Positions 1-64,000 of a stretch of DNA of 64,000 bases are shown here, in pieces. The position numbers and the translations under genes were made by a program. The stretch spans positions 103,008 to 167,007 of the forward strand of contig MCFE01000112.1 in NCBI GenBank assembly GCA_002104905.1. Reading direction: 5' to 3'. The stretch is from Basidiobolus meristosporus CBS 931.73. Its lineage: Eukaryota > Fungi > Basidiobolomycota. The notes under the pieces are model-generated. The model made no database searches. It saw nothing but the letters and a program-made list of their open reading frames with translations, and had not been told where the DNA came from. Positions within the stretch are counted from its first letter, which is position 1; the number at the start of each line of letters is the position of its first letter.

Positions 1-693
1 GATCTGTGATCCTATGATTATTACCCCACAATCAAAATCAAATTAGGACTTTTACCAATTATTATCAACCAACCGTGACATAGTTACAGAATGCTCCTGA
101 ATTTTGAGAAGCTCTCATTACTTAATGTTAAAGTTGTATTACTACTACAAAGGTTTAACTACTGAGCTTCTTTACAAGCAAACTAGAGTGCAACTGTTAT
201 CACTACTTCCTGGCAAGTCCCTCATACCAAAATCACATCATAAATTGCAACAGAATTGTGGAAGAGCTATTTCTTCTAGGGCTCTTGGAACCTTTTGAGC
301 TTGTTTGTCATGTGAACATGCCTTACAAACATTTAATCCGAGTGGAATTGCATAATTGAGGGTCCTTAACAAGATGGTCCTTCTACAGCTGATTCATTTT
401 CAATTTCCCAATATGATCCAGTCTCCTGATTCCATTTCACAGCTATTTTCAGCCACTTCAGCAATGTTAATGCACTTAGATACAATACTCTAGCATTGTG
501 GCTGGTAAATATTGTAATCAGTGCTGCCCAAAGCCAATTGTTGTCCAAATTCATGCAATGTTCAGCAGCTGTGCTTGGGCAAAACAAGTTGTATTTAATG
601 AGTAGTTGCTATATATACCAAGAGTAGGTCTTGGCAATTCCAGACACATTGAGTATGTTGGTGAGCTTTGGTATCTTAACCACAGAGGTATTA

Positions 694-1425
694 GACTTGT
701 TCCGTTGGATAGTGCCACATTGAGCCATGAGTGCCAAATGATGCCATAGCATGCCAGAGAGGCCAAGTGAGCCTAAAATTGGCCACAGAGTGTGAGACAT
801 AGCTCTTCATCTTCATGCAGAGCAGCCCCTGTGTTTCACCCATTGTGCTGGAGAAAATCCATTTTTTGACCTTTTTTTTTGGATCAATGTAGTGCAGGAT
901 GTGTAAGAGCACAGAAGAATTGAAGACATGCACCTGGTACTCAATACCCATGGCACTCTGAATCTAGCTCCTGTAGCTTGTATCATGTCATAAAAATGAA
1001 TGGCACTGTCTTGGTCCACTGGTACTATCTGACACTATAAGTGCTTTACATAGGTCTTACTTTAGGGCTAATATTTAAATATAGTGCCAGATAGTACCAG
1101 TGGACCAAGATAGTGCCATTCATTTTTGTGACATGATACAAGCTACAGGAGCTAAATTCAGAGTGCCATGTGTATTGAGTACCAGATGCATGTCATTGGT
1201 ACTTCTGTCCTCTTACACATCATACACAACACTGATCCAAAAAAAAAGGTCAAAAAATGGATTTTCACCAACACAAAGGGTGAAACACAGGGGCTGCTTG
1301 TCATGAAGATGCAGAGCTATGTTTCATACTCTGGGGCCAAGTTTAGGTCTGCTATGCCTCTCTGGCACGCAATGGCACTATTTGGCACTCATGGCTCAAT
1401 GTGGCACTATCCAACGGAACAAGTC
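694..1425. mobile_element. Foldback/MITE-like element with 346-bp inverted arms (family A, GACTTGTTCC termini, TA target duplication)
   Basis: Starts GACTTGTTCC (694) and ends GGAACAAGTC (1425), with TA at 692-693 and 1426-1427. Arms 694-1039 and 1080-1425 are reverse complements around a 40-bp spacer; the mirror ORFs 691..951(-) and 1168..1437(+) are nearly identical. Confidence 0.85.
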
Positions 1426-4400
1426 TATTACCTTTAAAGTTATTTTGTGTCACTAGCAGTAGCTTTCATTGTAAAATTGTCTCTCAGGTAACCTTTCTTG
1501 TGAGGATAGTCTTCAAGTTACTGAACCACTCCTTATAGCATAGGTCTGATGCAAGGCACCATATTCAATTTACATTCTAAGCTACCACTTCTTGCACTCT
1601 CTGGCACTGCAACAAACAGCTGTTTTCTGCATTTACTTTGATTGCCTGATTCTTATTGCCCTCTCTGGCCTAGAATCCTGATTTCTTGCAGTAGTTACAA
1701 TAATTAGTTTTTTTTCTGATTTTGCCTCTTTCCCTTTGTTTCCGTAGGCCCTCTCTGTTGAATAAGCAGCCACCCATGGTTTTCTCTGCCAATTCATTAC
1801 ACCTGGCTTGTTCATGTCATAACCTCCCTAAATCATATTATTGTGTCAAGTTCTGCTTTCAGCCTTTTTACAAAAGTAGGAGAGGTTCAGCCTTATCTGG
1901 TAAGCTTCATAGTATACAGAGTGTTATTTCCTCATAATCAATACCACCATTGATAGTGTAAGGCTCCTCTGCAAGTGACACCTGTTTAGTTGTAAGTTTT
2001 TTCATATTATCATAATGTTCTTTCTCATGTTCAAGCAAAGCTTCCTTGAAACTGACTCTGATCAGAATATCTAATCTGGAGAAACCCTAATTGTTTTTGC
2101 TGAAATAAAAGCATGAACTTGACTAATAGACCTAGCAAAGTATAGGGATGATAGTTGATATTTTGTTTATTCATTAAGTGGCTTGTTGTTAATACCTTTG
2201 AAAGATTGATGTAAGTAAAATACTGAAATTGAAGTGCTTGCTGAAATCAGATTCAATCTGTGATGACTGCAAGGATAAGTCCAGCTTTTGAGAAGAATGC
2301 TAAAATTATCATGAATCTAACACTATAAGAGGATCATAGAATATAAGGCAGTGGCTAAGCTCTTGCTGTAAACTAATTCTGCAGCAGCTCAAAGAGCTGA
2401 AACTTGGCAGAAAGATAGTGGGCTGCCAAATTGTACCAAATAGTCCAACATTTGACCCTTTATGCTGCATATATGTAGGAAAACTGCAGGGCAAACATCC
2501 CTTTCCGCTCATATGTTTCTTGGACACTCTTTGAAGGTAACAGATAGCTGCTCATCCGTAGATACTTGGCCTACTTTCTTTGTGGACTGATTGATATTTG
2601 CCTATTACTTCTTGTACTCCCTAGATTAGAATCCTGTATTCTTGCATTAGTTGCAATAGCAGAGCACTTGTTTGATATGGGTACATGCTGGGAATTGTAT
2701 TGCTTATGGCGGCACCATAACCAGTTATTCAAGCTAACTCAATCAATACATCACTATCCTGCCTGAGCTAATTGGCTAAAAGTATCAGCTAATTGGTTAC
2801 ACAAAGACAACTGTACACTTGTTACAAATCATAGTTGTAAGAGTTGTAGATGAACAGAGAATATGGGTAGTATTCTATCCACTAAGACTTGAGCCAATTT
2901 TATTGAGGTTTCAGCATCTCCTTATGCACTCTTTGCTATATCTGTGGCTTACTAATCATCTATCCTAATATTGACTGTGACTGATGACTCATTGAATTGT
3001 ATCATCAGCATTCAATGGGTTCAAACTTGATATAATTACTTTTAGCTTATTAGGATCTGCTGAATCTGCTGGTAACACGTGATACTGATCTGATAGAAAT
3101 ACTGGTATACTAATAGGCTAACACTAATTACTACATAATTTGACTAATGATGGATTCAGCTTGCTCAAATAAGTTGCAGATCATAACATACTGAAATAGA
3201 ACCAAATTTTATTAGATGATGCTCATATTAGCAGCGGATGCCTTTTACATAATCTGTTAACTACAAGGCTAATATGCAGATTTTGTTGGCAGGAATGAAA
3301 TTGTAGCTATAGGGTCATTAGAAGCAAGCAGTACATATCTGAGGAGATAAGCCAAAGAATGAAAACCTTATGTCTGGAACTCTTGGGCATTGGACTCTGT
3401 ACAAAAGTTTCAAACTTATAATTTTTTCTTTTAATGAAAGGTCTTTAGCTGAGATTTAGCCGGTGAGTTTTGGTATGTGCCTCAAATGCTTTTGACTTGG
3501 GAAACAACAATTGACTTGTCAAGTAGGTCTTGTATAATGACTAATAGGCCGTAACTTCTTTCATGTCATACAGCAACATATTCTAATAGTAGCTATATTG
3601 AAAGTTGACACTTTAAGGAGACTTGCATCTCATGCATTATTTATTTAGCATCCTGCTGGCCTTCATCAAAATATATCATCTCAGCAAAAGTAATACAGGC
3701 TGGGCAAGTAGGATCAGTGTTTTGACTATTAGTCAATAAAAAGCAAGAAATACATTCTTAGGATGGCATAAATTAGTACATATTATAGACAGCAGCAACC
3801 GCTGGCTATTAGAAAATTTAATCCAAGTATGAGACAGCTATCCTGTATCATCATTATATATATAGGAATGATTACAAGGTGATCACAAAGTAATCAATAT
3901 TTGTATATTGAGGCATGCTTCATTACGCACTGATTGAGCCAACAACTACTTGCTGTTTTCAATATCATATCTGTAGTTGAAACATATATCAGGATACACC
4001 TACAGTCCAGAAGCAGCAGCTTTTGAGTGGGCACTATGTCAGCCATGCAAATGCATAGACATGCTTGCATCTGCACATTTCATAGCAGCAACTGTTGGCT
4101 GTCAGAACATTTCACTGATGTAAGAGATATTTGCATCTTGATTTTAGTTATGAGCAAGAATTGGCAGTTGCTCAATGCTCACACAACAGGCAATATGAAA
4201 TATAGAAATATGCTCTAATATACTTACTCACAGCAGCAAGTATTTGCTGTCACATTATCAGCGTGAGTAATAAAGGTATATGGTAGTTGTGCAAATGATC
4301 TGATTCCAGTAGCTGCTATGATATTGCAATGTCACTGATACATTGAAGTGCACCTACTTGTATTCATAGTTCACAGCAGTTACTGTTGGCTGTCAGAATC

Positions 4401-4539
4401 AATTAAAAATACTGATCAGCAATAAGGGCTACAGCTACTACTCTAATACTGTCATTCATGAAGAAGAATTCTGGAGTAGTACAGATGGACAAGTAAGGTT
4501 AAGTAGTCTATTTGACCACAGTTTCCCTTGCCATTAAAG

Positions 4540-4907
4540 TGTTATGATCTGCCGCTTGAATGTTTAAGTTAGATCAGTTTTTAGCCAAATCAGTTAGTAT
4601 ATGTTTAGGTTATCAGTACATCAGTATTATCTATGAAATCAGTAGCATTAGTCAGCAAATGAATCAGCAGATCCTTATCAGACAGAAATAGATATATTAA
4701 GTAGGATCTTATTGGGTGATGATGATGCAATCAAATGAGTCATCAGCCACAACCTACATTAGGAAATACAATTAGTCAGCAATTGATCTGGCAAAATGTA
4801 TATAAGGAGCTGCTGGAACCTCAATAAAAATCAGTTCAAGTTTTAGTGAATACAATACTAGCTAAACTCCCTATTCCTCTACAACTCTTATACCAAGACT
4901 TGTAACA
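4540..4907 (+). repeat. 5' LTR (368 bp)
   Basis: TGTTATGATC...CTTGTAACA; contains TATAAG and AATAAA; matches 9110-9477 base for base on manual comparison. Confidence 0.97.
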
Positions 4908-4908
4908 T

Positions 4909-4917
4909 TGGTAGCAG
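4909..4917 (+). promoter_or_regulatory. Primer-binding site (tRNA-iMet 3'-end type)
   Basis: TGGTAGCAG lies 1 nt after the LTR and is complementary to a ...CUGCUACCA tRNA end; the same sequence follows the LTR of the second copy (11774). Confidence 0.7.
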
Positions 4918-4965
4918 CAATAACCAGAAACCTCCCTCCTGAAGAAAGAAGAAACCACCCTCAAG

Positions 4966-7900
4966 ATGTCGGACAATCAAGAATGGAAGAATGCCATGCA
5001 GCAAATCCTGACCCAACAGCAACAGCTACTCCAGATCCTCAGCCAACAGCAACAAGGAATGACTACCATGGCTCAGAGCCAGCAAAGCCCTGTCAAGAGC
5101 AACTTTAGTGTGAAGGTCAACCGGTACCATGGCAGAGTCAATGAAAACCTGGGAACTTGGCTCTTTCAGATTGAAGAAGCTTTTAAAGCTAAAGGAATTG
5201 CTCCAGAGAGCAAGTTGCATTATGCAGCTTCTTACCTGGCAGATGCAGCTTTACAGTGGTACCACAACAAGATCAGGTCAGCTACTATGATGGGATGCTC
5301 TACAATCTCTACCTGGGATGAGTTTGTGTCGGAAATTCAGGATGCTTTTGAGCCTCCACACCAGCAGACACTACTAAGAAGGAAGTTAAAGACACTCAGA
5401 CAGAAAGGAATGGTGCAAGAATACATCTATGAGTACAGATGTCTACTTGGACAAATTGAAAGAATGGACCCCTTGGATCAAGTTGAATACTTTATTGATG
5501 GGTTGAAAGAAAGAACTCGCAAGGAAGTCAATTACCGAAGACCTCAGACTATTGAAGAAGCCATCAAGATTGCCATTGACTATGACTCAGCTATGTTTGG
5601 AGTTGGGAAGCCTACAGTGACTAGTCAGAAAGGCTATAATCATTATGAAAGAAGACAATCAGAAGCAGTACCAATGGAAATAGACGCTATGCAGAAGAAT
5701 CCCTCCTCAGAAGAATGCAAGAAGAGAGGACTTTGCTTCAATTGCCACCAGCAGGGACATATTGCAAAGTACTGCCCTCAGAGAAGAAATGGACACCAGC
5801 CAACAAGAACCTTCAACCATATTGAGTCCCATGAACACAGTAATGTGGAAGATGAGCTTGAAGAAGACTCGGAACTCACCTTCCATATGACAGAAGAGTA
5901 CTTGTCCCAAATGACTTCAAACTCAGGGAAGTTATTGTACCTGAATGGAGCAATCAATGGAGTACCTGCCAAGATCATGATTGACTCAGGAGCATCGCAT
6001 GAGTACATGTCAGAGCAATTTGCTTTGAAAGCTGGAATCAACTCGGAACCTACCAAATCAACTTCAGTCTCCACAGCTGATGGGAACTCCCACATAATCA
6101 ACCGTATTACCCAGCCAGTAAGAATGAAGATCAATGACTATGAAGAAGACCTACAGGCTTATATATTTGGGAACTGCAAGTTTGACCTTGTACTTGGGAA
6201 AACCTGGCTATTTTGTCGTAATCCATCAATCAACTGGAGAACCCATGCTACTCAGATCCAAAAAGACAACAAGACCTATGAGCTATTACCTGCCAGGCTG
6301 GATTTCAACTTGGTCAATTCCAGTGTGTGTGAGACAAGTGAACTTAGCAAGACCCAGTTCTGTAGAGCACTTAGAAAAGGTACCCAGATGTTCCTCATGG
6401 CGGTATTACAGGAGGATTCCTCTATCCCAGCACCCCAGCAGGTCCAGACTCTCTTGAAGAAATATTCAGACGTGTTTCCAGATGAGCTTGTAAGCCTACC
6501 ACCAGTCAGAGACGTGGATCATGCCATTGACACAGGAGATAGCCCTCCAGTGAGCAAGACACCTTACAGAATGAGTCCATTGGAATTGGAGGAAATGAAG
6601 AAACAAATTGATCAGCTATTGGAGCAAGGATACATCAGGCCCAGCAAGTCACCTTGGGGAGCACCAGTGCTTTTTGTGAAAAAGAAGGATGGAACACTTA
6701 GGATGTGCATTGACTACAGAGCCCTGAACTCAGTTACCGTCAAGAATAAGTACCCCATACCTCGGATTGATGAGCTTTTGGACCAACTTAATGGAGCCAC
6801 TATTTTCAGCAAGATCGACCTCATGTCAGGATACAACCAGATTAGGGTGAAACCAGAAGATATCCCTAAGACAGCATTCAGGACCAGATATGGACATTAC
6901 GAGTACTTAGTCATGAGTTTTGGCCTCACTAATGCCCCTGCAACATTCATGACGCTGATGCAGACTGTCTTTCAGGAGTACTTAGACAAGTTTGTGATAA
7001 TCTACCTGGATGACATATTGATATACAGCAAGACAGAAAAGGATCACATGGTGCACATTGAAAAGGTCTTGAAGAAACTAAGAGAGAACAAGCTATACGG
7101 CAAGCTAGCCAAGTGTGAATTCTTCAAGGAACACGTAGAATATCTGGGACACATAGTGACTAGCACAGGAGTAACCTTAGACCCCAAGAAGGTGGAAGTA
7201 ATCAAGAATTTGAAGCAGCCCCATAGCATATCAGAACTCAGATCCTTCCTTGGAATGGTTTCCTATTATCGGAGATTTGTCAAGTCATTTGCAAGTATTG
7301 CAGCCCCTTTAACTGATATCCTCAAGAAAGACAATACCTACAAGTGGGACATAGCTTGTGAGACTGCCTTCCAGACACTAAAGAATGAACTTGCTAAGCT
7401 GCCAAGCTTAAGAATACCAGACTTCAGAAAAGAGTTCACTCTGTGCACAGATGCTTCAGATTATGCAATTGGTGGAGTGCTGAGCCAAGAACACGAGGGA
7501 AAGGACTACCCTGTTGCCTTTGAATCCAAGAAACTGAACTCAGCAGAACAAAACTATCCAGTTCATGAGAAGGAGATGCTTGCTATAATACACTGTTTGA
7601 AGACATGGAGATGCTATATTGAAGGAGTCAAATGCACTGTGAAGACTGATCATGCCTCCCTCAAGTATATATTTACTCAGAAGGTACTCTCTAGAAGAAT
7701 GACAAGATGGAGTGAATACATTCAGCAATTTGACCTGGAGATTGTCTACTGCCCTGGAAAAAACAACACGGTTGCTGATGCCTTATCAAGATTAGATCAA
7801 GTTGCACAACTCAACTTGGTGCATGAATCAGATTGGCCTAGCCTATTACCAAAGTACTTGGAGGACCAAGCCATTCCTAATGAGGTGGATGAAGATATCA

Positions 7901-9099
7901 AGAAGATAATCCGTGATGAGGCCAGCAAATTTGTTGTACAGAATGAAACACTCTACCGAATTGTTGATGGAAGCCCTATTGCCTATTGTCCTTATGTTGC
8001 TCGCCTGGATTTAATACATAAGCTACACAATGGATATGGACATCTTGGGATTGAAGGAACCTATAGCCTTGTAAAAGCCAGAGCATGGTGGCCCAGAATG
8101 AAACAAGACATTGAGAAGCTAGTAAAAACATGCCCAAACTGCCAAATCAATCAAGGCCAGCCACAAAGAATTGCCAAACTCTTCCCTTTGGAGCCTGTAA
8201 GACCATTTGAGAGATGGGGAATTGACTTTATTGGAAGACTGCCAACTACCAGGAAATGCAACCGTTGGATCCTAGTAGCAATTGACCATGCCACTAAATG
8301 GCCAGTTGCTAAAGCTGTACCAATAGCCAGTGAACAAGAAGTTGCAAGTTTCATTTACCATGAGATCCTGATGAAGTTTGGATGCCCTGTGGAGATCTTA
8401 TCCGATAGAGGTGCAAACTTTATGGCAAAGACATTAGAGGCTTACCTGGAAATGCAGCAGATCAGACACTTGAAAACCTCGGCATATCACCCCAGAACTA
8501 ATGGAGTCACTGAGCGGTTTAATGGATTATTTGGAAAAATGCTGACCAAGTATGCAAATGGAGTTGTCAGTAGATGGGATGAGTATATAGACCAAGCACT
8601 CTTTGCATGCAGAGTCAGAGTACACAACACCACCCAGCAATCACCATTTTACTTAGTTTATGGATGTGAACCAAGGATTCCAGGAGATCTCACACAACCA
8701 AAGCTTACAGACACCTTAGAAGATGAACTCAGTCAGCCAAGTAGACACCAGCAACTGGAACAAAGACGTCAAGAGGCACAGACCAAAGTATCTCAAAGTG
8801 CAGAAAAGATGAAGCAGAGATTTGATAAGACTATAGCACCAGAAGCATTGACAGTTGGGAACTTTGTATTGCTAAGAAACAACACTCGGAAGAAGTTTGA
8901 GCCACAATGGACAGGACCATTCAAGATCATCAGAGAATGTCCATTTGCAACTTACCAACTGGTGGACAAACAAGGCAATATCCGGGAAGACTTAGTGCAT
9001 AGGGACAGACTCAAGCTTGCAAGACTTGCTGATAATACTGAACCATCAAGATATTGGTATCACAAGAAAAGAGATTCAGGAGAACCCTCTCAACTTTAG
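4966..9099 (+). CDS. Ty3/gypsy Gag-Pol polyprotein, 1377 aa (capsid, CCHC knuckle, protease, RT, RNase H, integrase)
   Basis: [14 protein letters not shown] knuckle; MIDSGAS protease; YLDD RT; [11 protein letters not shown] RNase H; H..H..C..C zinc site and WGIDF/SDRG/TERFNG integrase, in gypsy order. No chromodomain is evident at the C-terminus. Confidence 0.97.
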
Positions 9100-9100
9100 T

Positions 9101-9109
9101 AGGGGAGAA
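9101..9109 (+). promoter_or_regulatory. Polypurine tract
   Basis: AGGGGAGAA immediately before the 3' LTR. Confidence 0.85.
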
Positions 9110-9477
9110 TGTTATGATCTGCCGCTTGAATGTTTAAGTTAGATCAGTTTTTAGCCAAATCAGTTAGTATATGTTTAGGTTATCAGTACATCAGTATTAT
9201 CTATGAAATCAGTAGCATTAGTCAGCAAATGAATCAGCAGATCCTTATCAGACAGAAATAGATATATTAAGTAGGATCTTATTGGGTGATGATGATGCAA
9301 TCAAATGAGTCATCAGCCACAACCTACATTAGGAAATACAATTAGTCAGCAATTGATCTGGCAAAATGTATATAAGGAGCTGCTGGAACCTCAATAAAAA
9401 TCAGTTCAAGTTTTAGTGAATACAATACTAGCTAAACTCCCTATTCCTCTACAACTCTTATACCAAGACTTGTAACA
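9110..9477 (+). repeat. 3' LTR (368 bp)
   Basis: Identical to the 5' LTR; followed by the AAAG TSD. Confidence 0.97.
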
Positions 9478-10224
9478 AAAGTAGATGTTTGAGTGAGAAA
9501 TAGATATTGAAACTGTAATAGTATTTTGTAAGTAACTGCATGTAGATATGTGGTAATGGAAAGTATTCCATTACAACAATATCTCTAAACCAATATTGCA
9601 CTCATTTCTTTATTTTGCTTTTTGCTATCGTAACACACAAGAGAAAGATCAAGAATTTCCAACTTTGAAGAGCAAATGCTCCAGACCCTGACAAGCAATC
9701 CACCCAAGAATATTATGTCATACAGAACACGTAGTAGCCAACACATGTTTCAAATTACAGCTCATTTGAAGCAGTACTTAAGGAGTTATGACCAAAAGAG
9801 TCCAACTATTATATATACTATGCCTTATTGCTAGGATTACTATGGTGACTTTGATCGCGTGTAACTTTTGAACCAGCCAATCAAATCACGTGAAATTTTC
9901 ACAGGTGCTGCGCCTATGTCCGATCTGCGCCACTGCAAAGTTTTAGCTTTGTATCACGTGTATTGCTTGCGCAATTGCCCAAAAACTTTGATCCTTCAAA
10001 ATTTTCATATATATGACTTCCCCAGCTGAAAAATAAAGGAGAGCCTCTCTTTCCAGAATCTCCACACTACGATTACAAGTTTAAAGATTATAAGACTTCC
10101 CCTGCATCACTTGCACTGTTGAGTATTCTGACTTTGATCAGTACTACATCAGTAAAGAGACTGCAAAGCTCACAAGAATCCAATCTAAGTTCTACAAGAA
10201 ACTACCACTTTTCTGTCGGAAAAG

Positions 10225-10470
10225 TCCCCTCTAAGAAACCCCTTTACTCTAAAGACACCCCTTTAGACACCCCTTTAGTCTAAAGACCCCTTTAGAGACC
10301 CCTTTAAGAAACCCCTTTACTCTAAAGAAGCCCCTTTAGGCACCCCTTTAGTGTAAAGTCCACTTTAGAGACCACTACAAGAAGCCCCTTTACTCTAAAG
10401 ACACCCCTTTAGACACCCCTTTAGGTCTAAAGACCCCTTTAGATACTTCTACAACACACCACTTTAGGTT
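10225..10470. repeat. Degenerate minisatellite built on CCCCTTTAG/CCCCTTTAC, about three higher-order units
   Basis: Repeated GAAACCCCTTTACTCTAAAGACACCCCTTTAGACACCCCTTTAG-like blocks. Confidence 0.75.
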
Positions 10471-10899
10471 AAAGGGGAGTTCAGAATTTCCATATTAGGA
10501 AATATTTTCTCAGAAAGGAAAGTGACTTCCAAATAAGGAAAAGTTACTATAAAAGTAAATAAGCCCATTAGTCAACAGAAGGTCAGAACACTGCTGTAGA
10601 AGTGATAAACACTGCCTACAGTATATTTTGAGCCCAAGATTGAGGAAATTAGTGAAAGTTATATCTTCTATCGGTATATCAAACTCCCAATAAACTATTT
10701 CAGTATTAACATACTGGAAGTTGTTGTATATTGTTGATTAGCCTCTACATTGTAGAACAAGCCCCAAACTAATCATAATACAACACAACAGATACCCAAG
10801 TGTAAATACTAATATGACCAATACCAAGGAGCACAATGCAAAACAGTTGAAAATGTGAAAATCACATGGCAATTGGGCAGGTGGTGGAGCTATAAATAG

Positions 10900-11403
10900 A
10901 TCATGATATGGGATAAAAACAAGTCAAATATGAGATTAGTTATTCTTGGGTTAAGGAATATGAGTTGGGGCACTCTATTTTCTGACTTGGTGAACTTGAC
11001 TAAAATCATCAGAAAATGCCCTTACAAGACTTGCAATTTGGTGGATAAGCAAATAAATGTTCATCATGACTTATTTCATAGGCATAGACTTAAGCTAACA
11101 AGACTTCCAGAGAATGTGTAACAATCAATATATTGTAACCACAAAACAAAGAATCCAGGAGAACCATCTCAATCTTAGTTGGAGAGAAAGCTTTCATCTA
11201 CCACTTATTTGACTAAGTTAGGTCCATAATTAGTCAAGATATTTAGGAACTAGTAGTAACCTAGCCATATTATTACCTATGAGGTCAGTATCATGTGCTA
11301 CCAGAAGAGTAAGCAGATCCTTATCAGCCAAAAACAGTGATATTCAGTTTGATCCTGTAAGAAGTTGACGCAACCTCAATAAAAATCAGTTCAAGTTTCA
11401 GAG
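10900..11403 (+). mobile_element. Old relic of the same Ty3/gypsy family (integrase 3' end plus deleted LTR)
   Basis: 11065-11190 aligns by eye with 8990-9115 (GACTTAAGCT...CAGGAGAACC..TCTCAA). 11372-11397 is the LTR motif AACCTCAATAAAAATCAGTTCAAG, running directly into the next element. Confidence 0.75.
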
Positions 11404-14400
11404 TGTTATGATATACTGCTTGAATGTTAAGTTAGATCAGTTTTTAGTTAAATCAATTGGTTTTATGTTTAGCCTATTAGTATATCAGTGTTATCTATCA
11501 AATTAGTAGTATTAGTCAGCAGATGAATCAGCAGATTCTTATTGGACAGAAATAGTTATATTAAGTAGGATCTAATAGGGTGATGATGATGCAATCAAAT
11601 GAGTCATCAGCCACAGCCTACATTAGGAGATACAATTGGTCAGCAACTGATCTGACAAAATGTATGTAAGGAACTGCTGGAACCTCAATAAAAATCAGTT
11701 CAAGTTCTAGTAAATACAATACCAGCTAAACTCCCTATTCCTCTACAAACTCTTATATCAAGAATTGTAACATTGGTAGCAGCAATGACCAGAAACCTCC
11801 CTCCTGAAGAAGGAAGAAACCACCCTCAAGATGTTAGACAAGCAACAATGGAAGAATGCCATGCAGCAAATCCTGGCCCAACTGCAACAGTTACTCCATA
11901 TCCTCAGCCAACAGCAACAAGGAATGACTACCATGGCCCAGAGCCCACAAAGCCCTGTCAAGAGCAACTTTAGTGTGAAGGTCAACTGGTACCATGGCAG
12001 AGTCAATGAAAAACTGGTAGCTTGGCTCTTCCGGATTGAAGAAGCTTTTAAGGCTAAAGGAATTGCTCCAGAAAGTAAGTTGCATTATGCAGCTTTACAG
12101 TGGTACCACATCAAGATCAGGTCGGCCACTATGATGGGATGCTCTACAATCTCTACCTGGGATGAGTTTGTGTTGGAAATTCAGGATGCTTTTGAAGCTC
12201 CTCACCAGCAGACACTACTAAGAAGGAAGTTAAAGACACTCAGACAGAAAGGAATGGTGCAAGAATATATCTATGAGTACAGATGTCTACTTGGACAAAT
12301 TGAAAGAATGGACCTCCTGGATCAAGTTGAATACTTTATTGATGGGTTGAAAGAAAGATCTTATAAGGAAGTGAATTATCAAAGACCTCAGACTATTGAA
12401 GAAGCCATCAAGATTGCCATTGACTATGACTCAGCTATGTTTGGAGTTGGGAAGCCTACAGTGACTAATCAGAAAGGCTACAATTACTATGAAAGAAGAC
12501 AGTCAGAACCAGTACCCATTGAAATAGATGCTGTGCAGAAGAGCCCTACCTCAGAAGAATGCAGAAAGAAAGGACTTTGTTTCAATTACCACCAGCCAGG
12601 ACATATCTCAAAATACTGCCCTCAGAGAAGAAATGGACACCAGTCAATAAGAACCTTCAACCATATTGAGTCCCATGACCACAGTAATGTGGTGGATGAA
12701 CTTGAAGAAGACTTGGAACTCACTTTCCATATGACAGAAGAGTACTTGTCCCAAATGACCTCAAGCTCAGGGAAGCTATTGTACTTAAATGGAGTAATCA
12801 ATGGAGTACCAGCCAAGATCATGACTGACTCATGAGCCTCACAAGAGTACATGTCAGAACAACTTGCCTTGAAAGCTGGAATCAACTCAGAACCTAACAA
12901 ATCAACTTCAGTCTCAACAGCCAATGGGAACTCTCACATAATCAACCGTATTACCCAGCCAGTAAGAATGAAGATCAATGACTATGAAAAAGACTCACAG
13001 GCCTATATATTTGGGAACTGCAAGTTTGACCTTGCACTTGGAAAAACCTGGCTATTTTGTTGCAATCCATCAATCAGCTGTAGAACCCATGCTATTCAGA
13101 TCCAAAAGAACAACAACACTCATGAACTATTACCTGTCAGACTGGATTTCAACTTGGTCAATTCCAATATGTGTGAAACAAGTGAACTTAACAAGACCCA
13201 GATCTGTAGAGCACTTAGAAAAGTTACTCATATGTTCCTCATGGCAGTATTACAGGAGGATTCCTCTACCCCAGCACCCCAGAAGGTCCAGACATCAGTG
13301 CTTTTGTGAAAAAGAAGAATGGAACACTTAGGATGTGCGTTGCCTACAGAGCCCTGAGCTCAGTTACTGTCAAGAATAAGTACCCCATACCTTGGATTGA
13401 TGAGCTTTTGGACCAACTTAATGAAGCCACCATATTCAGCAAGATTGACCTCATGTCAGGATACAACCATATTAGGGTGAAACCAGAAGACATCCCTAAG
13501 ACAGCTTACAGGACCAGATATGGACATTACAAGTACTTAGTCATGAGTTTTGGCCTCACCAATGCCCCAGCAACATTCACAACTCTGATGCAGACTGTCT
13601 TCCAGGAGTACTTAGACAAGTTTGTGATAATCTACCTGGATGACATATTGTTATACAGCAAGACAGAAGGGGATCACTTGGTGCACATTGAAAAGGTCTT
13701 AATGAAGCTAAGAGAAAACAAGCTATATGGCAAGCTAGCCAAGTGTGAATTCTTCAAGGAACACATTAAATATCTGGGACACATAGTGACTAGCACAGGA
13801 GTGACCTTAGACCCTAAGAAGGTTGAAGTTATCAAGAATTTGAACCTGCCCCATAGCATATCAGAACTCAGATCATTCCTTGGAATGGTATCCTATTATT
13901 GGAGATTTGTCAAGTCCTTTGCAAGCATTGCAGCCCCTTGAACTGATATCCTCAAGAAAGACAACACCTACAAGTGGGACATAGCCTGTGAGACTGCCTT
14001 TCAGATGCTCAAGAATGAACTTGCAAAGCTGCCAAGCTTAAGAATACCTGACTTCAGAAAAGAGTTTATCCTGTGCACAGATGCTTTGGATTATGCACTT
14101 GGTAGAGTACTGAGCCAAGAACACAAGGGAAAGAGCTACCCAGTTGCCTTTGAATCCAAAAAACTGAACTCAGCAGAACAAAACTATCTGGTGCATGAGA
14201 AGGAGATGCTTCCAATAATACACTGCCTGAAGACATGGAGATGCAATATTGAAGGAGTCAAATGCACTGTAAAGACTGATCATGCCTCACTCCAGTATAT
14301 ATTTACTTGGAAGGTTCTATTCAGAAGAATGACAAGATGGTGTGAGTACATTCAGCAATTTGACTTGGAGACTGTCTACTGCCCTAGGAAAAGCAACACA

Positions 14401-15896
14401 ATTGCTGATGCCTTATCAAGACTAGAACAAGTGGCACAACTCAACTTGGTGCATGAGTCAGATTGGCCTAGCTTATTACCTCAGTATTTGGAGGACCAAG
14501 CCATTCCTAATGAGGTGGATGAAGAGATCAAGAAGATAATCCGGGAGGAAGCCAGCAAATTTGTAGTACAGGATGAAACACTCTACCAAATTGTTGATGG
14601 AAGCCCTATTGCCTAATGTACTTATGTTGCTTGCCTGGATTTAATACATTAGCTACACAATGGATATGGACATTTTGGGATTGAAGGAACCTATAGCCTT
14701 CTGAAAGCCAGAGCATTGTGGCCCAGAATGAAACAAGATATTGAGAAGCTAGTGAAAACATGCCCAAACTGCCAAATCAATCAAGGCCAGCCACATAGAA
14801 TATCCAAACTCTTCCCTTTGGAGCCTGTAAGACCATTTGGGAGAAGGGGAATTGACTTTATTGGAAGACTGCCAACCACCAGGAAATGCAACCTTTGGAT
14901 CCTAGTAGCAATTGACCATGCTACTAAATGGCCAGTTGCTAAAGCTGCACCAATAGCCAGTGAACTAGAAGTTGCAAGTTTCATTTACCATGAGATCCTG
15001 ATGAAGTTTGGATGCCCTGTGGAGATATTATCTGATAGAGGAGCAAACTTTATGGCAAAAGCATTGGAAGCTTACCAGGAAATGTAGCAGATCAAACACT
15101 TGAAAACCTCAGCATATCACCCCAGAACTAGTGAGTCACTGAACGCTTTAATGGATTATTTGGAAAAATGCTGACCAAGTATGCAAATGGAGCTGTCAGT
15201 AGATGGGATGAGTATATAGATCAAGCACTTTTTGCCTGCAGAGCAAGCATGCACAACACTACCCAACAATTCCCATTTTACTTAGTGTTTGGATGTGAGC
15301 CAAGGATTCCAGGAGATCTCACACAACCCAAGCATACAGACACCTTAGAAGATGAACTCAGTCAGCCCAGTAGTCACCAGCAATTGGAACAAAGACATCA
15401 AGAGGCGCAGGCCAAAGTATCTTGGAGTGCAGAAAAGATGAAGCAGAGATTTGATAAGACCATAGCACCAGAAGCATTGACAGTTGGGAACTTTGTATTA
15501 CTAAGAAACATCACTTGGAAGACATTTGAGCCACAATGGACAGTACCATTCAAGATCATCAGAGAATGTCCATTTGCAACTTACCAACTAGTGGATAAAC
15601 AAGGGAATATCCGGGAAGATTTAGTTCATGGAGACAGACTCAAGCTTGCAAGACTTGCTGACAATACTGAACCACCAAGATATTGGTATCACAAGAAAAG
15701 AGACTCAGGAGAACCCTCTCAACTTTAGTGGGTAGAATGTTATGATCTACCACTTGAATGTTAAGTTAGATCAGTTTTAGTTAAATCAATTAGTTTTATG
15801 TTTAGCCTATCAGTATATCAGTGTTATCTATCAAATCAGTAATATTAGTTAGCAGATGAATCAGCCAATCCTTATCAGACAGAAATACTTGTATTA
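11404..15896 (+). mobile_element. Degenerate copy of the Ty3/gypsy element (pseudogenised gag-pol, truncated 3' LTR)
   Basis: 5' LTR 11404-11772 and PBS; ORF fragments from 11831 to 15728 are collinear with the intact protein, with stops, frameshifts and a ~210-bp deletion at ~13295. The 3' LTR starts at 15738 and is cut at a TA (15895-15896) by a family-A TIR. Confidence 0.95.
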
Positions 15897-18849
15897 GACT
15901 TGTTCCATTGTACTGTGCCAGGGTGCGCGGCGCAATCCGTGGTTGTAAAGAACAATTGGGCGCAATTTTATAGGTACCAGTAGGCAGTATTGTTCTTGGA
16001 CAATTTTACACTATGTGGGACAATCTTGCACACTATGGCACAATCTGACACAATGAGGTTGGCACAGATGATTGCGCCAACTCATAATGTTTGCATCATG
16101 TGCGCAATTGGATACCACTATTATAGCAGGAAAAATCCAGTAATTGGATATGTTTCTTTGATGTAAATTGAAATAAATGTGTATCACACTATAAACTACA
16201 CTGATACTTACCATTTTGGCTACCATCACTCCAATTGGATGGTATCTCAGTGGTTAATTGGCCTAAAAGTATCCTGAAGCTGGCAGCCCCTAATTGGCTC
16301 ATTGACTACTAAACAAGCTACCTGATTTGCCATCAAATATCCCATTTTGCCCATTGAGCAAGTAAATCCCTGAAGCTAGTGACTGGACAAGGTGTCATAG
16401 CTAGCATGTGAGCAGTTGGGTAGGTGCAAAACAGATCCAATAGCTGCACTGGTATTACCAATGATGTATATATATGCAGGGTGTTTATTTATAGGGGTTC
16501 TGTCTCAAATGTGAGACAACCTCGATATTACTTATATCAAAAACTTGATGATCACTGATTTGCAATGGCTCAATTCTGATTGCAAAAAAAATGTTTTGTC
16601 AGGATCATTACTAATAATAGTAATTCATAGCAATTGCATCATCTTCTCCTGGGTTTTTTCTCACAGGAGTTACTACTGAGCATTTGGTAGTGACTCACTT
16701 TGCACACCTATACTACTTCCTTGTTGACTATCAACTTGGCTAAATGTGTATTTGTAGTCAGTATTTTGCCTCCTAGTTGATGGGTGCAATGCTGCAGCTT
16801 GGCTGAGCTGGACTGAGCCAACTGAACTGGCCTGGAGTGCCACACGCTGACACGTTCTTTTACTTGCCAAGGGCTCTGGTGGTTGAGGCACTTCAAGTGG
16901 GTCATCATAAGTCAGTTCACCAGAAGTAACATGCTGATAGTCAGGCAGAACAGCATGCACAGGCACAACTTGATGCGTTGAGATGGCCCTTGGCAGAGCT
17001 CAATGTGATGCTGCTTGATGACGCAACTTGGTCTGCTCCAATGGACTTGTGTCTAAATGAGCAGTTTGGCAAGTTCTGGTAGCTTTGCTCTATAGTGCGC
17101 TCATTGACTCAATGTGGGGCATTCTGGTAAAGGGTGTTAGTGTTGTCTGGGCTGATGTGTGCCGGCGCACTGTGGTTGCAAGAGATGGTAAGGAATCTAG
17201 CAAGGCATGCTGGTGCAATCTTGACAATGTTGCTTGCGGTCTGTATTCTTTCTCCTGAAGCTCATCATCTGATTCCTCAAGGTATTCACTTACCCTCTGT
17301 CTGATACTTTGGTGCTGTTGCCTGGATGAGTCCTATGTATATTGCTCTTGGAAGCCACTTAGCTCTACTAATATATCATGTAGTACATTAGTAATCTGAG
17401 GCAAAAACTCATTCAAAATCTCTTTGGCTCCCAAAGTTGAGGCACAAATGGACACATCCGGCCAGACTGTTCAAATTGCGCGCAAAATTGTTCCCGTGTG
17501 GCTTCTTCATCAAATCCCCTCACTCTGAGCTCATTCTTGCTTTCAATACTTGTCTTGTTAAATATCTTCTTACATACATTGGCTGGCATCTTGATGTAAT
17601 ACTCATGCCACAGATTTCTACTCAAATTCTTCCATCTTTGCCAACTCTCTAGGTATCTAGTTCTGCTAAATTAATCAGTAGTGCTCAAATATCTGTATGA
17701 AGGCTCATTATAGACACTTGGGCCATACTAAAATCATCTGGCAACAACTTGAACAGATCAAACATTGACTTTTCCGGTCCAGACCGTGCTTGTGAGCTGA
17801 GGGATGAGTTTTGTCTGGGTTGTACTAAAGATCAGTTGAGACTTGGTATGGGGACCATAGCAACAGACTTGGATACTAATACAGCATTATATTGGCATCA
17901 ACCTGGTCTTATATGAAATATATATAAAAACTAATGTGATTGTTGAATTTTTCATATATTATGCATGATGCATCTTGGATTGCATTGACACAGATAAGAT
18001 CACATCAATTGCAGATTTCCTATTAGATTATAGACCTATGAGTAAAGCATCTATAAAAGTACCAAGGCATTGTTTGAGGATGATTTTTGCAACATAATGA
18101 TGGGATACATGGCAATTGATGGAGATTTAATCATAATGCATTAAAAATCAGATAAATAATGCAGATCACGTCATATTGAATCAAATCAGCTCCATACAAT
18201 CTTCCACCAATTTTAATATGACTTACTCATCTCAATGGTCTTTTCTCATCAATTCCTTCACTACCACTGGATTTCCTTTTGACACACTGGAGGAGATCTA
18301 TTCCAAGTACTGTGGACCTTCTACACCAACCTACTTAAGGAAATCCCTTGTTAAGCTTCTCTGCTATTACATGAACTATTGCCCTACAAGACTTTATCCC
18401 ACCATCCATGGCAACAAAAGTCCTAGAAACTTTCATTCCCATCTGACAGCAATGGAGAACCACCTTGCAGAGTGTATGAATGACTTAGAGCAAGCTTGGA
18501 ATACTAGGATCAGAAGCTCTAATAGACTTGCATATCCCAAGTAAATACAGAGGAAAGTTATATATAGGACAAAACAGCAGAATAGGTAAGACAGTTAAGA
18601 TATTTCTTAATGCTCAGTATGTTCATACACAAAGACATCCACTGAGAGAAATGTGTCTGGAGCATTATGAAGAGTAAATAAAGCAGGGAAAGCACTATTC
18701 TAAGCCACATAAGTAAGATTGAGTAAAATTACCAGCAACTGTATTGTACTACTGGCATCATGGTAGAAATTATAGTGCCAGATGGTGCCATAGAGTGCCA
18801 GATCAATCTGGCACTGTAAACAGGCTGGCACTATTGAACAGAACAAGTC
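15897..18849. mobile_element. Candidate ~2.95-kb family-A TIR DNA transposon with two degenerate divergent ORFs
   Basis: TA|GACTTGTTCC at 15897 and GAACAAGTC|TA at 18849, with GTGCCA/GCGC subterminal repeats. It contains a minus-strand degenerate ORF (~16673-17700) and a plus-strand ORF at 18176-18544. Pairing of the two ends is uncertain because the LTR does not resume after 18851. Confidence 0.5.
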
Positions 18850-21800
18850 TAATGCTCATGGAACAAGTCAAGCGCATTCAGCTTGGCCTTGGTTCCTGAT
18901 GGTCCCATGCTATGCTGGCCTTAAGGTGATGGCATGCTAGACTTCTTACAGCCTCTTGAATATTAGCCCACTCTTCATTATTGCACTCAACAGCTTCACA
19001 GATCTTCAATGTCTTTTGATCTTTAGGCTTTGGTATAAACACCACATTGTCACCCTCCCATGCTGTGATAGGTTTTTCTGTGGGCTTTATCTTTGGGCAC
19101 TGTTGTTGTGCTTCAAAGACTGTGCAGTGTTACTCTGCTGTTACATTGGGACATGGCTCAATTCTTGACTGTGACATTGAGCTACTTGAGTTTCTTCTTT
19201 GCAGAAAAGATAATGCTTTCTCTACCTGGGATATTGATTGTTCTACAGGTATTATCTGCTCATCCTGTTTCTGGACTATATCCTGATTTCTCTGGGCCAT
19301 TGCATCTATCCTAGCAGCCACTGCACCTAATTGCTTCATTAATGCTTTGGTATGAACTGACAACATACTTGCTAATATGGGAGTGGTGATGTTATAACAG
19401 CCACTTGCCAGTCTTCAACTGAGGGTACTGCATTTGCTATATTCTCATCTGCCTGAGCATAATGGTCTGCCTGCGGCTCTGCACAGGTTCTCAATTGCCT
19501 ACTGGACTGAGAGCCTGAGGAGTTTGCATTATTACCTTCAGTGGGCACACTGTCAACATGGGCTTTTTTGGTTGTAGCCCTGCTTGTTGCACTGAATGTC
19601 AAAGCAAGCTGTTGTCCAATGGTTCTTCTGCTGCTGTCAGCAGTGAGGTTTGGTTGGGAACCAGACAACTTTGCTTTATTTTTTGGCAGCCTATATATGG
19701 AAGTGAGTCAAACCAAAGGGGAAATAGTGTTACATATATGTGTGTATATGGTGCCACAACTTTATTTATAATGCCCACTATGGTGGGTCATCATTGAATT
19801 TTACATTCATGTAGGTGCAATGTCTCAAATACCAGACTCTCTTAAATTCACATAAGTATCAACCAAAAAGTGATATAATAGCATTATGTTGTTGAAGATC
19901 AAACTGTTTGCCCCATGGACAAGGCTACTTTGATTCAATGCCATAAGCAAAGAGAAAAAAGACCATATGGCTATTGTAGCAAGCACGCAGACAGCATAGG
20001 AAGTAATACTAGGATCACGCCCAGTGTTTTGCCACACATGTCATATTTGACCATTCATCAGTCACTACTGTACCAACATTATCTTGCCGGTGTGGTAGGG
20101 TAAACATACCTCCCACAGACAAGTTTATTCATATAGTCATTATGATATACTTATCCATATTTTATCTTATCAGTATTATCCCATTCTTCTTTTGCCAATA
20201 TTATCAGTATTATCCCCATATGACGTTTACCCTGATTAGTTATTAGCATTAGTTATCCCAGATGTTATTCAGCTTTGTGATCAGTAGATGTATCTATATA
20301 AGGCAAGCACCCGTGTCAGTACCCAAGACACATGACCTAGGTCTGTGTTACCATCCCTACCATTTCAATACCATATATGGTATTTCTATGTTGCACAGGT
20401 TTCAGACTACTGATTGCTGATTGGTTGAATGTGCTGTGCCTTTTAGAACCTTCCAGGACATTCTTGGCATATTTTTAGCTCATAGTGATGTCATCAAGAG
20501 TTCCACTGATACCTAGAATCTTCTAGAACCTTGTCATTAGTAATCACTTGGCAATCAGGAAAAGTACTTAAGGGAAAGCAATCCCTCATCAATAAATCAT
20601 CCCTTCTACCAGTAACACTTCTACCTTATTGATTAGCAGTTGATCACTGCACCTGCCTTCAACAGTACATCTCAGACCTGCCATCAAGGAGCTTTTCAGG
20701 GTAGTGCACAAGACACACAGAGGCCTTTGGAGACACTTGGAGCACCTAGGAAGCTAGAGAGGCAGGAGCTTTTACCATAGTGACATATTGACAAAGACAC
20801 CAGCAGTTTAGACACAGAGGTTATTGCACCCATCAGACACCTCACACACCTTGAGTTGTGTAGCTTCTCCCAGGAGTACCTCTACACCATCACACCGGCC
20901 AGCTGATGCTTCTGTATTAGCACCTGGCTGTCTTTGTCACCTTGCACAAACTGAGTCAGGCAAGTTTGTGACGCCTTTAGGCTCACCTCAGCCTTCTGAA
21001 TATGGCTTGCAGTGTGATAGCTTTGACAAACAAGACTCACTGATGGATTGTGAGCCTATCTCCCCTAGCAACAGTACCCCGCATGAGCCCAGTCAAATCC
21101 TGGAATGCAATGAGACAACACCCATTGAAACAAATGCCATGGATACTATATGGTGCCAAGTGAGCCCAGTAATCCATCTACTGGTGAATGATGTAAAGTT
21201 GTGGCTAGAGAAGTGGCACATTTCCACCAATATTAGTAATGGAGGCCTTGAGGATTTACTATTACTTCTTGCCAAAATGATTCTGGGATGCAACTTACCA
21301 TGTACATGGTACAAGTGGACTACCGTCATGTGGCTGGCAACATATGACCCAGAGATCATCCTGATACCAGCATGTGTTAACAGTTGCATGGCATTCACAT
21401 CCAAAAATGCTACAATTGCAACGTGTCCAAATTGTCAGGAATCCACCACCATTGAGGGAAAACATTGCTCACACTCTGGATATATTCCAGTAATACCCTG
21501 TCTAAAGAAGCTCATGCAGTCCAACAAATATTGCAAAGCTATAAAGTACCGCACTCAGTATCAATCAAGCGCAAACATATCCAATATATTCAATGGCAAA
21601 CATGACAAACAGCTAAGAAGCAAGGGCTACTTTGAAGGTATGTATGACCATGCCTTTGTCTTAGCACTTAATGGATTCTCATTAAACAAGTACTCTACCA
21701 GCAAATCCTGCTGGCCACTGATTCTCATCAACCTAGATCTACCACCTATCTTATGGTATCAGTGCAAAAATTTGATGGTAGTCTCACTGGTGTCTGGGCC

Positions 21801-22006
21801 TAAATTACCATCCAACCTGGATAGCTACCTGTATCCATTGCTAGATGAATTTTGTATGCTTTCCAGCAGGATAACAGTAAATGGCCATCATGTCAAAGTG
21901 CATATTATTATCTGCATTGGAGATACCCCAGCCATCAGCAAGATAGCCAGCTTTTCTGGGCACAATGGACAGTATTGCTGTCAAATGTGTGAGATCCAGG
22001 GGATTA

Positions 22007-22215
22007 GACCTGTTCCATTGTGCCATTGATCATAGTGCCAGAAAGTGCTGTATATTTTGTTATTAATTTGATATTTCAGGGTCATATGCATGTCAATTTT
22101 GGTCTCAAATTGGCACTGTATGGCACTATCTGGCACTCTGTGGCATGATCAGGCTCTGTCTGGCATGCTATGGCACTATTGGGCACTATGATCAGCTGGA
22201 ATGATGGAACAGGTC
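22007..22215. mobile_element. 209-bp family-A MITE
   Basis: GACCTGTTCC...GGAACAGGTC flanked by TA on both sides. Removing it plus one TA restores the transposase frame (EIQGI-IYSTTLTHYYYP...HLLFNN). Confidence 0.9.
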
Positions 22216-23340
22216 TATCTACTCCACAACTCTCACACATTACTATTATCCAAACACCAACACTAAGAACATCATCTTCCCACAGAGAGAACGTACAGCA
22301 GTCAGCATGCAATTGCAGCAAAGTTGGCAAGCTATAAGCCATTGGCTGGAATATGGAATCAATCAGAAACTGGAGATACTTAAGATAGAGGGTATCTGTT
22401 AGAGCAAAAGCTTTCCACTGGGAGCAATGCATTTGCTTTTCAACAATATCCCTATACTGATGACCAAGTTGTACATGGAGCATTTCAAGCTAAATGAGCC
22501 CTTTGAGATACTGGAGAAATTTGAAAGAATTGGCAAGATATTACAGAGTATCCACCACCCTAAGTACTGCTCACAGGCTCCAATCAGTATCCATACGCAT
22601 ATTCAACAATACAAATGCAAAGACTGGATGAACTGGATATGTTTTTATTCAAGTGGTGTTCTGAAGCCATTCCTATCAAGAGTACATTGGAAGCATTGGG
22701 AGTCATATGTGGATATTGTAGGAATATTTATCCTGAAGCAGATCACCAATGCAAACTTGAAACATCTACAGCTGTTGTGCAAGGAGTTTGTAACAGGATT
22801 GGAGCAGCTATACTACAAACATAAAGCGGACATGTAGATCTCTGCCGCCACTGTATCCATTCTCTCCCACATCTGGCTTGGTGTGTGGAGAATATTGGGC
22901 CTTGCTTTACCTTTTGGGAGTTTCCTATGGAGCAGATGTGTGGGGAGATAGGAAGACCAGTCAAGTTGTAGGTACTACCATATCCCAATCTCATCAAGAA
23001 TATTACCTTCAACTCTGTCATGGATGTGATGAGTTGGTACATGAAGGACAGCCAGGAAGAGTTGGAAAATACTGAGGACAGATGTGCACATGGAGACACC
23101 TATGCCTATAGCATTAAGAAGCTAAGCAGCCCCAATGCATGGGTAATCAGTTAAGTAATGCAAAGTTGGATTGGGTACAACAAGCAACTAATTTTTATTA
23201 GGAAAGCTCTACCATAGTATGTTGGGTTTCTTGTGGTCACATTCCAACTTTGACACCATTCAATACAGAATTCACACAAATAAGAGCCAGAGCACACCTA
23301 TAAGGGGCACTAGAATCCAGCAGGGAGAAGGAATATATTG

Positions 23341-23549
23341 GACTTGTTCCATCATTCCAGCTGATCATAGTGGCCAATAGCACCATAGCATGCCAGATAG
23401 TGCCTGATCATGCCACTGAGTGCCAGATAGTGCCATGCAGTGCCAATTAGGGATCAAAATTGACATGTATATTACCCTAAAATATCAAATTAATAGCAAA
23501 ATATACAGCACTTTCTGGCACTATGATCAATGGCACAATGGAACAAGTC
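23341..23549. mobile_element. 209-bp family-A MITE (inverted relative to 22007-22215)
   Basis: GACTTGTTCC...GGAACAAGTC|TA; same length and about 90% identical by eye to the reverse complement of 22007-22215. The left flank is TG rather than TA. Confidence 0.88.
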
Positions 23550-24249
23550 TAGTGGCTAAATACCAAAAAGCTCTTTGTGGATATTCAGGTGGTATCCATG
23601 GCAGAAGTGGTGGCAACCAAGCATATGTTTGCAAGATGTATATGTTACCAGCGGTACAAGGTATATGGCAACTTTGCAAGTATCACACTAAAAAGCCGTA
23701 AAGTTGAGGCAATAGAAGTATATCAACTGTGGCTGGTGTGTGCGTTTGTAGATGTTAGTAAGCAGGAGTCCATAGTATTTTTTGATTCAAACTATATGTG
23801 GAATACCTAAGGAAGTAGTGGGTAAGCAAATAAAGAGGAGTGATTCTACAGTGGAATATATGAATTGCACAAGGGGAGGTAGAAAAAGGATATACCATTT
23901 GGTAAATTGGTATGGTAGCATTATACAGAACTAGCTATAGGCCACCATACTGCCGTTATAATGCTACTGAAAACTTGGCATGAAGCCATCAGAACACCAT
24001 CAATATTTTCGCCATATAAGGCAGTTGGAAGTACTGGCCAGTTAGATCCATTTAAAATAGTTGTAGAGCGCGCTAAGACCGCAACAATACCTTTTAAATG
24101 TTGCAACAGTACCTATTAAACCCTGTCAAGTTTTTATCTTAATTTGGCAGCAAAATTAGCTAGACACCGCTAAGATCCCGTAAAAAAATTGTCAAGAGGG
24201 TCTCTAATTCCAAGCTGCTGGTACTATGATGGTCTCAATGGGATCCTGA

Positions 24250-25504
24250 TGGCTGATCTAGATTGGATCAACCTGCAGGACCAAATTATTTTTCATAGGG
24301 TGAATACACTTCCTAGATGGTGCAGCCCAAAAGATAAAGATCTGCTGTGGCCATAAGAGCCTTGAGTACTTTACTACCTCAAAAATGCTGAGCTGGAGAT
24401 AAGACAGATGGTCCATCTTCTCATACAGCTTTGACATTGTCATCATGTATAGACCTGGTGTAAAACAAGAAAAACCTGATTGCCTCTCCATAAGGTTGGA
24501 GTATTGACTTGAAGAAGGGGATGATGCCTGTTTGCAAAAATGAGAAACCTGTACTGAGAAAAAACACTTTGAACCCCTTGCTACCTAGTCCTGAAGTATT
24601 ATAGCACCCTTCCTCCTGGAGAATGTCAAGATCAACTAAGCTACTAATTCTTCAGCCATGACTATCATCAAGTATCTAAAGTCTCTCACCAAATAACCAC
24701 CCAAGTTCCCAAACATCCAGAACCTATGCCTAGTCAACAACATTGTCTACCACAAGCACCAATTTTTTATGCCTGATCTTTCTACCCAATTGGACATCAC
24801 TCACTCTTGCCATGATTCAACAACTGCTGGACACTTTGGTATTGCTACAAACATGAATGCCATCTAATAGGAATTCTGGTGGCCCAAGATGATTTTGCTT
24901 GTAAATAAGTACGTCCAGTTCTGTGATAAATGCAACCATGCCAAAGCTGTCAGACACAACCCATATGAAATTCTCCAGCCCTTACCAGCACCTGATAAGC
25001 AATGAAAGTCAATTTCAATGGACTTTGTTACCAACCTCCTAAAATCAAACCAATCTAATCCAGTCTTAGTAGTGCCAGATACGCTTGCAAAGATGGCTCA
25101 CTTCATTCTCTGCTCCAAGAATGTAGATGCTAAAGAGACAGTCCACTTGGTAATCAAGAACATTTTCCAGCTCCATGGAATCCCCAGTGACATTGTGTCT
25201 GATAGAGGACCCTAATTTTTATCAATACTATGGAAGCACTTCATGCAGTATCTTGGCATAAAGTCAAACTCTCAATCTCATTCTACCCCCAGTTGAATGG
25301 TCAAACTGAAAGAGTGAACCAGATCCTTAAGCAACACCACCAATGCTACATTGATTATCACCAAGACAACTGGACCCAGCCACTACCAATGGCAGAATTT
25401 GCCTACAACAACTCATCCCACAGTACAAATGGTTTCACTCCATTCTATGCAAGCTATGGTTTCTACCCACAGTTTGATATACAGCTTCTGACAAACTCTA
25501 CAAG
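24250..25504 (+). mobile_element. Tf2-like Ty3/gypsy relic (RNase H end to integrase core), second family
   Basis: YRPG..Q.KPD.LS; MDFVTNL...KMAHFI...HGIPSDIVSDRGP; LNGQTERVNQIL...AEFAYNNS; many stops. Confidence 0.8.
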
Positions 25505-25630
25505 ACCTGGAAAATATTCTAAGTAAATGCCAACAAGGAATTTGGTCAGTATTCTCTAGGATTTGAAGGTAATAATCTAAGTTACTAAGTTAGGTGAGTA
25601 TTTAGGTGGAAGTACAAGTTTTTTACAACA
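25505..25630 (-). repeat. Partial Ty1/copia LTR (5' part), same family as 60853-61201
   Basis: The reverse complement matches TGTTGTAAAAA...CCACCTAAATACTCACCTAACTTAG...CTAGAGAATACTGACCAAATTCCTTGTTGG of the telomeric copia LTR. Confidence 0.8.
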
Positions 25631-26310
25631 TATTCAACCTCTCTGACTAGTGGTAGGTCAACAAGCTGCTTTGGTAATTTGTCAGAGTACTTTCCAGTGT
25701 AATGAAAATCTTTTGGGGCAGTGGGGCAATTTCTTCCTGATGTCAGACAGTCATTAGGAGCATTGCAGTACTTTACAGATAGCTCTGCAGAATCAAGTCA
25801 ATGTCATCTCTTTAACATTACTTGATCCAGTATCTAGCAGCTCACAGTCTAGTCTTGCAGGCAATAGTGGATAAGTATTCCCTTCCCTGTAGATTTATGT
25901 TTTATGAGTTCTCCAATTGATCAGTGGGCTAGAGTGGATTAGCTAGGATTTGCCAAGTACAAGGACATATTTGCAGTTCCTAAATATATATATGTTTGTA
26001 GTTCTTCCGCATAATCATTTATCTTCATACAGGTTGGTTGAGTAATACAGTTGAACATATTTGATTTTCCATCTGCAGATGATACTAATATTGACTTGGC
26101 ACTTTGCAAGTTGATTCCAGTTATTAGCTCAGCTGATTTGATATGTATGTAAGTGAGGCTCCTGAATAAATCATAATCTTAGCTGGCATTCCATTCTTCA
26201 GTCTGTGTCAATAGAGTGATTTTCCTGAATTTGAAGCAACTTGGCCAAGTATACTCTGGATCTTGGCCTGGCATGGTATGGTCAGAAAATATTCAAAGAG
26301 CAATAGAAAC

Positions 26311-26618
26311 TGCTATGAGAAATATTTGATGAAGGCCAGCAAGATAACAGCTAAATTCCATATGAAATCCAAGTCTCCTCAAAGTTACAGCTTTTGATAC
26401 TTGAAGCTACAGCTATTTTGAGAATATGTGGATATTTTGTATCAAAGGACTTGTGTCAACTTAGCCCTCATACCAGCTTGGGAGGCAACTAGATTGCTGT
26501 TGCCTAAGTTAAAAGCACTTGGAAGATTTGGCAAAATTCACTGACTGAATCTCAACTAAATGCTAGCTAAAAACTGTCAAGCAAAAGTAAGAAATTCAAG
26601 TACAAGCTTTTCATAGGG
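26311..26618. mobile_element. ~310-bp family-B MITE-like repeat (imperfect TIR CCCTATGAAAA/TTTTCATAGGG)
   Basis: Shares GATGAAGGCCAGCA... and ...TTTTCATAGGG with copies at 30251, 39658, 41030 and 41963. Confidence 0.65.
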
Positions 26619-28389
26619 ACCATTATACTAAAACACTATCACTCTCCAAATAACAACACCAAGAGTGTACACCTTCTGCAAGAGGAATGCACTGAAGTTG
26701 ACATCAAAATGCATGAAAGTTGGCAAGAACTTTTTCAACAGTAAAGCTATGGGATTGAACAATTGGAGTGGGAAAACAGCTCAGGGAGGAGAAGGAATAA
26801 ATTAGTATCAAACCTTAAGGTATTTTGTAGATATCCAAGAGCTGATAATGGCAACAGTGGGCTTCATGGAGCATATGTTGGCTAAGTGCATAAGCTACTG
26901 GCAATGTAAGGAATATGGAAGCTTTGCCAGCATCTAGTAAAAATACTGGCTGGTGGAGGTAATCTTCATATATCATAAATTGATTATTGAGTGGCAAACT
27001 GATGCTATGATAAGACCATAGTAAGACAGTGGTAAGGGCATCAAAGAACCATTAGTATACTGTCAGGTTTTTCATATATAATGGGGATTTCTGATGGTAT
27101 AGACAGCCAATAAGTATTAAGAGTTTGTAATAGGGCTGTAATGGGACCATTGAGGAGCCACCACTACATCATTAAATTTTTTCCCAAAAGTGGGAATTCT
27201 GGTGATAGTTGTGGTTGAGGAATATAGGGAATCAAGAATAGAGCCATAATATGGCCATTATGAGAATGTACAGATACCTATTGAAAGCAGTCAAGATTTG
27301 ATGGGGAAAACTGACTGGAACCACCATTATAAGGCTGTCAAGACCATGTGGTAAACTGCCTGAAATCAACGCTAAAAGGACTCATATTGCATCATTGCCA
27401 GATGTTCACACAGTAATCCAGATCCAATTCACCCAAAAAGTCAATTGATTTTTCATAGAGAAGCAAATTGATCTTGTCCTGCATTACATGCTCAGAAAAT
27501 ACTCCAAGAGTAATAGAAGCCCTTATGAAAAATTTTTGAAGAAGGCCAGCAGGATGCCAGCTAAATAACATATGAGATCCAAGGCTCCTTAAAATTACAA
27601 TTGTTGATACTTTGCCTAAGAAATTTTTCTTAGGGAGCTGCCTTGTATGTAAGAACAAGTGTAGGAAAGCAAGTATGCAAAATGTTGCTAAGGTGACCAT
27701 CATATGTGTGGCTGAGTGCTCTAAACAAGCACAAAGGTCATTAGGTACCTGCAAGATATGCTGCTATTAAAATGTGGGCAACAAAGAAGCTGTGGTCCCA
27801 GTGGTTGTTCAGGAATAGATGCCTCAAAGTGCACTATACCTCTAGTGAGAGTGTTAATGAGGGAGCTAATCATAGCATAGGCAATGGCAAAAGAGAATAA
27901 ATGCAAGTTAATCACAAAAGAACAAGAGAAACATCAAAGAAAAGCCAGTTTTCACTGTCATGGTCACCTGACAACCTTGACCTTTCATGATTTGACTAAA
28001 TCAAGTTGGCAAAGAAGTCCCAGCTCTTTCTAGATAGTTCTACTACATTCTAGCAACTTCTTGAAAGCCCCAATTCAACCTTACACAATGGAACATTCTA
28101 TGGAAGCTTCCATTAGGAATTTATATAGCTCAATACAGACTATGGTAATTGCATGTTACATTACCTAGTCATATCATCAGCTGACTCTTGGCATATCCCC
28201 ATATGATGTTCTAGTCTGTTCTTTAGTATATTTCTATTTTGACACACTTACTGTGCCTCACCCTGGAACTCCATTGGTATTAGCCAATATATCTTAGCAT
28301 CCATATTGCCAAGAAGTATATTTAGCTCTATTCCTCCTAATGTATTCCTCAGTCTGATAAGCACATGTCTTCATCAAACAGCCTTGCCT

Positions 28390-30240
28390 TTAAAATCTGC
28401 CTTGCCTTGTTGATCCACACCTAAGTCCTTTCCAGGTCTTGCCTTGCCTAGCTGTACTCTCCTGCCTTGTGTCTATCCATAACAGTTGGTGCTGGTGATG
28501 GATGATGTCATTGACTAGATGTATGTGCTGGAGGTTTGGGAACTTGGGTGGTGGGTCAGTGGGAGACTTGAAATATTTCTTGATTTTTGCCACTGCAGAG
28601 TTGGTGGCTTGGCTTGTCCAGATTTTCTCAAGGAGTAAAGCTGCTGTAATACTGGAGGACTGGGTTGCAAGGAGTTCAAAGTATCTTTTGTTGAGTACAG
28701 GGTTTTGTATTTACCAATAGCAATCATCCCCTTCTTCAAGGGAATACTCCACCTTCTGGACAGGGCATCAGGTTTTCCTTGTTTCACACCAGTTCTATAG
28801 GTGATGACAAAGTCAAAGCTAGACAGTAAGAGGGACCATCTGGCTTGTCTCTGGTTTAGTACTTTGAGGTGGTAAAGTACTTAATGGTTGTGTGGTCAAA
28901 GTAGAGCTTTATCTTTTGGGCTGCACAAGCAAGGTAGTATCTCCATTGTTTAACAATAACAATTATTGCAAGTAATTCCTTGTCATAGATATAATAGTTT
29001 ACTTCAGCTGGAGTAAGCTTTCAAGAGTAGAATGGAATAAGGTGTAGCATATACTTGTTAGCTTACTGGGTAAGAATGGAACCCAGGGCAAAGTCAGAGG
29101 CATTGGTTTCTATGATGAAAGGCTTTTCAAGGTCAGGATGAGCAAGCAGGGGCACACAAGAAGGATTTCTTGATAGAATCAAAGGACTCAGACTGTTCCT
29201 CATTCCAGGCAAAGGGCAGGTTTTTCTGGATGAGCTTTGTCAAAGGAGTGACTATCTTGGAGTAGTTGGCAATGAATCTACAGTAGAAGTTGGTAAATCC
29301 AAGGAAGTTTTGCACTTCTTTTACAGAACAGAGAGTATTCCAGAACTGGATAGCTTCTACTTTCTTGGGGTCCATTCTTGTTCCATTTGAGCTTATAAGA
29401 TAACCGTGGAACTCCACTTCTTCTGTTCAAGCTCACATTTTTCCAGTTTGGCATAGAGGCCAGCAGTGTCAAGCTTGGTCAAGACTTTCTTCACATGGGA
29501 ATTATATTTTTCTTGAGTCTTGGAGTAGATCAGGATATCATCAAGGTAGATGACTACAAATTGGTCAAGGTACACACAGAATATGTCATTCATCAGGTGT
29601 TGAAAAACAGCTGGGGCATTGGTGATACCAAATGGCACAACTTTATACTCAAAGTGACTTGTTCTTGTTCTGAAGGCAGTTTTCCATTCATTGCCAAGCT
29701 TGATCCTGACCAGATTATAAGCTCCTCTGAGATCAATTTTGTTAAATGCTTTGGCAGCACAGAGTTGATCCAACAGGGTGTTGATCAGGCACAAATAGTG
29801 GTAGTTCTTGATTGTGATCTTATTAAGTGCATTGTAGTCTACAATCATCCTAAGGGTACCATTCTTTTTGTTGACAAAGAGGATTGGGGCACCAGCTGGG
29901 GACTTGGAGTACTAAATTAAGCCTTTCTGGAGGTTTTCCTTGATATAGCTATGGAGTTCTTTCAACTAAGGCTGTGAGAGGTTGTACATAGGGCCCAAAG
30001 GTGGGGATTTTCTGTCTTCAAGCTCAGTGGGATAATCATAGGGTCCATGTGCTGGGAGTAGTTATGCTTTCTTCTTATCAAAGACATGGGCAAGCTCTTG
30101 ATACTTGGCAGGTATGCCATTGAAGGGGTTCTATCAGTGATGATGGGCTCCTGGGTCTGAGGTAGCTTGGGAAAAGATACTTCTTCACCTGAGAAGCCAG
30201 GTGCTTTCACAGTGAGGACATGATGGACCCTGGGGAATAA
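28390..30240 (-). mobile_element. Tf2-like Ty3/gypsy relic (RT and RNase H), same family as 24250-25504
   Basis: [13 protein letters not shown]...[32 protein letters not shown]; MDPKKVEAI..W; KPDALSR; frameshifted. Confidence 0.88.
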
Positions 30241-30250
30241 ACATCAAATA

Positions 30251-30560
30251 TCCTATGAAAAATTTTGAACTTGGATTTTTTACTTTTACTTGATGGTATT
30301 CAGCTGGCATTTAGCTGGGATTCTGCCAGTGAGTTTCATTAAATTTTTCAAATGCTTTTACCTTGGGGAACAGCAATGTAGTTGCCACCCAAGTTGGTAT
30401 GAGGGCAAATGTTGCACATGCCCTGCTGTATGATACATGCACATATTATCATAGTAGCTGTGACTTCTAATATTGAAAGTAGTAATTTTAAGAAGACTTG
30501 GACTTCATACAGTAGTTGGCTGGCATCTTGCTGGCCTTCATCAAATATTTTTTCAGAGGG
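30251..30560. mobile_element. Family-B MITE-like repeat (reverse orientation)
   Basis: CCTATGAAAAA...TGCTGGCCTTCATCAAATATTTTTTCAGAGGG. Confidence 0.65.
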
Positions 30561-31258
30561 AGTAGTAAACGCTGCATGCTAAGTTAGGTCAATATCCCTC
30601 CATAGCCAGCAGGACATACCAAGGAGTCAAAGGTTGCTATCTCAAGAGGTTAAGGTGCAGCTTGTGGAATAAACCTCTTACAAGCACAAAGCTGAATGTA
30701 TAGACCACTGTTGCTATGAGTTAATTCTCTTCTACACTTGATCTAATGTGTAGAGAAAATAAGGCAGTACTCCAGCTGCTAGGAGCTTTCTATGGTGCAA
30801 ATGTGTAGTGAAATAGGATGAAGGGTTAAGTTATATGGACTGCAGTTTTCAAAATTTGATCTTGAACATTACATCAAATTCCATGTAGGATCAGATGTGA
30901 TTGCATGTGAGAGGTAGTCTTGAATGGGAGGAAAAGAGTAAGCACCAGTGTGCTCATGGAAATACATAAGCACATGGCATCCTGAAGCAAGGTACCTCCA
31001 ATTAGTTGATGGTAAGTTAAGTAAGGAATGGCTGGCTTTGATTCAAAAGTAACTAAATTGGTTTTAGGATAACTTTACAAAAGCATGCTCAAAGTCAGTT
31101 GGGAATATGTTTCACCTTTTAATTTGAGTCCATGAAAAGAGAGTAGACAATGCATTGCAAAGAGGGACTAAGATTCAGCAGGGAGAAAAAATTTACTGAA
31201 AAAGTAAGTAGAAGTATTATGTCAATATCAAAAAGGTGCTGATGGTAAAGGTGTCAGC

Positions 31259-31605
31259 TGTTGCAAATTGTAATTTTACACCTAAATATTTACCAAACTT
31301 AGCCACCTAGACTCTACTTAGTGATTTCCAATTATTCCCTGACTCAATTTCCTGTTGGGATCTACTTGGAATATTTTTACCAATTTATCAGGTGCCCAGA
31401 ATATGACTTTTCTTGGAGTGGTCCAAAAGACTCCAAATTTTGCACACAAGCTCTTGGGACCTTCCTAAATACATTCCACACGTTTTTTTGCCAAAACTTT
31501 GTAAAATTACAAATACCATGTTTACAATCCATGAATAATAAAGTGAAAACCAAATAATCAACCAGTTCACCCATCACTTCCAATACCTGACAAAATCTCG
31601 CAACA
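31259..31605 (+). repeat. Diverged solo Ty1/copia LTR
   Basis: TGTTGC...GCAACA, 347 bp, collinear with 60853-61201 (CACCTAAATA, TTGGGA..TACTT.GAATATTTT, TTTGCACACA.G.TCTTGGGACCTTCCT). No TSD found. Confidence 0.7.
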
Positions 31606-32034
31606 GCAACAACCAGTAATTTGATTGTAAAATGGGTATGGTATGAATAGTACATGGCGTACGGCAGCTTTGCCAGTATTGCGGTCAAAACTGATAAGTC
31701 CAGGTAGTACAGCCAAGCCAAGCCAACCAATCATCCAGTTTGATCTTGAGTCATATTCTTTACCCGCCTAAGCACAAACCCAGATTGTAATCATTGTGCT
31801 GTATGGCATTGTGATTGTTGGAGTAAGTATAAGAGATTGGCCCGTAAGTACTTCAAGGACAGATATGTTGAATAAATAAACATATCATGTGGTCATCTTA
31901 TATAAAGCTGTTTATACAATCGGCACTACAATTGCAACCATCACCATTGTTTAGGCAGGTTTTTTACACAATACATTTATGTTTATTTAATTTGAGTTAA
32001 ATTGCAATTGGATATGGTATATAGTTAATGATTA

Positions 32035-33090
32035 CTAATTACACATAAAGTAAGAAGGAAAGTCGAGCAATTGTTTGTCGGATATATGCTTATAAGGGTC
32101 TGCTTCGTCTTTGAGTACAAAGCATCCACGGTAATTTGTTGCACTCAGTAAATAGAGAGTCAGCATATTCCATGAATTAGCTTTAAAGCTACTCATCTTA
32201 CTTGCGGTAAACACCTCCACGTACTCCAGGCAGCTTACACCTAGATAGTTAGCAATCAAGTATAGTGGAGTAGCACGCTCCAGGTTATACTTGAATGTTT
32301 CGTAGCAGAAGTTACTCTCTACCTTGGCTCCAACTAGACGTACTTGTTCCCGGAGTTTCCTAGCACGTCCCAGCGGCTTAAAGTCTCGCCATTCTGGGTG
32401 TTTAGTAAGCTGGGAAGAGCAGAAGTGCACATATGATTGGGCCAGATTGTAGTGGGCGACATTTGAAAGCACTAGTGTTGCTTTGCCCACGCAATCATAC
32501 TGGTGTATATGCTTACTCAGTTGCACCAGCGACTTCACATCATCGGTGATGGTCATTGCTGAAGAGCTTAGGGATGCAACACTCTTTTGCAATTCAGCAA
32601 GCGTAGTAGATTTCCGAGGGTTTTGTTGGTGTTCAAGGCTGATAAGTGATAGTTTTTCAAGCAAGGTGCCTATCTGGCCATCGTCTACACCTTGGCATTC
32701 ACCAGAACTTGCTATGAAGCTTCCAAACCAGCTACGGAAGTTGTAAAGCGCTAAACTGCTTGAAATATTTGGTGATGCTTCACTTGATGTAGCTTTTGGT
32801 GTCTTAGATGTACTTTTGGGCACTGACTTTGATTTTTTAGGCTGGCGGGTAGGTATGCTTGGTCCGAGAACAGTTAAATCGGCGGAGAAAATCGGGGCTT
32901 GTTGAAATGAAATATTGGTTGCTCCATCTTTTAGGATGAGGGCAGACAGCTTCTTAGTATAAAACAGCACTCCCATTGCAGCACAGAGCATACGATATCC
33001 TTGCTGGGGCCCGCTGGCCTGCTGGAAGCTCTCCACAACTGTCCAAAGTAGCTTATTATCCTCAATTAGCAGCTCCCACTCCGACATCAT
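32035..33090 (-). CDS. Hypothetical protein, 351-aa open frame (probably the last exon of a spliced gene)
   Basis: Long uninterrupted ORF with CpGs retained and a Ser/Lys/Pro-rich linker. The frame is open about 8 codons upstream to an AACAG acceptor-like site (~33115). No recognisable domain. Confidence 0.6.
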   Translation of the reverse strand: MMSEWELLIEDNKLLWTVVESFQQASGPQQGYRMLCAAMGVLFYTKKLSALILKDGATNISFQQAPIFSADLTVLGPSIPTRQPKKSKSVPKSTSKTPKATSSEASPNISSSLALYNFRSWFGSFIASSGECQGVDDGQIGTLLEKLSLISLEHQQNPRKSTTLAELQKSVASLSSSAMTITDDVKSLVQLSKHIHQYDCVGKATLVLSNVAHYNLAQSYVHFCSSQLTKHPEWRDFKPLGRARKLREQVRLVGAKVESNFCYETFKYNLERATPLYLIANYLGVSCLEYVEVFTASKMSSFKANSWNMLTLYLLSATNYRGCFVLKDEADPYKHISDKQLLDFPSYFMCN

Positions 33091-33599
33091 TCTGCCATGG
33101 TATTCTTGAATTACCTGTTATATACCAAATCCCTAATGGCCATCATAGTAATCAATGCTATATAAGCACTTCAATGTGGAAAATGAAAGCATTTATTGTT
33201 GTAGAAGGTGCCAAATAAAATTAAAATGATATTGATGTGGCCACACTACGGTCTTTGTGTAGAAATGCAAATTGACAACGATCTTCAAGCAGTCTTGTAC
33301 AACATTCCAGGCATATATTTAATAGAATTGAATGGATTCAATGTTGATTCACGATGGGTTAAGAAGTATTTGCAATCATTAACAGCAGAATTCAATCTAG
33401 TAATCATTCCCTGTTTGTGTCCAGTATCCATGCGCACAGATTCAGTCTTTGTTTCCAGGATTATATTGCGGCTGTACTCATGGCCTTTGTCAGCCAAGTA
33501 GTTTGTTGATTTCAAGCAACTGATTTATTTGCCTTGCTCGCATGGATATCCTTGAATCCTAGCAGTGTTATTGTTTCAGGCCAATATCCCTGCTTACGC

Positions 33600-34000
33600 A
33601 CTCCTTGATAATAAGGTTGTGCCGCTCCTCTATAGCAAGTATATATCCAATTCTGTAGCCATTACTTTCAACGTATACACAGCCTATAATCAGACTCAAT
33701 ATAATGTTGATTTATCAGATGTATCTGTGGAATACCTGGTCTTTTCATTATTGTGCGCTGATCTCTTGTACCTCTTTTGGCAACACGCATGACCATGGGT
33801 TGTAGGCTGTGTGATGAGGATCTACGGCTACTGCTGCTTAGGCTGAAAAGGGTTTAGTCCACGACCGGGGCTTAGTCAAACTGATTGGAGTTTGATGAGT
33901 GAGTGTTGAGTCTCGGTCATCATCCATATCATCTTACTCTTTATTATCACTACTCTGAGCGTCAACAGTGCGTGATTCTCTAACAATCCACTACCTACCT
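33600..34000 (-). pseudogene. Degenerate paralogue of the 35939-36487 secreted protein
   Basis: 33880-33760 matches 36120-35995 (GTCAAACTGATTGGAGTTTGAT, CTGCTGCTTAGGCTG, CTCTTGTAC). Confidence 0.65.
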
Positions 34001-34472
34001 TCAGGCAGCTCTCCAAGACGTGCTCTACCTGTTACTCACCCTTCTCCTGGCAGCCAAGTGATGAACGATGGCTACACTACATGACCAGGTGCAGTTAGTG
34101 TATCAGACGTTATTCCAACCATCCACGCCTACATATATTCCAGATGAGGACGATTACGGTCAACCATTATGTAGCCGATGCCAACACAGCTACTATTGCA
34201 AACATGGAAAATTAAGATTCCTATGCTGTTAATAATAATATAGGGAAAACAAAGCACGTGGAGAAACATGCATTATGTAAATACTCATCTCTTCCTCGGG
34301 CTTTTAGTGAGAAAAGAGGAATATATGTATATATATATATGTTCTACTCCATCACCATCATCACAGACGGATTATACCTCCCTGCTTATCAACCATCATT
34401 TGTGATGGTGAATATTTATATGCGGGTGAGGGTTAATATATATGCCCATTATATTGTTCACTTGGTATCACA

Positions 34473-35047
34473 TTATTCATAATATTTCCAGTAACTTCCC
34501 CAGAAAGAGTATATAAGCTTTATTAGACTACTTGGAGCGCAATTATCAGCACACTCTGTATTCTCCATGGGCTCCGTATATTGTTCATTTTGTTCAGGAC
34601 AGTCTGAGACACATTGGGTCTCAACCATGGGTGCCGAGTATTGCACATCTTGTGTGGGCTGCATAAAGACATAGGGATCCGAGGAGCCATCATCCGAGTG
34701 CTCAGCTTCCTTCTGCTTGGCGTATTCCAGTGCACTGGCTGAGCCCTCTGCTTCAAGACTGGGTCCTGCTTGATAATTCACGTTAAAACCTTTATCCGAT
34801 TATCATGTTTTCTAGTAACGGTGGTGAACACTTGACGCAACAATGGGGCTTGGATATTTGTTGTCTTGATGGTGGGTATGACTCGGACATTCTGATAGCA
34901 GCCTTCTGCATACTGTGCACATGGTGAGCTACGATAATGAACTCTTCTATATTCAGTGGTACAAGGAGAAGAGCAACTGATTGGGGCAGTAGCCGCAAGT
35001 TGAAGAGAAGCGAGGGTCAAAATCACTGCTGCTGTAGCAAAACGCAT
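34473..35047 (-). pseudogene. Secreted acidic protein (family S1), frameshifted
   Basis: Signal peptide MRFATAAVILTLASLQLAATAP and Cys-containing N-terminus; frameshift at ~34795 into NYQAGPSLEAEGSASALEYAKQKE...ECADNCAP. Confidence 0.7.
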
Positions 35048-35938
35048 CTTGTTGGATAGTTCCGTTCACACGGAAATACACTGATGAGTGTATCGCACAG
35101 CAGGTTATATAGTATAGTTTGGATACCCATGGTTCCCATACACTACTAATAGATTACAAATAAACTGTTAGGTAGTGCTTATATATCTATATATATATGG
35201 AGTTTATGGAGGTTTCGTTCAGTCGTTTGCATTAAGCATACTTTCTATTCAATGGATTATGTTAGTTTGAGTATCAATTAGCAAGCTCTCAGAATGAGCG
35301 GGCTATCCTCGCCAGGCTGTTGAAATAATCACCGGCAAGCTCATCAACTGAATAAAACCTTTAATCCCGAAGGGCCGATCATTCACTGCTCACAATAACT
35401 CATCTAGTGACTGGGAATGTACAATATACAGTCTTAACGTTTCCTAGAGGGTGTAGCGCTATATTTACAACAGAAGAAATGAGGAAAATTTTCACAATTA
35501 GACCCACAATTTTGGGGATAAAAAATTGAAGGTATTATTATAACGAAAGATATTCCTTCAACTTGACAATGAAATAATGATCTACGTAAGAACAGTGCCA
35601 TTCCTGTGTGCACGCTTCGAGTGCTAGCTTGACAACTCGTAGTATGAGTCATATCGCTTTTTGCTTCCTCAATGCCACTCTCTAACACCTCCCTGAGGTT
35701 ATCTGCTGGCTCTGTAGGTCAGCAGACTGTTATTGTGAGCGATATTAGAGAGAATTGCAGCGTTCTTGCTGGGAATTCATGAAGGATGAAATATAGTGCT
35801 TATCAAACCCAAGTTGCGGCTTATGTATATGATAGAATACGACTAGTAGCAATCATTGCTAATACTTGTAGTATGGTAGTTCGCCCACTAAGGCTGCTGA
35901 TGTTTCAGTGACTTCAAATGGGATATTAATGCGTAATA

Positions 35939-36487
35939 CTAATCCAAGTATCTGTTCCCGCTGAAATATCTGATCTTAAAGTACTTATGGGCTGACCTCT
36001 TGTACTTCTTACGGTCACCACCATAGCTACGCGGTGCCGGCTGAGTGATGATAATTTGGGGTTGTTGCTGCTTAGGCTGGTAGAGGGTTTGGTCGATGAC
36101 CTGGGCCTGGTCAAACTGATTGGAGTTTGATAGTGCATCAGCCTTATTGGAGGAGTGAGCATTTACTTTGTCCAACAAGGCCTGTCGTGGCTGTATATCG
36201 GCTATATTGAAGTCAGGAATACCCGACTCTGACTCTGGCTGGGTGGTAGTGTCTTCCATTGAGTCTCCGCCTTCACCTTCACCTTCGCCTTGGCCCTCAG
36301 TCATATCAAAATCTTCCTGTTCTGGCTGATAGTCGTATCCGGGTGATTGAGCTTCTTGGTAACAGGGGCTTACTTGTTCCCCACACGAATTGTCACCATA
36401 GCTGACCTGAGAAGTTTCATCAGCTGCAACAGGGATTGCCTCAATGGAGGCAATGTAGAAGGCCAGTAAAGCGATAGTAAGTTGCAT
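35939..36487 (-). CDS. Secreted acidic/Gln-rich protein with basic C-terminal tail (family S2), 182 aa
   Basis: Starts at the second Met with signal peptide MQLTIALLAFYIASIEA-IP; acidic middle, LSNSNQFDQAQVIDQTL motif, and RKKYKRS..KYFKIRY tail; intact. Confidence 0.75.
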   Translation of the reverse strand: MQLTIALLAFYIASIEAIPVAADETSQVSYGDNSCGEQVSPCYQEAQSPGYDYQPEQEDFDMTEGQGEGEGEGGDSMEDTTTQPESESGIPDFNIADIQPRQALLDKVNAHSSNKADALSNSNQFDQAQVIDQTLYQPKQQQPQIIITQPAPRSYGGDRKKYKRSAHKYFKIRYFSGNRYLD

Positions 36488-36959
36488 TCTTGTTGAGCAG
36501 TGTAGCACCGGCCACAAGCTCACTTTATAACCGTAGTTGGCATAATTTGTTATGCTAAATCCTATATCTAGCTCGGCAAAGTATCGACCAATGGCTCATA
36601 TATCCATAGATTTTATCTCGTAATATTGACAAACCTAGATGTTATGTAATCTATGTATGAATATTACTAGGATCGATATTTGCTAGTACCAACCTAATAT
36701 TGAATGCCAATCTTGAATGCCAATTGGTCAATTGATGTTTATTTATCTTTCGTCATGCAACCCAATGATTGGTTCACCTGGTCACTAATCAATAACACTG
36801 ATTTCACTCTGGAATATGAAATGCATGTGAAATGATAATCGACTCTTTATCTAGTTGTTATGAATAAAATGATGATTAACTTTGGCTAGATTATTTAGTA
36901 AACAGTACTTGGGTAGCTGATGATCATGTATAAAAGTATGGATAAAAGCGCCAATACGC

Positions 36960-37175
36960 ATTACAATACCTATATTCTATCCACCATAGTATTCTTGGCC
37001 CATCGATACATACAACAACCAGACACCATACTTTGATCCAACTGAATCATATTCATCGGCATACTACCCATCCGATGTCCCAGATGCCTCACCGTTGCTG
37101 GACAGCATTCAGGCTAACTCTGCACAAGATGCCTAAGCTCTCTCCAACTCAAATCAATACTCCCAGGTGTGCCCC
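36960..37175 (+). pseudogene. Fragment of an S2-like gene in the opposite orientation
   Basis: Translates as ...DVPDASPLLDSIQANSAQDA*ALSNSNQYSQV, resembling ALLDKVNAHSSNKADALSNSNQFDQ; has in-frame stops. Confidence 0.5.
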
Positions 37176-37904
37176 CACCGTACCCCAAACCGACTCTGGT
37201 GAATAGGTAGAGAATACCAAGGCGTTTGAGAGAATCATCTTGAAGGAACTTGGCTAAATACCTCTGTAACTTCAGGATAAAGAGGGGAGGGGGAACCCCT
37301 GGCACAGAATAGTAGGGAGCAACTGTTTACTTAAAACATAACACTTTGCCAAGACGTGAGTCTCAGTATAAGTCCAGTGTTAGTAAGTCGAGTTCGAAAG
37401 CTTTTTCAGGCTCCTAGGAAGAGCCTCTAGTTAACAGCGGCGGCAACTATGAGTAGCTAAATACCTTGTCCACTAATTATGGTAACTCAACTCAAACCAA
37501 TACTCCCAGGTGCAGCTAGTAGATCAAACGTTATTCCAACCATCTACGCCTATATATATCCCAATTGAGGACAATTATGATCAACCATCGTGTAGTCGTT
37601 GTTAACGAAGATATTAATGTAAGCATGTAAAACTGATACTCCTACGCTGTTATTAATAAAATACTCATCCCTTCCTCAGGCTTTTAGTGAGAAAAGAGGA
37701 GTATATGTATATGTGTTCTACTTCATCACCATCATTACAGACGGATTGTGCCTCACGGCTTATCAACCATCGTATGTGATGGTGCGGGCTAATATATATG
37801 CCCATTGTAGATGCCCATTAATCGGTGTATTATTCATTTGTCATCACGCTACTCATATTATTTCTAGTAACTTCCCTATTTCTTCATGGCTGATAGAAAG
37901 AGTA

Positions 37905-38397
37905 TATAAGCTTTATTAGACTACTTGGAGCGCAATTATCAGCACACTCTGTATTCTTCATGGGCTCCATATATTGTTCATTTCGTTCAGGACAGTCTGA
38001 GACACATTGGGTCTCAACCATGGGTGCCGAGTATCGCACATCTTGGGTGGGCTGCATAAAGACATAGGGATCCGAGGAGCCATCATCCGAGTGCTCAGCT
38101 TCCTTCTGCTTGGCGTATTCCAGTGCACTGGCTGAGCCCTCTGCTTCGGGACTGGGGTCTGCTTGTTACTTGACGTTGAAGCTTTTATCAGATTATCGTG
38201 TTTTCTGGTAACGGTGATGAATACCTGACGCAACAATGGGACTTGAACATTCTGGTAGCATCCTTCCGCATACTGTGCACATGATAACGGGCCCTTCGAT
38301 ATCTACTGGTATAAAGAGAAGAGCAGCCGATTGGGGCAGCAACCGCGAGTTGAATAGAAGCGAGGGCCAAAATCATTGCTGCTGAAGTAAAGCGCAT
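37905..38397 (-). pseudogene. Duplicate of the S1 gene (34473-35047), further degraded
   Basis: MRFTSAAMILALASIQLAVAAP signal; 37905-38160 is nearly identical to 34505-34770; has deletions, the same frameshift and an extra stop. Confidence 0.75.
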
Positions 38398-39657
38398 CTT
38401 GTCGAAGAGTTCCATTCACATGGAAAGACACTGATGAAGTAAGCTATATAATATGGTTTGGATGCTCTACACTACTAATAGATTACAAACAAGCTGTTTA
38501 GTATTGTTTATATACGTGTGCCAGTACAAGCATTATTAATATCAACCAATTTACACGTTCATTTGATTGCATTATACTTTTAAGTTGGTTATTTAGTTTC
38601 GAGTTTAGATGTTAATTAAAGCTGTCAGAATGCGCAGACCGTCCTCGCCAGGTTGTTGGAATATTCAACCGGCAAGTTCATCAATTGAATAGAACGTTTA
38701 GCCCCGAAGGACCTATCAGTTACTATTCATACTTCCCTTTACAGACGGCGCACTACATCTCATCTACAAACTTGGTATTAGTGTCTTCGCTGGGAAACAA
38801 CGACCGGGAATGTGCTATATACATAATCCTATATGTAACCCGATATATGAGCTATGAAATCCACATCCCATAATATTACTTAATAGAAATTGATGCCAAT
38901 ATATATAAGGGAAGCAATGTAATATGGTGATTATAAAATATCGATCTACGTAAGAACAGTGCCATTCCTGTGTGCACGTTGCAAACAATCCCTTGAGAAT
39001 GAGTAGTATGAGTCATTTTGTCTCCATGAAGGAGATGGCCAGTTTATATGAATATATTTTATTTCCCTATTTTGTTGCTTGTGGGTGTTGATAACCTGTA
39101 TAGTTTATTAACTGCACATATTTGTTGCTTACTACTATCAATGTTGATAAAATGCATGGAGTTGTGACAAGGGAACCAGAATGCTACTCTAACAGAAAGG
39201 CAGGCAGAAGTGGCAGTGATAGGGAAAATTGTATCAGTACCTATGAAATGATATGCAGAGAAGCTGGCATTGGTAATGCTAGCAGTGCAGCAACTGCAAT
39301 TCTGGCAAAAGGAATGACCTCCTGTTCCGTATGTATAATCTGATTCTTAAATCTGCATTCTTAGACAATGTAAAATATCTTGCATTCTTCAATTCATTTC
39401 CTCTGTATTTAATACACTATTTCTGCCAAAACTTTTGAAAAGAATCAGTTATTAAAGAAAACTCATACTCTAGTGATTGTTGGCAAGTATTCATCTACCA
39501 AAGGTGTACAGGTTTATGCAGTTACTGAAATATTGATGATTTATTGATTTAGATAATAATCAGATCAGCACCTAGCATTTCTCTGCCCAATTCAAATCAG
39601 ATAGAGTTATTGGCTCATCTATTGCATGCAGGTATGGGAAGTTAACTGCCAACAAAT

Positions 39658-39927
39658 CTCTATGAAAAGTTTCAAGCTGGGACTTTTGACTTTTACCTGA
39701 CAGTATTCTGCTAGGGTTCTGTTGGCATTCTGTTGGTATATAGTTGAGATTCAGCCAGTGAATTTCATGATGACTGATGTGACACTGGTCCTTCCATATG
39801 ATATATCCACATATCATCAAAGTGGCTGTAACTCCAAATATTGAAATTTATAACTTTAAGGAGAACTGGATTTCATAAGGTATTTGGCTGGCATTCTGCT
39901 GGCCTTCATGACACATTGTTCATAGGG
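39658..39927. mobile_element. Family-B MITE-like repeat (internally deleted, reverse)
   Basis: CTCTATGAAAAG...CTGCTGGCCTTCATG...TTCATAGGG. Confidence 0.6.
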
Positions 39928-41029
39928 AAATTGCAGATCATTTGATGTAATAGAGTGTGCTGCATGTTGCAATACTTCTGAAGAGTATCTTACAAGATAG
40001 ACATCTCAATATTTGCTGATCTGTATAAGTCCAAATGATTTCACCTAGAGTTCATAGATGTCAATGTCCAAGTTTGTAGGTCATCTATTGTACAATTGAT
40101 TGTTAAACAAGAAGTCTCTTCTTACATCTTACCAGTCTTATCCCATAGATTATTCAAGCATTCCAAGAGACTTGAAGTCATTAGATGTGCTTAGTTATTG
40201 AGTACTTTGTAATTATTTAGTTTTCATCTGAATTTTCATGCTAACTCAGTCACCTAGATCTTAGTCTATGATTAGCATTATATACTATCAAATTTCCAGT
40301 TTGCATTTCTTAGAATGGCCTGTACCCAAAAGATAGCTTTTTGATCAGCTATCTAATCCTTGCACACATGCTCAGGGAACTTCTGTAACAAGCCCTACTT
40401 TATCAAAAGCATAAATACAATACATTTGAGCAGTAAATCAACAAGTAAACAACATGTTACTCCTCTAGTACTCCTCTTATGATACAATGTTCTTCAGAAT
40501 ATTGGAATACAAAGTAGATGCTTTTGACAACTATGCATGGTGCAAGTCAATGTGTAATTGTATCACAATATGGAACAAAAAAACACAACCAACAACTGCC
40601 ATATTAGTTGTGACCTGTAATAACTGCTACTGATTGCCTGTAATATAATAACAAATATTCTCCTCCTAATTTCCAAGTATTTACTTTTCCCATCTTGGTA
40701 GAGTATACCTTGGTCTCCCAATAATACTTATCCCATTAGACCAATTGTGCCAACATGTGTTTTCTGTATTGCTAACCAGTAATGTCCAAACATAATACAT
40801 TCATATATAATCACTAACATCTCTTTACTATATCTTACATGTTTAGCAAACAGATACCCAACACTTCCAGAATACATATATGCTATCCTGCAGAGGGCCT
40901 ACTGAGCAGGCTCAATTGTAAAAAAAAGCTTAATTGCTCAATGCAATGTCAAAATCTCATGCTACATACAAGTAGTTAGTAGTATTTTGTGACTAAAGCA
41001 GCATGAATGGCCTGACATTGTATAAAGAC

Positions 41030-41348
41030 CTGTATAAGGAATATTTGATGAAGGCCAGCAGAATCCCAGCAAAGTACCATATAATATTCAAGTTTCCTAA
41101 AAGTTACAACTTTCAATATTTGGAGTTACAGCTACCTTGAGGACATGTGGATAGCTTATATGGAAGGACTAGTCTCACATCAGCCTTCATACCAACTCAC
41201 GTGGTAACCAGATTGCTGTTCCCTGAGTTCAATACATTTGACAAGTTCAATTAAATTCACTGGCTGAATACTGGCTAGATATCAGCAGAATATCTGCTAA
41301 ATACCATTAAGTAATAGTAAAAAGTCCAAGTTTGAAATTTTTCATAGG
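41030..41348. mobile_element. Family-B MITE-like repeat
   Basis: ATATTTGATGAAGGCCAGCAG...AAATTTTTCATAGGG. Confidence 0.65.
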
Positions 41349-41962
41349 GGCAATACAAGCGCATCCATATCATGTGGGACCCAATACTATTTGGATTGAT
41401 TTGACCAGATTATTGAAATGAAGTAGGATTGTTACTGTGAAAATAAATGGCAATTTTGTAAATGAAAATGTTTTAAGCAGTAAATTGAAGTACCACAAGT
41501 TATTAATGATCTAGCTAGGGCACCAAATATATGGGATAACAAAACAGGCATTTCCATACTTCCAATACTGTTGCATAACAAGAATATCCTTTCAGCTGTG
41601 AGCAATATTTAAATTTGTTTTGTGGTGCTGTAAATCATAATTTAATCACCTTAAAGGCCATTTCCACAACAAACCAGCACCGTGTACCAGGCAAGTATTC
41701 AAAAAGATATCTTTTCCAGCGTAAACACTGAGATCAGTCAGCCGTTAAATAGCACTTTAGAGGAATTACTTTGTTATTTAGAGTGGCATAGGTATGCTGC
41801 TAGAAGTGGCACTTTACTGATATCTGGTTGACATTCTCTTTCATTCCAGAAGGGTATTTTCTGTACCTCCAGCAACCACTCAATTTCATTTTTGTGGAGA
41901 ACTGTGATATTGCATGCAGGTTGGCTTGATTTTTCGGACAGCTAATTAGTAACTATTATCTA

Positions 41963-42178
41963 CCCTGGGAAAGAAATTGATGTAGGCCTATAGAAGGCCA
42001 GCAAAATACCATATGAAATCGAAATCTTCTTAAAGTCATAACTGCCCATGTTTAGAGCAACAGATATTTTGAGGATATGTGGATGCATCATCTGACAGGA
42101 CTAGTGTCACATTGGCCCTCATAACAACTTAGGAAGCAACCAGATCACTGTTCCCTGCGTTATGTTAACACTCATCAA
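41963..42178. mobile_element. Family-B MITE-like repeat, truncated
   Basis: GAAGGCCAGCA..CATATGAAATC...GGATATGTGGAT...GCAACCAGATCACTGTTCCCTG matches the 41030 copy. Confidence 0.55.
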
Positions 42179-42716
42179 TTTGTGTTTTAGCTAGCTAAAT
42201 TCTTGCAAAGTCAATCAGCTTGTAAATATCACTGCTTAGCAATGGCTCAGTTGTATGTAGTGGAAGAGGTGCGATGCTAGAAGAAGCATTGGTTTTACAG
42301 CTAGTACATGATGTGTTTCTTTCAGGATAGAAATTTGCTGTTCCATTGGTAACAAATGAATGAAATCATTTTCGCATTGCACAGTTATGTTACATGTAGG
42401 TTTGCTTGCACTAGACATAAACCATAGGATGCCTTTCAGGTACCCACCTACTATATACTCTCTAGATAGAGTGATTACTACTTTGTAGCAAGATAGATGC
42501 AGCACTCATTGCCACCACTGAGAAGTAAGATGAATCATTTCCAACTAATAGTCCATCAACAACGATGGGTAATAAGTTCTTATACCGCTACGGGTGTTGG
42601 TTATATTCGTTCAATTGCACACTACACCTCACTGATCCGGGAAACAAATCCCGGGAATATACCGTATTCCTCATCTTGTTCCCGAGAAGCACAAACGCTC
42701 TATCCATTTGATTAAG

Positions 42717-42886
42717 TGACCCAAGGACAGTAGGTATTGGCAGAGAACGATGACCCAAGGACAGTAGGTATTGGCAGAGAACGATGACCCAAGGACAGTA
42801 GGTATTGGCAGAGAACGATGACACAAGGACAGTAGGTATTGGCAGAGAACGATGACCCAAGGACAGTAGGTATTGGCAGAGAACGA
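42717..42886. repeat. Minisatellite, 5 x 34 bp
   Basis: TGACCCAAGGACAGTAGGTATTGGCAGAGAACGA five times head to tail, with one substitution in copy 4. Confidence 0.95.
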
Positions 42887-43396
42887 AGAAATGCCCTAAA
42901 TTAGCAATGTATAATTGCAATACCATGAATTTTGGCTGATGGCCGAAATTCTCCCTTATATTCTCATTTTTCCAACAAATGCCAGATGGGTAGAGTGGCT
43001 TCTATCTGTAACCTAAGCTTCTGGAGAACTGAGTGAATGGCGACTGAAATTGCTTGACTTCGCCCAACTTACACTTTTCTTGATTCATAGCATCAGTCCT
43101 TAAGGATTCATTCGAATTTTACTAAATAGAAGGTTGCAGGTAGAGGTACTGGGATGTATAATGATAAAGGGGAAATGTGTAACAATGGAGCTAGAGGTGA
43201 AGCAGGAAGCGGTGGTGACGATTGTAACGTAAATAATAAATCGATTTGTGTATCTCTTGCGCATTTAACCCTCATTCTCAGTTCTTACTATTTGGGAATG
43301 TTGCTAAACTGACTTGATTGCTCTCCAATAAATATTCTTCCTTTATTGAATAACTATATGTAGATCTGCCTTTCGTCACTATATTCTCAATACTGC

Positions 43397-43760
43397 TTAG
43401 AAAAGTGCACAATAGTTCTTAGCACAGCTGGTATTATCGAAAACACAGTCTGAATCCTTGGTGCATGTCTGATGGTCCGCACCGCTGTAGAGACGCTAGA
43501 GTGTTAGTAGGAGTGTGTAAATCATGATACTTAGATATTGTTGATGGAACACCACTCTGGTGCACTTTGTGGGGGCGCGACATATCCAATACCAAAGGAA
43601 GTGATTCCTACGCCGCCATGACACTTGTAAGCTTGTCAATTACTTACTCTCTATAGCAAGTGTATACATAAACCTACTCTTCTCCAGCAGTATCCATTGT
43701 TGCCTTTAGGTCGCTTTACTAAATTGGCAAGATTAGCCCAGTTAGCAATGAGATGAGGCT
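43397..43760 (-). pseudogene. Possible small cysteine-rich secreted protein gene, degenerate and spliced
   Basis: Minus-strand pieces YKLGSLISLLTGLILP / YKCHGGVGITSFGIGYVAPPQSAPEWCSINNI* / RLYSGADHQTCTKDSDCVFDNTSCAKNYCALF*, separated by GT..CTAAC..AG intron-like segments. The frame is not fully reconstructable. Confidence 0.35.
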
Positions 43761-44041
43761 GCCCAGCTTGTACGCACAAACGCACTTAATTTGCAATATC
43801 TGTTTCAGCAGTCTAGTGCATGCAACCGACTGCTTACTATATTACAAAGAAAAGTCACATCACAATTAAGTTGCATAGTGGAAGGTGAATACGAGTAAAG
43901 GTATTTCTCTGATTATATATTCGACATAGCTACATGCTAAGAGACTGAACTGTGTGAGGGAATCATTCGGATAATTGTTTTGATACGTGTTCAAGATTTA
44001 CTTCAATTCCATATAGATATATTTTAGCATTTAGCTACGTC

Positions 44042-45055
44042 TCAGCTGTAGATTAAATCCAATGGAGATTTGCCAGTTACAGGCCCGACATACTTCTCCA
44101 TAAATGCAATGTCTTTCTCCACTTGGCCCCGATCTAGCATATAATCCCGGAAGCCCAGAAGATCGGTGTTCTTGCTTTTCCAGATTGGCTTCAGTCCTGC
44201 TGGTGGCGGAATATCCGTTGTTGGAGACCAAGTGTCCGACATGAGATTTTTCTGGACGTCATACGAGGTTGACCAGCTGACATAGAGCTTGGCGCCTGCT
44301 GGATGCTTCGCTTTTTTGAAGATGGCCCCTGCTTGCGCCCAAGATTGGAAAAAGGTCTTCTTAGGAACGATAGTGGTGCTTTTGGCTCCTTTGATTGGAG
44401 TGAATGCGCCACTGGTTGTAAAGCTGGCCAAGGAGGTTCCATTGTTGATATAGAATGCTGGAGCTCCCGCTCCACGTACTAGAAGGGGCTTTTGCGCAAG
44501 GAACGCCTTGAACCACTTGAGACCATTTTGCTTAATCAGCTGCATGAATTGATAAAGAACCGCGTCATCATCATGGGGATAGGTATAGATGATTTTGCCC
44601 CATTTGAGCTTAGTCCTTGGCTTCAATTGGCCGTTGGTTACCATGAATGGTGTTGCTGATTAATGTCTTTGTAGGGAGCATAGGTGTGCTTAAAGCCAGC
44701 TGACTTATACCTACGATTAGGTTAGAATTCTTCATCATCAGTTTATGGGAAATCGAATTCTTACTTTGGCAATGCTCCTTGGGACTTCCAGCGTGGAAAG
44801 TCATGCAAGGTTTGAAGATGAATGACATCTGGCTCCAAGGCGTCTCCACCTCTAGCCAATTGCGTATCAATCAATTGGTTATGATACTTGCTAAAGTCGG
44901 TGGTGAGATTGAGCATGGAACTTGCTTTCTAACGCCCCGACAATATCGGAGCCAGCATTAGGTAAATCTCCTCCAGAAAAGACGGCAATCTTTCCTCCTT
45001 CAGCAAGCGCCTCTTTATAGAGTCTTTGAAGCCCAGCTTCCTCTCTCTTCAGATA
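44042..45055 (-). pseudogene. Bacterial-type extracellular solute-binding protein (periplasmic binding protein type II, 'ABC Fe3+/polyamine SBP'-like), frameshifted
   Basis: LYKEALAEGGKIAVFSGGD; DFSKYHNQLIDTQL; PDVIHLQTLHDFPRWKSQGAL-PK|YKSAGF across a 54-nt GTAAG..CTAAC..TAG intron (44711-44764); KIIYTYPHDDDAVLY. Frameshifts at ~44915 and ~44650. Confidence 0.8.
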
Positions 45056-45890
45056 CTCTGTCAATACCTACACTGCATGTTTAATTGGGTAATAAATACC
45101 TGTGTAAACAGCAACAACATTTTGCACCAGTGCATCTATAAAAGTCACCTTGTAGCTCAGGAAAAACATATTCAACCATGCAACACTTCAACAAGTCTTT
45201 AACTGTTTGTACGTATACTACAACCTGAATCACTTGAGATCAGTACCAATCCTAATGAAATTGAAGCCTCTTGGCCACAGAGTGGATCCATGTTCAGGTC
45301 TATGATTGGACATGGAAATTACTTGGCAGGGAATATTGTTGAACATTCTGCTAGCCAGCCCTTTATAGAATTCCGCTTGGCCAAGGCCACTTTTACTTGC
45401 CACGGGCGTATGTTTCACGCAATTATAAGGCCAAAGATGTTGTGCAACACTATTCAGATCAATCCAACTCACATTACTAATCAACATGATACGCGCAAAG
45501 GTGCGCAATCTCATCTTCAGTTGGTGTCAGTAGATGACTATACGCAGTTCCATTGCAATATCAATGATATGCATAGGAAAGTTGCACAGCTCATAGAGCA
45601 AGCCAAACTAGCGTTACAGGAGCCATGAGGTATGAGTAGCGCAGAGAAGATAGTTTCAAGATTCACTAAAATTATGGATACCAGGCCGCGGATTTGATGA
45701 ACTCCAATCCACCCTGTTTACCATGTTGACCACCAATTGTACCACACCACACTTGCCTCTGTTGCAGGCGGCAAGCATGACCACTTTATTTCCAAATGCA
45801 GGCGGATGGTTGGAAACATTTCAACATGAGCAACAAGGAAGCTTGAACAATCCAAGAGGCACTATGTCCAATGGCTAGGTCTTCTTACGG

Positions 45891-47005
45891 CTATGCCAGC
45901 TGCAACGCCTCGGCAACTCCGGGAATTACCGCTATTTCCTGAATAGTTGGTCTTTGCAATGGCTGCCGAAAGTTTAGATATAAGACAGGATGTCAAGTTG
46001 GTTGCCTTAACAAACCTCGAGGTCAAGCATGCTGCGAAGTAGACGTAGCATAGATTGCGGGTAGATGGGAGGAATCTCTGGAGGAGGCTGCAGCTTCATT
46101 GGATTGAGTAGCTCCTCCTGGTTGCTGGCATGGAACAGGGGCTTTAGCCAGCAGAGCTCGTACAATAGCAGCCCCAAAGCCCATACATCCACCTTACTTG
46201 AATAGGGCTGATTTCGAAACATCTCCTGTATAAGTAGCAGACTTAGAAGAGTATGCATATTGAGCGCAAGTAGATACCCACTGGCGCCATGTAAAGTGGT
46301 GTCTAAGAACGTCGGGTTAGCCTGAATCAGTGACCATGATTCCACGAACTTGGTCCAACAAATGAATATGCAACAGATCGTTGGACAAGGCTCCGGTACA
46401 AGCCAAATTCGCCGCTTAAAACCATTCTCTGCAGTGATGAAAACTGCGCAGAATTAGTCATTGTCGTATCATATCAATGATCACCTGCCGTACCATTTTC
46501 TGGCTTGATGGAAAACCATTGGCGACTGCAAATGGCACCAGTGCACGGCATTGACCACCTGGGCAAAAATTGCCCACACTTTTTCTGGCCGCACTTGACA
46601 GCTTTTGTTACCACAGCAACGTTAGTGCACCTTTCTTGGCATCATGGCAAGAGCTCTGTTACCTATTCTCTTGGAATTCTTTGACGAAAAAGGCCAGATC
46701 CCGGTGCCCACAATATTCCATGACAATGTAGAGCATAGCATACTCCTCAATGTACACAAGGTTTGGGTGCTTCACTCCACGCAACAGCCTTGCCTCATTG
46801 AGGAAATACTGCAGCTTGGTGTGCTCGTTGGATTTCACCGTAATAAGCTTGACTGCGAAGATCTATAATGGCATGCTCCAGTTGAGAAAAGCCATGTTTC
46901 TACTGGCCATACCTTTTGGTCCGAGTTGCGGCGGGCTGCCCACACCACGCCAAAGCTCCCCATGCCCAGGATGTGTAGAAATGGATGCCGAGACTCCACA
47001 GTCAT
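45891..47005 (-). pseudogene. NIMA/NEK-like Ser/Thr kinase pseudogene (7 exons)
   Basis: GMGSFGVV; AVK; NEARLL..VKHPNLV; LYIVMEYC; VWAIFAQVVNAVHWCH; IKPEN after an apparent 8-bp loss of HRD; EFG for DFG; VG|TPLYMAP|EMF (21-bp micro-exon 46282-46302, upstream donor mutated to CC); DVWALG; RPTIQEI. Confidence 0.85.
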
Positions 47006-47219
47006 TTGACTGGAAGCCCTCTATGGCCAACTCTGATATAAATCTCGTAAACAAAGATTGATTGTTGCAGTAGCATGACTCTTTCAATATATGGCTAACC
47101 AATTGCTAAACAAGCTTGAATACAATGATCTCCAATTAAGTAAACCCGGTTGTGTGCAGGAATCTAAATGGAAATACCATGGTTATACAATCCAATCCAG
47201 TATTTGCATGCTTGCTTGA

Positions 47220-47345
47220 GTTCATAGAAAGGCCATAATTACTCTCACGCCATCCCAAATTAGCATTCGTTCATAGAAAGGCCATAATTACTCTCACGCC
47301 ATCCCAAATTAGCATTCGTTCATAGAAAGGCCATAATTACTCTCA
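47220..47345. repeat. Tandem repeat, ~2.6 x 49 bp
   Basis: GTTCATAGAAAGGCCATAATTACTCTCACGCCATCCCAAATTAGCATTC repeated. Confidence 0.9.
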
Positions 47346-47756
47346 TTCGTTCATAATGCAGTTCATTGGAATTGGGTTGTGGCGTAAGAGCAGTTGGCAG
47401 TCACGAATTATCCCGGATCCACTTTTAGTATATAAAAGCTGGTGCTGAGCTTGATTTGAGCGTTCAACAGCCACGATGCATAGACAATTCACCCAAACCT
47501 AATGGCTATAACGTACTTGAGATTTCATGCGGTCTATTGTCGGAGACTCAGGCGGTGGGTGTGGCTGGGATTGAATAAACAATGAATCTGTAGCCTCACC
47601 CTTGGTTTATTAATCGGAATGATGATTCGAATCTTTTATTCTCACTAACATCGCAAACAGAGGGAGTAGAGACAACAGCGTTACTGTACATTGTAGCTAT
47701 ATTGTTACTCATTCTTCCAAAGTTGGGTATTCCATAACATGGCGTTGACTTGAATA

Positions 47757-48647
47757 TTACGAACAATGATCAAATTCTAACTCAAGTTGAAGTGTACGAG
47801 AGACTTGGCAGTACTCAAAAGTCGTTACCGCCTCAAACTGTTCATACCAGTTGTCATATTTGGCACTCTTCACCTGCATCAGTAGCTTGATAAAATCAAC
47901 CAATCTCAGGCCCTGAGTACTAGAGTGGGTGCATGCTCTGGCGGTGAAGAATGATGGCAGCCGAAATATACGCTCTAGCATACAATCATGGCCACCAACA
48001 CTTAAGTTGAAAACTGTTGAGCTATCCAGACTCAATCCGGTCACTAAAGACAGCTCTTGTACCCGACAGCGGCTGTCACAGTTGAACCCATTGCGATTTA
48101 TAGCAGATGCATTCCGAATAATCCCCTCCGGGTATAGCCACGTGTATTGATGGCCAACGTTTCCTTCCATCAAGTGCCGAATGTCCACAAACAGCTGGCA
48201 CCGCGTGGCTGGAGCATGCTTATATAAGGCCCAGCTTTCACACCACTCCTGCTTGAACTGGCTGGCGGCAAATGAGGTAGCTACAGGGGTGCAGTGGAAA
48301 AAAAGCAACCGGTTAAGATGCTTGAGAAAATGAGCATCTTGCAAGTTCCGCGTAGGGCCATAGTTGCTGCATCTGCAAATCAGGTCTCTGGCTGGGCGTT
48401 CTAGGTGGCAGCTCTCATATACATGGCAAACGGATTTGGCACAAGCATACAGAGTGTTGATCAAAGCACTGAGCACCCTGGTATTTAATGGTAGCCGGTA
48501 TAGCCATGGTAGTGCCACCTGCCGCCAGTGGTGAGAAACACAGCTTAGATTCAGCAGGGCCTGATGTTCACCTTGTGCTGCCAAATCTTTGCACAGAATT
48601 GGGCCAATGGTGACTGCAAAAATATTGTTATTGTGAATGTTCATCAT
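47757..48647 (-). CDS. F-box-like hypothetical protein, 296 aa
   Basis: Intact ORF; N-terminal ILCKDL...ALLNLSCVSHHWRQVALPWLY resembles an F-box C-terminal half. A degenerate paralogue lies at 58500-59560. Confidence 0.6.
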   Translation of the reverse strand: MMNIHNNNIFAVTIGPILCKDLAAQGEHQALLNLSCVSHHWRQVALPWLYRLPLNTRVLSALINTLYACAKSVCHVYESCHLERPARDLICRCSNYGPTRNLQDAHFLKHLNRLLFFHCTPVATSFAASQFKQEWCESWALYKHAPATRCQLFVDIRHLMEGNVGHQYTWLYPEGIIRNASAINRNGFNCDSRCRVQELSLVTGLSLDSSTVFNLSVGGHDCMLERIFRLPSFFTARACTHSSTQGLRLVDFIKLLMQVKSAKYDNWYEQFEAVTTFEYCQVSRTLQLELEFDHCS

Positions 48648-49633
48648 TAGTTAAGAGGTGTTGGTAAAGCGATACGAACACAACGCCACTCATATATACG
48701 ATCTTGGTAATACAAGGTTGACATCATCACAATTGAACAAAGATTGACAGGTGCTCAATAATGCCTGTTGTATTTACTGCTTCGATTCTTGATTTCCTTG
48801 CCTACAGCAACTTCCACACCCTCAAGGCAGCAAAGGTAAGCTCAGGGGTACTTTAGATGTAATGAAGAGTGCGCAGGAGAGGATGTCTTAGTACTGAAGA
48901 AGTGGAGACACTCATAGTAGCAAGAGCCAAGATACATAGATACCCATTGGTTAGATTGAGTGTGTGTGAACAAGTAAACAGAAAGTAAGTCTAAGGTGCA
49001 TTGGGGGCTTACTGGATTAGATCCGCCAACACCAATTATCCAAACAATGAGCCGGGATATGTATTGTTGTAACAGCAATCCGCCAAAGGTCACATCTTGA
49101 TCGTGTATAAATAGCCGATCAACAGCCTCAACTAGCTACTTCACTGACAGCAACAACTAGCTGCTGTCAATTGACGCACTCTTGTGGGAAGGGTCAATCG
49201 GCTTATATATGTTTGACGGCATGCTATTCCTACTGTAGGTGTGACTTCGTGGTAGACTAATGGATCATTGATATCGTTATTGAATGCCGGTTGGCCAAAG
49301 GCTGATTGTTTTGCTTTCAGCACTCTAATGATGAGAGACAGATACATGTGTCTGTTCCCACTAGAACCTCTTATTTCTGGTTCTTCGTTTGATCGGAACT
49401 CATAGAGCGTGTGATCAATAGCCGGGGCTTGGTCATCATTATTAGACGCAGGTACAAGGCAGGATATCAATGCAAAAGGCTCTTCATGCTGTTAATATTA
49501 TGAAGCAGAATCAAAGTTTTTAGAATGCACATGATTGCGTGCTTGCAAACTGCCTGTATACCGCAAAGAACCAAGATGCATCCCATTCTAGCCCTCTTTG
49601 TCACCACAGGTATTCAAGCAAATATCCCCGATT

Positions 49634-49957
49634 ATTCTCGTTCCGCAAGGAGGAAGATGCACAGAATATTTGCCACTACATTGATGGTCTTCTCGTCCAA
49701 ATGTCAAGGTACACCTCTAATCAGACTCTCTCAGGCAAGCAAGATACTAACGCAGGAGTTGAGTAAGAGGCGGTCCTGTATTGAGCAATCCTGAAGCAGA
49801 TTCCGAGCTGTGGGGTAGATGCGGTGGCTATGGATGGTTGAGGGGCAGATACTGGGGACGAGGACGTTATGGTCGCTATGGTCGTTACGGGGGGCGTTGG
49901 GGATATGGACACTACGGAGTATACGGAGGCTATAGTGGATGCGACTGGGGTTACTGA
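49634..49957 (+). pseudogene. Gly/Tyr/Arg-rich prepropeptide, copy A (type II), 5'-degenerate
   Basis: KEEDAQNICHYIDG pro-region; stop at 49764-49766; core LWGRCGGYGWLRGRYWGRGRYGRYGRYGGRWGYGHYGVYGGYSGCDWGY*. Confidence 0.8.
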
Positions 49958-50303
49958 TTTACCACGTTATGCCGCTGAATAAGCCCCATTTTTTTCATCG
50001 ATGTCTTCACACCTCGCTTGATAATAGGATTCATGTGACACAACACGAGGTCTGTGCACACAGGCAAGCTCCGTATATCAGCCATCAACAAGTCATCTGA
50101 GTTCTAGCAGCGCCTTGGAGAATAATCACCTACCGTATTCATATTAACCATTCTGCTATGCAACAAAACTATACAATTTTTGCCATTATAAGTCTTGGCT
50201 CTTCCATCAAATCTATTCACACAGCTGATGCAACTCTTTTCGAGCAAATATAAGCACTGCCATAGGTAATAAGGTCACTCAAAAGGCATCCAAATCTTTA
50301 GGT

Positions 50304-50470
50304 GTGATAACAATGTACTGCGACTTTCGTACAGCTGTCAAGGAAGAAGAAAACAACAAGCTATGGGGGTATAATGGGCCCTGGAAGGGCAGACACTGGG
50401 GGCAGGGAGGATATGACGATCTTCGGGGACTGAGAGAGTCTGATTTTGAAGGTGAATATTGGCCATCTTT
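50304..50470 (+). pseudogene. Gly-rich prepropeptide remnant, copy B (type III)
   Basis: KEEENNKLWGYNGPWKGRHWGQGGY; no signal peptide; paralogue at 55100-55255. Confidence 0.5.
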
Positions 50471-50748
50471 GCTCGTTCGATCATGGCAACTTGTGTTGGT
50501 AAGATGCAATATATGTTAGTGAGGAAGGCAGGGCACAGCTATGTGGAAGCGATTGAGGCTTGAGTTGATGGTAGCAATCAATATATTTTCACAGGCAAAT
50601 AGTTTCCCATTTATCAATAGGGGAGCCATCATTATAGTGACGGTTAAGGAGGAGTAAATAATCCAGATATCTAACTCCATTATCGGCTTCTGCTGTATGT
50701 GTATATATAGTCAAGGCAAGGAGCTATGTGTAGCATTAGGTAACCATC

Positions 50749-51137
50749 ATGTACAAGCCTCTCGAAATTGTCTGCGCGCTCTTAATGGCCGAATATTCTG
50801 TTGCGATTCCTGTTCAGCCAATAGATAGCAATGTAGCAAGTGCCATCAAAGCGCCAAGATGGTAACAAAGTCCCAGTCCACCAAGGATGAAGACGCTCGT
50901 TTCATTCTCGATGATATATTCGGCTAAATGTCGTTCGATACAAAAAATCAAGCAGCATCCACTAATAAGGACATTGACTCTGAAGAGGCTGAGTTGTGGA
51001 GAAGATATGGCGGGCGATACGGTGGCTATGGGAGCGGAAGGGGCAGATACTGGGGACGAGGACGCTATGGTGGCTACGGGAGATGTTGGGGATACGGTCG
51101 CTACGGTGGGTATGGAGGGTGTGGCTGGGGTTGCTAG
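50749..51137 (+). pseudogene. Gly/Tyr/Arg-rich prepropeptide, copy C (type I)
   Basis: MYKPLEIVCALLMAEYSVAIP signal; frameshifting deletion at ~50850 and TAA (CAA in copy E); core WRRYGGRYGGYGSGRGRYWGRGRYGGYGRCWGYGRYGGYGGCGWGC*. Confidence 0.85.
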
Positions 51138-51786
51138 CTTAACGCATTGTCATGCTAAATAAACACATTCGCAATCAATCACATAATATTGCGCAATTCA
51201 TCTTCGTTAGTACCCGGTGGCCAAGGATGTCAACACACCAATATTTTGATATATGTGCTCCATAGGTGTACTCGGTCGAATGAGGCTAAGCTTCCAGTAG
51301 CACCGCACATATTCCCTCAAGGTGCTTTGTAACAGTGGAAAGCAGACAGGCTACTAGTGTTTGAATCTGGTGAGTTATGGTTGTGGCGGAGTGAGCTGGG
51401 GTATCTTCACCGCAGTGAGTATGGATGCTACTGAGGGTCCCACGGCTGCCGCCTGAGCTGCTTGTTTACCATGTCAAGCCTATGCACACTTCGTTGTTGT
51501 AATTAATACACTAAGCTATCCTGTTAAGATCTTGCATGCGCAGGTATTAGGATGGTTATACATATGGGTGCTACGATGGAGGCTGATAAAGAGTGGTTCT
51601 GTCGAAATTTACCCGATCTTACTGTGCATACACTCTGAATGCTGATCATGTGACTAGAGATCATCCATCCATTGAGTATACCAAACGTACTATTCCAAAA
51701 TACTCTATCAAACTTAATCGTTGGTGAAATTGATTTTCGTATATATAGGCAATTGGCGAGCTTTATTTGAGCATCCAACGTTCCCA

Positions 51787-52212
51787 ATGCATAATCAACT
51801 CACTGTAGTCTGCGCTCTGCTCATGGCCGCCAGTGCCTTTGGAAATCCTGCCCAGGTGGCAAGTGCAAATGTTGCAAGTTCATCCATCTCCGGTAGAGAC
51901 TCACAAAGTGGATAACTGGTGAAAAAGTTCTCGTCTAGCAAGGGAGAAGATGCGCAGAACATTCGCCACTACATTGATGGACTTCTTGGCCAAATGTCAA
52001 GGAACATTTTTGATACGACTCTTTCAGATAAGCAAGATGCCAACCAAGGAGTCGAGAAACAGGACAGCAGTCCTGAACTGAACAACCCTGAAGCAGATTC
52101 CGAAGAGTCCGAGCTGTGGGGCAGATATGGTGGCAATGGACGGTGGAGGGGCAGATGCTGGAGATGCGGACGCTACGGACGCTATGGCGGCTACGGAGGG
52201 CGTTGGGGATAA
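51787..52212 (+). pseudogene. Gly/Tyr/Arg-rich prepropeptide, copy D (type II)
   Basis: MHNQLTVVCALLMAASAFGNP signal; TAA at 51913-51915 (CAR in paralogues); DSEESELW junction; core truncated at GGRWG*. Confidence 0.85.
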
Positions 52213-52350
52213 ATAAGCATAAGTTAACTTCATTGATGTTCAATGCCATCATGTGCTCTAACAACGTAACTGGTCTGCGAACATTAATCTTTCATTGATT
52301 GGGCCTGGCAGTGTATTTAAAATTGTTGCGAGTGAGTTTGATTTGCTCTT

Positions 52351-52488
52351 TTTACCACATTAAGCCTTACAAGTGTTTGTGTGCATACACCCTAAATGCC
52401 GCTCATTTACCACGTTAAGCCTTACAAGTGTTTGTGTGCATACACCCTAAATGCCGCTCATTTACCACGTTAAGCCTTACAAATGTTT
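52351..52488. repeat. Tandem repeat, ~2.5 x 55 bp
   Basis: TTTACCAC(A/G)TTAAGCCTTACAAGTGTTTGTGTGCATACACCCTAAATGCCGCTCA; a single diverged copy lies at ~55518. Confidence 0.9.
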
Positions 52489-53010
52489 ATGCGTAATAAA
52501 GTATACAAAGCACAATTGGATGGTAAATATTGGCTATTTTGTACTGTTTAAATTGACTTGCGCTTTTGCTCCATCATAAATCGTTTTTGATCGATACAAA
52601 AGCCAGGTAACTTGTGTTTGAATGCATTTGTGGCGTAGCATCAACACAGATCTACTGATGGTTCACTCCTAATAAGGATGGGATCGAAGAAGGCTAAATT
52701 ATGCGACTATGTGGAGTCAGGACGTTGAGGCTACTAGGCATGAACAAACTATTTTTATCTATGAATGCTGAACTTGATTAAATGCATTTTTTGAGTTGAT
52801 GATAGCAATCAATATTCAATATACGCAAGTGATCTACCAGTAGCAAGGCGATTACTTTTCCATTGATCAATAATCACAAAGGAGGAGTAAGCAATCCCAA
52901 CGTCGGTTCAAAGAAGCCATAGACGTCTTTATCAAGCTTCATCATCGGCTTCTGCTGTACAGCTACATGTAGTCAAGACGAGAAGCTATGTGCAACATAC
53001 AGCAATCACA

Positions 53011-53460
53011 ATGTACAAGCATCTCTCAATCGTCGGCGCCTTCTTAATGGCCTCATATGCTGTTGCAATTCCTGTACAGCCAACAGACACCAATGTAGCA
53101 AGTGCCACCATCTCCATGAGAGATCCTCAAAGCGGCAAAACGGTCACAAAGTTCCAGTCCACCAAGGATGAAGACGCTCGTACCATTCTCGATGACATAT
53201 TCGGCCAAATATCGGGCGATGGGCTTGCCAATAAACAAGCAGCTTCCACTGATGAAGACTTCGACTCTGAAGAGGCTGAGCTGTGGGGACGATATGGCGG
53301 GAGATATGGTAGCTATGGGAGGGGAAGGAGCGGATACTAGGGACGAGGACGCTACGGTCGCTATGGTGGCTACGGGGGACGTTGGGGATACGGTCGCTAC
53401 GGTGGATTTGGAGCCTACGGAGGCTATGGAGGGTATGGCGGGTGTGACTGGGGTTGCTAG
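53011..53460 (+). pseudogene. Gly/Tyr/Arg-rich prepropeptide, copy E (type I), single in-frame TAG
   Basis: MYKHLSIVGAFLMASYAVAIP signal; DSEEAELW junction; TAG at 53338-53340 where paralogues have TGG; otherwise open to ...GGYGGCDWGC*. Confidence 0.88.
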
Positions 53461-54185
53461 CTTAACACTTCATCATGCTAAATAAACACATTTGCTATCA
53501 ATCAATAATATTGCGAAATTCATCGTCGTTAATACCTAGTGACCAAGGATGTCAACACGCAAATACTTTGATATGTATGTGCTCCATAGGTGTACTCGGT
53601 CGAATTAGGCCAAGTTACCAGTAGCACCGCACATATTCACTCGAGGGGCTTTGTAATAGTGGAACGCAGGCAGGCTACTAGTGTTTGAATTTGGTGAGTT
53701 ATGGTTGTGGCGGAGTGAGCTGGGGTATCTTCACCGCAGTGAGTACGGATGCTACTGAGGGTCTCACGGCTTCCGTCCGAGTTGCTTGTTTACCATGTCA
53801 AGCCTTACAACTACACCAGACGGCCGCATAGCTGCAACCCTTCACTATACTACCATAGCTCTTGATTGATGAAAATCATGCCCACTTCGTTGTTGCAATA
53901 ATTAATACACTAAGCTATCCTGTTAGGATTTTGCATGCGCAGATATTACGATGGTTATACGTATGAGCGCTATGATGGAGGCTGATAAAGAGTGGTTCCT
54001 CCGAAATTTACCCGATGTTACTGTGCATACACTCTGAATGCTGATCATGTGACTAGAAATCATCGATCCGTTAAGTATACCAAGCGTACTACTCCAAAAT
54101 ACTCTATCGAGCTTCATCTTTGGTGAAATTGATTTTTGTATATATAGACAATTGGCGGGCTTTATTTGAGCATCCAACGTTCACA

Positions 54186-54662
54186 ATGCATAATCAACGC
54201 ACTGTAGTCTGCGCTCTGCTCATGGCTGCCAGTGCCTTTGGAAATCCTGCCTAGGTGACAAGTACAAATGTTGCAAGTTCATCGATCTCCGGTAGGGACC
54301 CACAAAGTGGACAGGTGGTGAAAAAGTTCTCATCCAGCAAGGAAGAAGATGCGCAGAATACTCGCCACTACATTGATGGACTTCTTGGCCAAATGTCAAG
54401 GAATACGTTCGATCGTACTCTCACAAGTAAGCAAGATACTAACCAAGGAGTTAATCAAGAGGAGAGCAGTCCTGAATTGGACAACCCTGAAGCAGATTCC
54501 CAAGAGTCCGAGCTATGGGGTAGATATGGTGGCTATGGACGGTGGAGTGGTAGATACAGGGGACGAGGACGTTACGGTCGATATGGTGGCTACGGAGGAC
54601 GTTGGGGATATGGACGCTACGGGGGCTATGGAAACCATGGTGGATGTGACTGGGGCTGCTAA
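54186..54662 (+). pseudogene. Gly/Tyr/Arg-rich prepropeptide, copy F (type II), single in-frame TAG
   Basis: MHNQRTVVCALLMAASAFGNPA then TAG at 54252-54254 (CAG in D and G); otherwise open through DSQESELW and the 48-aa core ending CDWGC*. Confidence 0.88.
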
Positions 54663-55099
54663 TCTGTCGCATTAGAATGCTAAATAAACACCATTTAACT
54701 TCATTGATGTGCAATGCTTTCATGTGCTCTAGCAGCACGACACGAGGTCTGTGCGCTTGCAATGCATGCTTTGTACTTCAGCTTAGTCACATTAGTACTC
54801 TACGGAAGCTATATCATTAGGCCAATGATAGCACTAATTTAGTTCAGTTCGTAAAGCTTGAGCTGATTAACAAGTCATCTGAGTTCTAGCCACCTTTTTC
54901 AGCATCGCCTCGGAGAATAATGACCTACCGTATACATATTATTGAATCCGCTCATCGTACAAGGCTAACCATAAAACAAAGCTATACAATTTTCACCATT
55001 ATAAGTCTTGACACTTCCATCTATTCACACAGCTGATGCAATTCTTTTCAGGCAAGTATAAGCACTGCTATAGATAATAAGTTACTCAAAAGGCATCCG

Positions 55100-55255
55100 A
55101 ATCTTTAGCTGTCAAGGAAGAAGAAAACAATCTAGAGGAGGCTAAGCTATGGACGTTGGAAGGGCAGACACTGGGGACAGTGAGGATATGGTGATCTTTG
55201 GGTATACGGTTATAGAGGTTACGAAGGCTATGGCGGGTGAGTTGATACGTCATTA
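55100..55255 (+). pseudogene. Gly-rich prepropeptide remnant, copy B' (type III)
   Basis: KEEENNLEEAKLW...GRHWG..GYG..YGYRGYEGYGG, frameshifted; paralogue of 50304-50470. Confidence 0.5.
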
Positions 55256-55707
55256 TGCTGAGCAACTCCTTACATCTGCACATTCTCTGACAACTTTGTT
55301 GTAAAATCTTAGTTAGTAACCTTCATTCAAATAATGCGCTGATCACGTACTTAGTTGGGGCTCGGTAAATATACAGCCGCCATGGCTAGTAAGCTGAAAG
55401 CAGTGTATGTTGTGTACTCTATCAACATAACTGGTCTGGGTACTTTAATCGGTAGGACCTGGCAGCGTATTTGAAATTGGATCATTATAGCTTTTGCGGA
55501 GTGAGTTTGATCTGCTCATTTACCACGTTAAGCCTAACTAATATACTAGAATGTAACGGATTTTGTGCGCATACACTCTAAATGCAGTAGCCATCAATCC
55601 ATAATGTATACAAAACATAACATTCCAATCAAACTCCATCTTTGGTGCAAGGGGTTTTTGTATAGATAGACAATTAGCTCGCTTTATTTGAGCCTCCAAC
55701 ATTCACA

Positions 55708-56109
55708 ATGCAGAATCAACTCACTGTAGTCTGCGCTCTGCTCATGGCTGTCAGTGCCTTTGGAAACCCTACACAGGTGACAAGTACCATCCATCCACAA
55801 AGTGGACAAGCGGTAAAGAAGCTCCCATCCTGCCAGGAAGAAAACGCACAGAAGATTCGCCACTACATTGAAGGAATACGCTTGATCAGACTCGCTCAGG
55901 CAATCTTCAAGGAAGAGGGGAGCAACCCTGATCTGAGTAGTCCTGAAGAAGATTCTGAAGAGTCCTAGCTGTGGGGTAGATACAGTGGCTTTGGAAGAGG
56001 GAGTGGTAGATACTGGGGACGAGGACGTTATGGTCGCTATGGTGGTTATGGAGAGCGTTGGGGATGTGGACACTACGGTGGCTACGGTGGATGCGACTGG
56101 GGTTGCTGA
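55708..56109 (+). pseudogene. Gly/Tyr/Arg-rich prepropeptide, copy G (type II), single in-frame TAG
   Basis: MQNQLTVVCALLMAVSAFGNP signal; TAG at 55966-55968 (GAG in paralogues); core LWGRYSGFGRGSGRYWGRGRYGRYGGYGERWGCGHYGGYGGCDWGC*. Confidence 0.88.
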
Positions 56110-56251
56110 TTTTTCACAAACATCATTCTACCGCATCTCTGCTATAACGTGCTTATAATTGACCGAGACTCAGGCGATCTAAGTTAAGTTCAATCGTACC
56201 GGATCTATCATACCTGGCACTCATGGCTAGTGTTGTTGTATGTTACAATAG

Positions 56252-56254
<3 letters not shown>

Positions 56255-56286
<32 letters not shown>
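56255..56286. repeat. (TA)16 microsatellite
   Basis: Direct reading; it lies near the switch to CpG-poor sequence. Confidence 0.95.
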
Positions 56287-56290
<4 letters not shown>

Positions 56291-58499
56291 ACGGAGCACA
56301 TTTAATCAGACTCTCTCAAGCATCGATCTTCAACGCATACATAAGACCCAAGATATGGTGATTGAGAGTCTATAAAGTAGAGAAATCAAGTATTTTATAA
56401 TACCTGCCCACAGTTGTTGAGTCCCATGTTGAGAGAGGATTTGTAGACAGAGTCACCCGTAAGTGCTGTACACCGGCATCAGGGCTTCTGTGGATATGGA
56501 AAACAAAGACCTCTTTGGCTTAATAACTTGTGAGCACATATTTCATCGCCTTGGCAAGGTCCAGCAGGCACATGCAGCAGGAGTTAATACAACCATGACC
56601 ATTGGTATGGTGGATCTCCCTTGATGCCTGTCATGTTTTCCTACATTATTGACTGCTGTATATGATACCTACAGCATATTTTGCTTCGAAGTCTCTATAC
56701 CATTGTAGTTGAAACTTCTGCTTTATTCACACTTCCATAGAAATGGATAGCATACTGTAAAATGGCTTCTTTGCATCTTCAGTTGATGTCATATTGACAG
56801 GATTTTTAGCAGTTGATGTGTATATCAATTGACTTCCTGGTATGGGATTTTCAATTTTGGCTTTCCTTAGGACTGAACATATACAATAAAAGGTATAATG
56901 AACCAATTTAGGCCTCTGCCAGCTCCTCTTGTATACGCTTTGGGTGAAGCAATATTACCTCTTTTTGGTGATGTGTACCTGAGAGCTTATTAAGCTGGCT
57001 AATGAACAATGGCTGCAACAGCTTAATTCTTATTCTTCTGACAAATTCCAGTCTTCCTGAGCCTTGACATGACTTGCTTTGTTATTGATGATGGACTAAA
57101 TGCATATCTCTTCCAGCAAGTATGTTCTCCACCAGCTGCAACATTTACTCTTATGTATAGATCATTTGACACTGTGGGTATTGTGGCACATGTTAATAAT
57201 GAAGTTGCCAATTATTTGTAAAAGATTAAAACTGATTGGAAAATTCTACTGGAGTACTGTCTCACAACAGCATCATTAGTATCATTGAAGGCACAAATAT
57301 ATATCCTTATCTAGTGCCTGTAGTTTGATGGTGTAAACTTGCCTAAATTCTAATATTGGGCCTTATGCCATAACTCAAACTATATATATTCCAAAGTACA
57401 TATATTCATTAATAACTACTATAGCAGGATCATACATCCGCCAATAATCTTACTAAAAGCTTTGCCTTTTACTTTGATTAAATGTGAACCTCTCTTGCAA
57501 CAAGGCATTTTGTATACACAGCAACTCTGTGGATATATCACTTCAAGATGTTGTAGTTGCTAGGGCTACATTTGACTGAGTCATACCACTTAGCACTCTT
57601 ATAAACCTGATGTCAAGCTATGAAATGATTGCACACCACTAATAGAGTACAATAATAGCTGATCAACAATCTTAAAAGATTCTAGGAAGTTGCAAATTCC
57701 CCCAGGCCTTTTCAAAATCCTAAACTTTGTTCAAAGCTTTATGGTACTACCCTTTGATACCAAAGTAATTAATTTCAGTAAGCTCCTCTCAGGTCCAAGA
57801 ACTTCATTTGGTATCAATCAAGCAACAAGTAATATCATGCAATTAAAACGGATGTCTAGATTATTGTATCCAAGAGAAAAGTGTAATAAAAACTCTTAAA
57901 TGGTCTTATTGAACCAAAGGGATAGTTAGGTGCCAAATTGTAGAATTGTCAAGGAATGGTGGAAATATTAGCAGAAAGGTTCTGGTCTAATATTGATCTT
58001 CAATACAGCTGAGCTTGGCTATAAAGACAAAGGGGTGGATATGTTATGGAGGCTAGGCTTGGTGTTCTTGGGAGCAGGTATGTATGTATGTAAAGATGAT
58101 TAAGCAGGAAGCAATGGTATTTTTTGATTTGAATTCTGTGTGGAATACCCATGGTAATAATGGGTAATACAATAAAGCAGAATGATTTTTAGTGAAATGT
58201 ATGAGCAGTACCAGGGAGGGTAAAAAAGTAGCAATACCATAACAGCAGACTGTAGTTGATTGCTTACGCACCGTCAGGTTACCATAATAAGACCAGCCAG
58301 GAGCTGTACAAACACCATCAAAACACTGTCAAGTTTATTATCATATATGGCAAAAAAAATATTTATCAAAAATTGGTTGGCCTTCTGTCAGAATCCTACC
58401 AAGTTATCATTAAGATTCTGTGGAATGACAAGGTGCAGGTATTGATACAGCATTACAACAGGATCCTGACAATTTGATCTAGTTTGGATCTACCTGCAA

Positions 58500-59560
58500 T
58501 TTCTAACTTTTTTCATATGGACTCCAATACAAGATGAAGTGTATATGAGTTTGGGCAGTACTCAATGGTGTTACTGCCTCAAACTGCTCATACCAGTTGT
58601 CATACTTGGCACTCTTTACCTGTATCAGCAGCCTAACAAGCTCATCTAGGCTCAGGCCTTGAGTACCAGGATAGGTACAGACTCTAGCAGTGAAGAATGA
58701 TGGCATCTTAAAGATTGGCTCTAGCAAATAATCATAGCCATTGATACTTAAATTGAAAACTGTTGAGCTATCCAGAGTTAGTGCAGTCACTAAAGATAGC
58801 TCTTATACTTGACAGTGGCTATCACAGTTGAACCTGTTGTGATTGACTGTAGAAACTTTCTGAATCATCCCCTTGGGGTACAACCATGTGTATTTATGGC
58901 TATTGTTTCCTTCTATCAAGTGCCAAATGTCCACAAAGAGCTGGTACTGAGTAGCTGGGGTATGCTGTGTACCAGCTTGCTTGTGCAAGGCGCAAATTTC
59001 ATTCCACTCATGCCTAAACTTGCTGGCTGCAAATGAAGTAGCAACTGGAGTACAGTGAAAAAAGAGTAGTTGGTTAAGATGCTTGAATTAATGAGCATCT
59101 TGCAAGGTCTAAGTAGTACCATAGTTGCTACACATGCAAAGGCGGCCTCTGGGTGAGTATTCTTGATTCCTTTGTCATTCATTCTTTTTCCATAATCATT
59201 GGTTATTGCAGCAGTATTCTGGCAAACATGCTTCATTTCCTCCATTTATCCTCTTCCATCAGTAAGTACACCCTGCTTGGTGTATGTGTACTTGTATCTG
59301 ATCCTTAAGGTAGAGACCACATTACCCAGAAGTGGGCCAATGTTCTGCTCCACTATTGGAAGAGAGGCCCCACTTCCATGGCTGCCTGCAAAACAAACCA
59401 CTATGGGTAGGATTTGCACTAACTTTATTGAGACTTTGGATATAGTAAAGAGCAAGCAGGAGATGTACCAAACCATTGACAAGATAAACAGCCATATCTT
59501 GATGCTAATGCACAGGCTAATAAAGCACTTGGAAGCACCAACAGCACTATGTGTTCAATA
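58500..59560 (-). pseudogene. Degenerate paralogue of the F-box-like gene 47757-48647
   Basis: LDSSTVFNLS..G.D..LE.IF..PSFFTAR.CT...TQGL...VKSAKYDNWYEQFEAVT is shared; several stops and frameshifts; an extra ~300-bp segment; CpGs eroded. Confidence 0.85.
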
Positions 59561-60149
59561 AGCAGCAACACACATAAAGGAGACAGTTGCAAGAGTGAAT
59601 ATTATACCATAGCCTATGCCTTGAGAGGTTCAAGCATAGTATAAGAGTAGCCAGGACACTTAGGATATATACAGACTGATTAGACTTGTATAGCATGGAA
59701 CATGTAAGACTAAGTGAACAGAAAATCTTGAACCATATTTACATGGCCAATCAACCTAAAGTAGAATGGAATAGCAGAGAATCCGTGGGCTGCTTGAAAA
59801 CAGGACTGGGAATAACTAGAGAACATAGCAGTGGAGTTGTATTGGTAGGAGAGCCTAACTTTGGCATCCTGATACAATGGTTTGACTGGTAATGCCCACA
59901 ATGCTTTATATATGTGGCAAATATACATGAATTAAGAGAAAGCATTTGCACTGTCCATTTAGTTTACCCCTCACTCTGTAGAGAATCTATTGTTAGATAT
60001 CTCTATGATTTTGTATCTGAGTTATCACAATTGTTGGTATATTGGGTGTTTTCCATAGGCTTGTTGTACTGCTCATCATGAGCAGTGCATTCATTGCCAT
60101 ATTGGGTATCATTTGTAGGCTGTGTATCCTGGACAGGGCAACCCTCAGC

Positions 60150-60450
60150 ACACTGTCTTTACCACTGGTACTGAGCACTGTGCATCTTGCACAAGGGGTG
60201 AATCATAACAATAGGATACAAAGAGTCACCATCCAAGCATTCCAATCCTCCCTGCCAGGCATGCTTAGAAGCATTGGCAACCCCCTCAGCTTCAAGACTG
60301 GCCCTGCCTGGAACTTTCCATTGAAGCTCTTGTCACTGTTGGTATTGGCAGTATTTTGGTTGTTGTTCCTTCTGGTAATTGTGACAAACACCTGCCATAA
60401 TAACAGGACTTGGGCATTTGCTGTTTCAGCAGTGGATATGACTCAGATGC
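60150..60450 (-). pseudogene. Distant degenerate S1-family paralogue
   Basis: LLWQVFVTITRRNNNQNTANTNSDKSFNGKFQAGP(S)LEAEG matches LLRQVFTTVTRKHDN..DKGFNVNYQAGPSLEAEG. Confidence 0.6.
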
Positions 60451-60852
60451 TCTTGTAGCAGTCTGTTGGATGCTGAGCACATGGCAAACTATGATATTGA
60501 ACTCTTTTAGATTAGACTACCAAGAGCAAGTAATTGGAGCAGCAATGGTGGTTTGAAGAGAGGCAACACCTAAGATTGCTGTAAAGGGGTATAATGCATC
60601 TTGGACAACAGCTGATTACTTAGACTGCAACGGCATAGCCTCCCCTAAATTGGGTAGCTTAGGAATATGTCAAAACTATCCATGGTACTACATGGATTCA
60701 TTGACAGCAGCCACTAACTGCTCTCAATTTAAAGAATTACACGGATCCATTGACTAATTGCTCTTAATCTGGCTATTATGCAGGGGGGTGCTTCTCAAAA
60801 TAAAAGTTTTAAATATCGTAACATAGAGACTATACACTGCTGACGTTAGGTC

Positions 60853-61201
60853 TGTTGTAAAAATTTGTAATTCCACCTAAATACTCACCTAACTTAGTCA
60901 CTTAGATCATCACCTTCAGATCCTAGAGAATACTGACCAAATTCCTTGTTGGGATTTACTTAGAATATTTTCACCAAAATACCAGGTACCCAGAACATGA
61001 AAATTCTCAAGGTTGTCCAAACAGCCCCAAACTTTGCACACATGTTCTTGGGACCTTCCTTAACCTATTCTATGTGTTTGTAATGCCAAGACCATGTAAA
61101 AATATAAATACTACTTTTACATTCATTAAATCATTAAGTGAAAACCACTTAATCTACTTGTTCTCCAAATCACTTCTAATATCTCCAAGACTCTTACAAC
61201 A
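60853..61201 (+). repeat. Copia 5' LTR (349 bp)
   Basis: TGTTGTAA...TTACAACA terminal inverted repeat; homologous to 25505-25630 and 31259-31605. Confidence 0.85.
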
Positions 61202-61213
61202 GGTTATGAGCCC
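61202..61213 (+). promoter_or_regulatory. Primer-binding site, half-tRNA-iMet (Hemivirus/copia-like) type
   Basis: GGTTATGAGCCC directly after the LTR, resembling the GGTTATGGGCCC PBS of Drosophila copia. Confidence 0.7.
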
Positions 61214-61298
61214 CAAGCTGTCACTCTCTGCAATGTCTACTACTGCTATTACCGGAATTTTTCCCTCTGCTGAATAGTTGGATGGATCTAACTACTAA

Positions 61299-63612
61299 GT
61301 GTGGAAGGTGAAGATGAAGATGCTTCTACAAGAAAGAGGCCTTTGGGATATTGTCATGGGAGAAGAATGCCCTCCTAAAAGCGTGGGAGAGGAAACCTTA
61401 AAGTACCAGAAGAAAGAACAAAGTGCCTTTAACTGCATTTGCCTTAATGTCAAGGACAAATTGCTAATTCAATGCTCAAGAGCAAAAACGGCAAAGAATG
61501 CCTGGAAGGCATTAGAAGACACCTACCAGTCATGTTCAACTGCTAAGAAAATGTATCTGAGAAGAAAATTCTTTACTACAAAGATGCTGCCAGGAGAAGA
61601 TATGAAAAACCTAATTAACAGAATTACCCTGCTGGTAGATGAGATGGAATCTGTGGGCATACCAACTACTGAGGAGGATGTGATAGTTACCATCCTGAAT
61701 AGCCTGACAGACAAGTTTCAGGGCCTTGTATCAGCCCTAGAGTCCAGAACTGAAGATTTGACCTTAAATTACATATATGGAAGGCTCCTGGATGGAGAAT
61801 TAAGAAAATCAAGCGCCAAATAGAAGGAAGAAGAAAATGCTTTAATAAGCAATGATAACCAACAAAAGAGGTACCTAAGACTCTACAAAGGCAACAACAA
61901 CCTATTTTGCAACTACTGCAAAAGGAAAGGACACACATCAGACCGGTGTCTCAAAAAGAGATATTATAAGCAAAAGAAGACTGAATATGGAAATGCTGCA
62001 ACAACTGAAGATAGACTGTTCATATCTGTACTAAGTATGACCACAAACAAGGATTCTCAGACGTGGTATATTGACTCTGGAGCTTCTCAACACTTTACAC
62101 ACCAAAAAGAACTTTTAACCCAATATCAAGAAATTCTAATTATGAAGATTTTCATGGGTGACAATAGAACACTTGATGCAGTGGGAGAAGGAACTATCCA
62201 AGTAAACCTTAGAAGCAGTAAAGGAAGCCATACACTGACCTTTGAAGAAGTACTCTATGTACCAGAAGTAGCCAAGAACCTACTCTCTGTAAGCAAGGCC
62301 ACAGCAGAAGGACTCAGTTTCAGTTTTGACAATTCTGGATGCAGGATCACTGATCAAAATGGTGCCCATATTGCTTTGGGCATCAGAGATCAGAATCTAT
62401 ACAAGTTGACTTATATTCCATCATATTTGGAAGCCAATTTAAGTAACTTAAATGAAGAAACACCAATGCTTTGGCACAGGAGATTTGGACACATCAATCT
62501 TGATTATTTGCGTAAAATGATCAAAGATCAGCTGATATCTGGAGTGAAAATTGATCCCCCAGCTAATTTGGAGCACTGTGAAGCCTGCATATATGGGAAA
62601 CAAGCCAGACAACCGTTCAAGAGCTCTGGGTTAATCAAAATTAAGAAAAAATTAGATCTAATTCACTCAGATCTGTGTGGACCTATGCAAAATTTATCCT
62701 TAGGCGGGATGAAGTATTTAATCCCTTTTATTGATGATTATACAAGATACACATGGGTCTACTTCATGGAGAGAAAGGAAGAAGCTCTGTCTAAGTTTGG
62801 GGAGTTTAAAGCCACGGTGGAGAGAGAAATTGGTGAAAAAATCAAGAAAATACGATCTGACAATGGTGGAGAATATACCTCAAAACTCTTTGTCCACTTC
62901 TGCAAAATTCATGGGATAAAGCAAGCAACTACTGTACCATACTCCCCACAGCAAAATGGAGTAGCAGAACAAGCTAACAGATCAATAATTGATATGGCAA
63001 GATCTATGATCCATGATCAAAAAATTATCCTATGATTTTTGGGCGGAATCAGTTGCAACTGCTGTATATCTTAAAAACAGGAGTTATAACAGAATACTTT
63101 GTGATTCTACTCCATTTGAAGCATGGTATGGATACAGACCAAGTGCAGAACATCTAAGAATATTTGGGTGTACAGCATATGCCAAAAAACTGGCTGGAAA
63201 TCAGTCAAAATTTGAGCCAAAAAGTGTAAAATGCATATTTTTGGGCTACTGCAATGAGAGTAAGGCATACAGACTCTACAATACCAAAGCAAAGAAGCTG
63301 ATCAAGTCCAGGGATGTGTTGTTTGAAGAAAATTCAAAATTTTCACAAAAAATGACATCAGATGATGACAAAAATTTGATCTCAAGTCCACCAATTGTCA
63401 GGATTGAATCAGAGCAAAACAATCCAAATTTTTTCACTCCAGAGGACTCTACAACTGTGGTTCAGCCAGAATCAGCGCCCAGGAATATCCCAGAAGTGAT
63501 CATTCCAGTACCAAATGCCCAGAGATCCAATCAGACAAGAAATAGCCCAAATTACTATATCAATGTGGGTACAAACTTAGCCTATGCCTATTCAGTCCAT
63601 ATTGAGGGTTAG
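61299..63612 (+). pseudogene. Copia gag-protease-integrase, disrupted
   Basis: WKVKMKMLLQERGLWDIV gag; in-frame TAG at 61821-61823; CNYCKRKGHTSDRC knuckle; WYIDSGASQH protease; LIHSDLCGPM, IRSDNGGEY and QQNGVAE integrase; +1 A frameshift at ~63020. Confidence 0.92.
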
Positions 63613-63779
63613 GGGGGAGGAAAGTCACCAAGTGGTGAAATCTTTATTTACTTATGACAAGTATCTAAAGAAGCCATGTTAATCTGAAGTTAGGGGGGGA
63701 GACAGTCACCAACAGGTGAAATCTTTATTTCAGTTGAAACAAAGAAGCCAGCGCTACTGTTGTAGCTTTGATATAAGGG
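63606..63779 (+). repeat. Telomere-associated repeat, two ~82-bp units
   Basis: Each unit begins GTTAGGGGGG and contains AGTCACC-N4-GGTGAAATCTTTATTT and AAAGAAGCCA. Confidence 0.8.
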
Positions 63780-64000
63780 TTAGGGTTAGGGTTAGGGTTA
63801 GGGTTAGGGTTAGGGTTAGGGTTAGGGTTAGGGTTAGGGTTAGGGTTAGGGTTAGGGTTAGGGTTAGGGTTAGGGTTAGGGTTAGGGTTAGGGTTAGGGT
63901 TAGGGTTAGGGTTAGGGTTAGGGTTAGGGTTAGGGTTAGGGTTAGGGTTAGGGTTAGGGTTAGGGTTAGGGTTAGGGTTAGGGTTAGGGTTAGGGTTAGG
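63780..64000 (+). repeat. Telomere (TTAGGG)n
   Basis: About 36 perfect TTAGGG units to the end of the window; the G-rich strand runs 5'->3' towards the end. Confidence 0.99.

Follow-up and report, generated by a model that had tools for sequence, protein, structure and literature searches.

A decayed subtelomeric array of a Basidiobolus-specific gene family encoding predicted secreted proteins with a conserved Gly/Arg/Tyr-rich tail

INTRODUCTION

Little is known of gene-encoded polypeptides with antimicrobial or adhesive roles in early-diverging fungi. In animals, the precursors of defensins and cathelicidins join an anionic propiece to a cationic peptide, and small, secreted, disordered adhesives rich in Gly, Tyr and basic residues occur in many variants as mussel Mfp-3 and the cement proteins of the sandcastle worm. 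We know of no description of a charge-masked Arg/aromatic/Gly polycation design in fungi. Basidiobolus lives as a symbiont in the gut of amphibians and reptiles and is occasionally pathogenic to mammals; the way it interacts with bacteria has until now been attributed to horizontally acquired secondary metabolism.

The abundance of Basidiobolus correlates with the structure of the gut bacterial community (PMC10964425), and B. meristosporus was the most KEP-rich strain in a survey of KEPs, fungal secreted precursors with repeated cores split by Kex2 sites (43 KEPs; PMC7329392, PMC6339444). In nematodes, the NLP-29 cluster and caenacin (CNC) peptides, of the YGGYG/YGGWG antimicrobial type, are secreted, basic and Gly/aromatic-rich, with several YGGYG-type motifs each and with their genes in tandem clusters; for one of them, NLP-31, antifungal and antibacterial activity has been reported (PMC6780910, PMC11112505). 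Here we analyse a stretch of 64,000 nucleotides of B. meristosporus CBS 931.73 (contig MCFE01000112.1; 'the window'), in which a preliminary description had noted an array of secreted prepropeptides, and compare it with these systems. That interpretation is partly supported: the window holds an old array, near a chromosome end and by now decayed, of a gene family specific to Basidiobolus.

RESULTS AND DISCUSSION

Layout and decay of the array

By three-frame translation we recognised six paralogues (A, B, C, D, F and H) and two short relics between 49.6 and 56.1 kb, all on the forward strand (Table 1), in line with the co-oriented array of shared architecture described before. A repeat search of the window found the tail-coding segment six times, at a spacing of 1.1–1.46 kb and with 62–86% identity. 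Subfamilies 1 and 2 alternate along the array, resulting in a super-repeat of 2.3–2.4 kb, and the two relics are 74% identical to each other. The last copy lies 7.7 kb from the (TTAGGG)n telomere, which confirms the subtelomeric position. Copia-type fragments beside the telomere are a sign of the transposon-rich surroundings of the array.

Table 1. Features of the array and of the adjoining chromosome end (positions in the window)
Feature	Position	Strand	Basis
Copy A, subfamily-1-like, 5'-truncated	49606..49957	+	translation, tblastn
Relic A' (EEENNKLWGYNG...), short, heavily decayed	50211..50519	+	repeat search, translation
Copy B, subfamily-2-like, tail end CGWGC	50749..51137	+	translation, tblastn
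Copy C, subfamily-1-like	51787..52212	+	
Copy D, subfamily-2-like	53011..53460	+	
Copy F, subfamily-1-like	54186..54662	+	
Relic G', short, decayed, related to relic A'	55019..55283	+	repeat search, translation
Copy H, subfamily-1-like	55708..56109	+	
Copia-type gag/integrase fragments, between array and telomere	61299..63612	+	
Telomere repeat (TTAGGG)n, window end	63777..64000	+	

None of the six copies is intact: in-frame stops, frameshifts or truncations break every one of them, and the lesions differ from copy to copy. Four stops arose by substitution, two deletions shift the frame, a 72-bp deletion affects a C-terminus, and one copy is truncated at its 5' end. The signal and some 38 initial codons are gone from copy A, which also carries a 4-bp deletion near 49770 as well as stops, and has its terminal Cys changed to Tyr. 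In copy B, a 19-bp deletion at 50846 shifts the frame and an in-frame stop is found at 50925–50927. Copy C combines a TAA at 51913, where the paralogues have Gln, with the 72-bp deletion at 52210, by which the last 17 tail codons including CDWGC, the stop codon and a few following bases are lost. The only lesion of copy D is a TAG at 53338 in place of a Trp codon of the paralogues, and that of copy F is a TAG at 54252 (codon 23; Gln in the paralogues) directly after the signal, the remainder of the gene being a 135-aa open reading frame (54255–54662). Copy H has a TAG exactly at the junction (55966; Glu in the paralogues); three deletions (22, 9 and 8 bp, at 55871–55913) scramble ~14 codons of its acidic region and cause a frameshift that is locally compensated. 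As the four stops replace Gln, Gln, Trp and Glu, there is no consistent codon reassignment. The paralogues of the preliminary description are real; its title leaves unsaid that all six copies are broken.

Intact relatives in other arrays

Homologues of the window copies are annotated as 'hypothetical proteins' of 149 aa and 139 aa in B. meristosporus CBS 931.73; all 12 hits of the homologue search are proteins of B. meristosporus. There are 28 near-identical members of the 149-aa type (represented by P0001) and 11 of the 139-aa type (P0002). Copy F matches P0001 with 100% coverage (71% identity, E = 1e-54), and all six window copies are matched by tblastn with P0001 and P0002. The intact genes are intronless, have 139–149 codons and lie in tandem arrays of the same orientation (+). 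Such arrays occur on at least six contigs and hold no fewer than 18 intact coding sequences of constant length; in these arrays the two subfamilies are interleaved in the same pattern as in the window. In a tree, intact subfamily 1 has window copies C, F and H as its sisters, and intact subfamily 2 has copy D. The window copies share the acidic region, junction and tail of the family, but not an uninterrupted reading frame from the signal to CDWGC. A complete lack of intact homologues would have spoken against the family as first proposed; they were sought and exist in the B. meristosporus arrays, so that this objection falls away. The gene family exists and is tandemly amplified.

A more distant homologue from B. 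ranarum (P0042) contains the signal and the acidic region and lacks the tail, ending at the same junction as the stop of copy H. The signal-like N-terminus and the helix motif are conserved up to this species (33% identity, E = 3e-13). Given this tail-less homologue, the front half may have a function of its own.

Architecture of the encoded proteins

The proteins begin with a signal-like N-terminus and continue with an acidic region, from which an EEAELWGRY junction leads to a tail of ~90% Gly/Arg/Tyr/Trp that ends in CDWGC. The signal is predicted, based on the n-h-c pattern and an AlphaFold helix at residues 3–15 only. The acidic region spans 70–90 residues with a single predicted helix; the AlphaFold model has a helix at 52–80 and disorder otherwise. 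The junction of intact members reads (P/S)EEA(E/Q)LWGRYGG, and their tail of 49 residues is predicted to be disordered, with two terminal Cys, a pI of 9.9–10.2 and three to four YGGYG motifs. In copy F, 42 of 48 tail residues are G, R, Y or W, exactly as first stated. The acidic pro-region and cationic core of the preliminary description are likewise found: net charges of the acidic region and the tail are -7 to -10 versus +7 to +9 in intact members, and -4 to -10 versus +5 to +9 at the widest. An anionic propiece thus balances a cationic C-terminal part, as expected of a charge-masked precursor. No dibasic Kex2-type site is present at the junction; subfamily 2 lacks dibasic sites throughout the protein, and those of subfamily 1 are limited to an RRR within its tail and a KK within its acidic region.

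Comparison with described families

No Pfam, NCBIfam or PDB family matches the proteins, all 14 proteins listed at E ≤ 0.001 in a profile search of 1.84 billion proteins are relatives from Basidiobolus, among them sister families with the shared junction and (WGRGR)n tails, and none is from a nematode. We found no published description of the family; it is, as had been supposed, an uncharacterised fungal one, its relatives all being 'hypothetical proteins' of Basidiobolus. Two members bear the UniRef name 'rSAM-associated Gly-rich repeat protein', but the NCBIfam model is not matched (no NCBIfam hit at E ≤ 10 for P0001, P0002, P0020, P0024 and P0005), and the arrays contain no radical-SAM gene. 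Plant GRPs (PF07172) are built alike, their signal peptide preceding a Gly-rich, Tyr-containing region; the scores of 8.1–12.6 bits (E = 0.22–5.8), compared with a Pfam gathering threshold of 30, exclude membership. With the KEPs the family shares the nature of a fungal secreted precursor (secretion being predicted here), but in place of repeated cores split by Kex2 sites there is one tail and a junction without a dibasic site, and we do not assign it to the KEPs. In the accessible part of the supplementary files of the KEP survey, the family accessions ORX73481, ORX84462 and ORX78405 do not occur, nor does any ORX6-9 string; the same holds for ORX90058 and ORX65005 of the sister families described below.

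The likeness to nematode NLP/CNC peptides lies in YGGYG motifs within a basic Gly/aromatic-rich peptide and comes without detectable homology; the Basidiobolus tail is much richer in Arg, and it comes from a fungus. To our knowledge the nematode precursors have no long acidic region, no EEAELWGRY junction and no CDWGC end. The tail might nevertheless serve as a signalling or host-directed peptide, for instance as a mimic of the neuropeptide-like YGGYG peptides of nematodes or as an effector on insects or on the herptile gut. Nematode YGGYG NLP peptides act on neuronal receptors (PMC11112505), Basidiobolus and invertebrates have dung and gut habitats in common (PMC10964425) and the tail holds several YGGYG motifs, but composition is the sole basis of this idea, the profile search gave no homology to NLP/CNC proteins, and cleavage sites able to free short YGGYG peptides are missing, so that we rate it as very improbable.

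Defensin and cathelicidin precursors resemble the family in having a signal, an acidic segment that roughly cancels the charge of the cationic C-terminus, and a multigene organization. There is no relation in sequence or fold, the Basidiobolus tail being disordered and of low complexity as opposed to a disulfide-rich fold, and no convertase site is recognisable in the Basidiobolus proteins.

Closer relatives are found in the same organism. Sister families (P0043 and P0044; loci L008 and L009) form tandem, + oriented arrays and encode (WGRGR)n tails. Their PEEAELWGR junction is identical, they too have an acidic stretch, and their signal and 'A(S/I)ASVS' motif are similar. They differ in a longer acidic region, in an Arg/Trp/Gly tail without Tyr and without the terminal Cys pair, and, in one branch, in a block rich in His and Lys; by sequence they are only weakly related to the family (HMM E = 1e-6 to 1e-4). 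Both the (WGRGR)n tails and the His/Lys-rich block are compositions typical of cationic antimicrobial peptides.

Selection on the tail and loss of constraint

Between subfamilies 1 and 2, the tails differ by 14 synonymous and 4 non-synonymous changes (dS 0.56, dN 0.033, dN/dS 0.06; p = 3e-6 against neutrality), and those of window copy D and intact subfamily 2 by 22 synonymous and 3 non-synonymous changes (p = 4e-11). As synonymous sites have diverged and amino acids have not, the tail is held by purifying selection, which bears out the past selection on the core proposed earlier. This result effectively refutes the view that there is no gene family at all but a GC-rich, low-complexity tandem DNA repeat with a Gly/Arg/Tyr translation by chance. 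Such a repeat would fit the low complexity of the tail and the use of another frame in several GenBank models, but not the strong synonymous excess in one frame only, the N-terminus and helix motif conserved to B. ranarum, or the number of intact reading frames of constant length; we give it next to no weight.

Window and intact copies overall are separated by a dS of 0.8–1.2 with a dN/dS of 0.12–0.22. The terminal branches of copy F (4 synonymous and 10 non-synonymous changes plus one stop, entered as 11 in the test) and copy C (7 and 13) are indistinguishable from neutral. The window copies split early (dS about 0.9), kept their constraint for most of their history and lost it only recently; all are now disabled, recently and independently.

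Some window copies would still work if the stops were assembly errors, were read through or yielded useful truncated products. Copy D could, despite its stop, give the signal, the acidic region and a 19-aa stub, and copy H a protein of the acidic region only, comparable to B. ranarum P0042 with its end at the same junction; also, copies D and F bear one point lesion each and their tails are still highly conserved. Against this stand six out of six copies damaged independently of one another, with lesions that differ in place and in kind, as well as neutral terminal branches and transposon-rich surroundings, and we regard it as improbable. The array in the window consists of pseudogenes rather than a working battery of precursors, and judged by its sequence it is very probably the pseudogenised array of a real, selected family.

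Possible functions of the family

The explanation that we consider probable overall is a decayed array of a selected family whose product is a charge-masked secreted polycation, probably antimicrobial. The protein would be exported, with the acidic half masking the cationic tail on the way; the conserved junction may be the site where the halves separate or the tail is unmasked, and the freed tail would then work outside the cell as a polycation, its most likely targets being microbes that compete with the fungus in gut or dung. The antimicrobial mechanism as such is proposed tentatively. The antimicrobial-like composition of the sister-family tails and the correlation of Basidiobolus abundance with gut bacterial community structure (PMC10964425) were counted in favour of the overall explanation; counted against it were the junction's lack of a canonical dibasic Kex2 site, the tail-less B. 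ranarum homologue, and the high copy number and near-invariant product, which suit a structural or adhesive material as well as a defence peptide.

A structural or adhesive product, with the window still a decayed array, is the main rival and appears rather unlikely to us. The tail would act by cation-pi interactions and Tyr/Cys cross-linking, or coacervate with its own acidic half, for instance at the sticky tip of the capilloconidia or in spore walls. That the family has dozens of near-identical copies and an invariant tail suggests a need for dosage, not diversity; the predominance of four residues in the tail, its two terminal Cys, the disorder of the protein and the junction without a processing site would all fit, and the capilloconidia of Basidiobolus attach to insects by an adhesive tip (PMC10964425, PMC13370150). 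The parallel to Mfp-3 drawn before holds for composition, which suggests cation-pi or coacervation chemistry here as in Mfp-3 and sandcastle-worm cement, but not for homology: no sequence relation to Mfp-3 or other known adhesive proteins was detected, the fused acidic half has no counterpart in them, and there is no modifying enzyme nearby. Moreover, the arrays showed no gene for a tyrosinase, a peroxidase or another cross-linking enzyme, and the (WGRGR)n tails and His/Lys block of the sister families resemble antimicrobial peptides more than glues.

Returning to the charge-masked polycation, a wider and speculative version would unite the branches with GRY and WGRGR tails in one lineage-specific superfamily of tandem, ribosomally made, charge-masked Arg/aromatic/Gly polycations, with a shared EEAELWGR unmasking junction recognised by a non-Kex2 protease; these polycations would be the chief peptide weapon of Basidiobolus against gut bacteria, its capilloconidial glue or both. 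If so, subtelomeric arrays such as that of the window would record its birth-and-death turnover.

With 49 residues, the tail is short enough for synthesis and testing. The locus itself is a clear case of birth and death at a subtelomere, an old array of two subfamilies at a transposon-rich chromosome end, and the family it belongs to may be a second, ribosomal arm of the interaction between Basidiobolus and bacteria, or the long-sought spore glue.

The tandem array at the chromosome end

A repeat search of 49.6–56.1 kb of the window returned six copies of a ~108-nt segment with a spacing of 1.1–1.46 kb and an identity of 62–86% and, among the longer repeats, a super-repeat of 2.3–2.4 kb; three-frame translation of the window gave six gene copies, all of them co-oriented. 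The architecture claimed in the preliminary description is present in these copies: a signal-like N-terminus and an acidic region are followed by a DSEE(A/S)ELWGRY junction and a Gly/Arg/Tyr/Trp-rich tail (there called the 'core') with a C(D/G)WGC end, and in the tail of copy F 42 of the 48 residues are indeed G, R, Y or W. Two subfamilies alternate along the array, B and D starting with MYKxL...AIPVQP and C, F and H with M(H/Q)NQ.TVVCALLMA. The subtelomeric position holds as well, as (TTAGGG)n at 63777–64000 identifies the window end as the chromosome end. Directly beneath this telomere repeat (63600–63777) lie two direct repeats of ~80 nt, each with a G-run (GTTAGGGGGGAG), a 5-bp hairpin (TCACCAnnnnGGTGA) and AATCTTTATT, which may be tails of telomere-associated retroelements. 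Of the window transposons, one Ty3/gypsy element is intact (1377-aa polyprotein) and a second gypsy copy has decayed; Copia gag/integrase fragments and an ORF for a Tnp2-like transposase are present as well. A (TA)n microsatellite is found directly 3' of the last copy (~56240–56300), and a 296-aa ORF adjoining the array (47757–48647, minus strand), with a weak F-box-like match only (E 0.009), is not among the genes called in GCA_002104905.1.

Copies of the Gly/Arg/Tyr-tail family in the window, as delimited by three-frame translation, and associated features
Feature	Location	Position	Lesions or remarks
Copy A	window	49606–49957	lacks signal and first ~38 codons; 4-bp deletion near 49770; internal stops; terminal Cys -> Tyr
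Copy B	window	50749–51137	19-bp deletion at 50846; stop at 50925
Copy C	window	51787–52212	TAA at 51913; 72-bp deletion at 52210, CDWGC end lost
Copy D	window	53011–53460	single lesion, TAG at 53338
Copy F	window	54186–54662	single lesion, TAG at 54252, directly after signal
Copy H	window	55708–56109	TAG at 55966, exactly at junction; deletions of 22, 9 and 8 bp scrambling ~14 codons
Two short relics	window	50211–50519; 55019–55283	strongly decayed
Transposon-rich stretches	window	4966–9099; 11831–15728; 20824–22029; 61299–63612
Chimeric type	L003	11884–12150; 17662–17934	proteins of this type: P0012, P0040
Chimeric type	L004	7791–8087
P0042 gene (tail-less homologue)	L007, B. ranarum JASJQH010008265.1	3185–3532

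All six window copies are broken. At the window stop positions the paralogues have Gln, Gln, Trp and Glu, and since the replaced residues differ, a reassigned stop codon does not explain the stops; the long transposon ORFs in the window are also normal under the standard code. Introns masking the stops were likewise rejected, the intact paralogues being intronless and colinear over the stop positions. The idea that the copies decayed through RIP-like hypermutation was rejected as well: no C-to-T or G-to-A bias is seen on the F and C branches, where the numbers are small, and among the branch-assigned changes one window stop is a G-to-T change. Judged by these lesions, the window locus appears to be a dead array of the family and not its working source.

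Intact members elsewhere in Basidiobolus meristosporus

The 135-aa ORF of copy F has 12 protein matches, all of them B. meristosporus CBS 931.73 'hypothetical proteins', and the search for intact copies outside the window was successful: genes of the types of P0001 (149 aa) and P0002 (139 aa), which represent 28 and 11 members, respectively, in 90% identity clusters, were found on six contigs of GCA_002104905.1 (L001–L006). Tandem arrays in plus orientation were confirmed on all six, with the subfamilies interleaved as in the window, and 18 intact intronless coding sequences were extracted from them; frameshifted ones occur alongside. Five B. meristosporus GenBank models (P0003, P0007, P0009, P0010 and P0011), which represent either copies with frameshifts or calling errors, have the tail region read in a different frame (…GADTGDEDVTVATVVMEV…). 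Telomere repeats are absent from all of L001–L006, so a subtelomeric position is established for the window array only. No modifying enzymes were found inside the family arrays. Several arrays also contain members of a third type, chimeras that have no signal and whose junction and tail are preceded by an unrelated Cys-rich segment at the N-terminus (LDRFNRCDKCFDQPCH...).

Conservation of the tail

Nei–Gojobori estimates were obtained from a codon alignment. Between intact subfamilies 1 and 2 the acidic region is saturated (pS 0.77, pN 0.33), and the tail gives a dS of 0.56, a dN of 0.033 and a dN/dS of 0.06, i.e. ~14 synonymous and 4 non-synonymous differences (P = 3e-6 against neutrality). 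The past selection on the tail that had been proposed is thus borne out. Similarly, the tail of window copy D differs from that of intact subfamily 2 at 22 synonymous and 3 non-synonymous positions (P = 4e-11). Gene conversion alone would be another source of tail identity; however, the synonymous sites of the tail are 39–62% different between subfamilies and between lineages, and with a dN/dS of 0.06 the near-identity therefore reflects purifying selection and not gene conversion only. Some exchange within the tail did occur between the subfamilies, as a subfamily-2 gene (L004, 3148–3567) carries the subfamily-1-type tail segment GRRRGRY.

In the tree, the window copies are sisters of the two intact subfamilies, and hence the two-subfamily unit is older than the split of the window array from the other arrays. 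Over the whole gene, window copies and their intact relatives show a dS of 0.8–1.2 and a dN/dS of 0.12–0.22. The terminal branches of F (4 synonymous, 10 non-synonymous changes and 1 stop, tested as 11; P = 0.44) and C (7 synonymous, 13 non-synonymous; P = 0.14) are compatible with neutrality over the whole gene, and copy C has four replacements within the otherwise frozen tail. By these substitution patterns, the window array was constrained for most of its history, with terminal branches that now appear neutral. This fits a recent, array-wide loss of constraint at a transposon-rich chromosome end.

Relatives and known families

When 1.84 billion representative proteins were searched with a family profile, 14 matched at E ≤ 0.001, nine of them B. 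meristosporus members of the family itself. Another match is P0042 of B. ranarum, a homologue of signal and acidic region (33% identity, E 3e-13) that stops exactly at the junction. The DNA downstream encodes no tail, and a Sulfotransfer_3 gene adjoins the P0042 gene on the opposite strand (L007, 265–1679). Two further matches, P0043 and P0044 of B. meristosporus, represent sister families in tandem arrays of their own, with at least 8 copies on L008 (2200–16000) and at least 4 on L009 (40–5800), several of them frameshifted. They combine a similar signal with a longer acidic region, the shared PEEAELWGR junction and (WGRGR)n tails, and one sister branch (L008) has a His/Lys-rich block (HHKKHHKK...). 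The similarity to the other three matches, namely a DEAD-box helicase and proteins from Synchytrium and from an uncultured source, looks compositional.

Nothing exceeded the threshold in Pfam (GRP 8–13 bits versus a cut-off of 30), a PDB sequence search gave nothing significant, and the sole lead of an ESM Atlas feature search, an oomycete 'glycine-rich protein' cluster (0.83), is below a meaningful level. Two members carry the UniRef name 'RSAM-associated Gly-rich repeat protein', which was not reproduced since NCBIfam gave no match at E ≤ 10; with no radical-SAM neighbour either, a bacterial origin or a RiPP precursor was rejected. The family falls outside the definition of the fungal Kex2-processed repeat proteins (KEPs), and five family accessions do not appear in the accessible part of the supplementary files of the KEP survey. 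Among known peptides, those most similar in composition are the YGGYG peptides of the nematode NLP-29 cluster and the caenacins (PMC6780910, PMC11112505), to which the profile search found no homology. The design is like that of charge-masked cationic peptide precursors and of Gly/Tyr-rich antimicrobial peptides, with homology to neither. In the literature searched, neither the family nor its motifs are described; the family's GenBank entries are hypothetical proteins. Taken together, the Gly/Arg/Tyr-tail proteins are a lineage-specific, tandemly amplified gene family with a strongly conserved tail, and the array in the window is dead.

Possible function

In intact members the acidic region has a net charge of −7 to −10 (pI 4.0–4.4) and the tail one of +7 to +9 (pI 9.9–10.2). 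AlphaFold with the family alignment (pLDDT 47) predicts just two helices, that of the signal and another at residues 52–80, the remainder being disordered. While the observations of the preliminary description were confirmed, its interpretation as precursors of antimicrobial or adhesive peptides is only partly supported: dibasic sites are absent from the junction and, in subfamily 2, from the whole sequence, so that 'prepropeptide' is inferred rather than observed. In the mechanism we propose, the protein would be secreted and its acidic half would neutralise, in cis, the cationic tail. Because it is conserved even in the sister families with Arg/Trp tails, the junction could mark the site of separation or unmasking of the two halves, and the freed or exposed tail would then act as a polycation. 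The sister families have both Arg/Trp repeats and His/Lys blocks, two typical features of cationic antimicrobial peptides. An invariant product at high dosage, the Tyr/Arg/Cys chemistry of the tail, the adhesive tips borne by Basidiobolus capilloconidia (PMC10964425, PMC13370150) and the missing cleavage site speak for an adhesive or wall material, the main alternative, which we consider less likely. A signalling or mimicry role for the tail would be a long shot. Basidiobolus lives amid dense gut and dung bacteria and appears to influence their community structure (PMC10964425); because of this habitat and the compositions of the sister families, we tentatively favour an antimicrobial role, which the family product may possibly have.
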